This document shows positions 1-64,000 of a stretch of 64,000 nucleotides of DNA, one piece after another. This stretch comes from a virus, in IMG/VR virus record IMGVR_UViG_3300032562_000014, positions 8,645 to 72,644 of that record; one strand, given 5' to 3'. The notes under the pieces were generated by a model. That model made no database searches. It saw only the letters and a list, made by a program, of their open reading frames with translations, and was not told the DNA's origin. Each line of letters opens with the position of its first letter. Positions within the stretch are counted from its first letter, which is position 1. The position numbers and the translations under genes are program-made.

Positions 1-1
1 T

Positions 2-637
2 ACCCTTAACCTGGGCGCTCCGGCAGCAATAGAAGAGGCGATAGAGTCCACGCGCTACCAGTATGACCATGACCAGAAAAGGCTGGACAGCATAGGCGTA
101 ATAACCCGCAGCAACGTATGCTCTGTAAGCTCGCGTGATGTGATGGCCACAGCTATCATGTGCGCCCAAAACTGCACCACCGATGTGTACAAGATAAGCC
201 TGTACACCGCCAAGATAGTATCAGAAAAGGAACGCCTGTACAAAAAGCCATACGATGCAGTGATGGACGAAGCGCACGAAGGAGTAGCCATTGTCAACAA
301 ACTACTGCTGGAGCAACTAAACGCGCTGCCATGGGCCCAGGAAGTGCTGGGAATAGACGATACTGACATCAGAATACTGGCAGCCCTATACAACAAAAAG
401 AACGGCGCTATGGACCTGACACAACTATCAGAAATGGCCCGGTCGGAAACTAAAAGGAAGTACGTAGGCCGCTGGGTGGAGCAACTGGAGAAAAAGGGCT
501 ACGTGACCACCGACAGGCCCAAAGAGAAAAAAGTATTTGGCCGGAAGATAAGCTACATGATCAGCACAAAAGGCGTAGGTGTGTTGCTTCGGTATTTGTA
601 TTACGTATGGGAAGTTGCTTTTCACGAGAAATGCTAA
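2..637 (+). CDS. Winged-helix (MarR-like) DNA-binding protein, 5'-truncated by the window edge
   Basis: The frame of ORF 140..637 is open back to position 2. The C-terminal half (DTDIRILAALY...LTQLSEM...VEQLEKKGYV...YMISTKG) has a wHTH pattern. Confidence 0.6.
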   Translation, partial: TLNLGAPAAIEEAIESTRYQYDHDQKRLDSIGVITRSNVCSVSSRDVMATAIMCAQNCTTDVYKISLYTAKIVSEKERLYKKPYDAVMDEAHEGVAIVNKLLLEQLNALPWAQEVLGIDDTDIRILAALYNKKNGAMDLTQLSEMARSETKRKYVGRWVEQLEKKGYVTTDRPKEKKVFGRKISYMISTKGVGVLLRYLYYVWEVAFHEKC

Positions 638-776
638 AAATAGCAATCATGGATTACAGAACAGAAGATGGGGAATTATTCCAGCAGATGAAGGAGCGAG
701 GCTTCACAAAAAGGAGCGAGAGGAAGATAATTCTACTACTGATTACACCCTGGTAGTAAAATATCCGAAATTTCGA

Positions 777-784
777 TACATTTG
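777..784 (+). promoter_or_regulatory. Bacteroidota primary-sigma -7 element
   Basis: TACATTTG (TAnnTTTG) lies 8 nt upstream of the ATG at 793. Confidence 0.55.
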
Positions 785-792
785 TCCTTGTT

Positions 793-2007
793 ATGCCAAC
801 TCCAATACCCGGCGGAGAGATAACCGCCTTTGAGAATGTAGTAAATTCAGCTCCTTACCCTGGCGGCCCTTTCGGTGTGTATGTGCTACAATCATACTTT
901 ACAAACTTTGAAGACATACCACGAGCAATAGGAGATCAACTGGATCTGTTTGGCCCTAACAATACCTACTTAGTAGAGGCGATGAACTCTTTTAATCCCA
1001 GCTACTCTACATTAGCTTCGGTAGGCATACTGTTTAAAAATCCGGGCACGAATGCCACCAACCCGGTATTGATCATCAACTCTAACTATACCGGCACTAT
1101 AACGATAAACAGCGCTATTGCAGGGCTTACCATACTCGGCAACAGCGCCATTTCAAAGATAGTAGTGGCTGCAGGTATTTCGTTGCCAAACTTATACATA
1201 GGCCCCGGCGCGAGTGTTGATGTGCTTGATAGTAGCGCTACGGGAGCCTTCGTGAACAACATATACCTGGCATACGCAAAGAACACCGCATCATCACTTA
1301 ATTCAGTAATGGTAGGTAGCGGCATAGGTAATGTACGGGTAGATGATGGCAGTTACTATGGAGGTGTAAGCCCTAATGATCCTGACCTGACCTGCGCGGC
1401 GGCAGTAACAGGACTTGCGGCGGGTGACATCACACATAACTCAGTAGTGCTGGCATGGACACCATACGTGAATGGAGGTTACATCTTTACCAATGTTCTG
1501 TACAAGAAAAATGAAAGTGCTGTGTGGCTTCCGGTAGATGATACTGTGGGTGACTACGTATACACTGCGGGAGTATTTACGGGCTTCGTTTTTCGTAACC
1601 TGGATGCAGATACCTACTACAACTTCAAAGTGACCGTAACGTGCAACAACGGGGGCGTAGCGAACACTTATATCAACGCACAGACCGTGTGCTGTGGTTC
1701 AAATAACAACCTTGTGCCGGCAACAAACTGTAAGATCGTAGTGCTGATAAAGACATCGCCAAACCCGGCCAACACGATAACGCTGTGCAATGGTGTGGTG
1801 ATACCGGCAGAATACCCTGTAGGTACTACACTGACCATACCGTACCTGGCGAATAAAAACATCACGGCTGACCTGGTAATTGACAATGCCATCTATCAGC
1901 TATTCCCGTATAATTCAGTAACAGGAACATGGGATGCTTCAACAACGCCTGTGCTGGAATTTATAAATGGTAACGTAGTAACTATTAGAGCACAACTTCC
2001 TATATAA
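793..2007 (+). CDS. Putative virion accessory protein with a fibronectin type III domain
   Basis: 404 aa. FN3 pattern VTGLAAGDITHNSVVLAW...NLDADTYYNFKVTVTC, preceded by beta-helix-like repeats. Confidence 0.6.
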   Translation: MPTPIPGGEITAFENVVNSAPYPGGPFGVYVLQSYFTNFEDIPRAIGDQLDLFGPNNTYLVEAMNSFNPSYSTLASVGILFKNPGTNATNPVLIINSNYTGTITINSAIAGLTILGNSAISKIVVAAGISLPNLYIGPGASVDVLDSSATGAFVNNIYLAYAKNTASSLNSVMVGSGIGNVRVDDGSYYGGVSPNDPDLTCAAAVTGLAAGDITHNSVVLAWTPYVNGGYIFTNVLYKKNESAVWLPVDDTVGDYVYTAGVFTGFVFRNLDADTYYNFKVTVTCNNGGVANTYINAQTVCCGSNNNLVPATNCKIVVLIKTSPNPANTITLCNGVVIPAEYPVGTTLTIPYLANKNITADLVIDNAIYQLFPYNSVTGTWDASTTPVLEFINGNVVTIRAQLPI

Positions 2008-2018
2008 AAATTATAAAA

Positions 2019-2318
2019 ATGGAAAATCCAAAACTCGCAGCAGCTCTTGATGTTGTTGTAGACAATATTAAAAGCGACCAATTTTATTATGATTTGTGGA
2101 ATAAAGGCATTTCTTTTATTTTTAGCGAAGAATTGAGAAATTCAATGCCAGACCATAATCACGATTTTATTGCTGGAATTAGTACGCGAGATACTTCCGT
2201 AACGTACAACTACCCTGGCGTATCACAAGACAGTGCGCAATCAGCATGTTCAACCCTTAATGCTGCTTATCAGGCTTCTCTCGGGGCGGGATCAGCAGAT
2301 TGCAGATTGGACTACTAA
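2019..2318 (+). CDS. Hypothetical protein
   Basis: 99-aa ORF with an A-rich leader, in operon position. Confidence 0.5.
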   Translation: MENPKLAAALDVVVDNIKSDQFYYDLWNKGISFIFSEELRNSMPDHNHDFIAGISTRDTSVTYNYPGVSQDSAQSACSTLNAAYQASLGAGSADCRLDY

Positions 2319-2364
2319 ATGGCCGGTGGCACGAAATTAAGGGCAGTAACATAAACTACACGCT

Positions 2365-2553
2365 ATGTCACTTTTAACCGTAATACTCGTAATTGTCCTT
2401 GTCGGTGTCCTACTTTGGGCGATTAACCGCTTTATTCCCATGGATGCAACCATAAAGAATATTCTGTATTTTGTAGTCGTTCTTGCGCTGATCCTGTGGC
2501 TTCTGCAGTCTTTCGGATTGCTGGGTGCGCTGTCTTCTGCGAGAATAAGATAA
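2365..2553 (+). CDS. Small two-TM membrane protein (resembles the Thivi_2564 family)
   Basis: Two hydrophobic helices separated by NRFIPMDATIKNIL. Confidence 0.65.
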   Translation: MSLLTVILVIVLVGVLLWAINRFIPMDATIKNILYFVVVLALILWLLQSFGLLGALSSARIR

Positions 2554-2560
2554 ACTGCCT

Positions 2561-2755
2561 ATGACCTACGCGCAAGCACAGGAATATGTTTTGTGGCACA
2601 AGAACTTCGGTGTTGTGGCGCGCCTCATTGATATGGAGCCGATGGACTTCAAGCAACGCATATGGCGTGGCCGGGCACATTTTAGTGAACTGGAGAAAGC
2701 TGCTATTGCTTATGCTGTTACATGGTTTGTGAAACCGTTTAAGGTTTATGAGTGA
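2561..2755 (+). CDS. Hypothetical protein
   Basis: 64-aa ORF whose stop abuts the stop of the convergent gene. Confidence 0.45.
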   Translation: MTYAQAQEYVLWHKNFGVVARLIDMEPMDFKQRIWRGRAHFSELEKAAIAYAVTWFVKPFKVYE

Positions 2756-3562
2756 CTATTTTACTCCGCAAAATCCATTGCACTCCATGAGTGGTTCTGC
2801 CATGCGTCCTTTCATCATGGATATGTCTTTCATGTGCGGGTATTTTGGGTGCGGCAGCAGGAATACTAAACCTCCACCTTTTGACTGATCTTTACATATA
2901 GTGACCGGCTCGCCTTTCATGTCGGTGTACTTGTGTTCCCGCATGGCCATGGCGTAAAACCTATCCGGAAAGTCCATTCTGAACTTTTGCCAATAACCTA
3001 TGCCTCCTTTAACGCAGCCTGTTTTTAGGCAGTTGTTATTGCTGTAGCCCATTTTGTAGGATACAGGTGGCTCTATGCCGTGCTTTTGTAGGATTTTGAT
3101 TGCTTCACCCTTCCTGAGTAATTCATTGATCACTGGGAATATGGGTTTGGTGCTCGGGTAGTTCTTCTTCATTTGCTTTGCCCGGTCAATTTCCTCTGCA
3201 TCAAATCCAAAGCCTTGATGAGAGAAATTATTACGCACCTGAAAGTCTTCGCGCACTATACGTTTTAATTCGGTAGAACAAATGGCTCCTGTTGCTACAT
3301 TTAGGCTCAGATAATGCTCCCAAACATCTTCAATGCTATCCCATTTGTTGCTGGAGATCGTTTCTATGGTTACGCCCCACCATTTTTCACAGTCGGCCTT
3401 GAATCTGTAGGTATCATCATCTTCATTCTTTGTGTCTATGAATACTACTCTCACGCATTCCTTGCCAAACCATTTAAGGCACAGCCAGCAGGTTATTGCC
3501 GAATCGGCGCCGCCTGACCACCAGGCTATTACAGGATTATCTTTACTGATGTTTTCAAACAT
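2756..3562 (-). CDS. PAPS-reductase-family PP-loop adenine-nucleotide hydrolase
   Basis: PP-loop WWSGGADSA, plus CSTELK, NNNCLKTGCVKGG and C-terminal ECNGFCG. The likely start is the ATG at 3562 (MFENISK), not 3751. Confidence 0.75.
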   Translation of the reverse strand: MFENISKDNPVIAWWSGGADSAITCWLCLKWFGKECVRVVFIDTKNEDDDTYRFKADCEKWWGVTIETISSNKWDSIEDVWEHYLSLNVATGAICSTELKRIVREDFQVRNNFSHQGFGFDAEEIDRAKQMKKNYPSTKPIFPVINELLRKGEAIKILQKHGIEPPVSYKMGYSNNNCLKTGCVKGGIGYWQKFRMDFPDRFYAMAMREHKYTDMKGEPVTICKDQSKGGGLVFLLPHPKYPHMKDISMMKGRMAEPLMECNGFCGVK

Positions 3563-3574
3563 AGATAATGATAT

Positions 3575-3679
3575 AAAAAAACAACCCCTTGTAGAGCTTC
3601 GGCCTGGCAGCCTCCACTCCGCAAGGGGTAAAATATCGTTTATTAAGTCGTGGCAGCGACTGTTTGCATGCCAAAAGTA
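3575..3679 (-). promoter_or_regulatory. Promoter plus structured leader ending in an intrinsic terminator (attenuator-like)
   Basis: TACTTTTG on minus at 3672-3679. Hairpin GTCG-CTGCCA-CGAC, then stem ACCCCTTG/CAAGGGGT (3584-3629) followed by a U-tract just before the ATG at 3562. Confidence 0.55.
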
Positions 3680-3754
3680 GTATATTTTTCTTGAAAAATA
3701 ATTTGAAGTGCAAAAATATTCTATCTTTACGCACAATAATACCCAGCACACCTT

Positions 3755-6700
3755 ATGGCGGCGTTTAAATTCCGTAATGACCTTAGTAAAGGAATAAACT
3801 TAGACCTTGACGAAAGCAGGCTTCCGCCGGATACTGCTGTGTTCCTGAAAAACATCACGCGGAATGTAAACACCAATGCTGCGGCAGCGGCGCTTGCTGG
3901 CTCTAACCAGGACGTATCCACACCAGTAGAAGGTTGCCAGGCGCTAACCATTAGCGGGATGCCCAGCGGGACCAATTACTGCATAGGGTACTATTCTTCG
4001 GAAAGCACTAATGAACTTTACTTCTTCGTCTACAACAGCGCTACCAACCACACTATATGGGTTATTAGCGGCGACACAGGCGTTATCCAAAAGGTATATC
4101 AGGGTGCGCTCCTTCAATTTCAGCTTAACCCAAAATATTTCATAGCACAGGGCCGCAGCACACTAGAGCTTCGCAGCCGGGTAGACCCTACAACAGGACT
4201 GCAAAGCAATTTCAAGTTTCTTATATTCACATTCAACTATACAAACCAGTTTTTAATTGAAGTCAATTCATCAATCGCGACCAGTTCTTACTCTACATCG
4301 TTCTTTACTTCGAGTGCAGCATTTTATAACCCCCTGGAGCTTGTGCATCTTGGAGTGCCTACTCCGTTAGTAGCAATGGGTATAGACACACCCAACGCTT
4401 ATACACCAACAACAGCAGATGCCCAGTTGCAGAACATGATCTCGCGCAATGGCTGGCAGTTCCGTATAAAGACAGTGGACTTCTATGGCCGCGAGTCGGA
4501 GCATGGCATTATCAGCGACACAGCAATAGTACTGATCGGTGGTGGCTGCATATCCCTGAGCAATGGACTTCCCCGGTGTTTCAACCTCAACTTTGATGCC
4601 GGTAACCCAATGGTGGACGTTATCCAGATAGAGTACAGGAAGTGGACCGGTGATGGCAGCGAGTCGGCGATACAAACAGACTGGCTTCTCTATGAGGCTA
4701 TAAACAAATACGATAACAGCACAGGAGAGTGGTACACAAGGTCTATCAACCCATTGTTTACCACAGCAGGTAGCGGTATGACCTTCAATGCCGGTACCAA
4801 CATGATCACCTATGCCTTCTGTGCGGATAAGAACAGCATACCGATAGATAGCGCTGAAACAAGCCGTACAGAGCCTGAATTGCCCCGTATATCCTCCAGT
4901 GTATTCTCCATTCAGGAAAGGATTGGCCTGGCTAATAACATACGGGACTTTGAGCCTATAGCACAGAGTACGATAGATAAAGTAACATTTGGAGTACAGC
5001 CCCCGGCAACAAGCACATGCGCTTCTCCTCCCACAAGGACTATTACTTTCTATGCGAATATTTATTCCCCGTACAACGACCAATCGCAAATGATAAGAAC
5101 ATCATTTGGGCAGGTTGTGTTTGGTGGTTCTGATAATGGCGGTGGATGTCCGGGCGGATCATCTAAAACAAGTAGTTTTAATGTAGGACAAGTATTTGGA
5201 GATCAAACCGCAGGGAATAGTGGGTTTATTGGCTATCTTGCTGGTACACCATACAAGTGCATATCTCAGCAGGGTAATTTTGATCTCGGTACCAATACAT
5301 GGACCTATCAAGGATATGGAAGTGGAATTGCTTTCCCTGGGCAGATCATGCAAAGATTTGTAATTACCGATGTACCAGCTGGGAAGTATGTAATAAGAAT
5401 AGCAAGCCATCATGCAACTGTTAACGACGCTGACTATCAAAACACCTCCACGCAGGTAGCCGGAGTTGTCCCTATATTTGATCTTGCTATTGCAGGGAAT
5501 AGGCGGATTAACATGGCGCAGTACCCATATAAAGAAATTGAAGTAGACTGCACAAGCCTTGATGTGAATTTACATAACTCCGGCGACCCAATGTTTCTTA
5601 TTTTGGATATGGGTGACGGGAATTATAGCGGCGGCGTTGATGGTTATCTCTATGAAACTCCCGGAGGTGCTCCAGTTGAAATGAATCCCATAGCATTTCA
5701 TGGATATGCTTTTGGGAGCTATTTCACAGATCACAATGGGTATTATTTTGTTTCATCAGCGAAACAAGGGGGTATGCCGGCAATTTCTATACTTACTGAT
5801 TTTTGCGATGGCAATGGTGTTGTGTTAACGCAACGCATTATCCCCTCTCAATCAGGGATAATACACGGAGATGGGAGTAATACCCCTTCCGGTGCATGTG
5901 CGAATAACTTTGGCGCTTGGAAAAATCAGCTATATTTAGCGGGGGGAACTACGGGTCAAATTGGGCCATACACTTCTTATCCTGCTGCGGCTCGGAGAAT
6001 AATTAAACAATATTTTGGTACATGCGCAAATCATAGCATAGGCGTTCCGGGAATACCAACGGTAATGACTAAATCGCCATGCGCAGTAAGCGACAATTCG
6101 GGATATTCAACTATAATTGCACACAATAGATATAATTATTCTACGCTTCCTGTGTCTGGATTATTTCCTCTTAATTACGCACTCGTCCCTGATTTTTCAA
6201 CATCTCCAAATAATCAGGATAAGCTGGTTTTTTCTCAAAAAGGAGGATGTCAATGGGTAGTTTGTGGTAGTTGCGTGACCTCAATGGCGGATGTGACAGT
6301 GACATATTTGGCTTGCGGAGCATCTTCTTCTGGGTGTACAGGGACTCCTGCGCCGAGAACTCTTTGCTTGTCGGCAATATACCTTAATGTTGCTGGGATA
6401 AATTTATACGGTGTACAGAGCGGTGGTAAATATCCTGTAGCTTTTTGGCTACATGATGTGATTGGAAGACATACAGCCCCGCAGGTTCGGCAAGGCGATA
6501 CGGCATTTGTAAACATACCAAACTTGAATGATGTAGGTCAGCAGATGTTTGGCCTATCCAGTATTAATTTCACTATAGATTCATCATTCTCCGTAGATCC
6601 GATGTTCACTAAAATGACATTTTTGGTGGGAGGGAATGTATTGTTCACTGATTATTTTAGTTGGGCCGCAGATTGGGTACAGCCGGTGGACATTACAGGT

Positions 6701-8674
6701 AATACGAATAGCGTAAACCCGGTAGCTATCCGCATCTATTATGGCAGTCTGAATGAATACAAAAAGGCAAATAATTTCAGCGTAAATTGTGACTGGCAGT
6801 TCATATCAGATCAGGGATTAAACACCGAAGGCGCGCCGATAGAGGGTGATGTTGCACAATTTATTATGAATGGATTCGGTACAACCACAGTAGGCGGTAC
6901 TGCATGGCTACCTTCTGTTATTTCAGCGCCGGTGACATATGATAGTAGCGGTGCATTTTTTACAATACAATATTTACCGGAATTAGCGAGCCTTACTAAT
7001 GAATGTTTGTTTCGCATCATACGGCCTTCACAAGATATGAGTGCGGAGTTTGTTTCTTTATTTGAGCAGTGCCTTACTATTGATCTTGTAGCTGGTGTGC
7101 CGCAAGTATTGTCTGGCATATTACCTTACGAGGATAGTTATTTACTTTCCCGACTATTGCCGGTGCCAAGGTTAAAAGGGCAGGCGGGGCCAATATCTCC
7201 AAGCACCTACTCCGCAACACCTGTTCCAGCGCTTCAATACACCAGTACCAATTTAGATACGGCACTTGTGGCGAGTGGTATTGCTACAAACAATGTGGAC
7301 AACAATAATGGCGTAGTGATATTCGATACAGTAGATGATAGCGTATCGGTAGCCTTTTACTTTGAAAGCCCATCCCCATCAGACTTTTACGGTAGTCACC
7401 TCGCGAGCCGTGGCCGTGTAGGAGTAGCCAATCCTTACGAAAGACAACTACGTATAGGTACAGAGATAGCGCTATCGGACACATCCGATGACCGCAGCAC
7501 ACTAAACGGGCTCTCTTATTTTGAGAGCCAGAACGCGCAGACCTTCGACAGGAACACATGGGGAGATATAACAGTAGTGCTCAATGAAACGAGCATGATC
7601 ATGGCTATATGCACAGCAGACCATTTCGTGGCCCGGTACAACACCACACAACTTCGCGTGGATGGCAACGGCAACGTGCTGGCGCAAAACCCCAATGGTA
7701 TCTTCACTCAGCCTGAAAGAAAGAACGGGCAGAACTTCGGCTGCATACAATCCAACATCAATACTGTAGTAAAATACGGAGGAACGGTAGTATGGCTGGA
7801 TGCAAAAGGACATCTTGTATTCTCTAACTTTAGCGATACACTTCCCGTGGAACAACAGGGCTACATGGGCTACCTGCTGAACAAGATAGCAAAAGTAAAC
7901 CTGCTGAACATGAATCCCGGTACTAACGGATTATCCTACTTTCACGGCAGCATAGATCCTAAGACCTTGGAGTACATGCTTACCATGTTCAACATACCAG
8001 CATCAGGTAGTCCTGCGTATCTCAATGCCAATAGCGTACCCACACTTACCAGCAACGAAACACTGGTATTTGATGTAAGCACAGGGGGCATACTAAAATG
8101 CTTCCCGTCCTTCACGCCGGAGATGTACGCGCCATTCCCTGGCTACTACCTCCAGCGCAACTTCCTGTCATTCAAAAACGGTGTACCGTATATCCATCAT
8201 AATACCTTCGCAAACACAGTAGCGCCCCCATCTTATGCTAACTTCTACGGTACACAGTGCGAATGTAGAATAACAGTTGTAGGTAATCCCGGCCCGGATA
8301 AGGTGAAGCGCTACTTCTATATTGAACTATATAGTAGACAGGCATTGTTCACAGGTATAGCAGGTACGCCAATACAGCCGGTATTCTACGCAGATGTAAT
8401 CACCACAGAAAAGAACCAGTTAAGCCGGATAAAACCGCTGCGCTGGGTGCAGAAAGATGGTATATGGTGTTCCGAGTTTGTGAATGACCTAAATACGCCT
8501 CCCGACATTAACCTTGTTCCGCAGACGGGTGCAAACAAGCTACTGGACGGTAATCCTTTGCAGGGAAGATGGATAAAATGCTCACTTGTAACGCAAAGTT
8601 CATACGCGGGAACATATTTTGAAGTATCTTCGCTTGTAATATATGGCAACGGTGTTGAAAAAAGCATCGGATAA
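3755..8674 (+). CDS. Tail muzzle/nozzle (P22 gp10-like stabilisation protein, crAss-like)
   Basis: 1639 aa. N-terminal KGINLDLDESRLP..AVFLKNI and C-terminal NFGC...VVWLD, NFYG, DGNPLQGRWIK motifs are typical of crAss-like muzzle proteins. Confidence 0.7.
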   Translation: MAAFKFRNDLSKGINLDLDESRLPPDTAVFLKNITRNVNTNAAAAALAGSNQDVSTPVEGCQALTISGMPSGTNYCIGYYSSESTNELYFFVYNSATNHTIWVISGDTGVIQKVYQGALLQFQLNPKYFIAQGRSTLELRSRVDPTTGLQSNFKFLIFTFNYTNQFLIEVNSSIATSSYSTSFFTSSAAFYNPLELVHLGVPTPLVAMGIDTPNAYTPTTADAQLQNMISRNGWQFRIKTVDFYGRESEHGIISDTAIVLIGGGCISLSNGLPRCFNLNFDAGNPMVDVIQIEYRKWTGDGSESAIQTDWLLYEAINKYDNSTGEWYTRSINPLFTTAGSGMTFNAGTNMITYAFCADKNSIPIDSAETSRTEPELPRISSSVFSIQERIGLANNIRDFEPIAQSTIDKVTFGVQPPATSTCASPPTRTITFYANIYSPYNDQSQMIRTSFGQVVFGGSDNGGGCPGGSSKTSSFNVGQVFGDQTAGNSGFIGYLAGTPYKCISQQGNFDLGTNTWTYQGYGSGIAFPGQIMQRFVITDVPAGKYVIRIASHHATVNDADYQNTSTQVAGVVPIFDLAIAGNRRINMAQYPYKEIEVDCTSLDVNLHNSGDPMFLILDMGDGNYSGGVDGYLYETPGGAPVEMNPIAFHGYAFGSYFTDHNGYYFVSSAKQGGMPAISILTDFCDGNGVVLTQRIIPSQSGIIHGDGSNTPSGACANNFGAWKNQLYLAGGTTGQIGPYTSYPAAARRIIKQYFGTCANHSIGVPGIPTVMTKSPCAVSDNSGYSTIIAHNRYNYSTLPVSGLFPLNYALVPDFSTSPNNQDKLVFSQKGGCQWVVCGSCVTSMADVTVTYLACGASSSGCTGTPAPRTLCLSAIYLNVAGINLYGVQSGGKYPVAFWLHDVIGRHTAPQVRQGDTAFVNIPNLNDVGQQMFGLSSINFTIDSSFSVDPMFTKMTFLVGGNVLFTDYFSWAADWVQPVDITGNTNSVNPVAIRIYYGSLNEYKKANNFSVNCDWQFISDQGLNTEGAPIEGDVAQFIMNGFGTTTVGGTAWLPSVISAPVTYDSSGAFFTIQYLPELASLTNECLFRIIRPSQDMSAEFVSLFEQCLTIDLVAGVPQVLSGILPYEDSYLLSRLLPVPRLKGQAGPISPSTYSATPVPALQYTSTNLDTALVASGIATNNVDNNNGVVIFDTVDDSVSVAFYFESPSPSDFYGSHLASRGRVGVANPYERQLRIGTEIALSDTSDDRSTLNGLSYFESQNAQTFDRNTWGDITVVLNETSMIMAICTADHFVARYNTTQLRVDGNGNVLAQNPNGIFTQPERKNGQNFGCIQSNINTVVKYGGTVVWLDAKGHLVFSNFSDTLPVEQQGYMGYLLNKIAKVNLLNMNPGTNGLSYFHGSIDPKTLEYMLTMFNIPASGSPAYLNANSVPTLTSNETLVFDVSTGGILKCFPSFTPEMYAPFPGYYLQRNFLSFKNGVPYIHHNTFANTVAPPSYANFYGTQCECRITVVGNPGPDKVKRYFYIELYSRQALFTGIAGTPIQPVFYADVITTEKNQLSRIKPLRWVQKDGIWCSEFVNDLNTPPDINLVPQTGANKLLDGNPLQGRWIKCSLVTQSSYAGTYFEVSSLVIYGNGVEKSIG

Positions 8675-8686
8675 TCACACACAACT

Positions 8687-8992
8687 ATGTACACTAAAGA
8701 CGAACTATCTCTCTTCACAGAAGAGCAACTACGAGAAAAGTTGCAACTTGCCTCACAGGAAGTAGATGTGCTGCGCAAAGAAGTGGATGAACTTATTCCA
8801 AAGGTATTCACCTCGCATCCGGCACTCACGCCAGCACAAAATGCAGATGTAAACCTGCTAATGAATAGCAAGTTTATCTTCAATGAAGAGCATCGTGATG
8901 CGTTTATAGGAACCTATGTGGAAGGCCGAAAAAGCCGCGACAAAGAAGTAGCTGATCTTATGAGCAAACTTAAATCTGGTGGACATGTTTAA
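8687..8992 (+). CDS. Hypothetical protein
   Basis: 101-aa ORF starting 12 nt after the muzzle stop. Confidence 0.55.
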   Translation: MYTKDELSLFTEEQLREKLQLASQEVDVLRKEVDELIPKVFTSHPALTPAQNADVNLLMNSKFIFNEEHRDAFIGTYVEGRKSRDKEVADLMSKLKSGGHV

Positions 8993-9698
8993 ATGGCCTT
9001 GGGTTAAAACACCGAGAATAGTAATACCGGCATTGACGCGAGAAGCTGCGCCTGTTAAGGTTGAATTACCTTTTATCGCAGCAGAGGCGGTGAAGCCAGA
9101 TGTAGATGCACCGCACGATGATCAAATGACTAAAATGTGGCCAATAAATCACGAATTGGATGAAATGATTAATTCGTTGAAACCTATAAAATTTATTACT
9201 GACCCAGATTTTAATATAGATGAAGTTAGGGGACAAAAACACACATTTATATTGGGCTCTCCAATACCTTTATCACAACTAACAGCCACGCAACCACAGC
9301 TAAACAAAAACAGCATAACTATGTCACAAACATTCCTACAAAGGATAGAAACAGGAGTACAGAACTTCCTGAACAACGTAGAAAAGAAACTGCCAACGGT
9401 ACTCGAAGAAGGTGCCGAATTTGGCTTGAAGTACACAGCGCTATTCCAGTCATGGATAGACAGCGGCGCAGTAACAGACATCACTACCCTGGTGCCAGCC
9501 ACAGAGCCATTAAAGGTAGAGATAGACGCTATTCTTGCGCAACTGAAAACAGCCTTCACGGCAATAGACAGCGCCTTCGCAAAAGGTACGTTGTTCATTG
9601 CAGCAGGTAAGATCGGCCAGCTACAAACAGGCGTTGATGTGCCATTGAGCCACGTATTGCTTGCCGTACAGGCGAAGTACGACACAAAGACTGCGTAA
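8985..9698 (+). CDS. Hypothetical helical protein; alternative internal start at 9321 (MSQTFLQRIE)
   Basis: The ATG at 8985 overlaps the end of the upstream gene. A second in-frame ATG at 9321 has an A-rich leader. The C-terminal part resembles 61416..61886. Confidence 0.55.
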   Translation: MFKWPWVKTPRIVIPALTREAAPVKVELPFIAAEAVKPDVDAPHDDQMTKMWPINHELDEMINSLKPIKFITDPDFNIDEVRGQKHTFILGSPIPLSQLTATQPQLNKNSITMSQTFLQRIETGVQNFLNNVEKKLPTVLEEGAEFGLKYTALFQSWIDSGAVTDITTLVPATEPLKVEIDAILAQLKTAFTAIDSAFAKGTLFIAAGKIGQLQTGVDVPLSHVLLAVQAKYDTKTA

Positions 9699-9825
9699 TG
9701 GCCGGTGCCGCATAAGAAAGTAGCCATGCGCACGGATCGAAGACAGCCTTTAAAGGTAGGCTCTAAACCGTAATGTTAGCACAGTAGCAGTCTGGGGGTA
9801 ATCTAAAACTGCAAAAAAATCAAAA

Positions 9826-10296
9826 ATGGATAACACACTTACTTTCTCCCAGAACTGCGCCAATCTGGTAATGGATTCAGAAGGCTTTGTGCCTCACCCA
9901 TATGTTGACCCGGCATCAGGTGGCGAGCCGATAACTATAGCATTTGGCAGCACTCATTATTGTGATGGTACCAAAGTAACCATGTCGGACAGCCTGGTAT
10001 CGCAAGAAGATGGCGAGGCTATGTTGCTATGCACACTGAATACCCATGTTTTGCCTTCTATCCAACAGGTAGTAACATCGGACATCAATCAAAACCAACT
10101 GGATGCGCTGGGAGATTTTGTGTATAACCTGGGCATCGGTAATTTCAAAAGCAGCACACTTTTGAAAAAGGTTAACACTGATTCATCAGACGCAACTATT
10201 GCAGATGAATTTGCGAAGTGGAACAAAGCTGGCGGAAAGGTAATGAATGGCCTTACCATCAGGCGGCAAAAAGAGTCTGATTTGTACTTTTCGTAA
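9826..10296 (+). CDS. Endolysin, GH24 phage lysozyme
   Basis: Catalytic E-x8-D-x-T-like motif SEGFVPHPYVDPASGGEPITIAFGST, plus QNQLDALGDFVYNLG and GLTIRRQKE. Confidence 0.92.
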   Translation: MDNTLTFSQNCANLVMDSEGFVPHPYVDPASGGEPITIAFGSTHYCDGTKVTMSDSLVSQEDGEAMLLCTLNTHVLPSIQQVVTSDINQNQLDALGDFVYNLGIGNFKSSTLLKKVNTDSSDATIADEFAKWNKAGGKVMNGLTIRRQKESDLYFS

Positions 10297-10332
10297 GTTT
10301 ATATATCTTTACAAAAATATACCCCCACTACA

Positions 10333-13300
10333 ATGCGTTTTTTGAGAAGGCTTTTTCTGTTCATTTTTGCCTTGATTCTGATAGGCATTTGCTCCCGGTC
10401 TTTCGGACAGCAGGTATTTCCAATAGGTAATCCAACAGCCATAAACAGGGCACTCGGAGAGTATGCTGCGGATAGCGCACTGAAAGCGCCAAAGGTAAAA
10501 AAAGTGTTTCCTAACTTTGATAGTACGGGGAATATTGCTGTAGTAGGAGGTATTTTGTATTACCATGACGGCAACCACTGGGCGGCAGTAGATACAGGTG
10601 CAGGAACTGGTGTAACTTTAGTGCAACTTAATGACAGCCTCGCGAACTACCTGAAATTGAAGGATAGCACTACTAAGTGGGTCACGATAACACAACTCAA
10701 TGACAGTTTTGGCACACACCATAGCGCCGACAGCACGGTGTTCTCCACTATTTACCGCAACGACACAGGAAACAAGGCAATACGCGCCATTGTCATTGAT
10801 CTCATTCAAAGCTACGGTATAGCCATTACAGGAGCGGCAGGGCAGACTGTAGGCTCTTCCCCTGGCTGGGTAATATCAACAGATACTACGAAGATACCTC
10901 CCTTTACTGATACGTTGCCCGGCAACAGGAAGCTGGTTACGCCTACTTATCTTGCGGCACAGGGATATGGCACCGGTACGGTAACATCAGTAACAGCCAA
11001 CCCATTATCTCCTCTGTTTACGACATCAGTAGCTACGGCAACAACTACTCCGGCAATATCCTTCACGCTTAATACTCAATCTGCAAACCTTGTATTTGCT
11101 GGGCCATCTTCCGGTGGTGCTGCGGCCCCGACATTTCGATCATTGGTGTCACCTGATATTCCTTCACTCACTGGTGGGCAAGTAGGCATATCGGGTTTAT
11201 CTGCGACAGGCACTCCTTCGTCTACTACATTTCTTCGTGGGGATAATACATGGTCTGCTGCCGGTACAGGCACGGTGACCTCTGTGGGCTTATCCACGCC
11301 ATCCATATTTTCAGTTACGCCCACTCCGATAACTACGGCTGGTACATTTTCTGTTACGGCGGTACCTGAAACGGCTAATACCTTTTGGGGTGCGCCAAAT
11401 GGCAGTACTGGTCAGCCAACATTTCGCACATTGGTATCTGCCGATCTTCCCGGAGGTACGGGTACGGTAACATCAATAGCCACAACAAGCCCTTTGACCG
11501 GCGGGACAATTACTACTACAGGAACTTTGGGAATCACCCAGGCCAGCACAATAAACAGTGGGTATCTTTCTTCTGTAGACTGGAATACTTTCAATGGGAA
11601 ACTTTCATCGGCAGTTACCAGCGTGGGGTTGTCTACTCCTTCTATATTCTCTGTTTCGCCAACATCTATTACTTCAACTGGTGTGTTTACGGTTACTGCT
11701 GTGTCGGAAACGGCGAACACCGTATGGGCGGCTCCTAATGGTAGTTCAGGCCAGCCAACATTCAGGGCATTAGTTGCGGCGGATCTTCCGGCAGGAACCG
11801 GTACTGTTACATCAGTATCAAATAGTGATGGAACCTTAACCGTTACCCCTACAACAGGTGCTGTAGTTGCTTCAATAAACCTTACCAATGCTAATACATG
11901 GGGAGGTTTACAAACATTTCATGGTATAAAGTTAACTGACGGAAGTAATATAGATTGTGGCTCTACAACAGGCACTATTATAGCTACCGACCCTACACAT
12001 AAACTTGGGTTTTATAACACCACTCCGGTGGTGCAGCAAACGGGGGATATTAGAACGGGATTAAGTAATCTTGGTTTAATAACATTGGGTACTTTGAGTG
12101 CATCCAGCATTACAGGCACGTTAGGCACAGGTAACGGCGGTACAGGAGCGACTACGCAAACGAGTGTAAATACTATTTCTATAACTTACGGGGCAAATAA
12201 TACAATTACAGCAGCCCCATCAGGCTCCGCAGGTGGCGACCTCACAGGAACATACCCAAATCCTACACTTGCAGCGGCGGGAACGGCGGGAACTTACGGG
12301 AGTGCCACACAAACACCTGTTTTTACTACAGATAGTAAAGGAAGGGTAACAGCGGTAACTAATACGACCATTACGCCTGCTTATGCGAATGTGACGGGAA
12401 CGCCTGTTATTTCACTTACGGTAAATGGCGTTACGGGCAATAACAATACAGCAATAACGGTGAACCCTATACCTACAGGAGTATCAGCGGGGACTTGTAC
12501 TTATTGCACTATTACACACAATATATATGGCGAGGCTACGGCTTATAGTAACGGCACAAACCCTGTTACCTCCATAGTGGCAGGCACGAATGTAACCACA
12601 TCAGGCACTACGGTAGTAACCGTAAATGTACCATCTATACCTTATTCAAGTGTAACAGGTACTCCTGTAATAAGTGCAACTGTTAATGGTGTGACTGTGA
12701 ATAACAATACAGCAGTAACAGTAAATGCTACACCGTCTGGCAATGCAGGCGGCAGCTTAACTGGAACGTACCCTAATCCAACTATTGCGGCAAGCGGGGT
12801 GACAGCTGCGGCTTATGGAGGAGCAAATTCAATACCAATAGTTACAGTAGGAACAGACGGAAGAGTAACTTCAGTAACTACTGTAAACCCATATTCTACA
12901 GGAGGAACTGTAACAAGTGTAGGTTTGACAACTCCTTCTATATTTTCTGTGACGCCTACTCCTATAACCACTTCTGGGACGTTTAGTGTAACCGCTGTGC
13001 CTGAATCAGCAAACACTTTTTGGGCTGCGCCAAACGGCAGCAGTGGTCAGCCAACATTTAGAACAATAGGAACAGCAGATGTACCAACGCTGAATCAGTC
13101 AACAACTGGATCAGCTGGAAGTCTTTCTCCTGGTGCAAATATAAATGGGGTGTCTTTTACAGGCTCATCAAATATAACAGTTACAGCCGCAGCAAATACG
13201 CTAACAACAGCAACATTAAACCCTACAGTTGTTACATCTTCGTTAACTTCAGTAGGAACAATAACAAGCGGTATTTGGAATGGTACAACAATTGCTCAAT

Positions 13301-16300
13301 CAAGCGGAGGAACAGGGGCGACAACTCAAACTTCTGTTAATACAACTCCAATAACATATGGGGCGAATAATACAATAACAGCTGTGCCTTCTGGTAATGC
13401 TGGTGGAGACTTGACTGGGACATACCCTAATCCCACATTAGCAGCAACAGGAACATCTGGAACATATGGAGGGAGCAACGCTATACCAATCGTTACGACG
13501 GATTCAAAGGGAAGAATAACTTCAATCACAACAGTCAACCCAGTTTCTGCGCCAGTTTCTTCAGTTTCAAATTCAGATGGAACATTGACTATATCACCCA
13601 CAACAGGATCAGTAGTTGGATCGTTGAATTTAGCTAACGCAGACACATGGACAGCATTACAGACTTTCAACAAAGGCATTGTTTTTCCTTCTTTAAATGT
13701 AACACCAGCAACTCCAACAACAGGAAATACCGTATTTACAAATAGTGTAAATGTTTTGACCTCGTTAAACAACAACGGCTTTCAAACAGGATTAGACTTT
13801 ACGGGCAATACAGCCAATAGAATATATACAGGAGCAAATCATAATTTCACATTTGATAATTTAAGCACAAGCACAACTACAACAAATGGCTATTTTAAAG
13901 GTTCTGGCGGTTTAGGAACATTTGTAACTTCAATACCAAATGGCGATTTAGCAAACAGTTCAATAACAATAAACGGAACATCAACTTCTTTGGGCGGAAG
14001 CGTTTTGACAGGAACGGTCAATGCGGTTTCAATCGCATCAGCAAACGGCTTTGGAGGCACTTCTTCAGGTGGTGCAACACCTGCTTTAACGATAACAACT
14101 TCTATTAATGGATTGATGGAAGGAAATGGAACAGCAGCAGTCATAGCAACAAGCACAAACGTTTTGTCTGCTTTAGGAACACAACCGAATCATACATTCT
14201 TAGGCAACAATACAGGTTCAGCAGCTTCAGTGGGATTTTACCAGCCAGCTTATACAGACATATCTGGAACACCAACAATTCAAACAACAATAAATGGGAC
14301 AATTGTAGCAAATGCAACACCCGTTACAGTTAACCCAATACCAGCAGGAACAGCAGGAACGTATGGCTCTGCCACACAAACCCCTGTATTCACCACTAAT
14401 AGTTACGGGGAAGTTACTGGCGTTACTAATACTACGATCACCCCTGCTTACGCCAACGTGACAGGAACGCCGGTTATTCAGACTACCATCAATGGTACCG
14501 TAGTCGCTAATGGTGTACCTGTTACGGTGAATCCTGTACCCACTGCTGTTACTCCTGGAACTTATACGAATACAAACCTTACAGTAAATGCGGCGGGCCA
14601 GATCACAGCAGCAAGTAACGGAGCCGCAGGCGGGGTTACATCAGTGATCGCCGGTACGAACGTGAGCGTGACCGGAACGAGCACGCCGACCGTAAGTGTT
14701 ACCAACTATCCTTATAGCGGGTTGTCTGGCGCTCCGGTGATCCAGGTTACTATTAATGGCACTACGGTAGCTAATGGCACCGTAGTAACAGTTAACCCCA
14801 ATCCCACAGCCGTAACTGCAGGCAGTTATACATATTCCAACATAACTGTTGGTGCAGACGGCAGGCTTACGGCTGCAAGTAATGGTACAGCTCCAACGAC
14901 TTATACAGCAGGTACAGGATTGAGCGGCACAACATCCTTCAGCATCACGCCTGTGACAACTTCTGGTACTTACACAAACGCTACAGTAACAGTAAACGCG
15001 CTGGGACAAATTATCGGGGCGGCCAGCGGGTCAGCTCCGATAACTTATACAGGCGGCCAGAATATCTCTATTACTTCCGGCACCGTAAACCTATCAGGCA
15101 CAATACCTGTTTCTAACGGTGGGACCGGGGTGACCACCACAACGAGTGTTAACGGTACTCCAATATCCTACGGAGTTGGGAATACGCTGCCTATTGGAGT
15201 TACTTCTATTGTGGCCGGGACGAATGTAACGACCACAGGTACAACAACTGTAACTGTAAATGTACCGTCTATACCATATGGCAGCGTAACCGGTACACCT
15301 GTAATATCTGCTACCGTGAATGGTGTTACTGTAAATAACAATACGGGTGTAACCATTACAGCGGCTCCTACAGGCTCCGCAGGTGGTGATCTTGCAGGCA
15401 CATATCCTAACCCAACTGTAGCTACTGCCGCTATTACAGGAACTAAGATAGCGAGTGCGACCGTCACCAATGGTAACCTTGTGAACAATACTGTATCAGT
15501 CAACGGAACGCCCGTTGCCTTAGGCGCGGGGATTACTATAACTGCAGCGCCGAGTGGGAGTGCGGGAGGCGACCTCACAGGAACATATCCTAACCCTACA
15601 TTAGCAGCAACAGCGGTAACAGCGGCAAGCTACGGCAGCAGTACGGCTATTCCGTCATTCACGGTAGATGCTAAGGGTAGATTGACAGCAGCCAGTACTA
15701 ATGCGGTCATTGCACCTGCGGGTACTTTATCGGGTACTACACTTAACAGCGGCGTGGTGTCAAGTTCTTTGACAAGTGTAGGAACTATAACAGCGGGTAC
15801 GTGGAATGGAACGGCTATTGCTAATGCTTATCTCGCCAATAGCACCGTAAGTGTAAACGGCACACCTGTAGCACTCGGAGCGGGAATAACAGTTACAGCG
15901 GCTCCGAGCGGCGCAGCAGGCGGCGACCTTACCGGTACATACCCTAACCCGACCATCGGCGCAGGTAAAGTAACCAATACCGACCTTGCAGGTAGCATAG
16001 CTGCCAGCAAATTGATAGGTACAGACATTGCAACTGTAGGTACAATAACCACAGGTACATGGAACGGAACGGCTATTGCTAATGCGAACCTTGCTAATAG
16101 TAGCTTGACGGTTAACGGCAGCAGCGTTTCTTTGGGTGGGAGCGTAACGGTGAGCGCAGCCCCGAATGGTAGTGCGGGTGGTAGCCTTACAGGTACTTAT
16201 CCTAACCCGACCATAGCGAGTAGCGTTTCTTTGCCCGGCAGCCCGACCACTACAACGCAGGCTATAGACGACAACAGCACCAATATTGCCACGACTGCTT

Positions 16301-16611
16301 ATGTGCAACTTTACATACCCGCAGATACAAGCATATCGGCATCCTACACACTTACATCAAGGGACAGATACAGGACATTGCACAGCACCGCATCGAGCGG
16401 AATTACTTTGACTATACCAACCTCATTAGGTACGAAATTCACATGCACAGTTATTGAAGAGGCGGCGGGTAATGTAACCTTTTCAGCAAGTTCTACAACA
16501 CTAACATTTATACCCACATCAACGACTAAGACAAAGCAAAGCGGCTCTATTGCCACGGTGCGGAGTTGGGCTACAGCAAACAGTTTCACAGTTCAAGGGG
16601 ATTTACAATAA
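10333..16611 (+). CDS. Giant Thr/Gly-rich repetitive fibre/adhesin-like protein with an N-terminal signal peptide
   Basis: 2092 aa. Seven GG(D/S)L(T/A)GTYPNPT repeats, several TSVGL.TPSIFSV...GQPTFR repeats and the fibre motif DDNSTNIATTAYV. N-terminus is MRFLRRLFLFIFALILIGICSRSFG|QQ. Confidence 0.75.
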   Translation: MRFLRRLFLFIFALILIGICSRSFGQQVFPIGNPTAINRALGEYAADSALKAPKVKKVFPNFDSTGNIAVVGGILYYHDGNHWAAVDTGAGTGVTLVQLNDSLANYLKLKDSTTKWVTITQLNDSFGTHHSADSTVFSTIYRNDTGNKAIRAIVIDLIQSYGIAITGAAGQTVGSSPGWVISTDTTKIPPFTDTLPGNRKLVTPTYLAAQGYGTGTVTSVTANPLSPLFTTSVATATTTPAISFTLNTQSANLVFAGPSSGGAAAPTFRSLVSPDIPSLTGGQVGISGLSATGTPSSTTFLRGDNTWSAAGTGTVTSVGLSTPSIFSVTPTPITTAGTFSVTAVPETANTFWGAPNGSTGQPTFRTLVSADLPGGTGTVTSIATTSPLTGGTITTTGTLGITQASTINSGYLSSVDWNTFNGKLSSAVTSVGLSTPSIFSVSPTSITSTGVFTVTAVSETANTVWAAPNGSSGQPTFRALVAADLPAGTGTVTSVSNSDGTLTVTPTTGAVVASINLTNANTWGGLQTFHGIKLTDGSNIDCGSTTGTIIATDPTHKLGFYNTTPVVQQTGDIRTGLSNLGLITLGTLSASSITGTLGTGNGGTGATTQTSVNTISITYGANNTITAAPSGSAGGDLTGTYPNPTLAAAGTAGTYGSATQTPVFTTDSKGRVTAVTNTTITPAYANVTGTPVISLTVNGVTGNNNTAITVNPIPTGVSAGTCTYCTITHNIYGEATAYSNGTNPVTSIVAGTNVTTSGTTVVTVNVPSIPYSSVTGTPVISATVNGVTVNNNTAVTVNATPSGNAGGSLTGTYPNPTIAASGVTAAAYGGANSIPIVTVGTDGRVTSVTTVNPYSTGGTVTSVGLTTPSIFSVTPTPITTSGTFSVTAVPESANTFWAAPNGSSGQPTFRTIGTADVPTLNQSTTGSAGSLSPGANINGVSFTGSSNITVTAAANTLTTATLNPTVVTSSLTSVGTITSGIWNGTTIAQSSGGTGATTQTSVNTTPITYGANNTITAVPSGNAGGDLTGTYPNPTLAATGTSGTYGGSNAIPIVTTDSKGRITSITTVNPVSAPVSSVSNSDGTLTISPTTGSVVGSLNLANADTWTALQTFNKGIVFPSLNVTPATPTTGNTVFTNSVNVLTSLNNNGFQTGLDFTGNTANRIYTGANHNFTFDNLSTSTTTTNGYFKGSGGLGTFVTSIPNGDLANSSITINGTSTSLGGSVLTGTVNAVSIASANGFGGTSSGGATPALTITTSINGLMEGNGTAAVIATSTNVLSALGTQPNHTFLGNNTGSAASVGFYQPAYTDISGTPTIQTTINGTIVANATPVTVNPIPAGTAGTYGSATQTPVFTTNSYGEVTGVTNTTITPAYANVTGTPVIQTTINGTVVANGVPVTVNPVPTAVTPGTYTNTNLTVNAAGQITAASNGAAGGVTSVIAGTNVSVTGTSTPTVSVTNYPYSGLSGAPVIQVTINGTTVANGTVVTVNPNPTAVTAGSYTYSNITVGADGRLTAASNGTAPTTYTAGTGLSGTTSFSITPVTTSGTYTNATVTVNALGQIIGAASGSAPITYTGGQNISITSGTVNLSGTIPVSNGGTGVTTTTSVNGTPISYGVGNTLPIGVTSIVAGTNVTTTGTTTVTVNVPSIPYGSVTGTPVISATVNGVTVNNNTGVTITAAPTGSAGGDLAGTYPNPTVATAAITGTKIASATVTNGNLVNNTVSVNGTPVALGAGITITAAPSGSAGGDLTGTYPNPTLAATAVTAASYGSSTAIPSFTVDAKGRLTAASTNAVIAPAGTLSGTTLNSGVVSSSLTSVGTITAGTWNGTAIANAYLANSTVSVNGTPVALGAGITVTAAPSGAAGGDLTGTYPNPTIGAGKVTNTDLAGSIAASKLIGTDIATVGTITTGTWNGTAIANANLANSSLTVNGSSVSLGGSVTVSAAPNGSAGGSLTGTYPNPTIASSVSLPGSPTTTTQAIDDNSTNIATTAYVQLYIPADTSISASYTLTSRDRYRTLHSTASSGITLTIPTSLGTKFTCTVIEEAAGNVTFSASSTTLTFIPTSTTKTKQSGSIATVRSWATANSFTVQGDLQ

Positions 16612-17252
16612 TGAAAAGGTTATTATTTATACTATGCTTTATACCTGTTATGTGCAATGCGCAGTTGGGCGGATTGAGTGGTGGCGTGACATTGCCATCT
16701 GTTGTGTCTGTTGCTACCACGACCTACGACCCATCCAACAAAGGCAGTAATATCACTTTGTCATCTGGTAACCTTACTTACTCGATAAGCCCTGCTACTT
16801 CATCGTTTGTAAGGGGTACAGTGGGCTACGCAGTAGGTGGTACAGGGATACACCAAGTGGAGATAACGCAAATAACGGGAGGCGGTAATGGTGAACCATG
16901 CGGCATTGTGAATAGTGCCGTAACTAATTACAACCAAGAACCGGCAGCTGGTTTAGGAGCAGGAATGAACTATGTATATTATAATGGAGGGAATATTTAT
17001 AGCAACAACAGTGCTGTTCAAACAGTAGCTTCTTATGTGGCATTGGATAAGGTTGGTTATACATTCAATGCGGTGAGTGGTGCATTACGATTTTATAAGA
17101 ATGGCGTGCAGGTGGGAACACCAATAACGGTATCCAGTTCGGGTACGTGGTATCCTATGAGTGGTGGATATAGTGGTGGCACATGTTCGGGCAGTGTAGT
17201 GTTTATATATGCTTCTATGACTTATCCTATATCCGGGGCAACAAACTGGTAA
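16611..17252 (+). CDS. Secreted SPRY/concanavalin-like domain protein
   Basis: TAATG coupling to the fibre gene. Signal peptide MKRLLFILCFIPVMCNA|Q. SPRY pattern DPSNKGSNITLSSGNLT...DKVG...LRFYKNG...WYP. Confidence 0.7.
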   Translation: MKRLLFILCFIPVMCNAQLGGLSGGVTLPSVVSVATTTYDPSNKGSNITLSSGNLTYSISPATSSFVRGTVGYAVGGTGIHQVEITQITGGGNGEPCGIVNSAVTNYNQEPAAGLGAGMNYVYYNGGNIYSNNSAVQTVASYVALDKVGYTFNAVSGALRFYKNGVQVGTPITVSSSGTWYPMSGGYSGGTCSGSVVFIYASMTYPISGATNW

Positions 17253-17254
17253 TT

Positions 17255-17620
17255 ATGAAAAGAATATTATTTATAGCTTCTTTTTTGGCAAGTGCAATAT
17301 GCAATGCACAGATACACTATGACAGCACATGGAATATGCAATATGTAAATGTTGTACCGTATGTATGTGATAATAAAGGACATACCGCAAACAGGATTTA
17401 CGTAAACGTCATCAATGGTCAAATAACGGCGGAGTATCATGGCCCTGTTTATCTTGATAGTACAGGAAATATATCTGAGAGCGGCAGATTGTGGCAGCAG
17501 CCCTGGGGTTATTTTGAATACATGTTCGGGAAGGATTACACAGATAGAGATACAACAATGCCGCACATTTTCTTATGGCTTGCAGACCCATCGAAACTTA
17601 ATTTAACGATAACCGAATAA
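17255..17620 (+). CDS. Secreted hypothetical protein
   Basis: Signal peptide MKRILFIASFLASAICNA|Q; starts 2 nt after the previous stop. Confidence 0.6.
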   Translation: MKRILFIASFLASAICNAQIHYDSTWNMQYVNVVPYVCDNKGHTANRIYVNVINGQITAEYHGPVYLDSTGNISESGRLWQQPWGYFEYMFGKDYTDRDTTMPHIFLWLADPSKLNLTITE

Positions 17621-17780
17621 CAAAACGGGAAATGAGTACCGAAAATATACAGCAGATAGTAGATATAGCTATGAAGCCAAACGGGCAGACAGCAAACAAG
17701 CACATACTTGTCGTTGTGATCGTGTGCATGATACCTACTATCTTATTCGGCATAGATAACGGCATTGCCTATAGTGCCAT

Positions 17781-17810
17781 AAAAAAGCCACCCATATACA
17801 GGTGGCTTTT
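17781..17810. terminator. Bidirectional intrinsic terminator
   Basis: AAAAAAGCCACC-catataca-GGTGGCTTTT between convergent transcription units. Confidence 0.75.
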
Positions 17811-17831
17811 CTCATTCAGTGTATTCCGTAA

Positions 17832-19421
17832 TTAGCTTTCTGATACCACACATTCTGTGTTCAATAAAAGCTGCGCTATAGAGGCTGCATTCTCCAGCGC
17901 TATCCTGGTTACCTTTACCGGGTCTATAACGCCTGTTTCAAAGAAGTGTTCATACTCCCTTGTTTTGGAATTGTAGCCATAGTCGCCACCGGTCTTTTTT
18001 ACTTCATCAATGATAGCGTCTATGTCTTTTACCCCTGCATTTTGTAGTATAAGGCGAGCCGGTTCGCTTATGGCTTCTTCAACGATAAGTACACCTGTTG
18101 CTTCATCTTTATTGGCTACCTCTATCAGTTGGATAGCCTGTATAGCATTCAGGTAAGCTACACCACCACCGGGCAGCACACCTTCGTCTATGGCCGCGAG
18201 TACAGCACACAGGGCATCTTCAATACGATCTCTTTTTTCTTTCACTTCCGGTTCGGTAACGCCACCTACATAGATAACGCCTATGCCGGATGTGAGTTTT
18301 GCAAGCCGGCCAGCCAGTGCCTTCTTTTCGTAGGGTTGCTTGCTTTCGGCCACCAGTCCTTCGATCATCTTTGCGCGGGCTGCAATGTCAAATTCTTTTC
18401 CGCGAGCGCCGGTGATCAGTGTAGATTCCCGGTCAATAACCACCTTATCTGCATATCCGAGATAGGATGAAGGTGCATTGACTAAATTGTGGCCCTTGTC
18501 GCGGCTGATTAGTGTGCCGTTGGTAATGATGGCAATATCTTCCATGATGTCCTTCGTGATCAGGCCGTCTTTAGGCATCTTTATCACGCATATAGGGCGC
18601 TTCATCTGGGCCACAGTAGCGTTGATGTTTTGCAGGGCTTCTCCGTCCATCTCTTCGCAGATAATAAGGATAGCCTTTTTGTCATTGAGCGAATACTTGA
18701 TCAGCGGCTCTACTTCATTCCACTGGCTTATCTTGTTGTCGCACATCAGTATGTTCACGTTCTCCAGCACTACTACATCGCTGGTATCGGACTGGCGCAT
18801 GTACGGGGATATGTAGCCACGATCTATCTTCACGCCTTCTACCTTTTTTACGTAGGTTTCCCCGGTGAGTGAATCTTCAATGCTCACAAGGCCATGCTCT
18901 CCTACCTGGCACACGATGTCGCTCACCAGTTTACCTATTTCGGTATTGTTATTGGCTGATATGGAAGCGATGTTGATCAACTGCTCCGGGTCGCGGCCTA
19001 TTATTTTGGCAGCCTTACCCAGTTGTTCTACTACGCATTTAGTGCCCTTTTTTATACCTTCTGTGAGATCGGCTGCACTGGCACCTTCATTCAGTTCTTT
19101 GATGCCTTTATTGATTAACTGCTGCACAAGGACTATAGACGTTGTGGTGCCATCACCTGCGGCCTCTGCGGTATTGGTGGCCACCTCTTTCACAAGCTGT
19201 GCGCCCATGTTCTCCAAAGTATCCGGCAACTGGCGTATGCTGCGCGCTACGGTCACTCCGTCCTTTGTGAGATACGGCACAGGTCTGTTCGGGTTAAGGC
19301 TCTGTATCATCACGGTATTGCCGGATGGCCCCAGTGTGGACTTCACGGCATCTGCCAGGATGTTGATGCCATTGCTAAGTTTGGTTCTCGCTTCTTTGTC
19401 AAAATCTACTCTTGTACTCAT
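17832..19421 (-). CDS. groEL: Phage-encoded group I chaperonin GroEL
   Basis: 529 aa. ADAVKSTLGP, TKDGVTVA, AGDGTTTS, EKRDRIEDA, GVLPGGG and GVIDPVKVTR are all present; there is no GGM tail. Confidence 0.95.
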   Translation of the reverse strand: MSTRVDFDKEARTKLSNGINILADAVKSTLGPSGNTVMIQSLNPNRPVPYLTKDGVTVARSIRQLPDTLENMGAQLVKEVATNTAEAAGDGTTTSIVLVQQLINKGIKELNEGASAADLTEGIKKGTKCVVEQLGKAAKIIGRDPEQLINIASISANNNTEIGKLVSDIVCQVGEHGLVSIEDSLTGETYVKKVEGVKIDRGYISPYMRQSDTSDVVVLENVNILMCDNKISQWNEVEPLIKYSLNDKKAILIICEEMDGEALQNINATVAQMKRPICVIKMPKDGLITKDIMEDIAIITNGTLISRDKGHNLVNAPSSYLGYADKVVIDRESTLITGARGKEFDIAARAKMIEGLVAESKQPYEKKALAGRLAKLTSGIGVIYVGGVTEPEVKEKRDRIEDALCAVLAAIDEGVLPGGGVAYLNAIQAIQLIEVANKDEATGVLIVEEAISEPARLILQNAGVKDIDAIIDEVKKTGGDYGYNSKTREYEHFFETGVIDPVKVTRIALENAASIAQLLLNTECVVSES

Positions 19422-19453
19422 AATTATGTATGGTTGGTTGATGAAAAAATGGG

Positions 19454-21124
19454 TTACGCAATAGTGGTTTCTGCGGGTATGGTGGCATACAGGTCGCCCC
19501 GGCGCATAAACAGGTATTCTTCACCTTCTATCTTTATAGAGGTGCCGGCCAGTTTCTTGTACAGTACGGTATCTCCTTCATTGATGTCGGTGACAAGTTC
19601 TCCTTTGGAGATAATGGTTCCCTTCTGTGGCTTTTCTTCGCCCTGTATTTTGATGAACATATCATCTGCCTGTTCCGGTATTGGTTTTACAAAAACAAGG
19701 TTGCCCAGTGGTTTTACTTGGTTCATTTCGTTTATTTTAGCTGTGATAAAATCTGAGTGAGCGATAAGGTATTTCTTACCGAAAAGGTTGATGGGGTATA
19801 GTTCTTTGTAGGACGCGAGGCATATATTCGGTAACTGCTTTGGGAACTCTATCTTGCAGCGCATCAGGTGGTTGCGGTTTAGCCCGGCACTCTCGGCAAT
19901 GGCATCTGCTTTCAGGCGCTCCATCTTATTTTCAAAGTCCTGTACTTTGAGTGCAAATTCAGGGTCGCTTTTGTCTATGCGCTCCACATCGGCGCGGTAG
20001 CCTTCGTACTTAGCCTGAAACTTCTGCACCCGGTCCTTCTTTTTGTGATCAAGTGTTATGGTGAATGAGCTCAGGTCGCGGCATTTGGATAAGTCGCTGT
20101 CAAGGCCGGGAGATAGCAATTCATCATTCTGTCGGTTGCTATGCTCAAAGATGTCAAATTCAAAATTGAGGAACACGCTTTTATTGAACGGGATTATTTT
20201 CATATCCGGTATCTTCCCGTACAATTTACGGTTCTCTATTTTGCCGAATATCTCGCGGGCATTAGGGTCAAGGCAGTTGATGATGCGGTGTTCTTCTATG
20301 TAGTTATCAAAGCTACCCTCAAACCTGCGGAGTATGCGGTATGGCTGTGACTCTATGGAGTGGTGAAGGATGGCCATGTCGCCCACATTCAGCAATGGAT
20401 ACATCTTCTGCGCCTCACTACCAATATCCACCACCTCGCCATACTGCAGGTTGCGCAACATGTGAATATATAAAGGTGACTGCACAAAACCGCTGTCTGT
20501 AGTTTCGCGCTTGATCTTCTGTGCGGCCAGGTCTATAGATACAATGATACGATGTGGTGATACTAAGCCATTGACTGTAAATACGTCCTTCTCGTAGAGT
20601 ATGTGGTACGTCTTATCTCCTTCGCGAAATGAAGGGTATATGGCCACCTTTACTTCTTTGCGAAATTCAATGATGGCGCCCGATTTGAAATAAGACCCTG
20701 CCGGGGCCTTGTATATGATTGCTTTGCGCGGAGTGCCTTCGGTATCATCAGCGATTACCAACCCATCTTTGGTTACATGGCTCTGGGTGACAATTTCTAC
20801 AAACAGGCGGTTGTATGGTTCTCCATTGACGCGCCATACTTCATCTTCAAACACTACCGGATGCTCCACGCCGTATATCTCTATAGACCTGTATGATCCT
20901 GTATCTTGCTGGGTGCGCTTGTATAAGATGTTGTCCCCTTTTTTAAAAGAAGACCCTTCACAAGTGTATAAAACCACACCACGCGCGCATAGGTTGTTGA
21001 TGTCGTCCGGCGCTATAAGCCCATCACCCAGGTCTTCGGCGGATGTGTTTGGCTCAACGATCAGTGTCTTGTAAATAGTCCCTGTGCTATGCACATAGGG
21101 GAGTGGCTGGTAGGTGGCGCTCAT
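19454..21124 (-). CDS. groES: Tandem multi-domain GroES-like co-chaperonin
   Basis: The C-terminal 90 aa are a canonical Cpn10 (VKPLGNLVFVKP...KPQKGTIISKG...GDTVLYKKLAGTSIKIEGEEYLFMRRGDL). Three to four degenerate Cpn10-like units precede it. It lies directly upstream of groEL. Confidence 0.8.
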   Translation of the reverse strand: MSATYQPLPYVHSTGTIYKTLIVEPNTSAEDLGDGLIAPDDINNLCARGVVLYTCEGSSFKKGDNILYKRTQQDTGSYRSIEIYGVEHPVVFEDEVWRVNGEPYNRLFVEIVTQSHVTKDGLVIADDTEGTPRKAIIYKAPAGSYFKSGAIIEFRKEVKVAIYPSFREGDKTYHILYEKDVFTVNGLVSPHRIIVSIDLAAQKIKRETTDSGFVQSPLYIHMLRNLQYGEVVDIGSEAQKMYPLLNVGDMAILHHSIESQPYRILRRFEGSFDNYIEEHRIINCLDPNAREIFGKIENRKLYGKIPDMKIIPFNKSVFLNFEFDIFEHSNRQNDELLSPGLDSDLSKCRDLSSFTITLDHKKKDRVQKFQAKYEGYRADVERIDKSDPEFALKVQDFENKMERLKADAIAESAGLNRNHLMRCKIEFPKQLPNICLASYKELYPINLFGKKYLIAHSDFITAKINEMNQVKPLGNLVFVKPIPEQADDMFIKIQGEEKPQKGTIISKGELVTDINEGDTVLYKKLAGTSIKIEGEEYLFMRRGDLYATIPAETTIA

Positions 21125-21142
21125 TAAAATATGGTTGTGCGA

Positions 21143-21177
21143 AAAAAGAAAATTACCTGTGTACAGGTATAAAAGTA
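21143..21177. promoter_or_regulatory. 35-bp duplicated operator/promoter, copy 1, with palindrome TACCTGT-gt-ACAGGTA
   Basis: Identical to 25967-26001; lies in the divergent region upstream of groES. Confidence 0.75.
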
Positions 21178-21248
21178 CGTCTTCTTATGACATTAGCAAA
21201 CTTATCAGGTTATTTTTGAACTTGAATAGGAAAAATAATCTACTTTAT

Positions 21249-21734
21249 ATGGATATTGTAACCGTTGTTGCCCTTTATGATGAGAACTTGAACTACCATC
21301 CGGGAGGGCAAACCTACGCCATACCTGTAGATTCACTGATACAGGGGACAAAGACACTTCCTACAGCCCAGTATATAGCAGGTACAGTAGGCATACAGGC
21401 CACGGCAGATATGTTGAAAGTAAAGACAGCCAATTATGGTGTTATCTATCTGAACATGACGCTGGCCCAATACAATGCTGCAATACAGGCCGCATCACTC
21501 ACTCCGCCAATAGAGCAAGTGCTTACGCTGACAGTGCCGACAAATACCCCGGCGGGAACCACAGTTACCAATTCGGCCCTGTTTAACGCTGTGCTGATCA
21601 ATGTAAGTAAGAATGGCGCGAACCTTGACCTGCGTACCATATCCATGGTAAATTCAGGCACAAATGGAGTAGTGACATTGCCATCTGCGCTTGTAAATAC
21701 TGACGTTATTGCATTCACCTTTTATACTAAATAA
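21249..21734 (+). CDS. Putative virion/capsid accessory protein
   Basis: Start at the ATG at 21249 (MDIVTVVAL). Beta-rich, Thr/Val/Asn-rich composition. Confidence 0.55.
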   Translation: MDIVTVVALYDENLNYHPGGQTYAIPVDSLIQGTKTLPTAQYIAGTVGIQATADMLKVKTANYGVIYLNMTLAQYNAAIQAASLTPPIEQVLTLTVPTNTPAGTTVTNSALFNAVLINVSKNGANLDLRTISMVNSGTNGVVTLPSALVNTDVIAFTFYTK

Positions 21735-21737
21735 AAA

Positions 21738-22067
21738 ATGAATACAGGACTTCGCGACTTTGTAAAATCATGGGGACCAACTATAACCTTAGTTATATTC
21801 TGTTTTGGCTTCTTTTTTGAGCTATCCGCAAAACTGGCTGAATGGGGTAATAGCTATATTGTTGAACTGCATACCACTAAAAATATGGCAGATCAAACTG
21901 CTAAAGATTTAGCTAATTATAAAGAAGATGCCAGGGTGAGGCGTGACAAACGTGACGAGTGGGACAAGGCGCAAGACAAAGAAATAGGCAAACTGCAATA
22001 CGATGTTACCAGGCTAATGACGATCAATAGGATCACGTATACACCACCAATAAAAAAAGAAGAATGA
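21738..22067 (+). CDS. Membrane-anchored coiled-coil protein (lysis-cassette-like)
   Basis: One N-terminal TM helix followed by a charged helix. Confidence 0.5.
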   Translation: MNTGLRDFVKSWGPTITLVIFCFGFFFELSAKLAEWGNSYIVELHTTKNMADQTAKDLANYKEDARVRRDKRDEWDKAQDKEIGKLQYDVTRLMTINRITYTPPIKKEE

Positions 22068-22282
22068 AAAACTGGCGGACATTTTTAGTAGGGTTGGCAG
22101 GTGCGATATTTTTCAGCATATTGCCCATATTGCAGAGAGGGACCTTCAATATACATAAGGACTGGCCAAATCTTGTTGGAGCTGCCGGGAGTGCGTTATT
22201 TGGTTTTGTGAGCAAGGACGCAGCCGTTACCGGGCTCCCTAACGATAAAAATGCGACAGATCAATCAAAAACAGGACAATAG
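22064..22282 (+). CDS. Putative holin
   Basis: 72 aa with two TM segments and the pattern MKNWRTFLVG...GFVSKDAAVTG. Confidence 0.6.
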   Translation: MKNWRTFLVGLAGAIFFSILPILQRGTFNIHKDWPNLVGAAGSALFGFVSKDAAVTGLPNDKNATDQSKTGQ

Positions 22283-22324
22283 TTGCGATTTGCAATTATT
22301 TTTATACTTTTAAAAGAAATTATT

Positions 22325-22972
22325 ATGAAAAATAACCGCATTTTTTGCCTCGTATATAAAGATGATGCAGCCCTTTACCTTCCTGCCGGCGCGAACAAGC
22401 AGATCAGTTGCTCGCACCTCAACCTCGACATATGGGGTGTAAACATGCAAGGAGAAGAAGTCCCTGTGCCGTTCACCACTATACCACCACTATCAGCTTC
22501 GCCCGGCAATTCGGAGCAAAGTGCAAATGCGCTGGTTTGGGTAGGTGGCGTATGGGTGAACTCAAAATACTTCGGCGATCCTAATTTCAAAGTGTGCGTG
22601 AAAGTAAAAGACTACACCACAAGGAATACGCTGTACGTAGACGCGGCCAGCTACAACGCCAACATTGCATTATGTAACTTTGTGCCGGAGCCACAGTCCT
22701 GTACGGTAGTGACCAACCTGGTAAACACTGCGAAGACAGCCACTACTGCTAACTTCTCATTTGTACTTCCGGCTGGCGCTGTAGGGGTTGAATACATCAA
22801 CAACACTACATTTACTGCACCTACAGGCGATGGTACTTACCAGGATGGCGGTACAACGACAATAGCGATCACCGGGCTTACTACGGCCACAACATATTAC
22901 CTCCATGTGAGGACAATATGCGGCCTGGGCAGTTCAAGCGCATGGACAGTAGTTACCTACACCACATCATAG
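22325..22972 (+). CDS. Putative virion protein with a C-terminal FN3 domain
   Basis: CTVVTNL...ITGLTTATTYYLHVRTIC...SAW..VTYTT; start at the ATG at 22325. Confidence 0.65.
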   Translation: MKNNRIFCLVYKDDAALYLPAGANKQISCSHLNLDIWGVNMQGEEVPVPFTTIPPLSASPGNSEQSANALVWVGGVWVNSKYFGDPNFKVCVKVKDYTTRNTLYVDAASYNANIALCNFVPEPQSCTVVTNLVNTAKTATTANFSFVLPAGAVGVEYINNTTFTAPTGDGTYQDGGTTTIAITGLTTATTYYLHVRTICGLGSSSAWTVVTYTTS

Positions 22973-22995
22973 TAGGCGCACACATTAATAATCGG

Positions 22996-23027
22996 AAGGG
23001 CGGTAGTACACAACTGCCGCCCTTTTT
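22996..23027 (+). terminator. Intrinsic terminator
   Basis: AAGGGCGGTAGT-acaca-ACTGCCGCCCTT followed by a T-run. Confidence 0.75.
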
Positions 23028-23042
23028 AAATAACACACATAC

Positions 23043-25682
23043 ATGTTACAGATCAGAGAATGGTTCGATGTAGAACGGAAAGACAAAGATGGCGAATGGG
23101 CTAATAAGATCATTCGGTTCATCCGTATGCAGATGCAGCCATTGGTGGATATAAAAAGCGCAACACGAGGCATGGCGTACATGCTGGGCAAGCAGGATAT
23201 GTCCCCTATCAGAAATCTGTTTCAAAACTCAGCAGAATTAAACCTCAATAACAGGCCGTTATACAACCAATACAACAACCGGCTGCTACGTGCGGAAAAT
23301 GACAGCGATGTAAGCCTCTTACACGAGATGGCCAATGTTGACTTTATGTCACTACCCATCATGGAGAAGTTGAAAAACGTCTTCATTGCAGAGATGAAAA
23401 AAATGGGTGTTATCGCGGTGGTGAAATCTACAGACCCTACCAGCGGCGTAGCCAAAAAGAACGATGAAGCATTTATAGTGAATAAGGACCGCATGGAGAA
23501 ATTCATCAGCGGCATGTTCACCCAGATGGGACAGCCTCCATTCAAGATGCAGCAGGCTAAAGACCGCATTGGTAAAAAGATGGACAGTGGCAACACGCAG
23601 GACTTTGATAAGATGTCGCTGGACCGTAATGACCCTGCGGATGTAGCCACCTTTATGAAGTATTTTCACAAGCTCGACTGGGAGATAGAAATGCAGAAGC
23701 TGGTGGATGCAATATTAAAGTTCAATCAGTTAGAGTCTTTCATATCCAACATGACGGTAGACATCATTGCCAAAAAAGCAGTGGCCTACCAAAGCTATGT
23801 GAGCAAGGTCAATGGGGCGGTAATGGCACAGTACCTCACGCCGGAAACAGTATACATATTCGGAGGCGGCAGAAGGGAGGACTACAATGATGCCAGCGCC
23901 AAGGCATACCAGCAGAGCGTGACGATAAAAGAATTGCTGGACAGGTTCGGCGATTCATTCGACATAGAGAAGTACATGGATAAGCTGATCATAGCGGTGT
24001 TTACAGCCTCATCAGGCGCTATAGACATCACGGCGATACATCCAAGTGGCAGGTACTATTGCCAGGGTCGCGACACAGGTACAAACGGGCAGAACATCAA
24101 CTACACCTACAACCAGTTCCTCAACTTCAAAGTGACCATAGGTTACATGGAGTGGATCAGCCAGAACATGACCGAGTATGGTGAGGAGATAAACAGGGTA
24201 AACCTGAAAGACCTGAACAACTCCGCCAAGGTAAAGCAATTTGAGGGCACATTCTACGAAGACAACCAGCCGCCGAACGGCAAAAGGTACCAGACCAAGG
24301 CGCGCTATGAAACAGGCACTTATTGTTCTTACTACCTTGTATTGACAATGGTAGACCATCTTATGTTCGACTTTGGAGAAGTGACCTACAAAGACATAGA
24401 AGGCTACCAGGACTTCAATACCAACTTCACCATCATCACTCAAAAAGTGATTGGCGAGCCAATAGCTATTACCTGCGCTCCGTTCATAGACCTCATCAAT
24501 GAATTGTGGTACAAGTTCAAGTATGAAGTGCGCCGGTCAAAGCCTCGCGGGACCGACTACAACTACGATAGTTTGCTGGCTATGGCCATGGATATATTCC
24601 CGGACAACACGCTGAATAAATCCGAGAAGATAGCTAAGATGGTAGCATGGCTTGATGGCAGCGCTAACAGCATGTACACCTTCCCTGTGATCGAAGGAAA
24701 GGTAGTGCCGATGACCAGCAACCAAGTTAACATTGACAGGCCCAATGGTTTGTCACCTAACTCAAAAATATATTGGGAGAGTCTTATAGAGATATGGGCA
24801 AAGATGCTGGACACGGTGGGTATTGCGCCGCTACGTGAAGGCGATCCCGGCAATCCACGCGACTCCATGAACAACCAGTTCAAGGCGCTGGAGTATAGCC
24901 TTGCATCTACGTACTACATACCCGATATGATCACCGCTGTATGCGAAGACATAGCCACACGGTCCTTGTTCTTTGTGCAGGACATCATACAGTTCAAAGA
25001 CATAGACACGCTGGCATACAGGTTCCTTGTCAATCTTGTAGGAGAAGAAACACTACAGGCCATAGAAGGCATGGGTAAAGTAGGTATGCACCGGTACAGC
25101 GTTTATGTAGAGGCGATGAACCAATCATCATTACTACAGAAAATAGACACCAGCATACAGCTTGCTGTGCAGAACGGTAAAGTAAGTGTGGCCCAGCAGC
25201 TCATGCTCGAAGACATCAAAAGCCCACGGCAGAAAGGCATTGTACTGGCCTACTTTGAGGAGAAGGCAAACAAGGATGCGCAACAGGCTGCACAGCAGCA
25301 GCAGCAGGCGCAGCAGCAGCACGAAATGCAGATGAAGCAGATGGACATGCAGATAGAGAAAATGAAGGGCGACCAGATGCTGCAGGGCAAGACCATAGAT
25401 GCTAACGCAACCATGCAAGCACACCTCATTAACCAGAAGGGTGGCATAGATAAGACGAAGATGAAATTGAGTGGTGACGTTGACCAGATATATCATCAAG
25501 CTAATGCTGATCTATTAACAGAGCAGCAGAGTCTGAATAACACCGGTAAGACTACGCCACCACCACCCGCGCCACCTGTACAACCACAGCAGCAAGCGCC
25601 ACTACCCGTACAGCGCGCACCAAGCGCATTACAGTTGGAGCATAATGCGGCAGAACCAATGCCTACTACGGCTAATGTTTAA
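23043..25682 (+). CDS. Portal protein (crAss-like)
   Basis: 879 aa. N-terminal KDKDGEWANK motif, DTVGIAPLREG, Gln-rich coiled-coil barrel at the C-terminus, and position upstream of scaffold and capsid genes. Confidence 0.8.
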   Translation: MLQIREWFDVERKDKDGEWANKIIRFIRMQMQPLVDIKSATRGMAYMLGKQDMSPIRNLFQNSAELNLNNRPLYNQYNNRLLRAENDSDVSLLHEMANVDFMSLPIMEKLKNVFIAEMKKMGVIAVVKSTDPTSGVAKKNDEAFIVNKDRMEKFISGMFTQMGQPPFKMQQAKDRIGKKMDSGNTQDFDKMSLDRNDPADVATFMKYFHKLDWEIEMQKLVDAILKFNQLESFISNMTVDIIAKKAVAYQSYVSKVNGAVMAQYLTPETVYIFGGGRREDYNDASAKAYQQSVTIKELLDRFGDSFDIEKYMDKLIIAVFTASSGAIDITAIHPSGRYYCQGRDTGTNGQNINYTYNQFLNFKVTIGYMEWISQNMTEYGEEINRVNLKDLNNSAKVKQFEGTFYEDNQPPNGKRYQTKARYETGTYCSYYLVLTMVDHLMFDFGEVTYKDIEGYQDFNTNFTIITQKVIGEPIAITCAPFIDLINELWYKFKYEVRRSKPRGTDYNYDSLLAMAMDIFPDNTLNKSEKIAKMVAWLDGSANSMYTFPVIEGKVVPMTSNQVNIDRPNGLSPNSKIYWESLIEIWAKMLDTVGIAPLREGDPGNPRDSMNNQFKALEYSLASTYYIPDMITAVCEDIATRSLFFVQDIIQFKDIDTLAYRFLVNLVGEETLQAIEGMGKVGMHRYSVYVEAMNQSSLLQKIDTSIQLAVQNGKVSVAQQLMLEDIKSPRQKGIVLAYFEEKANKDAQQAAQQQQQAQQQHEMQMKQMDMQIEKMKGDQMLQGKTIDANATMQAHLINQKGGIDKTKMKLSGDVDQIYHQANADLLTEQQSLNNTGKTTPPPPAPPVQPQQQAPLPVQRAPSALQLEHNAAEPMPTTANV

Positions 25683-25965
25683 GTATTGGATCTATAATGG
25701 TTCGTGAAATAAAAGTAGAAACCTTGATGCCGGCGCGTGAAGACTCGCATAGTATCAGGCTTTCTACTTCTTTTGGTAGGTGGATGTTGAACTCCTTAAT
25801 GATCAAAGGCTCCTTATCCATTTTCTTACCAGCGCAGGGTATCTCTGTAGGCTTGCCAAACTTCTTCATTATTTCGGCATAGACAAAGTGAGGCAATTTC
25901 TTGTTGCCCATGACATTCTTTAATTGCTCGTATTCTTTGTGTGTTCTGAAAATTCGTATTCTCAC
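25672..25965 (-). CDS. Small ribbon-helix-helix-like regulator
   Basis: C-terminal KEFNIHLPKEVESLILCESSRAGIKVSTFISRTI fits an RHH fold. Start is GTG 25965 or ATG 25911. Confidence 0.45.
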   Translation of the reverse strand: MRIRIFRTHKEYEQLKNVMGNKKLPHFVYAEIMKKFGKPTEIPCAGKKMDKEPLIIKEFNIHLPKEVESLILCESSRAGIKVSTFISRTIIDPILKH

Positions 25966-25966
25966 G

Positions 25967-26001
25967 AAAAAGAAAATTACCTGTGTACAGGTATAAAAGT
26001 A
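25967..26001. promoter_or_regulatory. 35-bp duplicated operator/promoter, copy 2
   Basis: Identical to 21143-21177; lies between the RHH-like gene and the scaffold gene. Confidence 0.75.
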
Positions 26002-26034
26002 GTACACGTTATTCTTATTTCCAAATCCCCTATA

Positions 26035-26042
26035 TACTTTTG
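26035..26042 (+). promoter_or_regulatory. -7 promoter element for the head operon
   Basis: TACTTTTG upstream of the ATG at 26081. Confidence 0.6.
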
Positions 26043-26080
26043 ATACAGAATATCCTCACACAACAAAACAAAACTATTTT

Positions 26081-27193
26081 ATGGCAGAAAATGTAATCAC
26101 GCCGGAGCAGTCAAAATTGAATACCGAGAAGGCATTCGGGTTAAACACCGCGCCTAAACTCACAATGCCTGCACCAGCCGACACTACACCACCTGCACCA
26201 GCCGCCGCACCAACCGCTACACCACCTGCCCCGGCAGATGTTACGCCACCGGCAGAAGCGCCCAAAAATAGCTATGAGGATATATCTGACGAAGAACTTG
26301 AAAAGTTACTCGCAAAGAGGACCGGTGGTAAAGTAAAATCACTGGCCGACCTGCAGGAACCGGCACCGAAGCCTACTGCTGCCGAACTGGAAGAACTGGA
26401 GAAGAAAGAAAAGCAGGAAGCTATAGAATGGGCCCTCGGCAACGAGAGGATTTCCCGCGAAGAGTATGAAACAGCGATTGCCGAGAAGGCTAAATCAAAC
26501 AGGGACATCGCCCTTTCATTGTTGACACAGGAATTGAGAGAAAGCGACCCGAAGATCACAGCGGAAGAAGTAGAGGAGATATTCAGGGACATTTACCATG
26601 AAGACAAAGACGAAGACTCTTCTATCCGCAAGACCAGCCAGAAGCAAATAGACAAGATCGCCGCAGACTACCGCAAGGAAAAGTTCGGCAAGGTGGACAG
26701 CATAGATGGTGACTTTAAATCCTATAAGGAAGATACGAACCGTCACAAGTCCTACACAAAACAAGCAAAAGCAGCCCTTGAAGCATTGCCAAAGGACTAT
26801 ACCATAAAAGTACCCATCACCAGCGAAGATGGCAAAACGGCAGAACTGGAATTGTCGTACAAATACGATGAAGCCGACCTGAAAGCCGCAGAGAAGTTCG
26901 CTGTAGATTACCAAGCATACAGGGCCATAGGCGCAGACAAAGCAGATGTGAAAGATAAGGCAATAGCCAACCTGTATACGGATCACCTGACACGCATAAC
27001 TGCTGAAAAAAGGACAGCATACCTTCTGCAGGAAAGTGTAAAGCAAGCGATACACCAGACGAAGGCAGCGTTCAAAAACATACCGGCTACCCAGACGCAG
27101 TTTGGCGCTCCGGCAGCAACAGGGGCCACGAAAGCGCCACCAAGCCATGCAGCAGCAATGGCGGCATTCGACAGGGCCGCAAGAGGAAATTAA
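26081..27193 (+). CDS. Putative capsid scaffolding protein
   Basis: Pro/Ala-rich N-terminus and highly charged helical body; lies between portal and major capsid protein. Confidence 0.65.
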   Translation: MAENVITPEQSKLNTEKAFGLNTAPKLTMPAPADTTPPAPAAAPTATPPAPADVTPPAEAPKNSYEDISDEELEKLLAKRTGGKVKSLADLQEPAPKPTAAELEELEKKEKQEAIEWALGNERISREEYETAIAEKAKSNRDIALSLLTQELRESDPKITAEEVEEIFRDIYHEDKDEDSSIRKTSQKQIDKIAADYRKEKFGKVDSIDGDFKSYKEDTNRHKSYTKQAKAALEALPKDYTIKVPITSEDGKTAELELSYKYDEADLKAAEKFAVDYQAYRAIGADKADVKDKAIANLYTDHLTRITAEKRTAYLLQESVKQAIHQTKAAFKNIPATQTQFGAPAATGATKAPPSHAAAMAAFDRAARGN

Positions 27194-27239
27194 GATAAAT
27201 ACACTTTAAGTAAAATATAACCACCTAAAAAGAAAAAAA

Positions 27240-28811
27240 ATGGCAATAGCGTACAACAGGACCCCGCAGTATCCTCAGCGTATTCAGACATCTGTGCAGA
27301 GCGCCACATCGCAGCTTCCTGCCTTCATTCAAATGTATCGCCCGCTGCGCGACTTTATTGACAACGGCGGCCTGGCATCCCTCGGCTATGCCGAAGAGGA
27401 TATAGCGCGCTGGAACTCAGACTTCCGACCAGGTGTGATCAATATCGGTGGCCGTCCTATAGAGATAGACTTCTTCAAAGACCTGATGGGTGGCGAAGAG
27501 AAAGAAGTAGACGCTTCTGACTACTACATAGAGTATAACTCTTATGTAGACCTGAACATATACGCTGAAAATGCCGTGACCGGTACTTACCAGACCGTAA
27601 CAGGTTGCTCTTTCGGCAGCACTGTGAATGGTTCATATACCGGTAATGCCGCGACCTTCAATATCGCAGCATCACAGTATGCCAACAACGGCCTCAACTC
27701 AAACATCAACGTAGGTGACGAGATACTCATCTACCAGGATAACAAATGGGTGCAGGTGATCAAGAAGGACACAACCGTTCCTTATGCCCACGCTATCACC
27801 GTGGCCCCTAAAGACCCGGCCTACATCATCAACATCCCTGCAAAACTGAAGATGTTCCCTGTACACGCCCAGCACACATCCGGCTACAGCGACAGGACAA
27901 CGATCAGCCTGCATACAGAATGGGAAACTCCCGGCTATGTAAAGCGCATACAGCCCGCTTCGTATCGTATAGACTACGAAACGCCGCGTAACCTGGACCG
28001 CGCATGGCAGGATCTCGTGACCTTCCCTATCATATTCGATATGGCGACAGGCGCGCTGATAGACAGCTTTGACCTGAAAGCATCACAGGCAGCCCGCGAA
28101 GCAATGGTGATAGGTGTGAACCTCGCCTTCTTCACAGGTGAAAAACTGAAAAACACCGGCCTTACCGGAGCTAACTTCACCCAGCAGTACAACGGGTTTG
28201 ATGGCTTCCTGACTACCTTATTCTATGGTGGTGGCAACATATGGGAGTATGACAACAGCTATGGCTTCGACCTGGATGCTGACTACAACCAGATCACCCT
28301 GCAGAACGATGCGCTGAAACTGGCCACCGAATACCTGATGCTCGTTTCCAAAGCATTCAAACGCCAGATGGAAAACAGGGCGCAGGATATGTTCAAGGGC
28401 AACTCCGGCCAGTGTACTTTTGAAACCTTCACAAGGGGAGAAGCAGACCGCGATACCAATACCTTTGTAACACGCCAGGGCATCAAGTCCTACGCATGGG
28501 GCGGTGATACCCTCCATATAAAAGAAGTAGGCGCATGGTCTGATACCCGCAGCGTAGGTAACGGCTACTACAAAAACATGGGCATCCTACTCCCCGGCAC
28601 AGGTATGACAGACAGCAACGGTAACTCCGTAGCGCCTGTAGAATACTACCGTCCGAAGGGCCGCACCATATCTTCCATGTGGACAGAAACATTCCGCGAT
28701 GAAATGCAGCTCTCCGGCGCTGACAAGTTCACCGGCACTATCGAAAACACCATCATGGCCGCAGTGAACTGCGTAGAAAACATGTATGCAATCATGCCTA
28801 AATACTTCTAA
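27240..28811 (+). CDS. Major capsid protein
   Basis: 523 aa with strong codon bias. GFDGFLTTLFYGGG resembles the G..G.L motif of crAss-like capsid proteins. It follows the scaffold gene and is followed by a hairpin. Confidence 0.75.
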   Translation: MAIAYNRTPQYPQRIQTSVQSATSQLPAFIQMYRPLRDFIDNGGLASLGYAEEDIARWNSDFRPGVINIGGRPIEIDFFKDLMGGEEKEVDASDYYIEYNSYVDLNIYAENAVTGTYQTVTGCSFGSTVNGSYTGNAATFNIAASQYANNGLNSNINVGDEILIYQDNKWVQVIKKDTTVPYAHAITVAPKDPAYIINIPAKLKMFPVHAQHTSGYSDRTTISLHTEWETPGYVKRIQPASYRIDYETPRNLDRAWQDLVTFPIIFDMATGALIDSFDLKASQAAREAMVIGVNLAFFTGEKLKNTGLTGANFTQQYNGFDGFLTTLFYGGGNIWEYDNSYGFDLDADYNQITLQNDALKLATEYLMLVSKAFKRQMENRAQDMFKGNSGQCTFETFTRGEADRDTNTFVTRQGIKSYAWGGDTLHIKEVGAWSDTRSVGNGYYKNMGILLPGTGMTDSNGNSVAPVEYYRPKGRTISSMWTETFRDEMQLSGADKFTGTIENTIMAAVNCVENMYAIMPKYF

Positions 28812-28830
28812 TCGAAGTATTTAGGTTTTG
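28797..28830 (+). terminator. Hairpin/terminator after the capsid gene
   Basis: CCTAAATACTTC-taatc-GAAGTATTTAGG followed by TTTTG. Confidence 0.65.
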
Positions 28831-28871
28831 CTTTTATCTAATAAAATATCTCACACAACAAATCAAACAAT

Positions 28872-29891
28872 ATGTTAGCAATTGACAAAAATATTGAAAA
28901 GTGCAAGTCCATGCTCTATGAGATTTCTAATCGCACAGACAGCGACTGGGTACTGCAAGGCACAGAAAGGGACAAAAACCCTGTGAAGATGAATACGGCC
29001 AAGACCCACGCTTTACCGCTCAGGTCCCGCGTATTCCTCGGAAAAGGAAAGGGTTATGCGGAAACGCAGTTTGTTTCCGGTGCGCCTACAATATTTGTTA
29101 ATGACGTATACATTGATAAACAAGGTGGGATACATTCTATCGGAGAAGAGAAGCAGGATGGCTGGGATTTGCATAAAGGGCTGAAAAGCCTGGGTTACGA
29201 CCTGAATGTAGAATACAAAAGGGCGCTGTCATTGCAGATTTCATTTGAATCCGGTGTGCTGGACCTGAATAAATACGGACAGGACCCTACGCTTCACAGC
29301 TTCGTTGCTCATCACGAGAACAACAACAAAGCGCCCAATGCGGATGAGGCCCCATCAGGCAACAAGAGCAAAATGTTCAACTTCGACCCGATACAGAAGA
29401 GCGTGAAATCAGAAGTGAAACTGACGGCATCGCTTGATGTGACCTACGAAGCGCTGACACTGGTGTACAACCTGCGCAAGCAACTGGCATCCGGCAGCTA
29501 TGACTACAACACCGCTAAGATAGATGCGCTGATCAACCTGTTTGGCCTGAACAACGGCGCGCAGGACCTGGAAACAACACCGCAGAAAGTAGAAGTGCTG
29601 GTTGCGATGGCCCAGGGTAACCCAAAACAGTTTTTGGACACCATCAAGGAAACATACGATCAGTACAAGATGATCGTACTGACTGCCCAGGAATTGAAGG
29701 TGATCAACTTCGTAAAGAAAGAAGTTACCTTCCACAAGGACAAGACATCGCGCATTATGTTCAATACAGAGGCGACAAAGCTGGAAGATCAGATAGAGGA
29801 GTTCTCTACCTTCCTGCTGGACCCGAAGAATGAAAAAGATTACGCGGCCTTAACCATAGCGGTTGAAGAAGCGAAGAAGAAATCACTTTAA
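28872..29891 (+). CDS. Head-module hypothetical protein
   Basis: 339-aa ORF immediately after the capsid gene, as in crAss-like gene order. Confidence 0.6.
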   Translation: MLAIDKNIEKCKSMLYEISNRTDSDWVLQGTERDKNPVKMNTAKTHALPLRSRVFLGKGKGYAETQFVSGAPTIFVNDVYIDKQGGIHSIGEEKQDGWDLHKGLKSLGYDLNVEYKRALSLQISFESGVLDLNKYGQDPTLHSFVAHHENNNKAPNADEAPSGNKSKMFNFDPIQKSVKSEVKLTASLDVTYEALTLVYNLRKQLASGSYDYNTAKIDALINLFGLNNGAQDLETTPQKVEVLVAMAQGNPKQFLDTIKETYDQYKMIVLTAQELKVINFVKKEVTFHKDKTSRIMFNTEATKLEDQIEEFSTFLLDPKNEKDYAALTIAVEEAKKKSL

Positions 29892-29914
29892 AACACCTTT
29901 AAAAAATATAACCA

Positions 29915-31150
29915 ATGGCAGTTACTTTTGTACAGAGTACCCAGGTGCTCGATGAAAATGGTCAGAACCTCCTTACCTATAACTATACTACAGGTGTAGC
30001 TACTGGTGTAACAAGGGACATCAACACCATAAATTGTGAGATCATTGGTGCGCAATGGCGACTGCCGGTGGTGACTCAGCAAGGACTTCCTTTGCGCGTC
30101 AACTGGGCCGTAGCTGTAGATGCTGTCCGCCCACAGCCCGATGCACAGAAAGTGCTGGTGGTAAAAGAAGTAGGCCCCGGCGCGCTGAACACCTACAAGA
30201 TAGCCATTGCCGATACGGATTATGTTGGTACTACCAATGTGTTCGGTACGCTGGCAGACGGCCTCGGCGGTACGCTCGCTACAATGCCGGTGGTAACCAT
30301 ATCATTCCCTATCGTGCAGAACGCGCCTACCTCTAATACAGGTGGTACCAATACATTCCTGTTCCCATTCCCTGCAAACCCTAATGGTTTACTGTATTCT
30401 ATACCGTTCCCATGGTTCAATGGCGTTGCGCCAACCCCGGCATATGCCCCTACAGGCATTACTACCCCGGCAGGGTTTGTAACATGGGCCAACACCAACT
30501 GGGGCACTTATGGCACATGGACATCTTCCGGTAATATCGTGACATTGTCCAGCCCTTCATCCGCAGGTACACCTGTCACAAAGGCAGGGTTCTACGTGAA
30601 TGTTACTCCGGCTGCATGGTGTATTGATGCTACTACGCTGTATGCGCCAGGCCAGATTGCAACTACATCACTTAACGCAGGTGGTACAGGGTATGTAGTG
30701 AATGATACCTTCACGATCACAGGCGGTACCCAACTGGCTACAGGCCACGTAACAGCAGTGAGCGGCGGTGTAGTAACTACTTACACTATAGATACGCAGG
30801 GCGTAGGATATGCCGTAGCGACAGGTGCGGCCACAGTGGCGACCTCCGGCTCGGGTACAGGCTTGAAGATCAACATCCTCACGCTCCAGACAGCAGCTCC
30901 GGCAACAGTCAATGGCATAGGCTTCGGCACAGGAACACCGGCGACATTCGGCGCGTTCACGCTGAATGACTCTACACCAGCATTGCAGCAGCTGATCACA
31001 GCGATGACTCCGTTCTTTGAGAACGGCGCGACATTCGCAATAGGCGGCGCAGATGGCGACAAGATTACCATCAACACCGTACAGGCAACACCGAAGATAT
31101 ACAATGGGGCATCTGTGATACTCACAGCTACTTCCGGCGCATGTTCTTAA
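29915..31150 (+). CDS. Putative capsid decoration/auxiliary protein
   Basis: 411 aa, Thr/Gly/Ala-rich, with NAGGTGYVVNDTFTITGG and GVGY repeats seen in virion proteins. Confidence 0.6.
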   Translation: MAVTFVQSTQVLDENGQNLLTYNYTTGVATGVTRDINTINCEIIGAQWRLPVVTQQGLPLRVNWAVAVDAVRPQPDAQKVLVVKEVGPGALNTYKIAIADTDYVGTTNVFGTLADGLGGTLATMPVVTISFPIVQNAPTSNTGGTNTFLFPFPANPNGLLYSIPFPWFNGVAPTPAYAPTGITTPAGFVTWANTNWGTYGTWTSSGNIVTLSSPSSAGTPVTKAGFYVNVTPAAWCIDATTLYAPGQIATTSLNAGGTGYVVNDTFTITGGTQLATGHVTAVSGGVVTTYTIDTQGVGYAVATGAATVATSGSGTGLKINILTLQTAAPATVNGIGFGTGTPATFGAFTLNDSTPALQQLITAMTPFFENGATFAIGGADGDKITINTVQATPKIYNGASVILTATSGACS

Positions 31151-31177
31151 TAAATTGACATCTTATTAAAAATACCC

Positions 31178-31205
31178 GAAGGCTGGTCATGTGGCCAGCC
31201 TTCTT
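31178..31205 (+). terminator. Hairpin/terminator
   Basis: GAAGGCTGG-tcatgtgg-CCAGCCTTC followed by TT. Confidence 0.6.
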
Positions 31206-31217
31206 AATATTCAAAAC

Positions 31218-34043
31218 ATGGGCCTTCCAATATCTTCACCTGATATTACCAACTTAGACTTCCTCATCACCTATGACTTGTCCGGCGCTACGCCTGCTAT
31301 CACGCTGACTAACAACAGCACGGTGGTGCATCCGTTATTGCTGTCATGGTGGTATGTGATTACTACGCCAAGTGGTATGATCATTCACCAGGGTAGCTCA
31401 ACAACACCCGATGTGAATAATGTTGCGTGGACTACGTTGTCTATTACCCCAAACTCATGGCCTACACCTTTTGGTAGCGGCATATGTGCCCAGGTGGAGT
31501 TTTCCTGCGCTGCGCCCTATGTATGTACGCTGTATGTAAAAGACAGCACAAATACTACCTATCAACTGGCAAAACAGGTGGTGATATGCCGCCCGGCTGG
31601 TAATACAGTCAATGGATGCGGTAACTTTGGTGTGGCTAACCTCAGCGTGGCAGTACAATGCTCCAATGCGCGCCTCTTGTGCAGCGACTCTACCAACTAT
31701 TCTTACGGCGGTAATATCCAGCCAACAGGCACACCAGTAAACACATGGACGCTGGTATATCCGCAGTCACCTGCCGGCGGCCTACAGCCCGCAAACGGTA
31801 CAGCAAGTAACTCGGCCTACGTTTGGTTCCCATTGGCTTATAGCGCCACAGGATTTAACCTGTACCTGAACAACTATGCTACCTACAACATGGGTAACGG
31901 GCAAACTATCATCCTACAGTACAAAGCACAGTCTACTTTCAATGTATACTGTAATGTGGATGTATGCCAGTTATTGTGTGAAATGGCGAAATTTCAGGCT
32001 ATGGCAACTGCTAAATGTGGCGACTTGATAGATCCCGATCTGAACAACAAAATGACGATGTTGAATTGGATGATCTCGCAGGTAGCGCTGGGTATCATGC
32101 AGCCATCATGCAATATAGATGTACCGGGCCTGATACAGCAGATAGAAACCATGTTCGGATTTGAAAGCTGTGCGTGTGGCAGCTCTCTGGGTATCAACCA
32201 GACATCAGCAGCATCCGGCAATAGCGGCCTCACTACGACATCCAATGTGATCAACATAGCTACTGGCCTTGCGCCGGCCACATGCCCCAATTCTTTCTTC
32301 CCGGCACAGATATACGATCCAACGGGCCTTATCATCATAGGCGTGGCCTCCAGCGCGGACGACATGGTATCTATACTCAATGCTAATGCGGCATGGCAGG
32401 CATATGGTACAGCCTTGAATACAGGTAACTGTACGGTAGAATGGATAACAACAGTCCTCGGCGAGACAGTACCGGTGATCAAAGTGGCCATCAACGGCAC
32501 CACAACCACTTGTACTAATGGCACACAAAGCTACCTCGCGAAGATGGTAGACCTTTGCGCATCGAGCACTACAATAACGGCATCCAGCTATCCGCTCAAC
32601 CTATACGTTGATTTCGGCCTCGGCGCGGGACCGGTATTTGCAGGTAATGTGGCTACCCAGGCTGCGGCAGTTATCGCGCTCAATGCAGTAGCTAGCAAGC
32701 CGGTCAGTGTGACCTTCTCGGCGGGCGGTACGGTAGCGACATTCAATGTAGCCAATAGCAACTGTACAGCATACTCGGCAACCATAAATATCACTTGCGA
32801 TGCCGGTTCGGCAAACTTCCTGTTATATGGCGGCTCAAGTGTTTTATCCATAAATTCAGATGCGCCTATATTTGCGGGCGAGTCGGGTTATGGATTACGC
32901 ACGGACTTGAAAATAGGTGCAATACCCGGCGAGTCGGCGGCGACAGCATTGTGGCACACTATACTAATCGGCACTACGCTGATTAACGCAGAAGGTAACA
33001 CCGGCAAGGTAAACTTCTGGGATGTATCCACGCCTTTGCAGCCCAAACTGATAAGGACCATACAGCTTACGGCTCCATCCGGTGCTTCGGGTAACTTCAC
33101 CGGCAGCCCATTGAGTGCATCTTTGTCCACAGGCGCTACCGGGAATGTAGGTACTTCATGGTATTCTTTATACTTCCCATCGGAGTATAGTAATATGACA
33201 CTATCTGCAGTCTATATATTTGAAGCCATCACCGGATCAGCCTGGCAGTTGAATATGTTTGACTACAGCAGCACCAATGGCATAACAGCATCATTCTATG
33301 ATCAGCGCCTGAAAGGTAAATGCCCCCGCATCATGCAGAAAGGGACGATATACTTTACCCAGGATGGCGATTTGGAAACATCTTCCGGTATATCATCCGG
33401 CATTGCAGTGGGTAGTACGATTGCGTTATCACTCGGCACTTTCTCCAGCGGCGGCATATCTACTATCGCCTCGGTGATTTCTGGCGGTACTGAGTATGTA
33501 TGGACGGCATCTTTTGATGGAGTGAATACCATATGGTTTGGCGGCAATCTGGGTACAATAGTGCAATTCTCTATATCCAGCAATTCTGTAACGAATACCT
33601 ATCCTTTTGGTATGGGGTCAAACGGTAGCACTCATCGTACGCTAAGAAGGCGCGGCAATTCCATATTCTACCTGGGCAACCTGATAGTGACTAACCTGGG
33701 CAACTTCCTGATAGGCGTAGACATCCCTGCCATATCCATAAACGTAGCATCGCTGGCAACAACGCCTGTGGTAATACCGTTCCAGGGTTCGCCTACAGGT
33801 ACGTATACGCTGGGCTTCTCGGGAATGCCTACGGCGCTGGGTAACTGCCTTTTGCTCATACCGTCAATAGGCGGCACAACAGAAACGACTGGCGGCCTTC
33901 CTGCGGCGATAGGTGTATACAACCTTTCCGGTACGCTATTGCAGCATATACCAATCACGGCAGATGGTATACATACCCCAAGTGTGTATAACGTAGTGGC
34001 TATACCTAACATTTCAACATATACCCCAACCACCTTAGTATAA
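31218..34043 (+). CDS. Cys-rich virion structural protein with a C-terminal beta-propeller-like region
   Basis: Start at the ATG at 31218. Many Cys residues; WDVSTPLQPKLIRTI resembles an LVIVD-type blade. Confidence 0.55.
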   Translation: MGLPISSPDITNLDFLITYDLSGATPAITLTNNSTVVHPLLLSWWYVITTPSGMIIHQGSSTTPDVNNVAWTTLSITPNSWPTPFGSGICAQVEFSCAAPYVCTLYVKDSTNTTYQLAKQVVICRPAGNTVNGCGNFGVANLSVAVQCSNARLLCSDSTNYSYGGNIQPTGTPVNTWTLVYPQSPAGGLQPANGTASNSAYVWFPLAYSATGFNLYLNNYATYNMGNGQTIILQYKAQSTFNVYCNVDVCQLLCEMAKFQAMATAKCGDLIDPDLNNKMTMLNWMISQVALGIMQPSCNIDVPGLIQQIETMFGFESCACGSSLGINQTSAASGNSGLTTTSNVINIATGLAPATCPNSFFPAQIYDPTGLIIIGVASSADDMVSILNANAAWQAYGTALNTGNCTVEWITTVLGETVPVIKVAINGTTTTCTNGTQSYLAKMVDLCASSTTITASSYPLNLYVDFGLGAGPVFAGNVATQAAAVIALNAVASKPVSVTFSAGGTVATFNVANSNCTAYSATINITCDAGSANFLLYGGSSVLSINSDAPIFAGESGYGLRTDLKIGAIPGESAATALWHTILIGTTLINAEGNTGKVNFWDVSTPLQPKLIRTIQLTAPSGASGNFTGSPLSASLSTGATGNVGTSWYSLYFPSEYSNMTLSAVYIFEAITGSAWQLNMFDYSSTNGITASFYDQRLKGKCPRIMQKGTIYFTQDGDLETSSGISSGIAVGSTIALSLGTFSSGGISTIASVISGGTEYVWTASFDGVNTIWFGGNLGTIVQFSISSNSVTNTYPFGMGSNGSTHRTLRRRGNSIFYLGNLIVTNLGNFLIGVDIPAISINVASLATTPVVIPFQGSPTGTYTLGFSGMPTALGNCLLLIPSIGGTTETTGGLPAAIGVYNLSGTLLQHIPITADGIHTPSVYNVVAIPNISTYTPTTLV

Positions 34044-34822
34044 TGACAACCCTCGATCTCTTCGATGTATGGCAGAGTTTGCTCACACTGGCGAATGTAT
34101 CCCAGAATGGGCAAATTCCGCCCACGACCTTCGCCAACTGGATGAATGCGATCAATGTAGAGTTGTTCCGGGATAAGTTCTCCGACTATGAATTGATGCA
34201 GCAGTGTTCCGATGAGGTGAAGCTGCCATTTTTGGTAACAGCGTCTATCGTTGTGACATCTGCGGGTGGCGCTTCTTATGGTGTGGCTCCGTACCCTGCT
34301 AACTACGAGTATTTCAGCAGCGCAAAGGTATTGCGCCAGCGGGATGAAAAGGCGGCCAAGAACAACGAGCCGCTGCCCGATATTGACGGGGATGGACAGT
34401 GCCACAAGTATACCGATCCTGACTACGCGGCGCTGGCCATAAAGTATGCCGGCGACCACCTGATCACGAAGACCGTTAACCTGGTAGACAACCAGCGCTG
34501 GGAAGACTGCCTCGACCATGATACAAAGGGCCCGACATACGACAATCCGAAGATGACGCAGTTCTCGGGTGGATTCAAGATAGCCCCGGCAGGTGTGCAG
34601 TTACTTCTTATAGATTATCTGAAAACACCACAGCCATGCGTATTTGCCTATACTATCAGCAGTGATGATATACTCATTTACAATGCCGGCGGCAGCACTC
34701 AGTTACAGTGGAGCAACATAATGAAGGAAGAGTTTTTGTCGCGCCTGTTGAAGAAATACGCGATACTCATAGGGGATGAGAATATGTTCCAGATGGGCGA
34801 AAATGAAAGAAAAACCGCATAA
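34043..34822 (+). CDS. Tail ring/adaptor protein
   Basis: N..QNGQIPP..F..W.N and YLKTP...W patterns as in crAss-like ring proteins; TAATG-coupled. Confidence 0.65.
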   Translation: MTTLDLFDVWQSLLTLANVSQNGQIPPTTFANWMNAINVELFRDKFSDYELMQQCSDEVKLPFLVTASIVVTSAGGASYGVAPYPANYEYFSSAKVLRQRDEKAAKNNEPLPDIDGDGQCHKYTDPDYAALAIKYAGDHLITKTVNLVDNQRWEDCLDHDTKGPTYDNPKMTQFSGGFKIAPAGVQLLLIDYLKTPQPCVFAYTISSDDILIYNAGGSTQLQWSNIMKEEFLSRLLKKYAILIGDENMFQMGENERKTA

Positions 34823-34834
34823 AAAATACTATAG

Positions 34835-35527
34835 ATGGCCGTATCGCTGAAAACACTCGCCGCAAGGGCAAAGGATCTTTACTTCCAGGACTACGCGCCA
34901 AGGGATGCGTTCTTTGATGTAGGGGACTTTATGTTCCATGCTGCCGCCTATTACAGTGATGTCCTGAACAAGATGTATCAGATCATGCGCAAGGATGGTA
35001 TTGCGGAGATGGGTTTTTCAAATACCCCCATATCCGCTGCATGGCTCATGGAAGAGGTTTTGCCGGTAACACCATGCGCTACGTCCAACTTTTTCTTTGC
35101 GCAGCCATCGTCCAATATTTTCTCCTTTGACTTTGATGCGGCTGCCAATGCTATAAATGGCGTAAGCACCACTGGTAAGTGCTGTGGTGGCAAAAAATTT
35201 GATGTCATAAAAATTCAAAATAATGAAATAAGATTTTTATCTTTATCCCCGGTAACAAGCAATGTATACTATTGGCTGGCCCCAAATAACAGGATTGAAT
35301 TTTCGGACAATGTGACAGAGGTGCGGGTATGGTATATCCCGGAGGTATTGGGCAATAATGATAACAGCCTGCTGAGTGATAATATAGCGGCAGATGTGAT
35401 CAAAAATACCTTACAGTTGATGTTCGGTGCGAAACAAGGTAATGTTATACAGGAGGCCAACGATGGCAACAAGAATTTGGTACTGCCACAGCAGGTCAAT
35501 CCTAACCTCGGTAAACAAGGGAACTAA
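34835..35527 (+). CDS. Tail ring/tubular protein
   Basis: 230 aa, in tail-operon position, with a C-terminal D..ADVIK..L......NDG pattern. Confidence 0.55.
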   Translation: MAVSLKTLAARAKDLYFQDYAPRDAFFDVGDFMFHAAAYYSDVLNKMYQIMRKDGIAEMGFSNTPISAAWLMEEVLPVTPCATSNFFFAQPSSNIFSFDFDAAANAINGVSTTGKCCGGKKFDVIKIQNNEIRFLSLSPVTSNVYYWLAPNNRIEFSDNVTEVRVWYIPEVLGNNDNSLLSDNIAADVIKNTLQLMFGAKQGNVIQEANDGNKNLVLPQQVNPNLGKQGN

Positions 35528-35784
35528 TGGACACACAACTCATTACCTACAAAGAAGCAATACTCCATGCGTTAGGAGATAAAAAATTACGCAGGGCTGC
35601 ATGGAATGAATGCCGCTATATCAGGAAATTCTGCGAGGCAGATGCCGATATGCTGAGTCTTCAAAATGCAAGTGATGATTTTATAGTAGAGGACTGCAAA
35701 GAAAGGGTGTGTGATTGCAGCGTAGGCCCTTACCGGCCAACGAGTGAAGACAAGGAAGCGAATGACTGGATAATAATAGCATAA
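35527..35784 (+). CDS. Tad2/DUF2829-like protein (candidate anti-defence nucleotide sponge)
   Basis: 85 aa. TYKEAILHALGDKKLRRAAWN...YRPTSEDKEANDWIII matches the F..A...GKKV.R..WN...W.PS..D..A.DW signature. Confidence 0.65.
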   Translation: MDTQLITYKEAILHALGDKKLRRAAWNECRYIRKFCEADADMLSLQNASDDFIVEDCKERVCDCSVGPYRPTSEDKEANDWIIIA

Positions 35785-36860
35785 TGAGCGATCAGAATTT
35801 AAGGCAATTTGGTGAAGCTGTGATACCGCTGGGAAAGGCGGTGCGGAGCTTTTCTTTGGAACAAGGCAACCTAAAGGAAGTCATGTTCCTTAAAAACCTG
35901 CAACATGCTATATGGGTATATAAAGACATATTCCGCACTACCATGTGGGCAATAAAGACAGTCGCCGTAGAATGCCTTGATCATCACACACTACGCCTCC
36001 CCCGTGACTGCGAACGGCTGGTGAATATATCAGTAGTGGACCATCGCGGCAAGCAACACCCGCTGACCTGCGACCCTGACCTCAATACGGCAAAGTTCAA
36101 CTGCAACCATAAGTGTTCCTGCAAAAAATGCAACGGTCAAAATACGCTGTGCGCCATGCTTGATGATGTGACCACTACCTACACACCTGTAGTGATACAA
36201 GGCGTTACCTACCAGCAGACAACATCTATACGCGCCGATAGCGCCGGCAACATACAGCAGTGGACAAACACACCTGTATTGCAAGCAGGGACAACATCCG
36301 TACAGTACATACAGGAAACAACGACCATCTGCAATGTAGAGGTAGATGATAAAGGCTGTATCATGGCTACGGCCCCTAATATGGAGGCGCTCATGGGTTA
36401 TTTCGGACTGGGCCTGTATGACCCTGGATGCGAAAGCTACGGCTGGCTGGACAACTCGGCATATCGTGAATTGATACCTGCTAATTACAACTTCTGGGGT
36501 TATTATAACCGCAACGCTGCCGACCCGGACATCATACATATCTTCCGCAACGACTACAAGCCACATCATCATCAGGAAGGTGGTTTTTGGGAGAAAGAAG
36601 AACGTATAGGCACAGTGCTGGTAACCTATCAAACCAACGGAGAAACGCCGGGAGAGGAAGTGCTGGTACCGGAATATGCGTATGACTGCCTTATATCAGG
36701 TATCATATACAGGCAACACAAACTTAACCCTCGCGATGGCGACAGGGGCAATGAATTTTACCGGATGTACCGGGCTGAAAAGATGGCCATGATGCGCCAC
36801 CAAAACCCGGTGAGGATGGACGACTTAGAAAAATTACAAACACGCCTGAGAAGGTGGTAA
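35784..36860 (+). CDS. Tail ring/tubular protein
   Basis: LRLPRDCERLVNISVVD..G..HPL and VLVTYQTNG...VPEYAYDCL patterns of crAss-like ring proteins, with a Cys-rich insert. Confidence 0.65.
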   Translation: MSDQNLRQFGEAVIPLGKAVRSFSLEQGNLKEVMFLKNLQHAIWVYKDIFRTTMWAIKTVAVECLDHHTLRLPRDCERLVNISVVDHRGKQHPLTCDPDLNTAKFNCNHKCSCKKCNGQNTLCAMLDDVTTTYTPVVIQGVTYQQTTSIRADSAGNIQQWTNTPVLQAGTTSVQYIQETTTICNVEVDDKGCIMATAPNMEALMGYFGLGLYDPGCESYGWLDNSAYRELIPANYNFWGYYNRNAADPDIIHIFRNDYKPHHHQEGGFWEKEERIGTVLVTYQTNGETPGEEVLVPEYAYDCLISGIIYRQHKLNPRDGDRGNEFYRMYRAEKMAMMRHQNPVRMDDLEKLQTRLRRW

Positions 36861-36872
36861 AACATACAGACC

Positions 36873-37136
36873 ATGTACGAAATGTATTCAGTAAGATCAG
36901 CAGCAAGGGGCAGTTTGGAAGGCAAGCTGGAATCTGACCATACGGAGAAGGTGAACAACTTCATTAAGTTTGGCCGTGCACTCACCAATGACGGCATAGG
37001 TAAACTTGCTCAACCCGCAGAGCCATTAGACCGTAGCGGCTGGAAGATACACCAAAGCACCACATCAACAGTGCAGGATATGTTGGTATCACTCACCACC
37101 TGGTTATTCTGCCATTCAGAAGATACAAGCGCATGA
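36873..37136 (+). CDS. Hypothetical protein
   Basis: 87-aa ORF with an ATGA overlap to the next gene. Confidence 0.5.
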   Translation: MYEMYSVRSAARGSLEGKLESDHTEKVNNFIKFGRALTNDGIGKLAQPAEPLDRSGWKIHQSTTSTVQDMLVSLTTWLFCHSEDTSA

Positions 37137-37651
37137 TAGAACTAAAGCTCATACCGGTAACCATAGAGGAACTGCGCCCGCTGATCCACTTCTCCCTACA
37201 GGGGGATACGGACGTTATTGACAAATACCAGCGCTTCAACTATCCATTTGAAGAGTGCGTGGACTATGTGTACAATGAGATAGCTCGGTTCATCAACGAC
37301 CCTGTATTCGCCGGTGACATGCAGCCATACCGTATCATGCTACAGAGTGGCGATGAAATGGACGATATAGGCTACTGCGTTACCGTAACCAACGGAGAAG
37401 CGCCCAACGAACTATACTCCTATGCTATTAACATAGCCTTCCGCAAGAAGGTATTTCTCGTGGAGTGGCTGCGTAAAGTAGAAGAAATCATCGGCGCGGC
37501 CTACTTCACTGCACTGTGGAATAAAAACAGCAGGGCTATACAATTCTTCAACCGTAACGGGTTTGAGGAAGTGCCCACAAAAGATGGTACATTTGTCTTG
37601 CTGATAAAAAATAAAGATCTGTTACTCAAAAGAAATATCCCATGCCAGTAG
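37133..37651 (+). CDS. GNAT-fold acyltransferase-like protein (T7 gp13-like position)
   Basis: YAINIAFRKK and NKNSRAIQFFNRNGFEE (GNAT motif B); precedes the ejection genes. Confidence 0.6.
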   Translation: MIELKLIPVTIEELRPLIHFSLQGDTDVIDKYQRFNYPFEECVDYVYNEIARFINDPVFAGDMQPYRIMLQSGDEMDDIGYCVTVTNGEAPNELYSYAINIAFRKKVFLVEWLRKVEEIIGAAYFTALWNKNSRAIQFFNRNGFEEVPTKDGTFVLLIKNKDLLLKRNIPCQ

Positions 37652-38373
37652 ATGCAGTATTCGCCGCGGTTGCCATAGCAACAGCAGTATATGGCGCAGT
37701 AAAAGAGAACAAAGCGGACAAAGCGGCAGCAGCGAACGTGCGCCCTACCTATACTACTCCACAGACAGAGTATGACAACCAGCGCATAGCAGAATCGCAG
37801 GCAGGGCAAGGTATGAGCGCCGCATCCAAACAGGACTACCTGAATAATGCCGGGCAGGGACTTGCAGCCACCAATGATGCGATACTGCGTGGCGGAGGCG
37901 ATGCGAACAGCCTTGCAGCCACCTACGATAAATACAACCAAGGTATTTCCAACCTATCCATATATGATGATCAGGCGCGACAAGGACACCTTAATAACCT
38001 GATAGCGCAGAACCAGAGAATGTCGGCAGGTACAGACAAAAACTGGCAACTAAATCAGTATGCGCCGTGGGCAGACCGCGCTAAGTTATATGCAACGCAA
38101 CAGCAGGAGGGGCAACAACTTATCGGACAGGGCATAGGGATGCTGGGGAAAGCGGCAACCGGTGCGGCAGGTGGTATCGGTGGCGGCGGGGATGATACAT
38201 CTTCGGGTAGCGCAGCTCCGCAGGCTGGAGTAGCCCCATCTTCTAACATGGGATCTTACTACGGCACACCAGACTACCAGCCACAAGCGCCATACTATTC
38301 TCCTAATACGCCATCATCAGGTGATGGTAGTGGCACTTATGGGTGGAATGGGTATATGCCGTATCAACAATAA
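37642..38373 (+). CDS. Ejection/pilot protein
   Basis: Hydrophobic Ala-rich N-terminus, Gln/Ala helical body and Gly-rich segment typical of podovirus gp14-like proteins. Confidence 0.65.
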   Translation: MPVDAVFAAVAIATAVYGAVKENKADKAAAANVRPTYTTPQTEYDNQRIAESQAGQGMSAASKQDYLNNAGQGLAATNDAILRGGGDANSLAATYDKYNQGISNLSIYDDQARQGHLNNLIAQNQRMSAGTDKNWQLNQYAPWADRAKLYATQQQEGQQLIGQGIGMLGKAATGAAGGIGGGGDDTSSGSAAPQAGVAPSSNMGSYYGTPDYQPQAPYYSPNTPSSGDGSGTYGWNGYMPYQQ

Positions 38374-38377
38374 TCTG

Positions 38378-38385
38378 TAAGTTTG
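38378..38385 (+). promoter_or_regulatory. -7 promoter element
   Basis: TAAGTTTG upstream of the ATG at 38402. Confidence 0.5.
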
Positions 38386-38401
38386 CTTCATAATACCAGT
38401 C

Positions 38402-40273
38402 ATGCAAGATACCCCAATCACCTCAGCATCGGACATACTCAGTTACCACGGAGATGCAGGACTTGCATCAGGTAGCGGCGCAGGTACATTACCTGTAATG
38501 CCGGATTATCAGCCTATGCTGTCAACTGTAGATAAGCTACAGGACGAGCAAGTTCAGAAAAGGAGAGAGGCGCGCTTACAGGCACAGAAAGACCTGCAGG
38601 ACAGGGCGCAATTCATATCTCAGCTTACCAATAATGGTGGCAGTATCTTCAACATGAAGGGCAAGGATGGTTCCAATCAAAGCTATTCCATGCTCCCCGA
38701 TGATCAGGAGGCACTTAACCAAAGCACACTCAGCAGGATACAGGCCGTAAATGCCAACCCGGCAGGATACGCATTTGACCCGGCGATAGCTAAAATGACC
38801 ATGGATCATAACAGGCTCATGGCCAATGCGCAGATGAGGGCCAGCTACGAAACACAGGCAAGGACAGCGGCGGCCAATACCATGGACCCGGAAGAGAAGG
38901 CAGGCTACCTGCAGAGCATAGACGACAATATCAACAAATACAAAGTAGGAGATTTTCACCAGATACAGCCCTATGTGCCGCCAATAAAGTACAGCGATGC
39001 TGACAGGTTGGACCTTGATGCGGTAAAAGACCCGAAGAACCTGGAAACAAAGCTCGATGATGGCCACTTTGAAACGAAGATACCAAATGAAGGAGTAGTG
39101 GGCAATACCCTCAATCTTGTTCCCGGAGATAAAGCCTATCTCCCCAACATGGATATGGCTGCTAAATTCCTGCGAAGCCCGCTTGCCCACAGTCAACCAG
39201 ACCTGCTAAGGATGAAACAAGCGCAGGACACTTATAACGCCCTCAATCAATACCAGCCGGGCGACCCTAAGTATCGCGATGTAGTTGTCGTAGATCCAAA
39301 TACGGGACAGGCCACGCTGAACATTACTGGCGATCCAAAAGTGGATGGCTTGAAGGTGGCAGATATGCTGAACATCGAAAAGTATGCACAGCCAAGGAAG
39401 GTAGCCAAGAAGTTTGAGGAAATTGAAAAACTGAAACAGGATGCCATAAAAAATCAGCGCGATCAGAATAAAGATGCAGAAGATAAAAGGGAGTTTGATA
39501 TAAGTGAAGCGGATAAAAGAAATCCACCACCAAAGCCCCCTACTAAAGAAGAGTTGGTGGAAAACATGGATAAAAAAGCTGCTCAAAATGCTTATGACAA
39601 AGTGAAGAGTATCTTTAGCAGAGGTGTGAAAGAAGGGGTAAATTCGGATATACCTGATGAAGTAAATGCAGGTGTAAGGTTCCCTGCATGGTGGAAGAAT
39701 AATGGGTTAGATCCCAAAGAATACAACATACTACCTTACGATAATAAAGGCGCTGAAACACTTATAGGTAAAGAGGCTGATATTGAAGGGACAAAGGACG
39801 CAAATGGAAATACCTCTAAAACGCCAACTGGACAATCTGTAGTGCCATACAAGACGTACATGGTGCAAAATAAAAAAACAAAGCAAAAAGAACTTGTTTA
39901 TGTCGATGCGCCTGTAGCGGATAAGAATAATGGGGAAAAAGATGAATTGGGTAGTGTAATTGCGCGCGTTAATGAAAAAGATGCCGTTGTTAATGAATTA
40001 AAGCACAATGCAGCCTATAAGCCTGAAATATATAACAGACAATCTACGTGGGCTGAACTTTATGGCAATAACGGAGGTAAGTACCCGGATGCGGCGCCAG
40101 TGGCAAGTACACCCGCACCAACCACAACTGTAGCCCCTGAGAAAGCACCATCAATACCTGCTGGATATACTGAGAAAACGAGCAAATCAGGTACTGTATA
40201 TTACAGAACTCCGCAAGGTCAAAATATGGTATGGTCACATGGAGAATGGGTAGAAATACCCGGTAAAAAATAA
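38402..40273 (+). CDS. Ejection/cargo protein
   Basis: 623-aa helical protein in the ejection cluster. Confidence 0.6.
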   Translation: MQDTPITSASDILSYHGDAGLASGSGAGTLPVMPDYQPMLSTVDKLQDEQVQKRREARLQAQKDLQDRAQFISQLTNNGGSIFNMKGKDGSNQSYSMLPDDQEALNQSTLSRIQAVNANPAGYAFDPAIAKMTMDHNRLMANAQMRASYETQARTAAANTMDPEEKAGYLQSIDDNINKYKVGDFHQIQPYVPPIKYSDADRLDLDAVKDPKNLETKLDDGHFETKIPNEGVVGNTLNLVPGDKAYLPNMDMAAKFLRSPLAHSQPDLLRMKQAQDTYNALNQYQPGDPKYRDVVVVDPNTGQATLNITGDPKVDGLKVADMLNIEKYAQPRKVAKKFEEIEKLKQDAIKNQRDQNKDAEDKREFDISEADKRNPPPKPPTKEELVENMDKKAAQNAYDKVKSIFSRGVKEGVNSDIPDEVNAGVRFPAWWKNNGLDPKEYNILPYDNKGAETLIGKEADIEGTKDANGNTSKTPTGQSVVPYKTYMVQNKKTKQKELVYVDAPVADKNNGEKDELGSVIARVNEKDAVVNELKHNAAYKPEIYNRQSTWAELYGNNGGKYPDAAPVASTPAPTTTVAPEKAPSIPAGYTEKTSKSGTVYYRTPQGQNMVWSHGEWVEIPGKK

Positions 40274-40387
40274 TAACTTTATGCACAAACAGCAACAATA
40301 CATTCCGCAGGAATTAATTGATGATCTTTGGGATGACAATAATAAAGAACCTACATTCATAAAAAGGATACTTAAAAAAGTAAAGGA

Positions 40388-43300
40388 ATGCCTGATAAGA
40401 AAAAGGAAATATCCCTCCAAGACATAGCGGCAGATATTAATGATAGCGATACCACATCTGCTTCTGATGTGGAGAGCGCTTTAGGCAAGTATGTATCTGG
40501 TAATGCTAAATCATACGCAGTATCGCAATTAATACATGAAACAGGGAACCCGGAATTAGACAGTGAGGTTTCAAGAAATAACAATAACTACAGCGGGATT
40601 ACATGGAATAAAAACTTCCCAGATGAATGGAAGGGTACTCCAAGGCCGGATTCGGAAGGCGGTAATTACGTTAAATTCCCTACAGTAGACGACTGGGCAA
40701 GAGAGCACGCGAAATTATTAAAAAAAGATAAAGGCGCTGGTGCTCCAGCCGATGCGACCTCAATAGAAGATTACGCTCATAGGTTGAAGGTTAATGGGTA
40801 TTACAAGGACCCAGAGTCGGTATATGCTAAAAGCCTGAAAAGAATACAGGCACAAAGAGGAGAAAAAAACATAGCTGATGTAGCGGCGGACATCAATGAT
40901 GATAGCGCTCCCGATGCCACACAACCAGCGCCGGCGGCTCCCGTTGCGCAGCAGACCCCTCAACAAATAACCAATAGCGTATTTGGGACTCAGCTTGACG
41001 GCTCACCAATAGCAGGTGCAACACAAGTACCAGTCGCACCTACCGTTCCTGCACAGCCTGCCGCGCCGGCCAATAGCTGGGAAAACACAACAGGGCTAAT
41101 ATCAGATACTCCCGCGCCAGCAGGTGTATCTCAAGGAGTAAACGGTAATGCTAATAACAGCAATCCAGCACCTGTTGCACCTCAATTATCACAGCAGGAA
41201 ATACTCAATAAGACATTAGGTACGCAACTAAACGGTGTGCCAATAGCTACTGCGCCAGTAGAGAAAACTGCGCCAGAAAAGACGCAGGATGCGGTAGATT
41301 TCTTAGCCAAGGATGCCCTCCAATCAGGTGCAGTGCAACCCACAACAGATGCAGCCCACCCGGACAACGAATTAAACCAGTTAACCAATCCGCATGGCGA
41401 CCCTGCTTACATAGCTAACTACAAGAATAACAGAATGAAGGCTATTAATACGGAATATCAGCAGCAGCTTTATGAACTACAGACAGACCCTGCAAGAAGT
41501 ACAGATTTCAAGGAAAAGCAGGCTTTGGATGCGCAATTTGCCCAGAAGAAAAAAGATTTGGAAGAAAATGCCGGGCATATAATAGGGCTGCAATTATTCA
41601 ACCAGGAGTACGGCCAAAATAAGCCCATGGGGGCTACTGCCAATACAGCTACCGATGCCATCCGTGGACGATATGAAAAAGATGCTAAGGGTATAGATAA
41701 TCAGATAGCTGCAACCTATAAATCAGAGGCCCCTAACGGATCAGAGGCGGTTGAATTGAGGAAGCAGTTGAATACTCAAAAGTTGGCCCTTACCACGCAG
41801 TATGATGCGGATATATCAAGAACAAAAGCTGGTGTAAAATATAATCCTATACAGTTGGGCGCAAAATACGCCGCTGCCATGGGTGATGAAACAGCAAAGG
41901 AAGACTTGAATAAATTGGAGCATGGACAGCCTATTGCTCCATCCAATCAGTATAAATACAACCTGAGAGGTAACAGGATAATACAGGACGGTACCGACAA
42001 TGCAGTTAACGAAAAAGCAAAGGAAGAAGGTGAGGCACATGCAGACCGTAGCGGCGATCAGTTGTTTGAAAATAACAAGCCCTTCATTGTAAAAAATGCA
42101 GCAGATGTTGTGGCCAACGCAAAAGAGCAAGACCGCAACCCTATATCGAGTTTTCTTAGTTTCGTTACTCCGTCAAAAGTGATGCCCAACATCACGCGAG
42201 AGGAAATAGATAAGTATGGCCAGCAGGAAGGCATACCCGAAAATGCGCTGAATGAACTTCGGCAAAACCCAAATTTAATCCCTAAGCCGGCCAGCGGGTT
42301 AGAATACCTCGCAAAGGGCGCATTGAATACCGCTGCCCCGATATTCCAGCGCTTAGTGTATCCGGCAATACAGGGTGTTGTAGGCGGCGAAGACCCTAAC
42401 CAGCGCTTCCATTCAGGATGGGAGAATGAAAGTGGCCTCGGCGCCGCTATAGTAGGCAATACGCCAAGTTCGCAGAACTCATGGAGTAATATCCGTGGCG
42501 TAGGCAATCAGATGATGGAAACCATCGGTAACCTGGGGGTATTCGGCGGAGAAGTCGGCGGATTGGCAAAAGGCGGCGAGGCTTTAGGATTAGGTGAAAA
42601 GGCTTCTGAGAAACTTGCCAACTTCGGTGTTATGGCCTTCGATGGGTACAATGATGCGTACAATAAATCACTCGACATATTTGGCGACAAGCCAGAGGAT
42701 GAAGGCAAGCGAAAACTGTATTCCACCGTTAACGGACTGATCACCGGCGCATTATTTTCTATCAGCCCTAAAGCGCAGATTGTAAAAAATGCGCTGGGCA
42801 TGGAAAGCAAGAGTGCGGAAAGCCTGATAAAAGAAATACAGGCAAACAATGGCATGGAATTTCTGCAGACAAAGACCGGTAAAGAAGCGCTTGCATCAAC
42901 GGTGCAGGAATTTGGTAAAGAGTACGGTGCGCAAATAAGTTTAGCCACCGCACAGAAAATATCAGAGGGCATAGTAGATGGTATTGCCGCGCCAGAAAGA
43001 AAGCAAAACATGCCGGGGGATGTGATGGATGCGGCTGGCGGTACGGCTATATCTATGCTCCTGCCGTCTATTCTCGGTTCTTTGGGTCATACAACCCACG
43101 AGGCATCCTTAAATGCGGGGGCTATGTTTGAAATGGGTACTCATCCAGATCAATATATCTCTACTATAAGCAAGCAGTTACAAGATGGCAAGATAAGCCC
43201 GCAACAGGCCCAGGCTTCACATGATGCAATCCTTACCATGAAAAATGTGGTAAGCAATACGCCTACAGAAAATAGCATAGGTGAGCAGCTTACACCCAAC

Positions 43301-46300
43301 CAGGTTAAAGATTATTCTTACAGCCTGTTTCAGGAAAACATGCTCCAGAAGAAAATCAAATCATTGGAAGATGGTGCAAAGATGGCAGGATTAGAAGTTG
43401 ACCAGGCGCAACTTGCCCCGCTTAAAAAGAGAATATCGGAAGTGCAGAAAACGCGCGTAGATATTCTGTCTAAACCTGTGCCGAAGCCTGTAATTGTTCC
43501 GGACAAAGCCACAGAAGAAAAGCCCAATAGCGAACCGAACCCTGAACGGAGCGTCGCCAACCAAGCTGACCAGAGCGATGCGGCTGGCAACCAAGAAAAA
43601 AATAATGCCGAAAATGTAAATATTTCAGAAGAACCCATACCTTTATCTCCTGATAATGCTATAGATAATAGTTTAACCCCAAAAACAACCAAAAATGAAA
43701 AAGACAGCAATGGGCCCGAAATCGGCCATGGGCAAGAAAGCGCTTCCATCGGGCGGAATGAAGGCGAAGGCCAAAGTGAAGACAATGCCAACAGTGAAGG
43801 GCGGAATGAAGCCGGGCGGCAAGATCGGGAACTAACCGAAACACCACCTACAGGACAGGACGAGAGCGCTCAGGAACAGCCCGTTGTAAAACAGTCTGAA
43901 AGCGCCTCCTCCGGTTCTGAAACACCAGCAAAAAAGCCCCGGCAGAAGAAAGTATATAAAGGGGATGCCGATACAATACCCGTAGTAGTAAATCCCGGTG
44001 TCGGTACGCAGGATCTCGGCCAAGCCAAAGGCAAGCCCGAAGAACACACCGCAGAAGCCATAAAGGAAGCTACCATAGAGCATCCCGATAAACCGGCAGA
44101 TGTACTCGTTGCAGACCACCCGGAAGGAGAAAGTTTCAACGAAGCGAAAGACCGTTTCCATTCAGCAGTAGAAAGTATAGCCAAAGATGCGCCCGACAAT
44201 TCAGTTGTGGTGACACACTCATGGGGCTTAAAACTGCTGGAAGCTGCACATAAAGTAGGGTGGGATCATCCAAACATAGCCGAAGAACACCAGAACGGTA
44301 GCACCGAGCCTGGCGACCTTGTTCCTTACAAAACAGAGGACGGGAAAATTATATGGTTTGCACGTCACGGAGAAACGGCAGACAACGAAAAAGACCTGCA
44401 GCGCACCAATGATACCAAGCTAACCGATAAGGGCCGCGAACAGGCTGCAAACATCGCAGCAGAGTTAAAAAAAAATGGCGTTACCCCTTCTCAAATAATT
44501 AGCAGTGACCTGCCGCGCGCAAAAGAAACAGCGGATATTATCTCCAAAGAATTTCCGAAAGAAAAACCTACCGAAGATGCCACTAAAATCAACGAGCAGC
44601 CACAGCAAGAAAGCGATAAACAAAGTGGTGAGCCAGAACATGCACGAATTGAGCCAAAAAGGGAGCAAGCCCCGCAGCCAGAAGCAAAAAATAGCGATAG
44701 CAATCAGCGCAGCCAAGCGCCGCAAGTAAAACCAAAACGTAAGGGTAGAAAAGGATGGAGTCTTTCTGCGCAACTTAAAAGGCGCAGCGATGTATTATCT
44801 AATGAACCAAGGACTATAGAAGAGCACATCCTTCATACCATGCTTGCCATGGACGATAAACATCCAGAAGATAAGTGGCGCTTCAAAGACGTTGAAAGGG
44901 ACTTACCTAAAAATGCAAGAAACAGGGATGGAGCCAGTGCAGAAACAAAACGCATAGCCAAGCAATTTACCAGTGTTGATTCTAACATGGGTATTGATGA
45001 GTGGGCAGATGCCTTACATCGCGAAATAGAAGATGGTCACCATCCATTCGGGCTGAATGGAATGGACAGTAAGGATATTGGGGATATGGTTAAAAGCCTT
45101 GTATCTCAATTCCCATCAAAAACCAATCTGTTGGAACATCTTGAAAACCTACATAAAGATGTAGAACCGGAAGACTTGTCTGACGAAGAGAAAGAATATA
45201 ATGCCTCACATCAATTAGCCGAAGCAACACCGGAAAGAATAGAGGCATTAGGTAAGTCAAAATCAGAACTGGAGGAGCATTTGCATAATGAAATAGCCGA
45301 TAAAAAAATAAGCGAATCGGATATATCTGCAATGGATAATTACCTATCTCACCTCCCTGTAGATGAATCTGGCATAACTAATCTTTCAAGCGTAGACCCT
45401 TTTTCAGATGAATACCAGAATATGATGAAAAACCTATCTCACGATGGGCAAGTATTTGTAAATAGGCTATTATTTGAAAGCGTTGCCGAGGATAAGGATG
45501 TTCCCAAAATAATAAAAGAAAAAGCACAACAAAATATAGAAAAAAATGAAAAACAATCAGAACAACAACCTGTCGCATCTGCCGAAGGACATTCAGGAGA
45601 TGAGCCCGAAAAGCCGGGTGAAAACGATGTTACACGCGCTGGTGACAGCGCGTATGGTGAACGGCCAGGTGTCGGAGAACGAGAAGAAGCAGCGCCAAAA
45701 GTTGCAGAACCAATCAAGCGAACCCCTGAGTTAGCCCTTAAAAGACATCAAGCACACGAAAAGGCTGTAGGTGAACTTAATGATCTGCGTGATGAAAGAT
45801 CAGAGATAGAGCAGCATTTATCAACAGAAGAAGCGAAGTCGCGCCCCAATATGGATAAGCGAGCTGAACTGGAGCGGCAGCTTGATGCCAAAGACAAAGA
45901 GATTGCCGATAAGGTAAAAGAAGTAGACCGCAGAAAGCGTGAATTGGATATACAACTTTCACATGAAAAAGGGGCTAAGAAAATTACCGATTTTATAGAA
46001 AAACAGCGCAAGGCAAATAAAGGTATGATGCTATCCTCTCCCGTACCCGGGGAAGTATTTTACTCTATAATGGGTCATTTTGCCAAACTGTACAAAGAAC
46101 TGGGCAATGTGAGGATAGCTGCGCTGCGTGCTGTAGAATGGGCAAAGGACCACTTCAAAAACGAAGAAGGCATAGAGAAATTGAACGCCAGGCATATTGA
46201 AGATGCCAGTAAGCATATTGCTACCCCGCTGGAGCATGAACCACTGATAAGAGATAAAGACGATTTAGAGTCTATAAGGGCTACTGTGCGCGAGATACAG

Positions 46301-47338
46301 GAAGGGGATGTTACAAAAGAAGAAGCTCATCAGGAAATAGATGAATCCCCGATAAGTGATAAAGCAAAAGCCAACCTTCATAATTACATAGACTGGCATA
46401 CCGGAGGCGATACCGAAACGCAGGAGGAAGAACGCAGGGAAAGTAACAACAACACCCTCAATGATAAGAACTGGATAGACGAACACCAGTTAAGTCACTC
46501 TGGTGGTATCACCGAGTATATTTCTCATAAAACAGAGAAGGACATATACGGCGATGAAGCAGTAAAGTCAGCGCAAAAAGAATACGAGGCTACTAAGATA
46601 TTTGAGGACCTGTCGCGCACCGGCCATGACTTGTTCAACCAGGCGCAAAAGAAATATGCACCCAATGGTGAGCCGTTATCAGAGTGGGGAGGTAAATTCC
46701 TTGCAGACCTGAATAATGCAGACCTGCGCGGTAAAGATGCAGGAGCAAAGAAAGTGGTTGGCCTGGCTACGATGGCTGGTGAATTGCAGGGGGAAAGTAA
46801 AAGGCTGGAAATGGAGATGGCCGCAGAAAAAGATGTTGCTAAGAGAAACGACCTGTCTAACCAGAAGGCAAAGACCGATGAATTGCTGGGTAAAGTACAG
46901 AAATCACAAACGGACCTACTGCATGAAGCATCGCTTACGCTTAATGCCCGTAGAATATCCCGCATATTCAGGAACACACACCTGTACGAACTATATGAGA
47001 AAGCAATCCTGTCGGACAAGCAGCGCAAGGCAAAGGATAACATCAATGAAGCGCTGGACACAGGTAAAGTAGCCGACAAGGATATAGCGCCCGGCATAGC
47101 CCCTGCTGCAAAGCCCGAGAAGGAAGCACTGAAAGAAGAGGCGAAGGCATCAGAGGCGCGTAAAGCAAAAGAAAGTGATCAGCCTAAGAAAAAAGGCATC
47201 ATCAAGCGCATAAAAGAGGCTGCAACCAAAGGTAAGAAAGCCAGTAAGGAAGAGATAAGAAAAAACATCTTATCCAAAGAAGAAAAGGCTGCGCTGTTGA
47301 ATGATATTCTCAAAGAGCAAAAGAAGACAAAATGCTAA
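40388..47338 (+). CDS. Giant ejection/cargo protein with an N-terminal GH73 (glucosaminidase/FlgJ-like) peptidoglycan hydrolase and an internal histidine-phosphatase-like domain
   Basis: 2316 aa. SQLIHETG...NNYSGI...YVKFPTV...LKVNGYY.D..Y is the GH73 pattern. A central Gly-rich hydrophobic region is followed by FARHGET...LTDKGREQA...SSDLPRAKETA. Confidence 0.75.
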   Translation: MPDKKKEISLQDIAADINDSDTTSASDVESALGKYVSGNAKSYAVSQLIHETGNPELDSEVSRNNNNYSGITWNKNFPDEWKGTPRPDSEGGNYVKFPTVDDWAREHAKLLKKDKGAGAPADATSIEDYAHRLKVNGYYKDPESVYAKSLKRIQAQRGEKNIADVAADINDDSAPDATQPAPAAPVAQQTPQQITNSVFGTQLDGSPIAGATQVPVAPTVPAQPAAPANSWENTTGLISDTPAPAGVSQGVNGNANNSNPAPVAPQLSQQEILNKTLGTQLNGVPIATAPVEKTAPEKTQDAVDFLAKDALQSGAVQPTTDAAHPDNELNQLTNPHGDPAYIANYKNNRMKAINTEYQQQLYELQTDPARSTDFKEKQALDAQFAQKKKDLEENAGHIIGLQLFNQEYGQNKPMGATANTATDAIRGRYEKDAKGIDNQIAATYKSEAPNGSEAVELRKQLNTQKLALTTQYDADISRTKAGVKYNPIQLGAKYAAAMGDETAKEDLNKLEHGQPIAPSNQYKYNLRGNRIIQDGTDNAVNEKAKEEGEAHADRSGDQLFENNKPFIVKNAADVVANAKEQDRNPISSFLSFVTPSKVMPNITREEIDKYGQQEGIPENALNELRQNPNLIPKPASGLEYLAKGALNTAAPIFQRLVYPAIQGVVGGEDPNQRFHSGWENESGLGAAIVGNTPSSQNSWSNIRGVGNQMMETIGNLGVFGGEVGGLAKGGEALGLGEKASEKLANFGVMAFDGYNDAYNKSLDIFGDKPEDEGKRKLYSTVNGLITGALFSISPKAQIVKNALGMESKSAESLIKEIQANNGMEFLQTKTGKEALASTVQEFGKEYGAQISLATAQKISEGIVDGIAAPERKQNMPGDVMDAAGGTAISMLLPSILGSLGHTTHEASLNAGAMFEMGTHPDQYISTISKQLQDGKISPQQAQASHDAILTMKNVVSNTPTENSIGEQLTPNQVKDYSYSLFQENMLQKKIKSLEDGAKMAGLEVDQAQLAPLKKRISEVQKTRVDILSKPVPKPVIVPDKATEEKPNSEPNPERSVANQADQSDAAGNQEKNNAENVNISEEPIPLSPDNAIDNSLTPKTTKNEKDSNGPEIGHGQESASIGRNEGEGQSEDNANSEGRNEAGRQDRELTETPPTGQDESAQEQPVVKQSESASSGSETPAKKPRQKKVYKGDADTIPVVVNPGVGTQDLGQAKGKPEEHTAEAIKEATIEHPDKPADVLVADHPEGESFNEAKDRFHSAVESIAKDAPDNSVVVTHSWGLKLLEAAHKVGWDHPNIAEEHQNGSTEPGDLVPYKTEDGKIIWFARHGETADNEKDLQRTNDTKLTDKGREQAANIAAELKKNGVTPSQIISSDLPRAKETADIISKEFPKEKPTEDATKINEQPQQESDKQSGEPEHARIEPKREQAPQPEAKNSDSNQRSQAPQVKPKRKGRKGWSLSAQLKRRSDVLSNEPRTIEEHILHTMLAMDDKHPEDKWRFKDVERDLPKNARNRDGASAETKRIAKQFTSVDSNMGIDEWADALHREIEDGHHPFGLNGMDSKDIGDMVKSLVSQFPSKTNLLEHLENLHKDVEPEDLSDEEKEYNASHQLAEATPERIEALGKSKSELEEHLHNEIADKKISESDISAMDNYLSHLPVDESGITNLSSVDPFSDEYQNMMKNLSHDGQVFVNRLLFESVAEDKDVPKIIKEKAQQNIEKNEKQSEQQPVASAEGHSGDEPEKPGENDVTRAGDSAYGERPGVGEREEAAPKVAEPIKRTPELALKRHQAHEKAVGELNDLRDERSEIEQHLSTEEAKSRPNMDKRAELERQLDAKDKEIADKVKEVDRRKRELDIQLSHEKGAKKITDFIEKQRKANKGMMLSSPVPGEVFYSIMGHFAKLYKELGNVRIAALRAVEWAKDHFKNEEGIEKLNARHIEDASKHIATPLEHEPLIRDKDDLESIRATVREIQEGDVTKEEAHQEIDESPISDKAKANLHNYIDWHTGGDTETQEEERRESNNNTLNDKNWIDEHQLSHSGGITEYISHKTEKDIYGDEAVKSAQKEYEATKIFEDLSRTGHDLFNQAQKKYAPNGEPLSEWGGKFLADLNNADLRGKDAGAKKVVGLATMAGELQGESKRLEMEMAAEKDVAKRNDLSNQKAKTDELLGKVQKSQTDLLHEASLTLNARRISRIFRNTHLYELYEKAILSDKQRKAKDNINEALDTGKVADKDIAPGIAPAAKPEKEALKEEAKASEARKAKESDQPKKKGIIKRIKEAATKGKKASKEEIRKNILSKEEKAALLNDILKEQKKTKC
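43518..43595 (+). repeat. Degenerate copy of the dispersed repeat, read in-frame within the cargo gene
   Basis: Shares AAAAGCCCAAT and GAACCCTGAACGG with the 51100/56918 copies, and CTGAACGGAGCGTCGC with 63863-63878. Confidence 0.55.
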
Positions 47339-50300
47339 AGATAGACTGTTTATTCCTGAATACTTCGCTTGTAGAAAAGCTGAAAAAGTATGTTCGCTCC
47401 GAAGGCTACGAACGCCTGGCTGACAACAAAGGCATGTCCTTTCAGTCTATGTATGACCATGTAAAAAACGAACTGGGCGTAGAGATAGATAAAGAGAGCT
47501 TCGGGTATATTTATGAGAATGAACTGCAGCACTCCAAGGATGAGCGATTTACGCACAGCGATGATATTTCGGAGAGCGTAGGCGCGCCAATGACGCAAAC
47601 ACTCCGAAACCTCATGGTGCATTCAGATAAGACCGGTGAGCAAAAAATAGGTGATCTATCCCCTGGCAACGCAGTGGCAAAAAGCATCACCGATACCTTC
47701 TCCAATAAAATAATAAAAGACGAGCGCACAAAGAGCAACCTGAAAAAAATGGAGGGCTTCGTAAAGGAGGCTATGGACCGAGTGGCCGGAGAACTGCCAG
47801 AAGATGTGAATAAAAAAGAGGATAAACGCACCATGGAGCAAGTAGTTGCGGATGCGATAGATAAAGAGTCGCTGGGACACAAAGATGCACTCACCGGAGC
47901 TACTATAGGAATAGACAAAGTATTTGACCATGTGCAAAAAGTGATTAGCGAACATGCCAAAGCAATAGGCGATCCTGAATTACAGCAACAGTATGAGAAA
48001 TACACAGAGGATATGCGCAAGAACGCATACACCATAGCATTGTCGTCCGGTGAAGCAAAGAAAGTAGTGGAAGGCTCACTCCGCGATGCCGGCTTTATGA
48101 AAACAGATGCCGAAGGCCGGGAATTAGTGGACTGGGACAAGCTGAAAGGAAGCATCAACAGCCCGCGCCAGTTGTATGACAATACGGTGAAGGCGCTTAC
48201 TAAATCAGGCATAGACCAAAACACCGCAGAGCGTGTGGCATTGGCAGTAAACAGGGAGCATACGGAACTGGTTAAAAAGGTGGCTTTAAAGGCAGATGCG
48301 GAGCAAGCGAAACTACTGTCCTCATGGGATGCTAATAAAAACAAGAAAATATCTGCAAAAGCCGAAATAGATGATCAGGTTCAAAAGTGGGATAACTATA
48401 AAGGATTTGAAGGCAAAGCAGATGCGCCACTGATAGTAAGTAAAAGCACTGCTAAAGAAGCGCTGAAACATGTGCTTACAAGAGTGGGGTTAATAGATAA
48501 AAATGGCAACCTGAGCCTTGATAAAATATCGAAGCAGATAACCAAACCTGCCGACATAAAATACATCGCGCAGGAATATTTCAAAGCCCAAAAGAACGAA
48601 GACGGTACACCCAAATACGATACAGAAACCGCCGGCCACATAGCCAATGCAATAGACGGCATGTACCAGGAACTATTCTCTAAAGTGCGCGAGCATGTGG
48701 AAGGCAAGCAAAAGGCAGTAGAAGCCACATGGGAGCCTAAAACAGGCGAAGCAAAGCAGCAGACCACTGCAGATGAATTGATAGACAACAGGCTAAAAGA
48801 AAGCAGCCAGTACCGCAAGATCACAGGCAAAGCAAATGCGCCACTGAAATTCAAATTACAGGAAGCGCAGAAGATAGCCGGAGAAGCCATTGCTGCCAGC
48901 AAGGAATATGGTAAAAATGGCAAAATAGACTGGCAAGCAATGGCAGAAAACAGGCCCAGCGGGATAAAGATGGAGGCGATGTTGCGCAATCATCTGTTGG
49001 AGAAGTATGGGTATAGCAAAAGCGATGCGGCAGAAGTAGCGGCATCCATAACGAGGGATTACATAGAAAAGCTGCACGAAGATATAGACAGACATGCCAG
49101 CGGCATATTAGATGCAAGACAGGCTGCATTAGGCCGTGAAGCGCCGGAAAGAAAAACAGCAATAGAAAGGCTGGCCCAGGCGCATACACTGGGTATATTT
49201 GATGAATCAAGGGAGGCGCTACTCCATCATATGCTGGGGATAGACAAGATAGATGCAGATGACCTGCAATCGCTTAAAAGCCTATCAGATACAATTGGTA
49301 ATTTGCGAAATGAAGTTGCCGGCCCAAACTACTTGAATAGTTTTGCATATCAAAGTGCTAATCGCGTAGTAGCTCACCTGCTGGACAAAAATAAGGAAGA
49401 TCACAGCCGGGCTATAAAGATAGCTAATGCAGTCAATCATGCCTTTGGCTTGATGAATATGAGCCTTATAGCCAACCCGTATAATCTGATAGAAAATAAC
49501 TGGTCGGGGGCTCAGGCATTATTGGGCGCTCAGGGAGAACTTGTGAAGCAAATGGGTGCTAAAAATGCAGCTATGTTCAATGATCACAAACTATGGGCTA
49601 ATGTATGGAAGGATGTAGGTATTGGCGGCACGGAATATGGAGATGGTGCCGGTGAAAAGTGGGCGCACATCGGAGGTTATGTAGATAAGCTGAATACCCT
49701 TGATTTTAAAAATAATCCCGGCAGGGCTATACTTACTTCTGTTATTACTCCATTCAGGACCCTGCTAAACGGATCGGATGCGGCTAACAAAGCGGTCCTC
49801 CATCAAAAGGGATTTGTATTAATGCTACACAAAGCCCTTACCTCGCAAGGAATGGATAACGATGCTGCCGCGCATTTTATTCACGAAGCATTGTACGGAG
49901 AGAATTTTGATAAAGCAAGAGAAAGAGCAAGGGGATTGATAGAAAAGTACGGTGACCAGTTGGGTATTGGTGCAACCCGTCAGGCAAGAAAGAGGGCGGA
50001 AATAAGGTGGGCTAACGACCTTGTAAAAGCAAACCTTAATCTCAGCGGGGAAACGAGTATGCTGGGCGGTGATATGCCTATAAAGGACGAAGAAATCATT
50101 GAAGCTGCATTATCAAGTAGTTTTCATGCGGCATCATTGTCTTTAGGCCACGAAGCAAATAATATGGCTTCTCGCGGATTGAAGGCCGGGAAAAAGGCTG
50201 CAGCACAGCATGAAAAAGAACTTATAGAAAAGGGGGAATATCAAAAAGCGGCATTAGCCAGATTTGGTAATAACCTTTATTACAATGGAGTTAAGAGAAT

Positions 50301-51093
50301 GATCAGTGGTTCCCTCAACTGGGCCATGCTTCGCGCGGAAAGTGCCGGCATAGGATTAGGATTGTCCCCTACAGTATTGGGGGACAGAAAGACAAGCCTC
50401 GACTTTACCAGTAAGGATAAGCTGGAAGAAAGTATGCGCCAAAGGATCGTTGCATCGCGAAAGATAACCAGGGCGATAACGGGAGCAACTATGTCTGCAT
50501 TAACGATAGCCGGGCTGGCTACATATGGCGCGCTCAAAAAGAAAGACGAAGATGCAGATGCGCCGGAGATGACAGACACAGAAAAGGGCATGAAGTCTGT
50601 AAAAGATACATGGGCCGCAGATAAGATAATGGGTAAAGCCGGCCCCGATCTTGCGTATCTATACTATTTGTCTAAAATGAATGAAGGGCAAGGAGGTGCA
50701 GCCGCAGCATACGGGTCTATAAAATACGTCAACAACCTACTTAACAATAACCCCACCTACACAACAGCAGGTGATATGTATGGTATTGAAGAGGCGCTAC
50801 GCCAAGGGCATATGAATGAAAAAAGCCAAAATAAAGCCGCCGGTAAATTCGGACAGCTTATTGGACAATTTTTGAATGTACCCCTGTACGTACCCTTTCA
50901 TCAGATATACGATATGATAGATGGCAATCCGCATAAAAGAGAGTTTACCAAACCAGAATCGGTGATACAGGGCGCTTTAATGGGTGGCTTCATACAGGAT
51001 GGAATAAATTGGCTGCCAGACGACATCATAGAAAATCATCAGATGCAAAACTGGAAATACAAGCCTGCGTACAATCCAAATGCAGGGCAATAA
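47332..51093 (+). CDS. Large ejection/cargo protein
   Basis: 1253 aa, helical, with C-terminal Gly/Ala hydrophobic segments; overlaps the previous stop. Confidence 0.65.
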   Translation: MLKIDCLFLNTSLVEKLKKYVRSEGYERLADNKGMSFQSMYDHVKNELGVEIDKESFGYIYENELQHSKDERFTHSDDISESVGAPMTQTLRNLMVHSDKTGEQKIGDLSPGNAVAKSITDTFSNKIIKDERTKSNLKKMEGFVKEAMDRVAGELPEDVNKKEDKRTMEQVVADAIDKESLGHKDALTGATIGIDKVFDHVQKVISEHAKAIGDPELQQQYEKYTEDMRKNAYTIALSSGEAKKVVEGSLRDAGFMKTDAEGRELVDWDKLKGSINSPRQLYDNTVKALTKSGIDQNTAERVALAVNREHTELVKKVALKADAEQAKLLSSWDANKNKKISAKAEIDDQVQKWDNYKGFEGKADAPLIVSKSTAKEALKHVLTRVGLIDKNGNLSLDKISKQITKPADIKYIAQEYFKAQKNEDGTPKYDTETAGHIANAIDGMYQELFSKVREHVEGKQKAVEATWEPKTGEAKQQTTADELIDNRLKESSQYRKITGKANAPLKFKLQEAQKIAGEAIAASKEYGKNGKIDWQAMAENRPSGIKMEAMLRNHLLEKYGYSKSDAAEVAASITRDYIEKLHEDIDRHASGILDARQAALGREAPERKTAIERLAQAHTLGIFDESREALLHHMLGIDKIDADDLQSLKSLSDTIGNLRNEVAGPNYLNSFAYQSANRVVAHLLDKNKEDHSRAIKIANAVNHAFGLMNMSLIANPYNLIENNWSGAQALLGAQGELVKQMGAKNAAMFNDHKLWANVWKDVGIGGTEYGDGAGEKWAHIGGYVDKLNTLDFKNNPGRAILTSVITPFRTLLNGSDAANKAVLHQKGFVLMLHKALTSQGMDNDAAAHFIHEALYGENFDKARERARGLIEKYGDQLGIGATRQARKRAEIRWANDLVKANLNLSGETSMLGGDMPIKDEEIIEAALSSSFHAASLSLGHEANNMASRGLKAGKKAAAQHEKELIEKGEYQKAALARFGNNLYYNGVKRMISGSLNWAMLRAESAGIGLGLSPTVLGDRKTSLDFTSKDKLEESMRQRIVASRKITRAITGATMSALTIAGLATYGALKKKDEDADAPEMTDTEKGMKSVKDTWAADKIMGKAGPDLAYLYYLSKMNEGQGGAAAAYGSIKYVNNLLNNNPTYTTAGDMYGIEEALRQGHMNEKSQNKAAGKFGQLIGQFLNVPLYVPFHQIYDMIDGNPHKREFTKPESVIQGALMGGFIQDGINWLPDDIIENHQMQNWKYKPAYNPNAGQ

Positions 51094-51099
51094 CACGGG

Positions 51100-51175
51100 A
51101 AAAGCCCAATCGATCGTTGAACCCTGAACGGTGCCATCGACACCTCAGCTCAATAGTAGCAACCAGTCTGGACAA
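51100..51175 (+). repeat. 76-bp direct repeat, copy 1
   Basis: 73/76 identical to 56918-56993. Confidence 0.9.
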
Positions 51176-51180
51176 CAACT

Positions 51181-51211
51181 AAAAAAAGGAAGGCCTCCGA
51201 GAACGGAGGCC
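51181..51211 (-). terminator. Intrinsic terminator (minus strand)
   Basis: GGCCTCCG-ttct-CGGAGGCC-ttcc-TTTTTTT on the minus strand. Confidence 0.8.
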
Positions 51212-51286
51212 ACAAGTAAGGCTACGACAACAAATCGTGGCCATCCCTCATTAATCACACAACAACGTGGTGTAAAAATGACAACG
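51181..51286 (-). ncRNA. Candidate trans-acting antisense sRNA with GU-rich seed loops
   Basis: TACTTTTG on minus at 51290-51297 with TTTG 22 nt upstream; no protein-length ORF. Hairpins expose GUUGUU and UUUGUUG. It ends in a GC stem plus U-tract and is complementary to leaders of several genes. Confidence 0.6.
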
Positions 51287-51325
51287 GGACAAAAGTAGTG
51301 TTTCTAAAAAATATTTCAACAAATA

Positions 51326-51356
51326 TTTGGTGGTGTGAAATAGTTGTGTAATTTTG
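51326..51356 (+). promoter_or_regulatory. Consensus Bacteroidota promoter (-33 TTTG / -7 TAnnTTTG)
   Basis: TTTG at 51326-51329, a 19-nt spacer, then TAATTTTG at 51349-51356. Confidence 0.75.
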
Positions 51357-51378
51357 TGGAAACAAGTGGAATAATACA

Positions 51379-51558
51379 ATGGGCCGACCACGAGAAGAAG
51401 ATTCTGAATTATTTGATGTACGTATTAAAGTTATGGGAGAAGACGCTCTTACCATAAGGAAGTACGTAGAGGATAAGAAGAAGAAGGATCGCCGCAAAAC
51501 GATTATCAATACTGTAGAGGCAATACTGCTGGAAGCAGCCGAACAGCACAAAAAATAA
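51379..51558 (+). CDS. Small RHH/Arc-like DNA-binding protein (59 aa, below the ORF-track cutoff)
   Basis: Manual translation: MGRPREEDSELFDVRIKVMGEDALTIRKYVEDKKKKDRRKTIINTVEAILLEAAEQHKK. It lies directly behind the consensus promoter. Confidence 0.6.
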   Translation: MGRPREEDSELFDVRIKVMGEDALTIRKYVEDKKKKDRRKTIINTVEAILLEAAEQHKK

Positions 51559-51574
51559 TAGAAAACAGGAAAGC

Positions 51575-52237
51575 ATGACCACATCCCTACTTAACGACTG
51601 CCTCCTGCTCCGCGCCGGGACCGAAGAGAAACTACGGGAATACCTTCATTCGGTAAACCTGCTGGTGTTTGACCCGTTGTTTGATAGGCTACACAGAACT
51701 GATGCTGGGTTAACTGTACCGCAAATCGTACTGTACATACTATGCGCCTACAGTGAGGACAGTCCTATGATAATACTCCGGCAGGATGTGTTGACAGAGC
51801 AGAACAACATCTGTGAGTTCCTGCAAATACCAGAGATATTCAGGCCAGACCTTATCAACCTGAAAGACTCGCAGATAAAGAGAGTAGCAGTGGATTACGT
51901 CAACCAATTCGCCAGCCCGGTGTTTCGCTCCATGATGTTCACGAGAATACAGATACGTGACTTTGAAATTGCAATGACCGTAAGGGATTTCAGTGTACTA
52001 AAGCCCGGTGACGACAAAGAATATTACTATGATAGCAAAGAGCATGGTAAAATCACATCTGAACACATGAGGCTTTGCAAGCAATTAGCTGACATGGAAA
52101 AACAGGTGAAGCAGGACATGAAGAGAATAGAAGGGATGAATGAATTGCTGGACTTTATGGATGAGGCGAAGGGAACAAAGAAAGGGAAGGCGGCAAAGAA
52201 GCGCGCCACAGGGCACATCGAAAATCAAATAGAATAA
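51575..52237 (+). CDS. Hypothetical protein (possible terminase small subunit)
   Basis: 220 aa, helical with a basic C-terminus, in the terminase operon. Function is inferred from position only. Confidence 0.45.
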   Translation: MTTSLLNDCLLLRAGTEEKLREYLHSVNLLVFDPLFDRLHRTDAGLTVPQIVLYILCAYSEDSPMIILRQDVLTEQNNICEFLQIPEIFRPDLINLKDSQIKRVAVDYVNQFASPVFRSMMFTRIQIRDFEIAMTVRDFSVLKPGDDKEYYYDSKEHGKITSEHMRLCKQLADMEKQVKQDMKRIEGMNELLDFMDEAKGTKKGKAAKKRATGHIENQIE

Positions 52238-52269
52238 TTATTTTTTCACACAATAAAACGACAACAATC

Positions 52270-53076
52270 ATGGATCTTAAAAAAGAATTGCAGCAAATCA
52301 AGACAAATAATATTAAGCATCATAATGATGTAGTATCAGAAGTAAAGCTATTATTGGCTGGGGATGCCAGTGAAGATTTAGCTATAATGCGGCACCTTGC
52401 CAGTAACAGCAAGATAGTTAGAGCCGAAGAGGCGCTGGGGCGTAAAATAGAATTGGAGAAATTGGAGAATGACTACGGGGAAGTATATACAATAGATCAA
52501 ATAGAAAAACTGTGCATCAAGTATAAACTTAGATTTCTCCCTTCAAGACTATTCAAGGGGGATTTGCCAGTCACTACCATTCATAAGATAAAGCAGTTTG
52601 CTAAAGAAACTACTACATCTATTGATCCTCATTCTCTTAATACAAAATTCTTTATCATTGCCCCTGCGGAGTCTTTTGAATTAAATTATGTTTCCGAAAG
52701 GGCGGAGCGTGAACGTATCATGAGAGAGAAAGACCCAGTTCTTTTTTATCAGATAGATAGCGAGCATTACCGGATGATACACAAATGGGGAAATGACTTC
52801 ACTATATTCAGAAGGGTAATAGGTTTTATCTGGGAGAATAAAGCACAACATAATTACACAATAAAAATATCTTATGTTGCAATCATGAGTGTTATTATCT
52901 ATTTGCTTGCCTCTACAATCCCTGATGGAGATCATCTTATTGCGTTTACAATCCACTTTGCTGGGAGCCTATTGGGAGTCATTTCAATTTTGGTACTTCT
53001 TATTGCATATGAGAGAGAGGACAAAGAATGGTGGTCAAAAAATAACTGGAATAACACAAGTAAAATGGTGCGATAA
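52270..53076 (+). CDS. Hypothetical membrane protein
   Basis: LRFLPSRLFKG and KDPVLFY...IHKWGNDF motifs; two C-terminal TM helices. Confidence 0.6.
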   Translation: MDLKKELQQIKTNNIKHHNDVVSEVKLLLAGDASEDLAIMRHLASNSKIVRAEEALGRKIELEKLENDYGEVYTIDQIEKLCIKYKLRFLPSRLFKGDLPVTTIHKIKQFAKETTTSIDPHSLNTKFFIIAPAESFELNYVSERAERERIMREKDPVLFYQIDSEHYRMIHKWGNDFTIFRRVIGFIWENKAQHNYTIKISYVAIMSVIIYLLASTIPDGDHLIAFTIHFAGSLLGVISILVLLIAYEREDKEWWSKNNWNNTSKMVR

Positions 53077-53483
53077 TGGCTACACTATCAAAAAAATCAT
53101 GGCACTCATGGCTATTCAGGAGCACCTATGGTGTTCCATTGCCTCAAAATTTGTGTACTTACTTTTGGGGCGTTGTATTAGCAGTGATTCTTGCGGTACC
53201 ATTTGCGATAACGCATATAGTGCATATCTTCACAAAGAAAAGACACTTCACGCATCTGTGGTTCTCGATCATTCCATATTGGGTATTCAACTTATCAATG
53301 AACTGGCGCTATGTATTTGTGTTGTTGGGTATTGTTGTTTTATCGGGATTAGGTTTTGCGCTATCTTTATTGATGCCTTCACTAAAATCGGAGAATGACA
53401 ATTTATTCATAGAGCGGTTCAAGGCGTTTAAGGGTAAGTATTGCCCTAAGATAAATTGGAGAGAAGAGCCCAATAGCAGCTAA
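53076..53483 (+). CDS. Hypothetical membrane protein
   Basis: PQNLCTYFW, two to three TM helices and KGKYCPKINW; TAATG-coupled. Confidence 0.6.
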   Translation: MATLSKKSWHSWLFRSTYGVPLPQNLCTYFWGVVLAVILAVPFAITHIVHIFTKKRHFTHLWFSIIPYWVFNLSMNWRYVFVLLGIVVLSGLGFALSLLMPSLKSENDNLFIERFKAFKGKYCPKINWREEPNSS

Positions 53484-53542
53484 AAGGGGAGGTCGGCGAA
53501 GAATCTGAAAACAGGTCACGTAGAGGGTGTAATTGAATAACT

Positions 53543-54028
53543 ATGGAATATAGGGAATATCCAGATCAGCAGTTCGCATATATTCTACATCATACCGAAG
53601 GCGGCAACGATCCTATGTCTGGAGAAGCGCCGCGAAAAATAGGCGAGATAGTTGGCGCATCGGACGATGAGGAAGAAATGGTTGCACTTGGTAAGAAGTT
53701 GTACCCAAGGCCGACTACATGGGAATGGGATGGTTGGACTATAAATGTGAATACCAGCACTGATATTGGCAAGGCTAAGTATGCAGCATGGGCAGAAGAT
53801 AGCAGGAAACGATTTGCATATATTGAAGCACACTCAGAAGAGTATGATTTTATTAACTATGGGGAGAATAAAATTTACTTTAAAAAGAACGGATTGCTCG
53901 ATGATTTAATAAACACTTCTGGGAATGATAAGTCAATGTACGGGACTATGTCCTTTTTAATTCCGAGTAGCGGTTTGATTGGGCCTGTAGCCCCAATAGA
54001 AATTTATACACCAAAGAATAAAGAATGA
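53543..54028 (+). CDS. Hypothetical protein
   Basis: 161-aa ORF with an ATGA overlap to the terminase gene. Confidence 0.55.
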   Translation: MEYREYPDQQFAYILHHTEGGNDPMSGEAPRKIGEIVGASDDEEEMVALGKKLYPRPTTWEWDGWTINVNTSTDIGKAKYAAWAEDSRKRFAYIEAHSEEYDFINYGENKIYFKKNGLLDDLINTSGNDKSMYGTMSFLIPSSGLIGPVAPIEIYTPKNKE

Positions 54029-56316
54029 CCTACAACGAAGGGGATATAATAGAGATACCAATCGGGGAGCACATCTTTCGCACCCCACCCGTTCCGCCAA
54101 AGCGGGACATCCTCTTCCATGACAAAAAGAAAGCCGACCAATACTGGACGCGCCAGACAGACCTGCCAAAAATATTTTACGACTGGCACAATGAAACACA
54201 TTCCTTCGGAGTAGGCGTAGAACTGGATGCAAAGAAGACAGAGTATCACCCGGACAGCCCTTCACTGCTTATATCCCTGAGTAAAGAAGACACAGCGCTA
54301 CTATTCGGCAAGGCAGAAGATGGGAAGGAAGGCTACCAGGTAAGAGAATACAGGCGAAGGAAAGAAGGAGTATGGTTCTACAACAACGGAGAGCCTACCT
54401 ACCTTACGGGAGATCACTATGCCGCCTTACAGTGGCTACCCATGCTTGCTTGTGACAATGAAGTAGAGCCCGGTAGTGTATATGGGCAATATCTTGAATT
54501 TCAGCGCGACTTCTGCTATTTCTTTTTATTGGCAGAAACCACAAAATTTGGCTATGGTGGGTTAATAGTAAAGCCAAAGAAGACCGGTCTTACGCAGTTG
54601 ATGTGCTGTATCTGCCTGAACCGAGCAATGATCATGCGCCTGAAGACAATACGCATGATGTCCATAACGGAGGCTATCTGCAAAGAAACCAATTTCAAGC
54701 TGATAGCCTATGCCATGGAAGGTGTGCCAGCCATCTTAATGCCCACGAAGACAAAGCAAAATGAGTCAGAGGTTATCTTTGGGCCACCGGCATCATCAAA
54801 GCGCAGCGTGAGGAAAACAAAGGAGCAAAACCTTGATTACTTGCACAACTGGCTATGCACCGTACCGACCACACGTACTGCCTTTGACTCTATAACCAAC
54901 TACATAGCATTCATAGATGAGTTTCCAAAGATAAAAGACAGCACCTACCCGAAAGAACTGTTTGAAGCCACACTGGTAGCGGTACGTGAAGGCTCCAAAA
55001 GGAAAGGCACAGTGTTTGGACTCTCTTACGTACCGGAAATATCCAACAGGTCCTTCCGCGAGGCAAAGGAGTTATTCATCAATAGCAAGCTAAAGACGGT
55101 CAAAAAGAACGAAGAGGGAGAATATGTTGGCCACACCAAAAGCGAGCTCATTTGCTATACCCTGTTAGTGCAGCAGGGCATATTCGGATGCTGTGACAAG
55201 TACGGCAAGCCGATAGAAGCTAAAGTATGGGGCTTCATCAACAACGAGAAAGAAAAGGCGAAGGACGACCCGGACAAGCTGCAAGCCATAAAGCGCCAGT
55301 ACCCATCATCGGAGAACGACCCATGGCAACATGCGATCAGTGACGACTCCCTGTACGACATAGTACGCCTTGAAGAGCAAATGGAATACCTGCTGGACAG
55401 ATACTCCACCGGCGACCTTCCGTATGAAACCTACAACCTGCGTTATGAATTTGCGCCAGTAAAGAAACCTCGCAGCGAGCAATACGAATTTCGGGGCAAG
55501 ATACTCATAGACCAGGTAACCAATGACGACATCATGGACGACAAGCCACTGGGCCTGTATAAGTGGTACGACAAACAGTGGACACCCGAATGGTACCTGC
55601 AAAAGCACCTGGGCAACATCACCGTAAACGAAAAGAACGGACTGCTGCAGCCCAACCCTAACAGCCCCTTCTTTCTCGCGATGGACCCGACAGGATACCG
55701 GAGCAAGAAATACACCGGCAAAGGATCCATGAACTCCCTGCAAGCCTTCATCATGCCGGATGCGGAACTAAACGCATGGTGCGGTGAAAACACCACCAAC
55801 TACCGGCAGATGATAGAGTACCACTACCGGCAGGACAAGCCCAGCGAAACCATGCAGGATGTGATCAGGCTGCTATTATTCCTTGGCTGCTACTTTCTGT
55901 TAGAGTCCAACCAGGCTACATGGGCAGAAGACCTCATAGAAATGGGATTGGGAAACTTCCTGCTGATGATGAACGAAGAGGGAGGATTGGAGCCATGGAA
56001 CCCCCACAGGAAGCAAAGCCTGTTTGAGAAGACCACAGCCAACATAGACCAGATGGTAAACGCCACACAGGAGCATTTGGGCGCAGCCAGAAGACCAGAG
56101 GACATAGACAACATCAAGTACATCAAAAGTTACCTCACCTGCAAGCAGTTAACAGAGGTAACAAAGCTGAACATGAAGGAGTATGACGTAGCAGTATGTT
56201 ATCAGGAGGCTATAATGGGCATGAAAGGCTATCAGGGCTGGAAGAGAGCGCAGGAGGAGAGAAACAGGCATCGCGGGGATGGTGGGATAAGGGCGGCGGT
56301 ATTAAAAATCAGGTAA
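54025..56316 (+). CDS. terL: Terminase large subunit (crAss-like)
   Basis: GVWFYNNGEPTYLTGDHY, Walker A-like KPKKTGLT, Walker B FIDEFPK, RQYP, nuclease-domain LAMDP and LLESN. Confidence 0.88.
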   Translation: MTYNEGDIIEIPIGEHIFRTPPVPPKRDILFHDKKKADQYWTRQTDLPKIFYDWHNETHSFGVGVELDAKKTEYHPDSPSLLISLSKEDTALLFGKAEDGKEGYQVREYRRRKEGVWFYNNGEPTYLTGDHYAALQWLPMLACDNEVEPGSVYGQYLEFQRDFCYFFLLAETTKFGYGGLIVKPKKTGLTQLMCCICLNRAMIMRLKTIRMMSITEAICKETNFKLIAYAMEGVPAILMPTKTKQNESEVIFGPPASSKRSVRKTKEQNLDYLHNWLCTVPTTRTAFDSITNYIAFIDEFPKIKDSTYPKELFEATLVAVREGSKRKGTVFGLSYVPEISNRSFREAKELFINSKLKTVKKNEEGEYVGHTKSELICYTLLVQQGIFGCCDKYGKPIEAKVWGFINNEKEKAKDDPDKLQAIKRQYPSSENDPWQHAISDDSLYDIVRLEEQMEYLLDRYSTGDLPYETYNLRYEFAPVKKPRSEQYEFRGKILIDQVTNDDIMDDKPLGLYKWYDKQWTPEWYLQKHLGNITVNEKNGLLQPNPNSPFFLAMDPTGYRSKKYTGKGSMNSLQAFIMPDAELNAWCGENTTNYRQMIEYHYRQDKPSETMQDVIRLLLFLGCYFLLESNQATWAEDLIEMGLGNFLLMMNEEGGLEPWNPHRKQSLFEKTTANIDQMVNATQEHLGAARRPEDIDNIKYIKSYLTCKQLTEVTKLNMKEYDVAVCYQEAIMGMKGYQGWKRAQEERNRHRGDGGIRAAVLKIR

Positions 56317-56339
56317 TCAAAACTAAAAAATAACAACAC

Positions 56340-56609
56340 ATGTACACGCGCGAACAGATCCTCGACAAAGTAAAAGACATTATCGTATCACACAACTACT
56401 GTGACCGGGATGAGGTATCCTTAACCACTACCCTTGAAGACGACCTTGGGCTGGACTCATTAGACAGGATAGAACTATCCATGGAGTTAGAGCGCGAGCT
56501 GGGCATATCCCTCAATGATGAAACAATATCACAGGCTAAACAAGTGAGCCATATTGTTGATCATGTGGAGGAAGTGCAAAGGCAGTTGGAATCGGCATCA
56601 AAAAATTAA
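56340..56609 (+). CDS. acpP: Acyl carrier protein
   Basis: 89 aa, acidic. LEDDLGLDSLDRIELSMELERELGISLND carries the phosphopantetheine attachment Ser in DSL. Confidence 0.9.
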   Translation: MYTREQILDKVKDIIVSHNYCDRDEVSLTTTLEDDLGLDSLDRIELSMELERELGISLNDETISQAKQVSHIVDHVEEVQRQLESASKN

Positions 56610-56701
56610 ACACCACATATGAAAATAGAATGGGAATACAACAGGGAAATGAACCACACCCCGGAAAGACGGGGATATTTTTCACACAATAATTCATAGC
56701 C

Positions 56702-56938
56702 ATGGATAAAGAATTTTTCACGATAATAAGTATGCTTTTTGAAGGCATCATAATAGGGTTCATATTCGGCGGAATAGTTGAGCGTTGCTCCCTGCAAAAA
56801 GAGAAGGAGGCGCGTAAGAGTGTGAAGCGTGCCAATAAAAAGGCAAAAGAAGATAAGGAGAAAGCCCGGCAGCAGGAAGTTGTTGATTTGTTAAAGGTTT
56901 ATCAGTTAAAGAATGAAAAAAGCCCGATAGATCGTTGA
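56702..56938 (+). CDS. Small membrane-anchored protein
   Basis: N-terminal TM helix and basic tail; the stop codon falls inside repeat copy 2. Confidence 0.5.
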   Translation: MDKEFFTIISMLFEGIIIGFIFGGIVERCSLQKEKEARKSVKRANKKAKEDKEKARQQEVVDLLKVYQLKNEKSPIDR

Positions 56939-56993
56939 ACCCTGAACGGTGCCATCGCCACCTCAGCTCAATAGTAGCAACCAGTCTGGACAA
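56918..56993 (+). repeat. 76-bp direct repeat, copy 2
   Basis: 73/76 identical to 51100-51175. Confidence 0.9.
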
Positions 56994-57005
56994 AAAAAGC
57001 AACAC

Positions 57006-57368
57006 ATGCCCCGAAGCAAATACCAGATAAAGCACCCGGACATAAACCACATGATCCATTTCTTTTTAGACTTGTACTACACAAGATTAGAGGAAGACCC
57101 ATTCATACGTCCAATAGAAAAGAACCACCTGAAAACAATAGAGAATATAGACAAACACTACCGTAAGTCCTTCGACTGGAACAAACACCTGGACCGAGAA
57201 AAATACGAGGAAGCCTATTTACAGAAAATAGACCTCCTCACCCAGGCGCTGACCAACAAAAGGAAGAAGGACGAAAAGCAGCAGCTGACAAAACAAATGG
57301 CCACCAAAACACACGAAGATGCCGAAAAAAAGAGAAAACTCCTCGCCGCGCATGGTATACATACCTGA
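57006..57368 (+). CDS. Hypothetical protein
   Basis: Likely start at the ATG at 57006 (MPRSKYQIKHP). Confidence 0.55.
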   Translation: MPRSKYQIKHPDINHMIHFFLDLYYTRLEEDPFIRPIEKNHLKTIENIDKHYRKSFDWNKHLDREKYEEAYLQKIDLLTQALTNKRKKDEKQQLTKQMATKTHEDAEKKRKLLAAHGIHT

Positions 57369-57537
57369 ACTAAGGATGCACGTAATGACCAGCAGGCCGC
57401 CGGAAGAAGTAACAGCCGCCTTCCGGGATCAGCACCAGCGCGAGAAGGTAACAATGGGATCGCTCACAAAGACCGGCTACTGCCCTAAGCCAAAGGAGCA
57501 GGCCCGGCAGGAAAAGACACGCGGATGGGTAGGATAA
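57319..57537 (+). CDS. Hypothetical protein
   Basis: Fills the gap between neighbouring genes; start position uncertain. Confidence 0.35.
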   Translation: MPKKRENSSPRMVYIPELRMHVMTSRPPEEVTAAFRDQHQREKVTMGSLTKTGYCPKPKEQARQEKTRGWVG

Positions 57538-57845
57538 AGAAATTCAAAAGACATTTTATATTCAATCGTGACGGATACCAATGCCTGAAATGCGGGTCTA
57601 AAGAGAACCTGACAGTAGATCATATAGTAAGTATAGCGCAAGGCGGTACCGATGCGATGGCTAACCTTCAAACCTTATGCCGTGCGTGTAATATGCAGAA
57701 AGGGAGCAAGGTACACTTCTCAATGGACTACCGGGATAACAAGAGTGACCGTGCCAAAGCTGCGATAGTAAGGTTCTGTAAGCCAGTAAAAATAAAAATA
57801 TTCAAAAGAAAATTGTTTCGGAACTATCCCTTGCAATACAAATAA
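57525..57845 (+). CDS. HNH endonuclease (last 8 codons supplied by the IS)
   Basis: RDGYQCLKCG...TVDHIVSIAQGGTD...NLQTLCRACNMQKG. Confidence 0.88.
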   Translation: MGRIKKFKRHFIFNRDGYQCLKCGSKENLTVDHIVSIAQGGTDAMANLQTLCRACNMQKGSKVHFSMDYRDNKSDRAKAAIVRFCKPVKIKIFKRKLFRNYPLQYK

Positions 57846-57881
57846 AAGTTGTATCTTTGTGTAAGTAAAAACGATAAAGAT

Positions 57882-58793
57882 ATGAACTTCCTGCAACTGC
57901 AAAAGAAATTCCCAAACGAAAAGGCCGTAGTAGATTATTTCGTAGAAGTGCGCTATCAGGGCATTCCATACTGTTCACATTGCGCAAGCATTAGTGTTTA
58001 CCATAGGGAAGATAAGAGCAACAAGGTTTTCCAGTGCATGGATTGCAACAACTCATTTTCTATTTTCAAAGGAACAATTTTTGAAAATAGTTCTACCGAC
58101 CTTACAAAATGGATGTATGCTATTCACTTGTTTTTGAATGGCAAGAAAGGAATATCGGGCTTACAGCTTATGCGTGAAATTGGTGTTACCTATAAAACAG
58201 CATGGAGAATGCTAAAGCAAATCAGGCTTGCAATGAGTGATGAAGATATGAAAACCTACTTTGAAACTATCGTAGAAATAGATGAAACGTATGTAGGTGG
58301 CAAGCCACGCAAGGGCAATAAAGGACGTAATGATAACGGGGATATAGAAAAGAACAAGCGTGGACGTGGCACTAAGAAAACACCCGTTGTAGGCGTTATT
58401 GACAGGGATAATAAGAAGGTACATGCAAAGGTGGCTTTACCTAACAAGGATGGCAAGAAGCTAACAGGGAAGCAGCTATTGACCATTTTAAACGAAGTTA
58501 CCAAAGCAGGTGCAACTGTTATGACCGATGAATTTAGGAGTTACAATATACTTTCACGCAATGGCTTTATCCATCTGAAAGTTGACCACACAAAGGAATT
58601 TGCAGTAGGTGCGACACACACTAATAACATTGAAAGTTTTTGGGCTACCCTGAAACGTGGTGTGTACGGGATATATCACAGCGTATCAGTAAAGTATCTG
58701 CAACAGTATGTAAATGAGTTTTGTTTCAGGTATAACAACCGTAAGAACGGGGAAATGTTTGACCTGCTTATGATTAAGACTATAAAAATGTAA
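57882..58793 (+). CDS. IS1595-family DDE transposase
   Basis: Zn ribbon CSHC...CMDC, VEIDETYVGG, MTDE, HTNNIESFWATLKRG and EFCFRYN. TATCTTTG promoter element at 57852-57859. Confidence 0.95.
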   Translation: MNFLQLQKKFPNEKAVVDYFVEVRYQGIPYCSHCASISVYHREDKSNKVFQCMDCNNSFSIFKGTIFENSSTDLTKWMYAIHLFLNGKKGISGLQLMREIGVTYKTAWRMLKQIRLAMSDEDMKTYFETIVEIDETYVGGKPRKGNKGRNDNGDIEKNKRGRGTKKTPVVGVIDRDNKKVHAKVALPNKDGKKLTGKQLLTILNEVTKAGATVMTDEFRSYNILSRNGFIHLKVDHTKEFAVGATHTNNIESFWATLKRGVYGIYHSVSVKYLQQYVNEFCFRYNNRKNGEMFDLLMIKTIKM

Positions 58794-58818
58794 AAACATT
58801 CTTTAACTTACAGGCGCA

Positions 58819-59817
58819 ATGGGAAAAACAGGAAATAAGTATAGTGTGGTATCACTTTTTTCAGGGTGTGGGGGTATGGACTTAGGTTTTTTTAAGGCTG
58901 GATTTAATATACTTTGGGCAAATGATATTGACCCGATTGCATGTGAAACCTATAAGAAAAATATAGGCGACCATATCGTTTCTGGCGACATTACTAAGAT
59001 AGATTACAAAACAATACCTCAAAGTGATGTTCTACTTGGCGGCTTCCCTTGTCAGGATTTTTCTATGATATGGAAACGGGGTGGGCTTGAAACTAAGCGT
59101 GGCAACCTTTACAGGAATTTTGTAGATATTGTAAGCCAAAAAAACCCTAAAATATTTGTGGCGGAAAATGTTAAAGGGCTTTTATCTATCAATGGCGGAG
59201 ATGCTATAAGGCAGATAGTAAGTGATTTTTCCGAAACAGGTAAATTCGGATATAACACAACGGTACATTTAATAAATTTTGCAAAATACGGTGTACCACA
59301 ACTAAGAGAGCGGGTTTTGATTATAGGGGTAAGGAAAGATATAAAGGATAAGTTTGTTATCCCTGACCCAACACATAGCGCAGGTAATTACATCGGTGCA
59401 AAAGAAGCATTGCGGAATGTTGAAAAAGTAGAATACAATAATGAGCATCAAAAGATACTACCATCTACGGTTGAAAAACTAAAACTCATACCGGCAGGTG
59501 GTAATTTTTCTGACATACCGTTAGATTCCCCCCATTACGTTAAAGGTATGATTAGCCATGTGTATAGAAGATTGCACCCTGATAAGCCATCTACAACGAT
59601 TATTGCTGCGGGTGGTGGTGGTACATGGGGTTATCACTTCAAAGAGCCACGCCCCCTTACAAACAGGGAAAGAGCGCGTTTATTTGGCTATCCTGACGAC
59701 TTTGTTTTTGTTGGCTCTATAACAGATGTAAGAAGGCAAATAGGCAATTCCGTTACTCCATCAGGTATTCAAGTTTTTGCAGAAAAGATAAAATCTTTCC
59801 TAACTAAAGCAAAATAG
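58819..59817 (+). CDS. C5-cytosine DNA methyltransferase (M.NgoFVII/CglI-like)
   Basis: Motifs FSGCGG, GGFPCQDFS, ENVKG, PQLRERV and QIGNSV; TRD-region AAGGGGTWGYH. Confidence 0.95.
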   Translation: MGKTGNKYSVVSLFSGCGGMDLGFFKAGFNILWANDIDPIACETYKKNIGDHIVSGDITKIDYKTIPQSDVLLGGFPCQDFSMIWKRGGLETKRGNLYRNFVDIVSQKNPKIFVAENVKGLLSINGGDAIRQIVSDFSETGKFGYNTTVHLINFAKYGVPQLRERVLIIGVRKDIKDKFVIPDPTHSAGNYIGAKEALRNVEKVEYNNEHQKILPSTVEKLKLIPAGGNFSDIPLDSPHYVKGMISHVYRRLHPDKPSTTIIAAGGGGTWGYHFKEPRPLTNRERARLFGYPDDFVFVGSITDVRRQIGNSVTPSGIQVFAEKIKSFLTKAK

Positions 59818-60834
59818 ATGTACACTAACACCGAGGTTTTTGGTGGCAATTTTAAAACTGTATTGAAACAGGAATTTAAAACCGCCAATAATATAGCCAT
59901 TGCTTCGGGTTACGCTTCATCTGATATAATCAAAGAATTTGAAAATGACTTCTTAGCTGTTGCCGACAAAGGTGGCAGCGCAAAACTATTGCTTGGGATG
60001 GCTTTCTATGAGGGTTTAAGCCAACAAAAACTTACTACCTTAAACAACCTTTGCACCAACCTAAATAAGCTCAACAACGACAGCGGAGTTTATGTAACAT
60101 ACAAAAGACGGTATCATGGTAAAGTATATCATTTTCAAAATGATACCGATGAGAAAGTATTTGTAGGCTCTTCCAATTTTTCCACAAGCGGTACGTCAGG
60201 AAACATTGAGTGTACTATACCCGTTAATGACGTAGATGCAAAAGGTAAAATAGTTAATTTCTTAGGCTACTTATTTTCAAAGGACAACGCCGTATCAATA
60301 CTAAAAGCTGATATAGTTGTACCCGGTACATCGAAGTATATTAGGAGGATTGCGCTGGATAGTCTTGACGCATTAGAGCGATATGACCCGCAGTTAATAG
60401 ATACTCTGATACTCCCTAAATTGGTTATTCCTTTAGACAGGATTGCAGAAAAGGAAAAATCAAGTTTAAACGTCTATTTTGGTAAAGGCCGCTTAAACAC
60501 AAAAACAGGTATCATAACACCCCGTCCGTGGTATGAGATTGAGTTAATAGCCAATTCCGAGTTTACAGCCAACCCATTATACCCTAAAGGTGATTTCCTT
60601 GCCTATACTGACGATGGTTATATTATCCCGATGAGAACGCAAGGCGATTATTTTAAAAACATTCGCTCTAAAAACAGCCTGCAAATATTCGGAATGTGGT
60701 TAAAAGGTAAACTGCAAAAAGCGGGAGCGTTACAGCTTTTGAAACCCGTTACTATGGATACCCTGATTGACTATGGTAATGATACCCTGACCATGTACAA
60801 AATATCCAACGGAAAATACTATTTAAAGTTCTAA
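59818..60834 (+). CDS. PLD-superfamily restriction endonuclease, NgoFVII family
   Basis: IASGY, YHGKVY...GSSNFS (HxK...GSxN), SSLNVYFGKGR, RPWYEIELI and TDDG. Confidence 0.85.
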   Translation: MYTNTEVFGGNFKTVLKQEFKTANNIAIASGYASSDIIKEFENDFLAVADKGGSAKLLLGMAFYEGLSQQKLTTLNNLCTNLNKLNNDSGVYVTYKRRYHGKVYHFQNDTDEKVFVGSSNFSTSGTSGNIECTIPVNDVDAKGKIVNFLGYLFSKDNAVSILKADIVVPGTSKYIRRIALDSLDALERYDPQLIDTLILPKLVIPLDRIAEKEKSSLNVYFGKGRLNTKTGIITPRPWYEIELIANSEFTANPLYPKGDFLAYTDDGYIIPMRTQGDYFKNIRSKNSLQIFGMWLKGKLQKAGALQLLKPVTMDTLIDYGNDTLTMYKISNGKYYLKF

Positions 60835-60932
60835 AACAGTTATACATTTGCTAAACCTCAATAACTATCATATTTGTATTGCAAGGGATAGTTCCGAATT
60901 GTTTTAATTTCACCTTCAAAATAAACACAACA

Positions 60933-61373
60933 ATGGCTATTAAGTTAACAAAGAAAGACGTAAAGACAATCCTCCGCAAGAAGATAATGGATTGCAGCAA
61001 AGATGAATTGTATGCGATATTCAAAATACTTGGCCTCCAGATAAAGGAGTGGCGCGAGAACAAGGAAGGAGAACTGGCCTCCTTTGAAGTACATCACAGG
61101 ATGCAATACATCATAGATGTCGAGCCGGAGAAAAATGTAAGGGCGGTATCATTCAACAACGAATGGGTGAACTGGGGAGGTGGGACGAGCGGACTCTGTA
61201 TGGGAATTGAAGATGTAGGCGAATTGATGCTAATCATCCTGAACCTGTTTGTAGAAAAGCTGCACATACGTTTTGAAGGCCCGCGCTACACAGAAGATGG
61301 CGACCGGGAGTATGAAAACATGGAAGAGATGCAAGGCCTGCTGGAAACGCTGCAAAAGTTCATTTCCAAATAA
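60933..61373 (+). CDS. Hypothetical protein
   Basis: Likely start at the ATG at 60933 (MAIKLTKK); the 60879 start lies inside the IS TIR. Confidence 0.6.
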   Translation: MAIKLTKKDVKTILRKKIMDCSKDELYAIFKILGLQIKEWRENKEGELASFEVHHRMQYIIDVEPEKNVRAVSFNNEWVNWGGGTSGLCMGIEDVGELMLIILNLFVEKLHIRFEGPRYTEDGDREYENMEEMQGLLETLQKFISK

Positions 61374-61415
61374 GTAAAAACACATATCTTTACACCCACA
61401 TAAAACCACACAGTC

Positions 61416-61886
61416 ATGCTCGAAAAACTTGAAGCACTCGGAAAGGCCATCCTCGCAAAGCTGGGATACATAGGCGCAAACCTACATGAATACATCACAG
61501 TAGCGTTGCAATTCACAACTAATCTGGAGAACATACTAAAGGAGATCCAAAAGAAGACAGGAAATCCAATAGTGAAGTTTGCCCTGAAAGAACTGGTGCC
61601 ATCTGCTGATCAGGCCATGCTTGCGAAGATAGAGGCATTGATACCTGTTATCTTGCCGTACATCACACAATCACAGGCTGTACTGAGCGCCGCTACACCG
61701 GAAGACATGCTGGCCCAGCTACTGCAGGAGATAGCCACAGACGCGCCGGGAGTACAGAACAGTACGTTGTTCAACCTGGCATCGGAATTAGTAAAGGAAT
61801 TGGCCGGCAACACTATGTTGCGTAGCGAGATCAACTATCTGGTGCAAAAGTATTTCACAGCATCAAAGCAAGGGCAAACAGCATAA
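61416..61886 (+). CDS. Hypothetical helical protein, probable paralogue of 9321..9698
   Basis: Similar amphipathic layout and C-terminal VQ.Y...TA ending. Confidence 0.55.
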   Translation: MLEKLEALGKAILAKLGYIGANLHEYITVALQFTTNLENILKEIQKKTGNPIVKFALKELVPSADQAMLAKIEALIPVILPYITQSQAVLSAATPEDMLAQLLQEIATDAPGVQNSTLFNLASELVKELAGNTMLRSEINYLVQKYFTASKQGQTA

Positions 61887-61910
61887 CAAAAATACAAACC
61901 GATAAATGAG

Positions 61911-61944
61911 AAAACGCCGGACACTATATGAGTGCCGGCGTTTT
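61911..61944. terminator. Bidirectional intrinsic terminator
   Basis: AAAACGCCGG...CCGGCGTTTT between convergent genes. Confidence 0.8.
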
Positions 61945-61962
61945 AGTTTGGTAAAAGTAGAA

Positions 61963-62163
61963 TCAGTTATTGTCTGCGCTACGCTTTAAATTCAATGCAG
62001 CAATCATTTCTTTGGTAAAGCTGGTAACATGCACAGCCATTAATTCTTCTGCACCACATTTCATAGAACCTTTGAGTGCGTAGATAATTGCGCATACTGC
62101 ATTATTTTTGTCTGACTTAGCTATTTCCAATGCCTTATCAAGTGCTTCGTGTAATTTGTCCAT
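61963..62163 (-). CDS. Hypothetical protein
   Basis: 66-aa ORF downstream of parB. Confidence 0.5.
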   Translation of the reverse strand: MDKLHEALDKALEIAKSDKNNAVCAIIYALKGSMKCGAEELMAVHVTSFTKEMIAALNLKRSADNN

Positions 62164-62171
62164 ATCGTTTT

Positions 62172-63179
62172 TTATTTTACCTGTAGTATATACTCATTCT
62201 GTAGTCTTTCGATAAGCATTTCCTGTGCCTTATCTATATCTCCTTCAACCTGGCCGAGGCATGTATTGGTAAGCACTTCAAACCTGTTGATGAATTGCCG
62301 CCACAATGCTTTTTTCTGCTCATTCATGTAGATGCTATCTTTGCCGATAACTGTTTCTCCACTGCTGCGGTCTTCTTTCGGGCCACCTCGCGTACCGGCG
62401 GAATCTATGCTGTTGTCTTCCTGTATAAATTCATCTTCATCACCAGACAGTTTAGCCTCCTCTTCTTTTTTCAGCCTGTGGTTGCGTTCTGCTGTGGTTT
62501 CGGCACTTTCTTCCTTCGTTTTCTTATGGGACTGCCGGTAATCAGCCAGCGCGGCGGATATTTTGATCACATCGGCATCTACATCATCCTGCACCTTCTC
62601 TGGTAATTCTGTGGCCATGATGTAGTTATCTACTGTCTGCCGGGAAACACCGAGGAATGCCGCTATCTGATCGTGTGTCATACCATTCTGTTCTTTCAGG
62701 GACAGATAAAAGAAGGCCCGCTCCATTGGTTTGAGCTTCAAGTTATCCTGGGTAGTGATCACCTTGCGCTTTCTTTCAAGGTCTGTGGTGCCCAACGGGT
62801 TAAGCAATACAGTGACCCATGCAATATCTGCACCATTAGGGTACTGCAGCCTGTTTGTAGCCAGTAAATGCCGTAGCGCCCTGTACCTTCTTTCTCCGTT
62901 GACGATGTAGAAGTACCCATCGGTGTGAAAGTCGCCCAAAATAGGCTCCGCAGGACCATTACTGATCAAAATACCTTCTGCCAGTTCCGGGATCATCAAT
63001 ACGCGTTCCCAAAGTTCTTCGGATAGCTTACCCTGGCGCCGGGCATTGAAGCCTTCGCGTATGCGGATACGGCTTAAATCTACCTTGCGCAGGCGGTCTA
63101 CATTTTTTGAATTGGCGCGGAGTACGTCCCGGCTGGCGGTGTTCCCTTCGAGAGGGAAGGGGAGTGATGGTTGTTTCAT
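62172..63179 (-). CDS. parB: ParB/Spo0J-family protein
   Basis: GFNAR, YIVNGERRYRAL, N..LKPMERA and HTH MTHDQIAAFLGVSRQTVDNYI. Confidence 0.85.
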   Translation of the reverse strand: MKQPSLPFPLEGNTASRDVLRANSKNVDRLRKVDLSRIRIREGFNARRQGKLSEELWERVLMIPELAEGILISNGPAEPILGDFHTDGYFYIVNGERRYRALRHLLATNRLQYPNGADIAWVTVLLNPLGTTDLERKRKVITTQDNLKLKPMERAFFYLSLKEQNGMTHDQIAAFLGVSRQTVDNYIMATELPEKVQDDVDADVIKISAALADYRQSHKKTKEESAETTAERNHRLKKEEEAKLSGDEDEFIQEDNSIDSAGTRGGPKEDRSSGETVIGKDSIYMNEQKKALWRQFINRFEVLTNTCLGQVEGDIDKAQEMLIERLQNEYILQVK

Positions 63180-63183
63180 ATTG

Positions 63184-63378
63184 TTATGTTGTTCCGTTTA
63201 AGAAAAATTTCATATTCTCTTCTATCATTGCCGATTCGTAAACCCTTTTCCTGATTTCGGAGCCGTAAGGATAATTCCAAAAATCAGTTGGTGTACCTGG
63301 TATATACCTGTTATGTGCAGATATTATGCTTCTCCATATTTTTCGGCTATACATATAGCGTTTTGATCTGTTGGTCAT
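63184..63378 (-). CDS. Hypothetical protein
   Basis: 64-aa ORF with an ATGA overlap to the upstream gene. Confidence 0.45.
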   Translation of the reverse strand: MTNRSKRYMYSRKIWRSIISAHNRYIPGTPTDFWNYPYGSEIRKRVYESAMIEENMKFFLNGTT

Positions 63379-63608
63379 TTGATGTGCTTTTTACGAGCTT
63401 GAAGCATTGCTGCTGCTTGTTCATACGCAGAAATAGATAACCCATTAGCTAAATCCGAATGCACACCTTGATAATTCCTTATCATCAATGCGTTCATAGC
63501 CTTTGCCGCAAAGTAGTCAAGTAATGTCATTCCTGCTGTGGTGGATATTCGCTCATCTTCCTGTTGCTCCATTGTCGGGAATGCTGGTATGTTGTTTTCT
63601 AAAGCCAT
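63375..63608 (-). CDS. Conserved small phage protein
   Basis: PAFP...GMTLLDYFAAKAM...AY..A.AML.AR motif, common in phages. Confidence 0.7.
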   Translation of the reverse strand: MALENNIPAFPTMEQQEDERISTTAGMTLLDYFAAKAMNALMIRNYQGVHSDLANGLSISAYEQAAAMLQARKKHIK

Positions 63609-63620
63609 TGTATGTTTGTT

Positions 63621-63824
63621 TTAATATTTATCAATTACTTTTTGCACTCTATTCATTGCTATATGCCAGCATAAATCCATTGCATAAGGGCTAAATCCTC
63701 GTAGGTGAAATATAGCCTCGTATATGCTGAGAGGATCTGTTTTAAAATGATATTCAGCAGGCGGTATAGGATCTGACGGTGCGACTATATTTGATGGCTG
63801 CATTATGTATATCTTGTCGGTCAT
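63621..63824 (-). CDS. Hypothetical protein
   Basis: 67-aa ORF in the minus-strand operon. Confidence 0.4.
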   Translation of the reverse strand: MTDKIYIMQPSNIVAPSDPIPPAEYHFKTDPLSIYEAIFHLRGFSPYAMDLCWHIAMNRVQKVIDKY

Positions 63825-63847
63825 TAACGTAATAAGTGAAAAGAAAA

Positions 63848-63878
63848 ATAGATCGAAAAAAGCTGAACGGAGCGTCGC
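63848..63878 (+). repeat. Partial copy of the dispersed repeat
   Basis: ATAGATCG as in copy 2, and the 16-bp CTGAACGGAGCGTCGC identical to 43542-43557. Confidence 0.5.
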
Positions 63879-64000
63879 AACGGAAGTCTAATCAAGGCTA
63901 AAGTGCTAAGTACCAAAGGGTAATAATCAGTGCCATTCCCTACAAGAGGGACAGCGTACCTGCAGGACTACTTTCACATCATCATCAGGGAAAACGTCAG

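What the first reader, a model, noticed from the sequence alone, without database searches (positions are those of the whole stretch)
19454..21124. Single-chain poly-GroES co-chaperonin with a possible internal start
Seen: three consecutive degenerate Cpn10 units: LIVEP..DGLIAP..RGVV..KKGDNILY..IEIYG..VVFEDEV; RLFVE..TKDGLVIAD..PRKAII..EGDKTYHILYEKDV; RIIVS..ETTDSGFV..QYGEVVDIG..LNVGDMAI. A probable fourth unit (IIPFNKSVFL...INLFGKKYLIAHSDFI) is interrupted by a long charged helical insertion, then comes a canonical GroES. That last domain starts at Met467 (ATG 19726) behind an A-rich leader, CTAAAATAAACGAA. Known: GroES domes are heptamers, chloroplast Cpn20 is a two-domain fusion that mixes with Cpn10, and T4 gp31 enlarges the cage for its capsid protein. 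Inference: a ~5-domain chain plus free monomers from the internal start could build an asymmetric 7-domain lid for the 523-aa capsid protein, which is near the cage size limit.
Basis: partly seen in the sequence, partly recalled or inferred. Interest (0 to 1): 0.85.

Follow-up and report, generated by a model that had tools for sequence, protein, structure and literature searches.

The report
Five-domain phage GroES lid chain
An uncultured lake-water phage encodes, just ahead of its own GroEL folding machine, a single protein made of five GroES lid units, and a start codon kept in all its fused relatives suggests that the last unit is also made as a free GroES.

Summary
ORF 19454-21124 (-) is a real 556-aa gene directly upstream of a phage GroEL. 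All five proposed units are Cpn10-like.

- U1, U2 and U5 are supported by profile comparison (98.4-99.6 %) and Pfam.
- U3 and U4 are supported by predicted fold: T4 gp31 Z 7.0, Thermus Cpn10 Z 6.7, and both together on tandem Cpn20/23 Z 8.6. Profile comparison through less-diverged relatives gives 90.6 % and 93.3 %.
- U4's mobile loop is replaced by a helical hairpin of about 87 residues.

The family has 45 hits and occurs in two forms. One is fused. The other is split into a ~460-aa four-domain protein plus a separate GroES gene, seen at DNA level in L006.

Three lines favour the internal start. All 30 of 30 fused relatives examined keep a Met in the variable junction linker. Its upstream context is start-like. 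The mRNA around it is unusually unstructured. The start is well supported by comparison but unproven.

The 5+2 seven-position lid stays an inference. The capsid link is only a lead.

New here: U3-U4 also exists as a stand-alone ~265-aa family.

The scan found a homologous five-domain gene before on other DNA (e1-5965127). I found no paper describing such a lid.

The parts
19454..21124 (-). poly-Cpn10 co-chaperonin gene, 556 aa plus stop
   Evidence: 45 homologues; intact in contigs of 4 other runs
20816..21073 (-). U1, Cpn10-like domain (residues ~18-103); disordered mobile-loop segment at 29-43
   Evidence: hhalign vs U2 99.6 %, vs U5 98.4 %; pLDDT below 50 at 29-43
20564..20815 (-). U2, Cpn10-like domain (residues 104-187); disordered mobile-loop segment at 115-127
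   Evidence: Pfam PF00166 25.6 bits; NCBIfam GroES 105-184; hhalign vs U5 99.0 %
20225..20563 (-). U3, degenerate Cpn10-like domain (residues 188-300) with two short helices in the mobile-loop region
   Evidence: VIA Z 7.0 to T4 gp31, 96 aligned; hhalign 87.6 % and 90.6 % via the stand-alone family
20135..20200 (-). U4 N-terminal strand(s) (residues ~309-330), before the insertion
   Evidence: AF2 strands 305-325; VIA Z 6.7 to Thermus Cpn10 spanning residues 309-465 of the protein
19874..20134 (-). insertion at the mobile-loop position of U4 (residues 331-417): disordered stretch, then an antiparallel helical hairpin (351-382, 388-415)
   Evidence: AF2 secondary structure; only helical-hairpin structures match it
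19727..19873 (-). U4 C-terminal part of the barrel (residues 418-466)
   Evidence: hhalign of the family's equivalent part vs U5, 93.3 %, 67 columns
19724..19726 (-). junction ATG (Met467), candidate internal start codon
   Evidence: Met in 30 of 30 fused relatives; context at the 92.6th percentile of 607 internal ATGs; least structured of the 9 internal Met windows
19457..19726 (-). U5, canonical GroES domain (residues 467-556); short mobile loop, no roof hairpin
   Evidence: Pfam 63.3 bits; VIA Z 10.3; alignment to Thermus Cpn10 and Cpn20
17832..19421 (-). phage GroEL (529 aa), 32 nt downstream on the same strand
   Evidence: Pfam Cpn60_TCP1 E 9.6e-57, phrog_5725 E 1.6e-135; a GroEL follows the homologue in 8 of 8 loci
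21197..21204 (-). TAAGTTTG, matching TAnnTTTG (the Bacteroidota -7 promoter motif as I recall it), 73 nt upstream of the start codon
   Evidence: the motif is common (0.57 per kb per strand), so this is weak

Best explanation
The gene encodes a co-chaperonin for the phage's own GroEL. It is built as one chain of five Cpn10 (GroES) domains.

Domain features:
- U1 and U2 are tandem Cpn10 units with flexible loops at the mobile-loop position.
- U3 is a degenerate unit whose loop region has gained short helices.
- U4 is a Cpn10 barrel whose mobile loop is replaced by a helical hairpin of about 65 residues.
- U5 is an ordinary GroES without a roof hairpin.

Shown: the five-domain architecture, its conservation, its fixed position ahead of groEL, and the existence of natural split forms (four-domain protein plus separate GroES).

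Inferred: the chain occupies five neighbouring positions of a seven-position lid. The other two positions are filled by free U5. Free U5 would be made from the same mRNA by initiation at the junction ATG (Met467) in a host that does not use Shine-Dalgarno sequences.

On this reading one gene supplies both a lid scaffold and lid monomers. The lid would be intrinsically asymmetric, with one position carrying a helical arm instead of a GroEL-binding loop. What the arm does is unknown. My guess is that it holds a client or changes lid geometry for a large client such as the head protein.
For: Architecture: Pfam and NCBIfam hits for U5 and U2. hhalign gives U1, U2 and U5 at 98.4-99.6 %, and U3 and U4 at 90.6 % and 93.3 % via the stand-alone family. 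The full AF2 model has pLDDT 80.2 and pTM 0.74, with low-confidence loops at 29-43, 115-127 and 487-494.

Folds: U5 Z 10.3; U3 Z 7.0 to gp31; U4 Z 6.7 to Cpn10.

Neighbour-like packing: U3+U4 superpose on both domains of tandem Cpn20/23 (7ekq_Q Z 8.6, rmsd 3.8, 154 aligned). 7ekq_S was the top hit among 48,161 representative chains.

GroEL partner: directly downstream here and in 8 of 8 related loci.

Selection on the whole frame: 11 synonymous and 1 non-synonymous change in a variant contig, and no indels in 4 runs.

Free GroES needed: 7 of 37 aligned relatives end just before U5. L006 shows stop, a 43-nt spacer, then a separate 94-aa GroES gene and GroEL. The quick tree needs at least 3 fusion/fission changes.

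Internal start:
- Met in the 8-15-residue junction linker in 30 of 30 fused relatives, against about 22 % expected per sequence. Its position varies from 1 to 9 residues before the conserved Pro. Only the start Met and invariant M222 are as universal.
- ATG in 7 of 7 fused genes with DNA in hand.
- Upstream 20 nt score at the 82-99.8th percentile of 607 internal in-frame ATGs, within the range of 100 putative gene starts.
- The 60-nt window around the ATG folds at -2.4 kcal/mol against a gene median of -9.9, the 97.4th percentile. The six related genes lie at the 72nd-98th percentile.
- In Bacteroidetes, initiation is tuned by mRNA structure and upstream nucleotides rather than by SD (PMC6847099, abstract read).
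- Gene starts in these phages are A-rich and G-poor, with no SD.
Against: No direct evidence of a ~10-kDa product.

The window's own junction context is only moderate. It lies at the 19th percentile of putative gene starts. It has G, not the favoured A, at -3; A is at -3 in 4 of the 7 fused genes (read against the PMC6847099 abstract).

A-rich, unstructured RNA could simply reflect a hydrophilic Lys/Asn/Thr linker. The 30 relatives are not independent observations.

The start-site model rests on first-ATG ORF calls, and its background set includes the junction ATGs themselves.

Ring geometry and stoichiometry were not obtained from any tool. [quoted passage not shown]

Z scores of 6.7-8.6 for U3 and U4 are middling by the tool's own notes. 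They rest on an AF2 model from only 8 sequences (pLDDT 72.6).
Confidence: 0.55

Rival explanations
1. Single product only. The junction Met is a leftover of an old gene fusion, or has a structural role. The five-domain chain caps GroEL by itself as an incomplete or asymmetric lid, or borrows host GroES monomers to fill the ring.
For: There is no direct evidence for a small product. The window's junction has G at -3 and only a moderate start-like score. [quoted passage not shown] Hydrophilic linkers are naturally A-rich at the codon level.
Against: A relic Met should have decayed in a poorly conserved linker at 31-42 % identity, yet it is present in 30 of 30. Its position shifts by up to 8 residues, which argues against a fixed structural role. 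Split variants that make a separate GroES arose or reverted at least 3 times on the quick tree, which suggests that free GroES is wanted.
Confidence: 0.25
2. The N-terminal module, above all U3-U4 with its helical arm, is not a lid segment. It is an adaptor or regulator that docks on GroEL (phage or host) through Cpn10-like loops. It would use the arm to deliver a client such as the head protein, or to shut out host GroES. U5 would be the only true lid subunit.
For: U3-U4 exists on its own as a ~245-300-aa protein in roughly a hundred 50 %-identity clusters, far more than the five-domain form. So it has a function that does not depend on U1, U2 or a fused U5. Two of 20 stand-alone members weakly match a PHROG named head morphogenesis (E 1.4e-4). 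U4 has lost the GroEL-binding loop altogether.
Against: U3 and U4 sit relative to each other as the two domains of ring-forming Cpn20/23 do (top of 48,161 chains). U1 and U2 keep loop motifs like GroES (consensus, compared with the alignment). The module is repeatedly fused to a canonical GroES, in P0116, P0119 and P0146 as well as this subfamily. That fits subunits of a single assembly.
Confidence: 0.15
3. Assembly or annotation artefact, or a decaying pseudogene: two or more genes wrongly read as one frame.
For: None found. Considered only because long multi-unit ORFs can arise from lost stops.
Against: 38 of 45 database relatives are of similar full length. Contigs of 4 other runs show no indels in the parts they cover, and one variant contig spans the whole gene with an 11:1 synonymous to non-synonymous ratio. 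The AF2 model is confident.
Confidence: 0.02

Closest known systems
Plastid tandem co-chaperonins Cpn20/Cpn21 and Chlamydomonas CPN20/CPN23 with single-domain CPN11 (PDB 7ekq chains Q, R, S)
   Same: Cpn10 domains are joined head to tail in one chain. This is the best structural match of the full model (7ekq_R, Foldseek E 2.1e-6) and of U3-U4 (Z 8.6), and the best PDB sequence match of U5 (E 6.7e-12). Tandem chains combine with single-domain subunits into hetero-oligomers of seven GroES-like domains (PMC5780408 passages). That is the logic proposed here.
   Different: Two domains there, five here. Plastid origin there, phage here. Cpn20 has no domain with its mobile loop replaced by a helical hairpin. 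Its monomer comes from a separate gene, not from a proposed internal start.
Bacteriophage T4 gp31 (PDB 1g31, 2cgt)
   Same: A phage-encoded GroES homologue thought to adapt the chaperonin for the head protein (PMC5780408 passage). It lacks a roof hairpin, as does U5 (the gp31 feature is recalled; the U5 gap is seen). It is the best single-domain structural match of U3 (Z 7.0, 96 of 107 residues).
   Different: gp31 is a single-domain homo-heptamer that works with the host GroEL. This protein has five domains and comes with its own GroEL.
Shorter multi-domain phage GroES-like proteins (PHROG phrog_13932, profile of 200 positions; BFVD models S0A356 'Chaperonin cpn10' of Cellulophaga phage phi18:3, 200 aa; A0A516L046, 304 aa)
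   Same: Viral proteins with more than one GroES-like domain. They match the model over 159-396 alignment columns. U5 and the C-part of a stand-alone U3-U4 protein hit phrog_13932. Earlier notes of this scan describe two- and three-domain forms.
   Different: Two or three domains rather than five. I did not see their sequences, gene context or any helical insertion. They are database entries, with no study found.
Engineered concatenated GroES chains (six-, seven- or eight-domain concatamers)
   Same: Covalently linked GroES domains can form a working lid. Six- and eight-domain concatamers are reported as functional (Guo et al. 2015 as cited in PMC5780408, passage read). The fused GroES7 of Nojima et al. 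2008 is recalled from memory, not seen.
   Different: Those are artificial, identical repeats. Here the units are natural, diverged and specialised, and their number is five.
Phage groES-groEL operons of aquatic viruses (Marine et al. 2017, PMC5649160)
   Same: Viral GroES>GroEL gene pairs are common. That paper also reports modified mobile loops and roof-hairpin deletions (passages read).
   Different: The paper treats GroES as a single cpn10 domain. The words 'fused' and 'tandem' do not occur in it. Its 'kinesin-like protein' next to GroES might be a coiled-coil relative of U3-U4, which I did not test.

Membership tests
Cpn10/GroES (Pfam PF00166) | Sequence match to the family model above its curated cut-off | tested here: met
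   U5: 63.3 bits against the 21.1 cut-off. U2: 25.6 bits when residues 1-466 are scanned, but 18.2 bits as an isolated piece. U1, U3 and U4 get no Pfam hit alone and are linked only by profile-profile comparison.
Cpn10/GroES (Pfam PF00166) | GroES beta-barrel fold | tested here: met
   On predicted models only. U5 Z 10.3, rmsd 1.6, 72 aligned. U3 Z 7.0 to gp31. U4 Z 6.7 to Thermus Cpn10. U1 and U2 were not searched separately by fold.
Cpn10/GroES (Pfam PF00166) | Flexible mobile loop with a hydrophobic tripeptide that binds the GroEL apical domain | tested here: inconclusive
   Low-confidence loops lie at the expected place in U1, U2 and U5. The family consensus G-L-x-I-P in U1 and U2 resembles the Thermus loop G-I-V-L-P. 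U3 has G-L-x-L-S-P followed by helices. U4 has no such loop. Binding was not tested.
Cpn10/GroES (Pfam PF00166) | Forms a seven-position ring that caps GroEL | not testable with these tools
   No coordinates or stoichiometry were obtainable. Needs native MS or cryo-EM.
Cpn10/GroES (Pfam PF00166) | Gene next to groEL | tested here: met
   GroEL lies 32 nt downstream, and in 8 of 8 related loci.
Tandem co-chaperonin Cpn20/Cpn21/CPN23 | Two Cpn10 domains head to tail, packed as ring neighbours | tested here: met
   U3+U4 align to both domains of 7ekq_Q (154 aligned, rmsd 3.8, Z 8.6). But there are five domains here, not two.
Tandem co-chaperonin Cpn20/Cpn21/CPN23 | Plastid or apicoplast protein of eukaryotes | tested here: not met
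   The record is a 72.6-kb virus contig with an endolysin and a large terminase. It works like Cpn20 and is not a member.
Tandem co-chaperonin Cpn20/Cpn21/CPN23 | Mixes with single-domain Cpn10 to give seven domains | not testable with these tools
   Inferred only, from split relatives with a separate GroES gene and the conserved junction Met.
T4 gp31-type phage co-chaperonin | Single-domain subunit that acts with the host GroEL | tested here: not met
   Five domains, and a phage GroEL next door.

The most novel reading that the evidence does not exclude
One gene is a programmed two-product unit. Full-length translation gives a five-domain lid scaffold. Initiation at the conserved junction ATG gives free GroES. 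Together they would build a deliberately asymmetric seven-position lid on the phage GroEL. In that lid one position carries a ~5-nm helical arm instead of a GroEL-binding loop. The arm would hold or orient the crAss-type head protein, or prop the lid open. The stand-alone U3-U4 proteins would install the same arm into host or phage GroES rings in many other phages.
Probability: 0.3. Interest if true: 0.85.

Novelty: new variant of a known kind. Interest (0 to 1): 0.72.

Why it matters
GroES lids are textbook sevenfold homo-oligomers. The only natural exception studied so far is the two-domain plastid Cpn20, which mixes with single Cpn10.

This phage family would be a natural single-chain lid with five specialised, non-equivalent positions. 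One of them has swapped its GroEL-binding loop for a helical arm.

That makes several questions directly testable in a simple two-gene system:
- How many mobile loops does a lid need?
- Can lid asymmetry be used to handle one large client?
- Can a single ORF set the stoichiometry of a hetero-oligomer through an internal start in an SD-less host?

The repeated fusion and fission at one junction, and the wider stand-alone U3-U4 family, also give a natural series of two, three, four and five domains for comparison.

Tried and rejected
The split form is shown at DNA level only in L006.

Scans that led nowhere:
- A genome-contig scan with A2 found no relative.
- A viral-contig scan with A1 gave 1 locus. 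The metagenome scan gave 7, of which L007 and L008 are near-identical.
- For the stand-alone U3-U4 family, the viral-contig scan with A5 found none.
- A degenerate DNA pattern gave 4 loci that are unrelated genes.
- As a result, the gene context of the stand-alone family is unknown.

Complex prediction (full chain plus two copies of U5): no verdict. Score 0.24 against a mark of 0.32, and controls were not run. This is neither for nor against binding.

The look-up of sequencing runs: no RNA holder listed, so there is nothing on expression.

The 523-aa ORF: no PHROG, Pfam or PDB-sequence match.

GenBank phages (tblastn): only the U5 part matched. There were 2 records at E <= 1e-5 with the whole protein and 16 records with U5 alone. 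None matched the N-module.

The sigma-70 promoter and terminator scan was at chance level.

The careful tree did not finish, so the quick IQ-TREE tree is the one reported.

Literature: searches found no paper on a multi-domain phage GroES. Supplements were closed, so the supplementary figures of PMC5649160 could hold relevant alignments that I did not see.

Rows dropped: A1 holds P0001 plus 36 of the 45 hits. I left out P0002 (identical) and P0008, P0012, P0017, P0020, P0021, P0028, P0030 and P0033, only to keep the alignment small.

Rejected readings: assembly artefact or pseudogene, and an internal promoter just before U5. The only other TAnnTTTG on this strand within 17700-21300 lies about 580 nt upstream of Met467, at chance density.
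Full report
WHAT IS THERE. The window is most of a 72.6-kb virus record, estimated 64 % complete. It carries an endolysin and a large terminase. On the minus strand, against the direction of almost all other genes, lie two genes. One is a 556-aa ORF at 19454-21124. The other, 32 nt downstream, is a 529-aa GroEL at 17832-19421 (Pfam Cpn60_TCP1 E 9.6e-57; phrog_5725 'chaperonin groEL' E 1.6e-135).

FIVE CPN10 DOMAINS: U1, U2 AND U5. U5 (467-556) is an ordinary GroES. It scores Pfam 63.3 bits and VIA Z 10.3 to Thermus Cpn10. Its residue-level alignment to Thermus Cpn10 and to Chlamydomonas Cpn20 shows a mobile loop three residues shorter and a gap where the roof hairpin would be. U2 reaches the Pfam cut-off when residues 1-466 are scanned (25.6 bits against 21.1). 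As an isolated piece it does not (18.2 bits). U1, U3 and the U4 region (290-470) are invisible to Pfam on their own. I cut the 37-row family alignment A1 into units and compared the profiles. This gave U1-U2 99.6 % (E 1.3e-24), U1-U5 98.4 %, U2-U5 99.0 % and U3-U5 87.6 % over only 26 columns. U4 reached only 24-28 %, in two pieces that do align to the first strand and the last strands of U5.

FIVE CPN10 DOMAINS: U3 AND U4. An AF2 model of the whole chain is confident (pLDDT 80.2, pTM 0.74). Its low-confidence loops lie exactly where mobile loops should be in U1, U2 and U5 (29-43, 115-127, 487-494). It also shows a long helical hairpin (351-382, 388-415) between the first strands and the rest of U4. 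A second model of U3-U4 alone came from 8 sequences (pLDDT 72.6). It gave the tandem co-chaperonin 7ekq_S as the top hit among 48,161 representative chains (Z 8.6, 149 aligned, spanning both domains). In the second look it gave these domain-specific matches:
- U3 to T4 gp31: Z 7.0, 96 aligned.
- U4 to Thermus Cpn10: Z 6.7, 68 aligned across the insertion.
- Both together to 7ekq_Q: Z 8.6, rmsd 3.8, 154 aligned.

These Z values are middling by the tool's own notes. However, each covers a whole domain, and the matches are the expected family. Everything else in the list matches only the helical hairpin. Foldseek on this model gave no hit at E <= 0.001. Its top rows are all GroES-like folds (7ekq_R prob 0.97, GroES prob 0.94).

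A WIDER FAMILY. A profile of the four-domain N-module (A4) was searched against 1.84 billion representatives. It found 207 proteins at E <= 1e-3, 109 at <= 1e-10 and 35 at <= 1e-30.
- About 24 of the 150 listed rows cover the whole module.
- Four (354-407 aa) cover U2-U4.
- Nearly all of the roughly 115 rows from P0069 down begin at U3. Most are 217-300 aa long, so they are stand-alone U3-U4 proteins.
- Some longer ones (P0116, P0119, P0146) carry a canonical GroES after U3-U4 (phrog_3188 E 1e-16 to 1.2e-23).

In these less-diverged relatives the Cpn10 origin is visible by sequence. Nine of 20 stand-alone members hit the PHROG for GroES (best E 2e-7). Their profile matches U5 twice: once over U3 (90.6 %, 83 columns) and once over the part of U4 after the hairpin (93.3 %, 67 columns). 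So U3-U4 is the old core, and this subfamily added U1-U2 in front and U5 behind.

CONSERVATION AND CONTEXT. The word-indexed search found 45 proteins. One is identical. The rest are 31-42 % identical, and 38 of the 45 are 541-592 aa. A GroEL homologue (39-46 % identity) follows the gene in 8 of 8 fetched loci, of which L007 and L008 are near-identical. Contigs of four runs not flagged as the source were laid on the gene. Three are identical over the parts they cover. The fourth (X20) spans the whole gene with 13 substitutions and no indel. Twelve of these lie in the ORF, 11 synonymous and one F390S in the hairpin. The single frame is therefore real and under purifying selection along its whole length.

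FUSED AND SPLIT FORMS. Seven of the 37 aligned proteins (456-467 aa) end just before U5. Locus L006 shows the arrangement at DNA level. A 473-aa four-domain ORF ends in TAG. A 43-nt spacer follows. Then comes a separate 94-aa GroES gene, and then GroEL. On a quick tree of the N-module the split label needs at least three changes, and split forms are nested among fused ones. The careful search did not finish.

THE INTERNAL START. There are four lines of comparative evidence.
- Conserved Met. All 30 of 30 fused proteins in A1 have a Met in the 8-15-residue linker between U4 and U5, where about 22 % would be expected per sequence. Its distance to the conserved Pro of the first strand varies from 1 to 9 residues. 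Over the whole alignment, only the start Met and invariant M222 are equally universal.
- The codon. It is ATG in all 7 fused genes for which I have DNA.
- Start-like context. Putative gene starts in the window and loci are A-rich and G-poor from -14 to -3, with no SD (100 starts). This fits a Bacteroidota host, where initiation is tuned by mRNA structure and upstream nucleotides (PMC6847099, abstract). Scored with that model, the junction ATGs fall at the 82.0-99.8th percentile of 607 internal in-frame ATGs. The window's falls at 92.6. All lie within the range of real starts.
- Low mRNA structure. The 60-nt window around Met467 folds at -2.4 kcal/mol against a gene median of -9.9, the 97.4th percentile. 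It is the least structured of the nine internal Met windows. In the six related genes the values are at the 72nd-98th percentile, and the junction is the least structured Met window in four of them.

Several points weigh against this. The window's -3 base is G, with A at -3 in 4 of the 7 genes. Its score is only at the 19th percentile of starts. A hydrophilic linker would be A-rich anyway. The relatives are not independent. Nothing here shows a protein product.

HOW IT MOST LIKELY WORKS. Shown: five Cpn10 domains in one chain, next to a phage GroEL, with natural variants that make the last domain separately. Inferred, by analogy with plastid Cpn20/23 plus Cpn11, which form hetero-oligomers of seven GroES-like domains (PMC5780408, passages): the chain fills five neighbouring lid positions, and free U5 fills the other two. 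The neighbour-like packing of U3 and U4 supports ring incorporation. I could not obtain ring geometry. The one complex prediction gave no verdict and is reported only under Tried and rejected. The helical hairpin sits at the mobile-loop position of U4. Its role is a guess: client holding or a change in lid geometry.

THE CAPSID LINK. It is weak. The 523-aa ORF has no PHROG, Pfam or PDB-sequence match. There is only a feature-based lead to clusters in which 12-28 % of members carry Crass_capsid.

COMPARISON AND NOVELTY. It works like Cpn20/Cpn10 but is not a member of that plastid family. It is a GroES relative but not a gp31-type single-domain lid. Shorter multi-domain viral GroES-like proteins exist in databases (and phrog_13932). 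Earlier notes of this scan describe two-, three- and one other five-domain form on other DNA (e1-5965127). My results were obtained before I read those notes, and they agree. My literature searches found no paper describing a multi-domain phage GroES. The main survey of viral chaperonins does not contain the words 'fused' or 'tandem' (PMC5649160). Supplements were closed. I rate it a new variant of a known kind, with interest 0.72.

Noticed in passing
window 21143-21177: Contigs of all four laid runs break or fork at this 35-bp stretch (loose ends at 21143 and 21177, and 35-nt contigs of higher depth). It therefore behaves as a repeat in assembly graphs. It contains the hairpin TACCTGTACACAGGTA at 21154-21169, just upstream of the chaperonin gene. 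I did not check that copy.
   Followed up: partly
proteins P0069-P0183, alignment A5: A stand-alone two-domain family of ~245-300 aa (U3-U4: two degenerate Cpn10 barrels with a helical hairpin) is much more widespread than the five-domain form. Two of 20 members weakly hit a PHROG named head morphogenesis. Its gene context is unknown. It may be the 'kinesin-like protein' reported next to viral GroES genes in PMC5649160, which I did not test.
   Followed up: partly
window and loci L001-L007, 20 nt before putative gene starts: Gene starts are A-rich and strongly G-depleted from -14 to -3, with no Shine-Dalgarno signal (100 starts). This fits a Bacteroidota host.
   Followed up: partly
window 27240-28811 (+): The 523-aa ORF has no PHROG, Pfam or PDB-sequence match. 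Its nearest named Atlas clusters carry PF23898 Crass_capsid on 12-28 % of members (score 0.98-0.99). This is a lead that the phage is crAss-related and that this ORF is the head protein.
   Followed up: partly
window 19457-19726 (-), U5: Compared with Thermus Cpn10, U5 has a mobile loop three residues shorter and a gap of about nine residues where the roof hairpin lies. Roof-hairpin deletions in viral GroES are mentioned in PMC5649160.
   Followed up: partly
window 21197-21204 (-): TAAGTTTG fits TAnnTTTG, the Bacteroidota -7 promoter motif as I recall it. It lies 73 nt upstream of the start codon. The only other match on this strand within 17700-21300 is inside the gene at 20308-20315.
   Followed up: no
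proteins P0119, P0146: Some relatives carry an extra N-terminal region matching phrog_11383 (unknown function) ahead of U3-U4 and a C-terminal GroES. This is another architecture of the same family.
   Followed up: no

What the first reader, a model, noticed from the sequence alone, without database searches (positions are those of the whole stretch)
51181..51297. Candidate phage sRNA whose GU-rich seeds are antisense to the leaders of many phage genes
Seen: a self-contained minus-strand unit with a TACTTTTG promoter, ~105 nt of non-coding sequence, and a GC hairpin plus U7. Its segment UUGUUGUGUGA pairs perfectly with TCACACAACAA in the leaders of the scaffold gene (26056-26066) and the post-capsid gene (28851-28861). 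It pairs via one G:U wobble with TCACACAATAA at 52246-52256 and 56682-56692. All four sites end 9-14 nt before an ATG. Shorter matches precede 8687 (TAATCACACA) and 60933 (ACACAACAA). A second hairpin with loop UUUGUUG matches ACGACAACAA at 52258-52267 and ACAACAAATC at 28855-28864. Known analogies: GcvB represses through C/A-rich translational enhancers, and P1 C4 and P4 CI RNAs use two seeds. Inference: a multi-target translational repressor of morphogenesis and packaging genes, possibly for lysogeny or timing, suited to SD-less Bacteroidota leaders.
Basis: partly seen in the sequence, partly recalled or inferred. Interest (0 to 1): 0.88.

Follow-up and report, generated by a model that had tools for sequence, protein, structure and literature searches.

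The report
Candidate small RNA over relic leader
A short leftward promoter-to-terminator unit in an uncultured freshwater phage may make a ~100-nt RNA, but it matches other gene leaders because it lies antisense to a decayed copy of a leader motif shared across the phage's relatives, so control of many genes is unproven.

Summary
These are the minus-strand TACTTTTG box, a strong minus-oriented hairpin plus T7, and 11-nt complementarity to four leaders that end 9-14 nt before an ATG.

That copy also sits 12 nt before an ATG. The ATG opens a 6-codon stub that resembles the start of a real 171-aa gene elsewhere in the record.

The unit is the left arm of a ~400-bp cassette. The cassette also carries back-to-back host-type promoters and a 59-aa RHH-like gene, and it is found only in this phage and one near-identical contig. 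A 91-kb distant relative has the leader motif sense to its genes but lacks both the RNA unit and the 59-aa gene.

So the motif is most likely a cis-acting C/A-rich leader element, and the complementarity is inherited.

- A ~100-nt minus transcript is plausible (about 0.5).
- Multi-target repression is possible but weak (about 0.15). The seed is paired in the predicted fold, and the two seeds are not colinear on the best target.
- No RNA data exist.

The parts
51320..51323 (-). -33-like TTTG of the leftward promoter. It is half of the palindrome CAAATATTTG shared with the rightward -33.
   Evidence: spacer 22 nt; palindrome I3/I8
51290..51297 (-). -7-like box TACTTTTG (Bacteroidota type TAnnTTTG)
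51248..51281 (-). Predicted 5' hairpin of the putative RNA. It pairs the 'seed' UUGUUGUGUGA with UUACACCAC.
   Evidence: opening the seed costs 6.4 kcal/mol
51255..51265 (+). Fifth plus-strand copy of the leader motif TCACACAACAA. Its complement is the proposed seed 1.
51278..51298 (+). Six-codon stub ORF (MTTGQK*), 12 nt after the motif. Together with 51243-51290 it resembles the upstream region and first codons of a real 171-aa gene at record position 7492, which lies outside the window.
   Evidence: (87% over 30 nt, E 4e-4)
51220..51242 (.). Hairpin 2. It has 8 pairs including one G-U on the plus RNA, and 3+5 pairs around a C-A mismatch on the minus RNA. The minus-strand loop carries UUUGUUG (seed 2).
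51181..51211 (-). Minus-oriented intrinsic terminator: 8-bp G+C stem, loop TTCT, then TTCC and T7. On the plus strand no T run follows the hairpin.
   Evidence: The L122 change at 51196 gives U-G on the minus RNA and C-A on the plus RNA.
51099..51178 (+). Copy of a dispersed ~80-nt plus-strand element. In distant relatives it lies directly upstream of the homologue of the 220-aa gene. It marks the left edge of the inserted cassette.
51326..51356 (+). Rightward host-type promoter: TTTG, 19-nt spacer, TAATTTTG. The spacer holds two direct copies of GTKGTGTRA (51330-51338 and 51343-51351).
51379..51558 (+). 59-aa ORF, probably a ribbon-helix-helix DNA-binding protein. It is the right arm of the cassette.
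   Evidence: 11 distant homologues; extended N-terminus plus two helices; weak hits that include ParD, NikA and PrpA chains
26056..26066 (+). Leader motif copy, 14 nt before the ATG at 26081
28851..28861 (+). Leader motif copy, 10 nt before the ATG at 28872
52246..52256 (+). Leader motif copy (TCACACAATAA), 13 nt before the ATG at 52270. ACGACAACAA follows at 52258-52267.
56682..56692 (+). Leader motif copy (TCACACAATAA), 9 nt before the ATG at 56702

Best explanation
The locus is the left arm of a lineage-specific ~400-bp cassette (about 51179-51574). The cassette was inserted between a conserved ~80-nt upstream element and the 220-aa gene that this element normally precedes.

The cassette carries two mirror-image host-type promoters. 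The rightward one drives a 59-aa RHH-like protein. The leftward one runs about 100 nt into a strong minus-oriented terminator.

The DNA under the leftward unit is a decayed plus-strand gene start. It holds a copy of the C/A-rich leader motif TCACACAAYAA, then 12 nt, then an ATG and a 6-codon stub.

Any leftward transcript is therefore G/U-rich and complementary to every leader that carries the motif. That complementarity is inherited, not evidence of targeting.

The motif itself most likely acts in cis on the plus strand, as an ACA/CACA-rich translation-promoting leader element of these Shine-Dalgarno-less mRNAs.

The leftward unit is most likely a short terminated divergent transcript. Its terminator shields the 1253-aa gene from antisense transcription. 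It may also act as an antisense RNA against plus-strand read-through into the cassette.

What is shown: the signals, the relic, the insertion and the clade-wide motif. What is inferred: transcription and any function.
For: The seed is a leader copy:
- The seed is the complement of a plus-strand motif copy with its own ATG at 12 nt.
- The region resembles the 5' end of the real 171-aa gene at record position 7492.

The cassette is an insertion:
- The ~80-nt element lies directly upstream of the homologue of the 220-aa gene in L123, L127, L129, L130 and L131.
- In the window and in L122 it is separated from that gene by the cassette.

The motif does not need the cassette:
- With up to 1 mismatch, the motif occurs 8 times forward and 3 reverse in relative G001, against 1 and 2 for the reversed control.
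- Six of the 10 fetched hits (5 genes) lie within 27 nt upstream of an ATG that opens at least 50 codons.
- G001 has no match to RNA model R1 and none to the 59-aa family.
- L123 carries TCACACAAACAA 7 nt before its ATG and has no cassette.

Leaders are generally C/A-rich and lack Shine-Dalgarno sequences:
- A is 60-70% at -14 to -10. CACA occurs 29 times against 12.5 +/- 3.3, and ACA 86 against 66.7 +/- 6.8.
- Only 3 of 67 leaders have an SD-like 4-mer.
- ACA motifs are known position-flexible translation enhancers (PMC3879156, abstract read).

Promoter and terminator signals.
Against: - No transcript data for either strand.
- The -33/-7 spacer of the leftward promoter is 22 nt, longer than the 19 nt of its partner.
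- The enhancer role of the motif is by analogy only.
- A cluster of four GTKGTGTRA copies in 97 bp points to a DNA-level protein site as an alternative meaning of the same letters (pattern defined after seeing them).
- The near-identity of 51168-51961 between the window and L122 (3 differences) leaves no comparative test of constraint.
- G001 is only 70% complete, so absence of the RNA unit there is not proof.
Confidence: 0.5

Rival explanations
1. A ~100-nt minus-strand sRNA uses G/U-rich seed 1 (and the loop of hairpin 2) to pair with TCACACAAYAA and ACAACAA in several leaders and represses their translation, as GcvB does on C/A-rich enhancers. The RNA would have arisen by capturing a leader copy in antisense orientation.
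For: - Promoter-like -33/-7 boxes and a strong terminator bracket about 100 nt.
- The L122 substitution is a wobble only on the minus RNA.
- 8 of 67 start regions have a contiguous helix score of at least 24, against 2.0 +/- 1.6 in 300 shuffles (1 reaches 8) and 2.7 per 67 for coding controls.
- Local duplexes are -14.5 to -17.6 kcal/mol on six leaders, and target opening costs only 0.2-1.2 kcal/mol.
- In B. thetaiotaomicron, candidates with both a TSS and a terminator were mostly validated, and GibS pairs with start regions (PMC7366714, passages read).
Against: - Seed 1 is paired in the predicted fold (opening cost 6.4 kcal/mol).
- At looser cut-offs the excess is not significant (P 0.06-0.08). 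The naive full-length duplex test shows none (P 0.085-0.84).
- On the 52270 leader the seed-1 site lies 5' of the seed-2 site, the reverse of colinear antiparallel pairing.
- The motif exists in relatives without the RNA.
- The target functions are unassigned.
- The strongest predicted partner is not a listed target but the paralogous 171-aa gene's start region (-26.1 kcal/mol).
Confidence: 0.15
2. The repeated letters are DNA sites for a protein, most simply the cassette's own 59-aa RHH-like protein. GTKGTGTRA (complement TYACACMAC) occurs as two direct copies inside the spacer of the rightward promoter and as an inverted pair just downstream of the leftward promoter. The copies in front of other genes would be further operators. 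Any RNA would be incidental.
For: - 4 of the 7 window matches to GTKGTGTRA lie in 51255-51351. The window total is 7 against 2.0 +/- 1.6 expected, and 2 of 100 shuffles reach 7.
- Two copies lie in DNA that neither promoter should transcribe (51330-51351).
- The whole promoter region is an imperfect palindrome.
- The 59-aa protein models as an extended N-terminus plus two helices. Its weak fold hits include RHH chains, by my recall of those entries.
Against: - The pattern was defined after seeing the copies.
- The TCACACAATAA leaders (52246, 56682) do not fit it.
- The four leaders carry single, non-palindromic copies.
- G001 has the leader motif but no homologue of the 59-aa family in the 91 kb held.
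- The RHH assignment has no significant sequence or fold match.
Confidence: 0.2
3. Nothing functional is made from the minus strand. The -7/-33 match is fortuitous or part of the palindromic operator. The hairpin is a structural or boundary element of the cassette, and the region is only a decaying gene start.
For: - TAnnTTTG is common (73 in the window).
- The spacer is 22 nt.
- Both strands fold equally well.
- Hairpin 2 is better on the plus strand.
- There is no Rfam family: the best E-value is 3, with 0 hits at gathering score.
Against: - A clean 8-bp G+C stem followed by T7 only on the minus strand, in a block of plus-strand genes, is hard to explain without minus transcription.
- The mirror symmetry of the two promoters looks designed.
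Confidence: 0.15

Closest known systems
P22 immI 'ant moron' (mnt, arc, sar RNA, ant)
   Same: Both are cassettes inserted into a phage operon that combine small repressor gene(s) with a short RNA made from the opposite strand (PMC2629481, passages read). Here too an inserted cassette pairs a small RHH-like gene with a short opposite-strand unit that has its own terminator.
   Different: sar overlaps and represses a live neighbouring gene (ant) in cis. Here the overlapped plus-strand feature is a 6-codon relic, and the RNA is divergent from the small gene, not inside an arc-ant type junction. No antirepressor was identified. That Arc and Mnt are RHH proteins is from my recall.
GcvB and ACA/C-A-rich translation enhancers
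   Same: G/U-rich RNA letters are complementary to ACA-rich sequences just upstream of start codons. The motif TCACACAACAA holds three ACA triplets (PMC3879156, abstract read).
   Different: No Rfam GcvB match. The seed is predicted to be paired, not single-stranded. The host-type leaders lack Shine-Dalgarno sequences. There is no conservation series. The locus is a phage cassette, not a core bacterial gene.
P1 c4 and P4 CI RNAs
   Same: These are small phage RNAs. P1 c4 acts in trans to block Ant synthesis (PMC8546580, passage read). The two-seed pairing mode and the P4 CI details are from my recall only.
   Different: By my recall, those RNAs are processed from the same transcript and strand as their targets and pair colinearly. 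Here the RNA would be a primary transcript of the opposite strand, and the two sites on the best two-seed target are in reversed order.
Bacteroides 'high-confidence intergenic sRNAs' such as GibS
   Same: An intergenic unit with a sigma-ABfr-type promoter motif and a Rho-independent terminator. GibS pairs with translation initiation regions (PMC7366714).
   Different: GibS uses a single-stranded 5' seed and is experimentally mapped. This unit has no expression data, and its seed lies in a hairpin.

Membership tests
Intergenic sRNA by the criteria used for B. thetaiotaomicron (PMC7366714): own TSS, intrinsic terminator, read coverage | Rho-independent terminator at the 3' end | tested here: met
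   8-bp stem with 7 G-C pairs, about -16 kcal/mol, followed by TTCC and T7 on the minus strand only
Intergenic sRNA by the criteria used for B. thetaiotaomicron (PMC7366714): own TSS, intrinsic terminator, read coverage | Cognate transcription start site | tested here: inconclusive
   Only a promoter-like match: TTTG, 22-nt spacer, TACTTTTG. The -7 motif alone is common.
Intergenic sRNA by the criteria used for B. thetaiotaomicron (PMC7366714): own TSS, intrinsic terminator, read coverage | Detected transcript | not testable with these tools
   No listed public run holding this DNA is on record as RNA.
GcvB-like multi-target seed sRNA | Accessible single-stranded G/U-rich seed | tested here: not met
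   the seed nucleotides are mostly paired, and opening them costs 6.4 kcal/mol. The loop of hairpin 2 is accessible (2.45 kcal/mol).
GcvB-like multi-target seed sRNA | More start-region matches than composition predicts | tested here: inconclusive
   significant only at the strictest cut-off (8 of 67, 1 of 300 shuffles), and driven by one repeated motif of which the locus is itself a copy.: not significant.
GcvB-like multi-target seed sRNA | Seed conserved among relatives, covarying with targets | tested here: inconclusive
   The only relative with the unit (L122) differs at 1 of 105 nt. There is no match in G001 or in the 10 other loci searched.
GcvB-like multi-target seed sRNA | Match to the Rfam family | tested here: not met
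   no family. The best hit has E = 3 (suhB/mmgR, 14.9 bits against a gathering score of 41).
P1 c4 / P4 CI type two-seed RNA | Two seeds pairing colinearly with two sites of the target | tested here: not met
   on the 52270 leader the seed-1 site (52246) lies 5' of the seed-2 site (52258), the reverse of what antiparallel colinear pairing needs.
Cis-antisense RNA of a moron (P22 sar type) | Lies in a cassette inserted relative to related phages | tested here: met
   the element abuts the 220-aa homologue in five relatives.: the cassette is present in the window and in L122.
Cis-antisense RNA of a moron (P22 sar type) | Overlaps the start region of a live gene on the other strand | tested here: not met
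   The overlapped ORF is 6 codons long.
Ribbon-helix-helix protein (the 59-aa neighbour) | Strand-helix-helix fold or a family match | tested here: inconclusive
   No Pfam or PDB sequence match. The model built with 11 sequences has an extended N-terminus and two helices, pLDDT 79.5. Foldseek gives 0 hits at E <= 0.001, and the weak hits include ParD, PrpA and NikA chains. The nearest named Atlas cluster is RHH_1 at 0.90, a lead only.

The most novel reading that the evidence does not exclude
A phage cassette has turned a captured, decayed copy of the clade's C/A-rich leader into an 'anti-leader' sRNA. A ~100-nt G/U-rich transcript, set against a small RHH-like repressor by mirror-image promoters, would titrate the translation-enhancing leader motif of several phage genes. 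It would also pair most strongly with the start region of the paralogous 171-aa gene. This would be a GcvB-like global switch in a virus of Shine-Dalgarno-less Bacteroidota, born from its own target.
Probability: 0.15. Interest if true: 0.8.

Novelty: new member of a known kind. Interest (0 to 1): 0.42.

Why it matters
If the RNA is made and acts in trans, it would be, to my knowledge, the first regulatory sRNA described for a phage of Bacteroidota-type hosts. My one literature search on this (19 papers hold 'phage-encoded', 'sRNA' and 'Bacteroides'; none of the 12 listed titles concerns such an RNA) does not prove absence from print. It would also show how a regulator can be born from a duplicated target.

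The firmer and more useful result is different. This phage clade shares a short C/A-rich leader motif, sense to its genes and close to the start codon. That is a testable candidate translation element for mRNAs that lack Shine-Dalgarno sequences.

The locus also shows how complementarity to 'many targets' can arise with no targeting at all, when a candidate RNA lies antisense to a member of a repeat family.

Tried and rejected
Expression:
- No RNA holder was listed among the 24 runs that hold the DNA.
- I laid contigs of 4 of those 24 runs on 50000-53000. They showed no variant letters, only assembly branch points at the ~80-nt repeat.

Relatives:
- blastn of 50600-52400 against phage records gave no match.
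- The single-protein search with the 220-aa protein in viral contigs found no relative.
- An exact 21-mer of the seed region had 0 hits in viral contigs.
- The exact 23-mer of hairpin 2 had 0 hits in genome contigs.
- The 59-aa protein had no relative in viral contigs.
- A 15-mer of the ~80-nt element gave 116 stretches. Only one (L079) resembled the record: it overlaps the record's first 2662 bases and extends beyond that end.

Statistics that did not support a special status:
- Full-length duplexfold energies were uninformative, because long loops inflate them. The RNA was no better than shuffles, and coding controls scored lower.
- The test 'largest number of leaders sharing any k-mer' was dominated by A-rich words and not significant (k=8 P 0.136, k=10 P 0.254). 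Under that null the motif is not the most shared word. My estimate that 4 leader copies still exceed a leader-composition expectation is hand arithmetic, not a tool result.

The minus 109-aa ORF (51255-51584) was rejected as the antisense shadow of the 59-aa gene. The grounds are its F/L/S-rich translation, read by eye, the absence of a PHROG family, and the plus ORF being the one on record as a called protein with homologues.

The 59-aa protein:
- The single-sequence fold gave one long helix and was superseded.
- Pfam and PHROGs gave nothing for the four motif-bearing genes, the 171-aa gene, or the putative capsid gene.

Other negatives: no tRNA, and no integrase or resolvase. Supplementary files of papers were not consulted.
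Full report
WHERE THE WINDOW LIES

The window is bases 8645-72644 of a 72,644-base IMG/VR virus record that CheckV rates 64% complete. Public runs that hold it are freshwater and lake metagenomes. Nearly all long ORFs are on the plus strand.

The leaders resemble those reported for Bacteroidota (PMC7366714, passages read):
- They are A-rich: 42% A and 13% G over -35 to -1.
- A reaches 60-70% at -14 to -10.
- Only 3 of 67 carry an SD-like 4-mer.

TAnnTTTG is modestly enriched: 73 against 54 +/- 8. In the record, 25 copies lie in 8.0 kb of non-coding DNA and 54 in 64.6 kb of coding DNA.

THE OBSERVATION

- The -7-like box TACTTTTG is at 51297-51290 on the minus strand.
- The hairpin is at 51211-51192, followed by TTCC and T7.
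- The 105-nt minus RNA folds into three hairpins at -37.6 kcal/mol, z -5.2.
- TCACACAAYAA occurs 6 times against 0.06 expected.
- The four cited leader copies end 14, 10, 13 and 9 nt before their ATG.
- ACGACAACAA occurs exactly only at 51224 and 52258.

1. One of the six motif copies is the plus strand of the locus itself (51255-51265). Like the others it is followed by an ATG, here at 12 nt. That ATG opens only ATG ACA ACG GGA CAA AAG TAG.

2. This stretch resembles the upstream region and first codons of a real gene. Window 51259-51288 is 87% identical (E 4e-4) to record 7472-7502. There the same ...ACAACAAC-TGG-T-TAAAAATGACAA-GGG opens a 171-aa ORF. The 'seed' is therefore the antisense of a decayed gene start that belongs to the leader family.

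3. The seed is largely paired in the predicted fold.
- Hairpin 1 pairs GUUGUGUGA with UUACACCAC, and opening the seed costs 6.4 kcal/mol.
- The loop of hairpin 2 costs 2.45 kcal/mol to open.

4. Folding does not favour one strand.
- The plus strand of the same 105 nt folds at -34.8 kcal/mol, z -6.0.
- Hairpin 2 has a G-U pair on the plus RNA that becomes a C-A mismatch on the minus RNA.

5. On the 52270 leader the seed-1 site lies 5' of the seed-2 site. That is the wrong order for colinear antiparallel pairing.

IS A MINUS-STRAND RNA LIKELY?

Signals in favour:
- Of 25 non-coding TAnnTTTG boxes in the record, only 3 have a TTTG 19-22 nt upstream. Two of the three are the back-to-back pair here: minus 51290 with a 22-nt spacer, and plus 51349 with a 19-nt spacer.
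- The two -33 boxes form the palindrome CAAATATTTG, and the whole 51289-51364 stretch is an imperfect palindrome.
- The terminator has a T run only on the minus strand.
- My own record-wide hairpin scan shows a comparably clean minus-oriented hairpin in non-coding DNA of the plus-strand blocks at only one other place, 31178-31203. That one also has a weak T/A-rich tail on the plus strand.

The only relative that holds the unit is L122, a metagenome contig (88% identity on the 220-aa protein).
- It differs from the window at 1 of 105 positions, at 51196.
- That change turns a U-A pair of the terminator stem into U-G on the minus RNA, but into C-A on the plus RNA.
- This is one substitution, so it is weak support.

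There are no RNA runs and no population variants in the four runs laid. I put the chance that a ~100-nt minus RNA is made at about one half.

WHAT THE SURROUNDINGS SAY

A ~80-nt plus-strand element (51099-51178) is dispersed in the record.

The cassette looks inserted:
- In distant relatives the core of the element lies directly upstream of the homologue of the 220-aa gene. This holds for L123, L127, L129, L130 and L131.
- In the window and L122, about 400 bp separate the element from that gene. This stretch holds the minus unit, the promoter pair and a 59-aa ORF.
- The unit is therefore part of an inserted, lineage-specific cassette.
- Between the window and L122, 51168-51961 has 3 differences while the flanks have dozens. 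Comparison therefore says nothing about constraint.

The 59-aa protein:
- It has 11 distant homologues of similar size.
- With them it models as an extended N-terminus plus two helices, pLDDT 79.5.
- Foldseek finds nothing significant. Its weak list includes several chains that I recall as ribbon-helix-helix proteins: ParD, PrpA, NikA and pCXC100 ParB.
- Pfam and PDB sequence searches are blank.
- 'RHH-like' is therefore probable, not shown.

THE LEADER MOTIF IS OLDER AND WIDER THAN THE CASSETTE

In G001, a 91-kb record with 44% identity on the 220-aa protein, the motif with up to 1 mismatch occurs 8 times forward and 3 reverse. The reversed-pattern control gives 1 and 2.

Context of the hits:
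- Of the 10 hits fetched, 6 (at 5 genes) lie within 27 nt upstream of an ATG that opens at least 50 codons. One of them sits on a minus-strand gene, with the motif on the minus strand.
- One hit is inside a long ORF, and three are unclear.

G001 has no match to a covariance model of the RNA unit and none to the 59-aa family. The other relatives' loci also lack the unit (only L122 matches among 11 loci, 81 kb).

Further points:
- L123 has TCACACAAACAA 7 nt before the ATG of its 220-aa homologue.
- In L122 the 52246-type leader is kept, although the gene behind it is a different one.
- Within the window's own leaders, CACA (29 against 12.5 +/- 3.3) and ACA (86 against 66.7 +/- 6.8) are generally enriched.
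- ACAACAA is twice as frequent as expected, and 25 of 28 copies are on the plus strand.

The simplest reading is a cis-acting, sense-strand, C/A-rich leader element. It would be comparable to the position-flexible ACA translation enhancers described in enterobacteria (PMC3879156, abstract).

TARGET STATISTICS

Contiguous-helix score against 67 start regions (-35 to +15):
- 8 reach a score of at least 24, against 2.0 +/- 1.6 in 300 dinucleotide shuffles of the RNA. One shuffle reaches 8.
- The sense-strand control gives 2, and coding controls give 2.7 per 67.
- At scores of at least 21 and at least 19 the excess is not significant (P 0.08 and 0.06).
- A naive full-length duplex test shows no excess.

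The strong helices are the four motif leaders, 60933, the paralogous 171-aa gene, and two unrelated ones. The excess is therefore the repeat family itself.

Local duplex energies:
- -14.5 to -17.6 kcal/mol for six leaders.
- -26.1 kcal/mol for the 171-aa gene's start region, paired with nt 1-34 of the RNA.

Minus the 6.4 kcal/mol seed opening, pairing is feasible but not compelling.

A SECOND RIVAL: DNA SITES

The letters GTKGTGTRA (complement TYACACMAC) occur 7 times in the window against 2.0 +/- 1.6 expected. Four of the seven lie within 51255-51351.
- Two direct copies lie in the spacer of the rightward promoter, in DNA that neither promoter should transcribe.
- An inverted pair forms hairpin 1.

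This looks like an operator array for a small dimeric repressor such as the 59-aa protein.

Points against:
- I defined the pattern after seeing the copies.
- The TCACACAATAA leaders do not fit it.
- G001 has the motif without the protein.

FUNCTIONS CLAIMED FOR THE TARGETS

- None of the four motif-bearing genes has a Pfam or PHROG assignment. 'Scaffold' and 'post-capsid' are positional guesses.
- The terminase large subunit is 54025-56316 (PHROG 6681, E 1.5e-38). Its leader has no motif.
- No integrase or resolvase is present in the 72.6 kb held, so a lysogeny role has no support.

VERDICT

Its complementarity to many leaders is explained by its position over a relic member of a clade-wide leader family, and several features argue against an optimised seed RNA.

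| Reading | Probability |
|---|---|
| Terminated divergent or antisense transcript over a relic, with the motif acting in cis | about 0.5 |
| DNA operator reading of the repeats | about 0.2 |
| Multi-target anti-leader sRNA | about 0.15 |
| No functional minus RNA | about 0.15 |

The closest known architecture is the P22 'ant moron' with its small repressors and sar RNA (PMC2629481). The closest known mechanism for the bold reading is GcvB silencing of ACA enhancers.

Noticed in passing
window 43517, 51099, 56917, 63838; record 8349-8432; L079 1990-2075; L122 1291 and 3651; L123, L127, L129, L130, L131 upstream of the 220-aa homologue: A dispersed ~80-nt plus-strand element with core ...GAACGG(T/A)GC..TCGC(C/A)AC...AATAG... 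In several relatives it sits directly upstream of a start codon, and one copy lies inside the 2316-aa ORF. Stem letters flanking the conserved GAACGG seem to covary between relatives, by eye and untested. Loose ends of contigs show further copies in the unassembled part of the genome. It could be a phage-specific promoter or a protein-binding RNA hairpin.
   Followed up: partly
window 21143-21177 and 25967-26001: A perfect 35-nt repeat, AAAAAGAAAATTACCTGTGTACAGGTATAAAAGTA, with a palindromic core. Both copies lie upstream of minus-strand ORFs (start 21124, and the 79-aa ORF 25911-25672) and next to plus-strand promoters. It may be a shared operator or promoter for leftward units.
   Followed up: no
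window 52239-52272 versus L122 2430-2464: The TCACACAATAA...ACGACAACAATC leader is kept in L122, but the gene behind it (268 aa in the window) is replaced by an unrelated one. Homology resumes at 53074. Conserved leaders seem to serve as recombination joints for gene cassettes.
   Followed up: partly
window 51255-51351: Four copies of GTKGTGTRA in 97 bp, two of them inside the spacer of the rightward promoter. This is a candidate operator array for the 59-aa protein.
   Followed up: partly
window 51379-51558: The 59-aa ORF belongs to a small family (11 homologues of 59-112 aa at E 2e-7 to 8e-4) with a conserved FDxR...G...R..(K/R)T..NT.EAIILE pattern and no Pfam family. It is modelled as an extended N-terminus plus two helices.
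   Followed up: yes
window 40388-47338: The 2316-aa protein carries a histidine-phosphatase domain (PF00300, E 1.7e-22, two stretches).
   Followed up: no
L079 (IMG/VR fragment, 6173 bp): Positions 3512-6173 are 99.9% identical to the first 2662 bases of the record. L079 therefore extends the record by about 3.5 kb beyond that end and adds one more copy of the ~80-nt element.
   Followed up: no
window 31160-31217: The hairpin GAAGGCTGG-N8-CCAGCCTTC lies between two plus-strand genes. It has an A run before it and only a weak T/A tail after it on the plus strand, while the minus strand reads GTATTTTT after it. Its orientation as a terminator is ambiguous.
   Followed up: no
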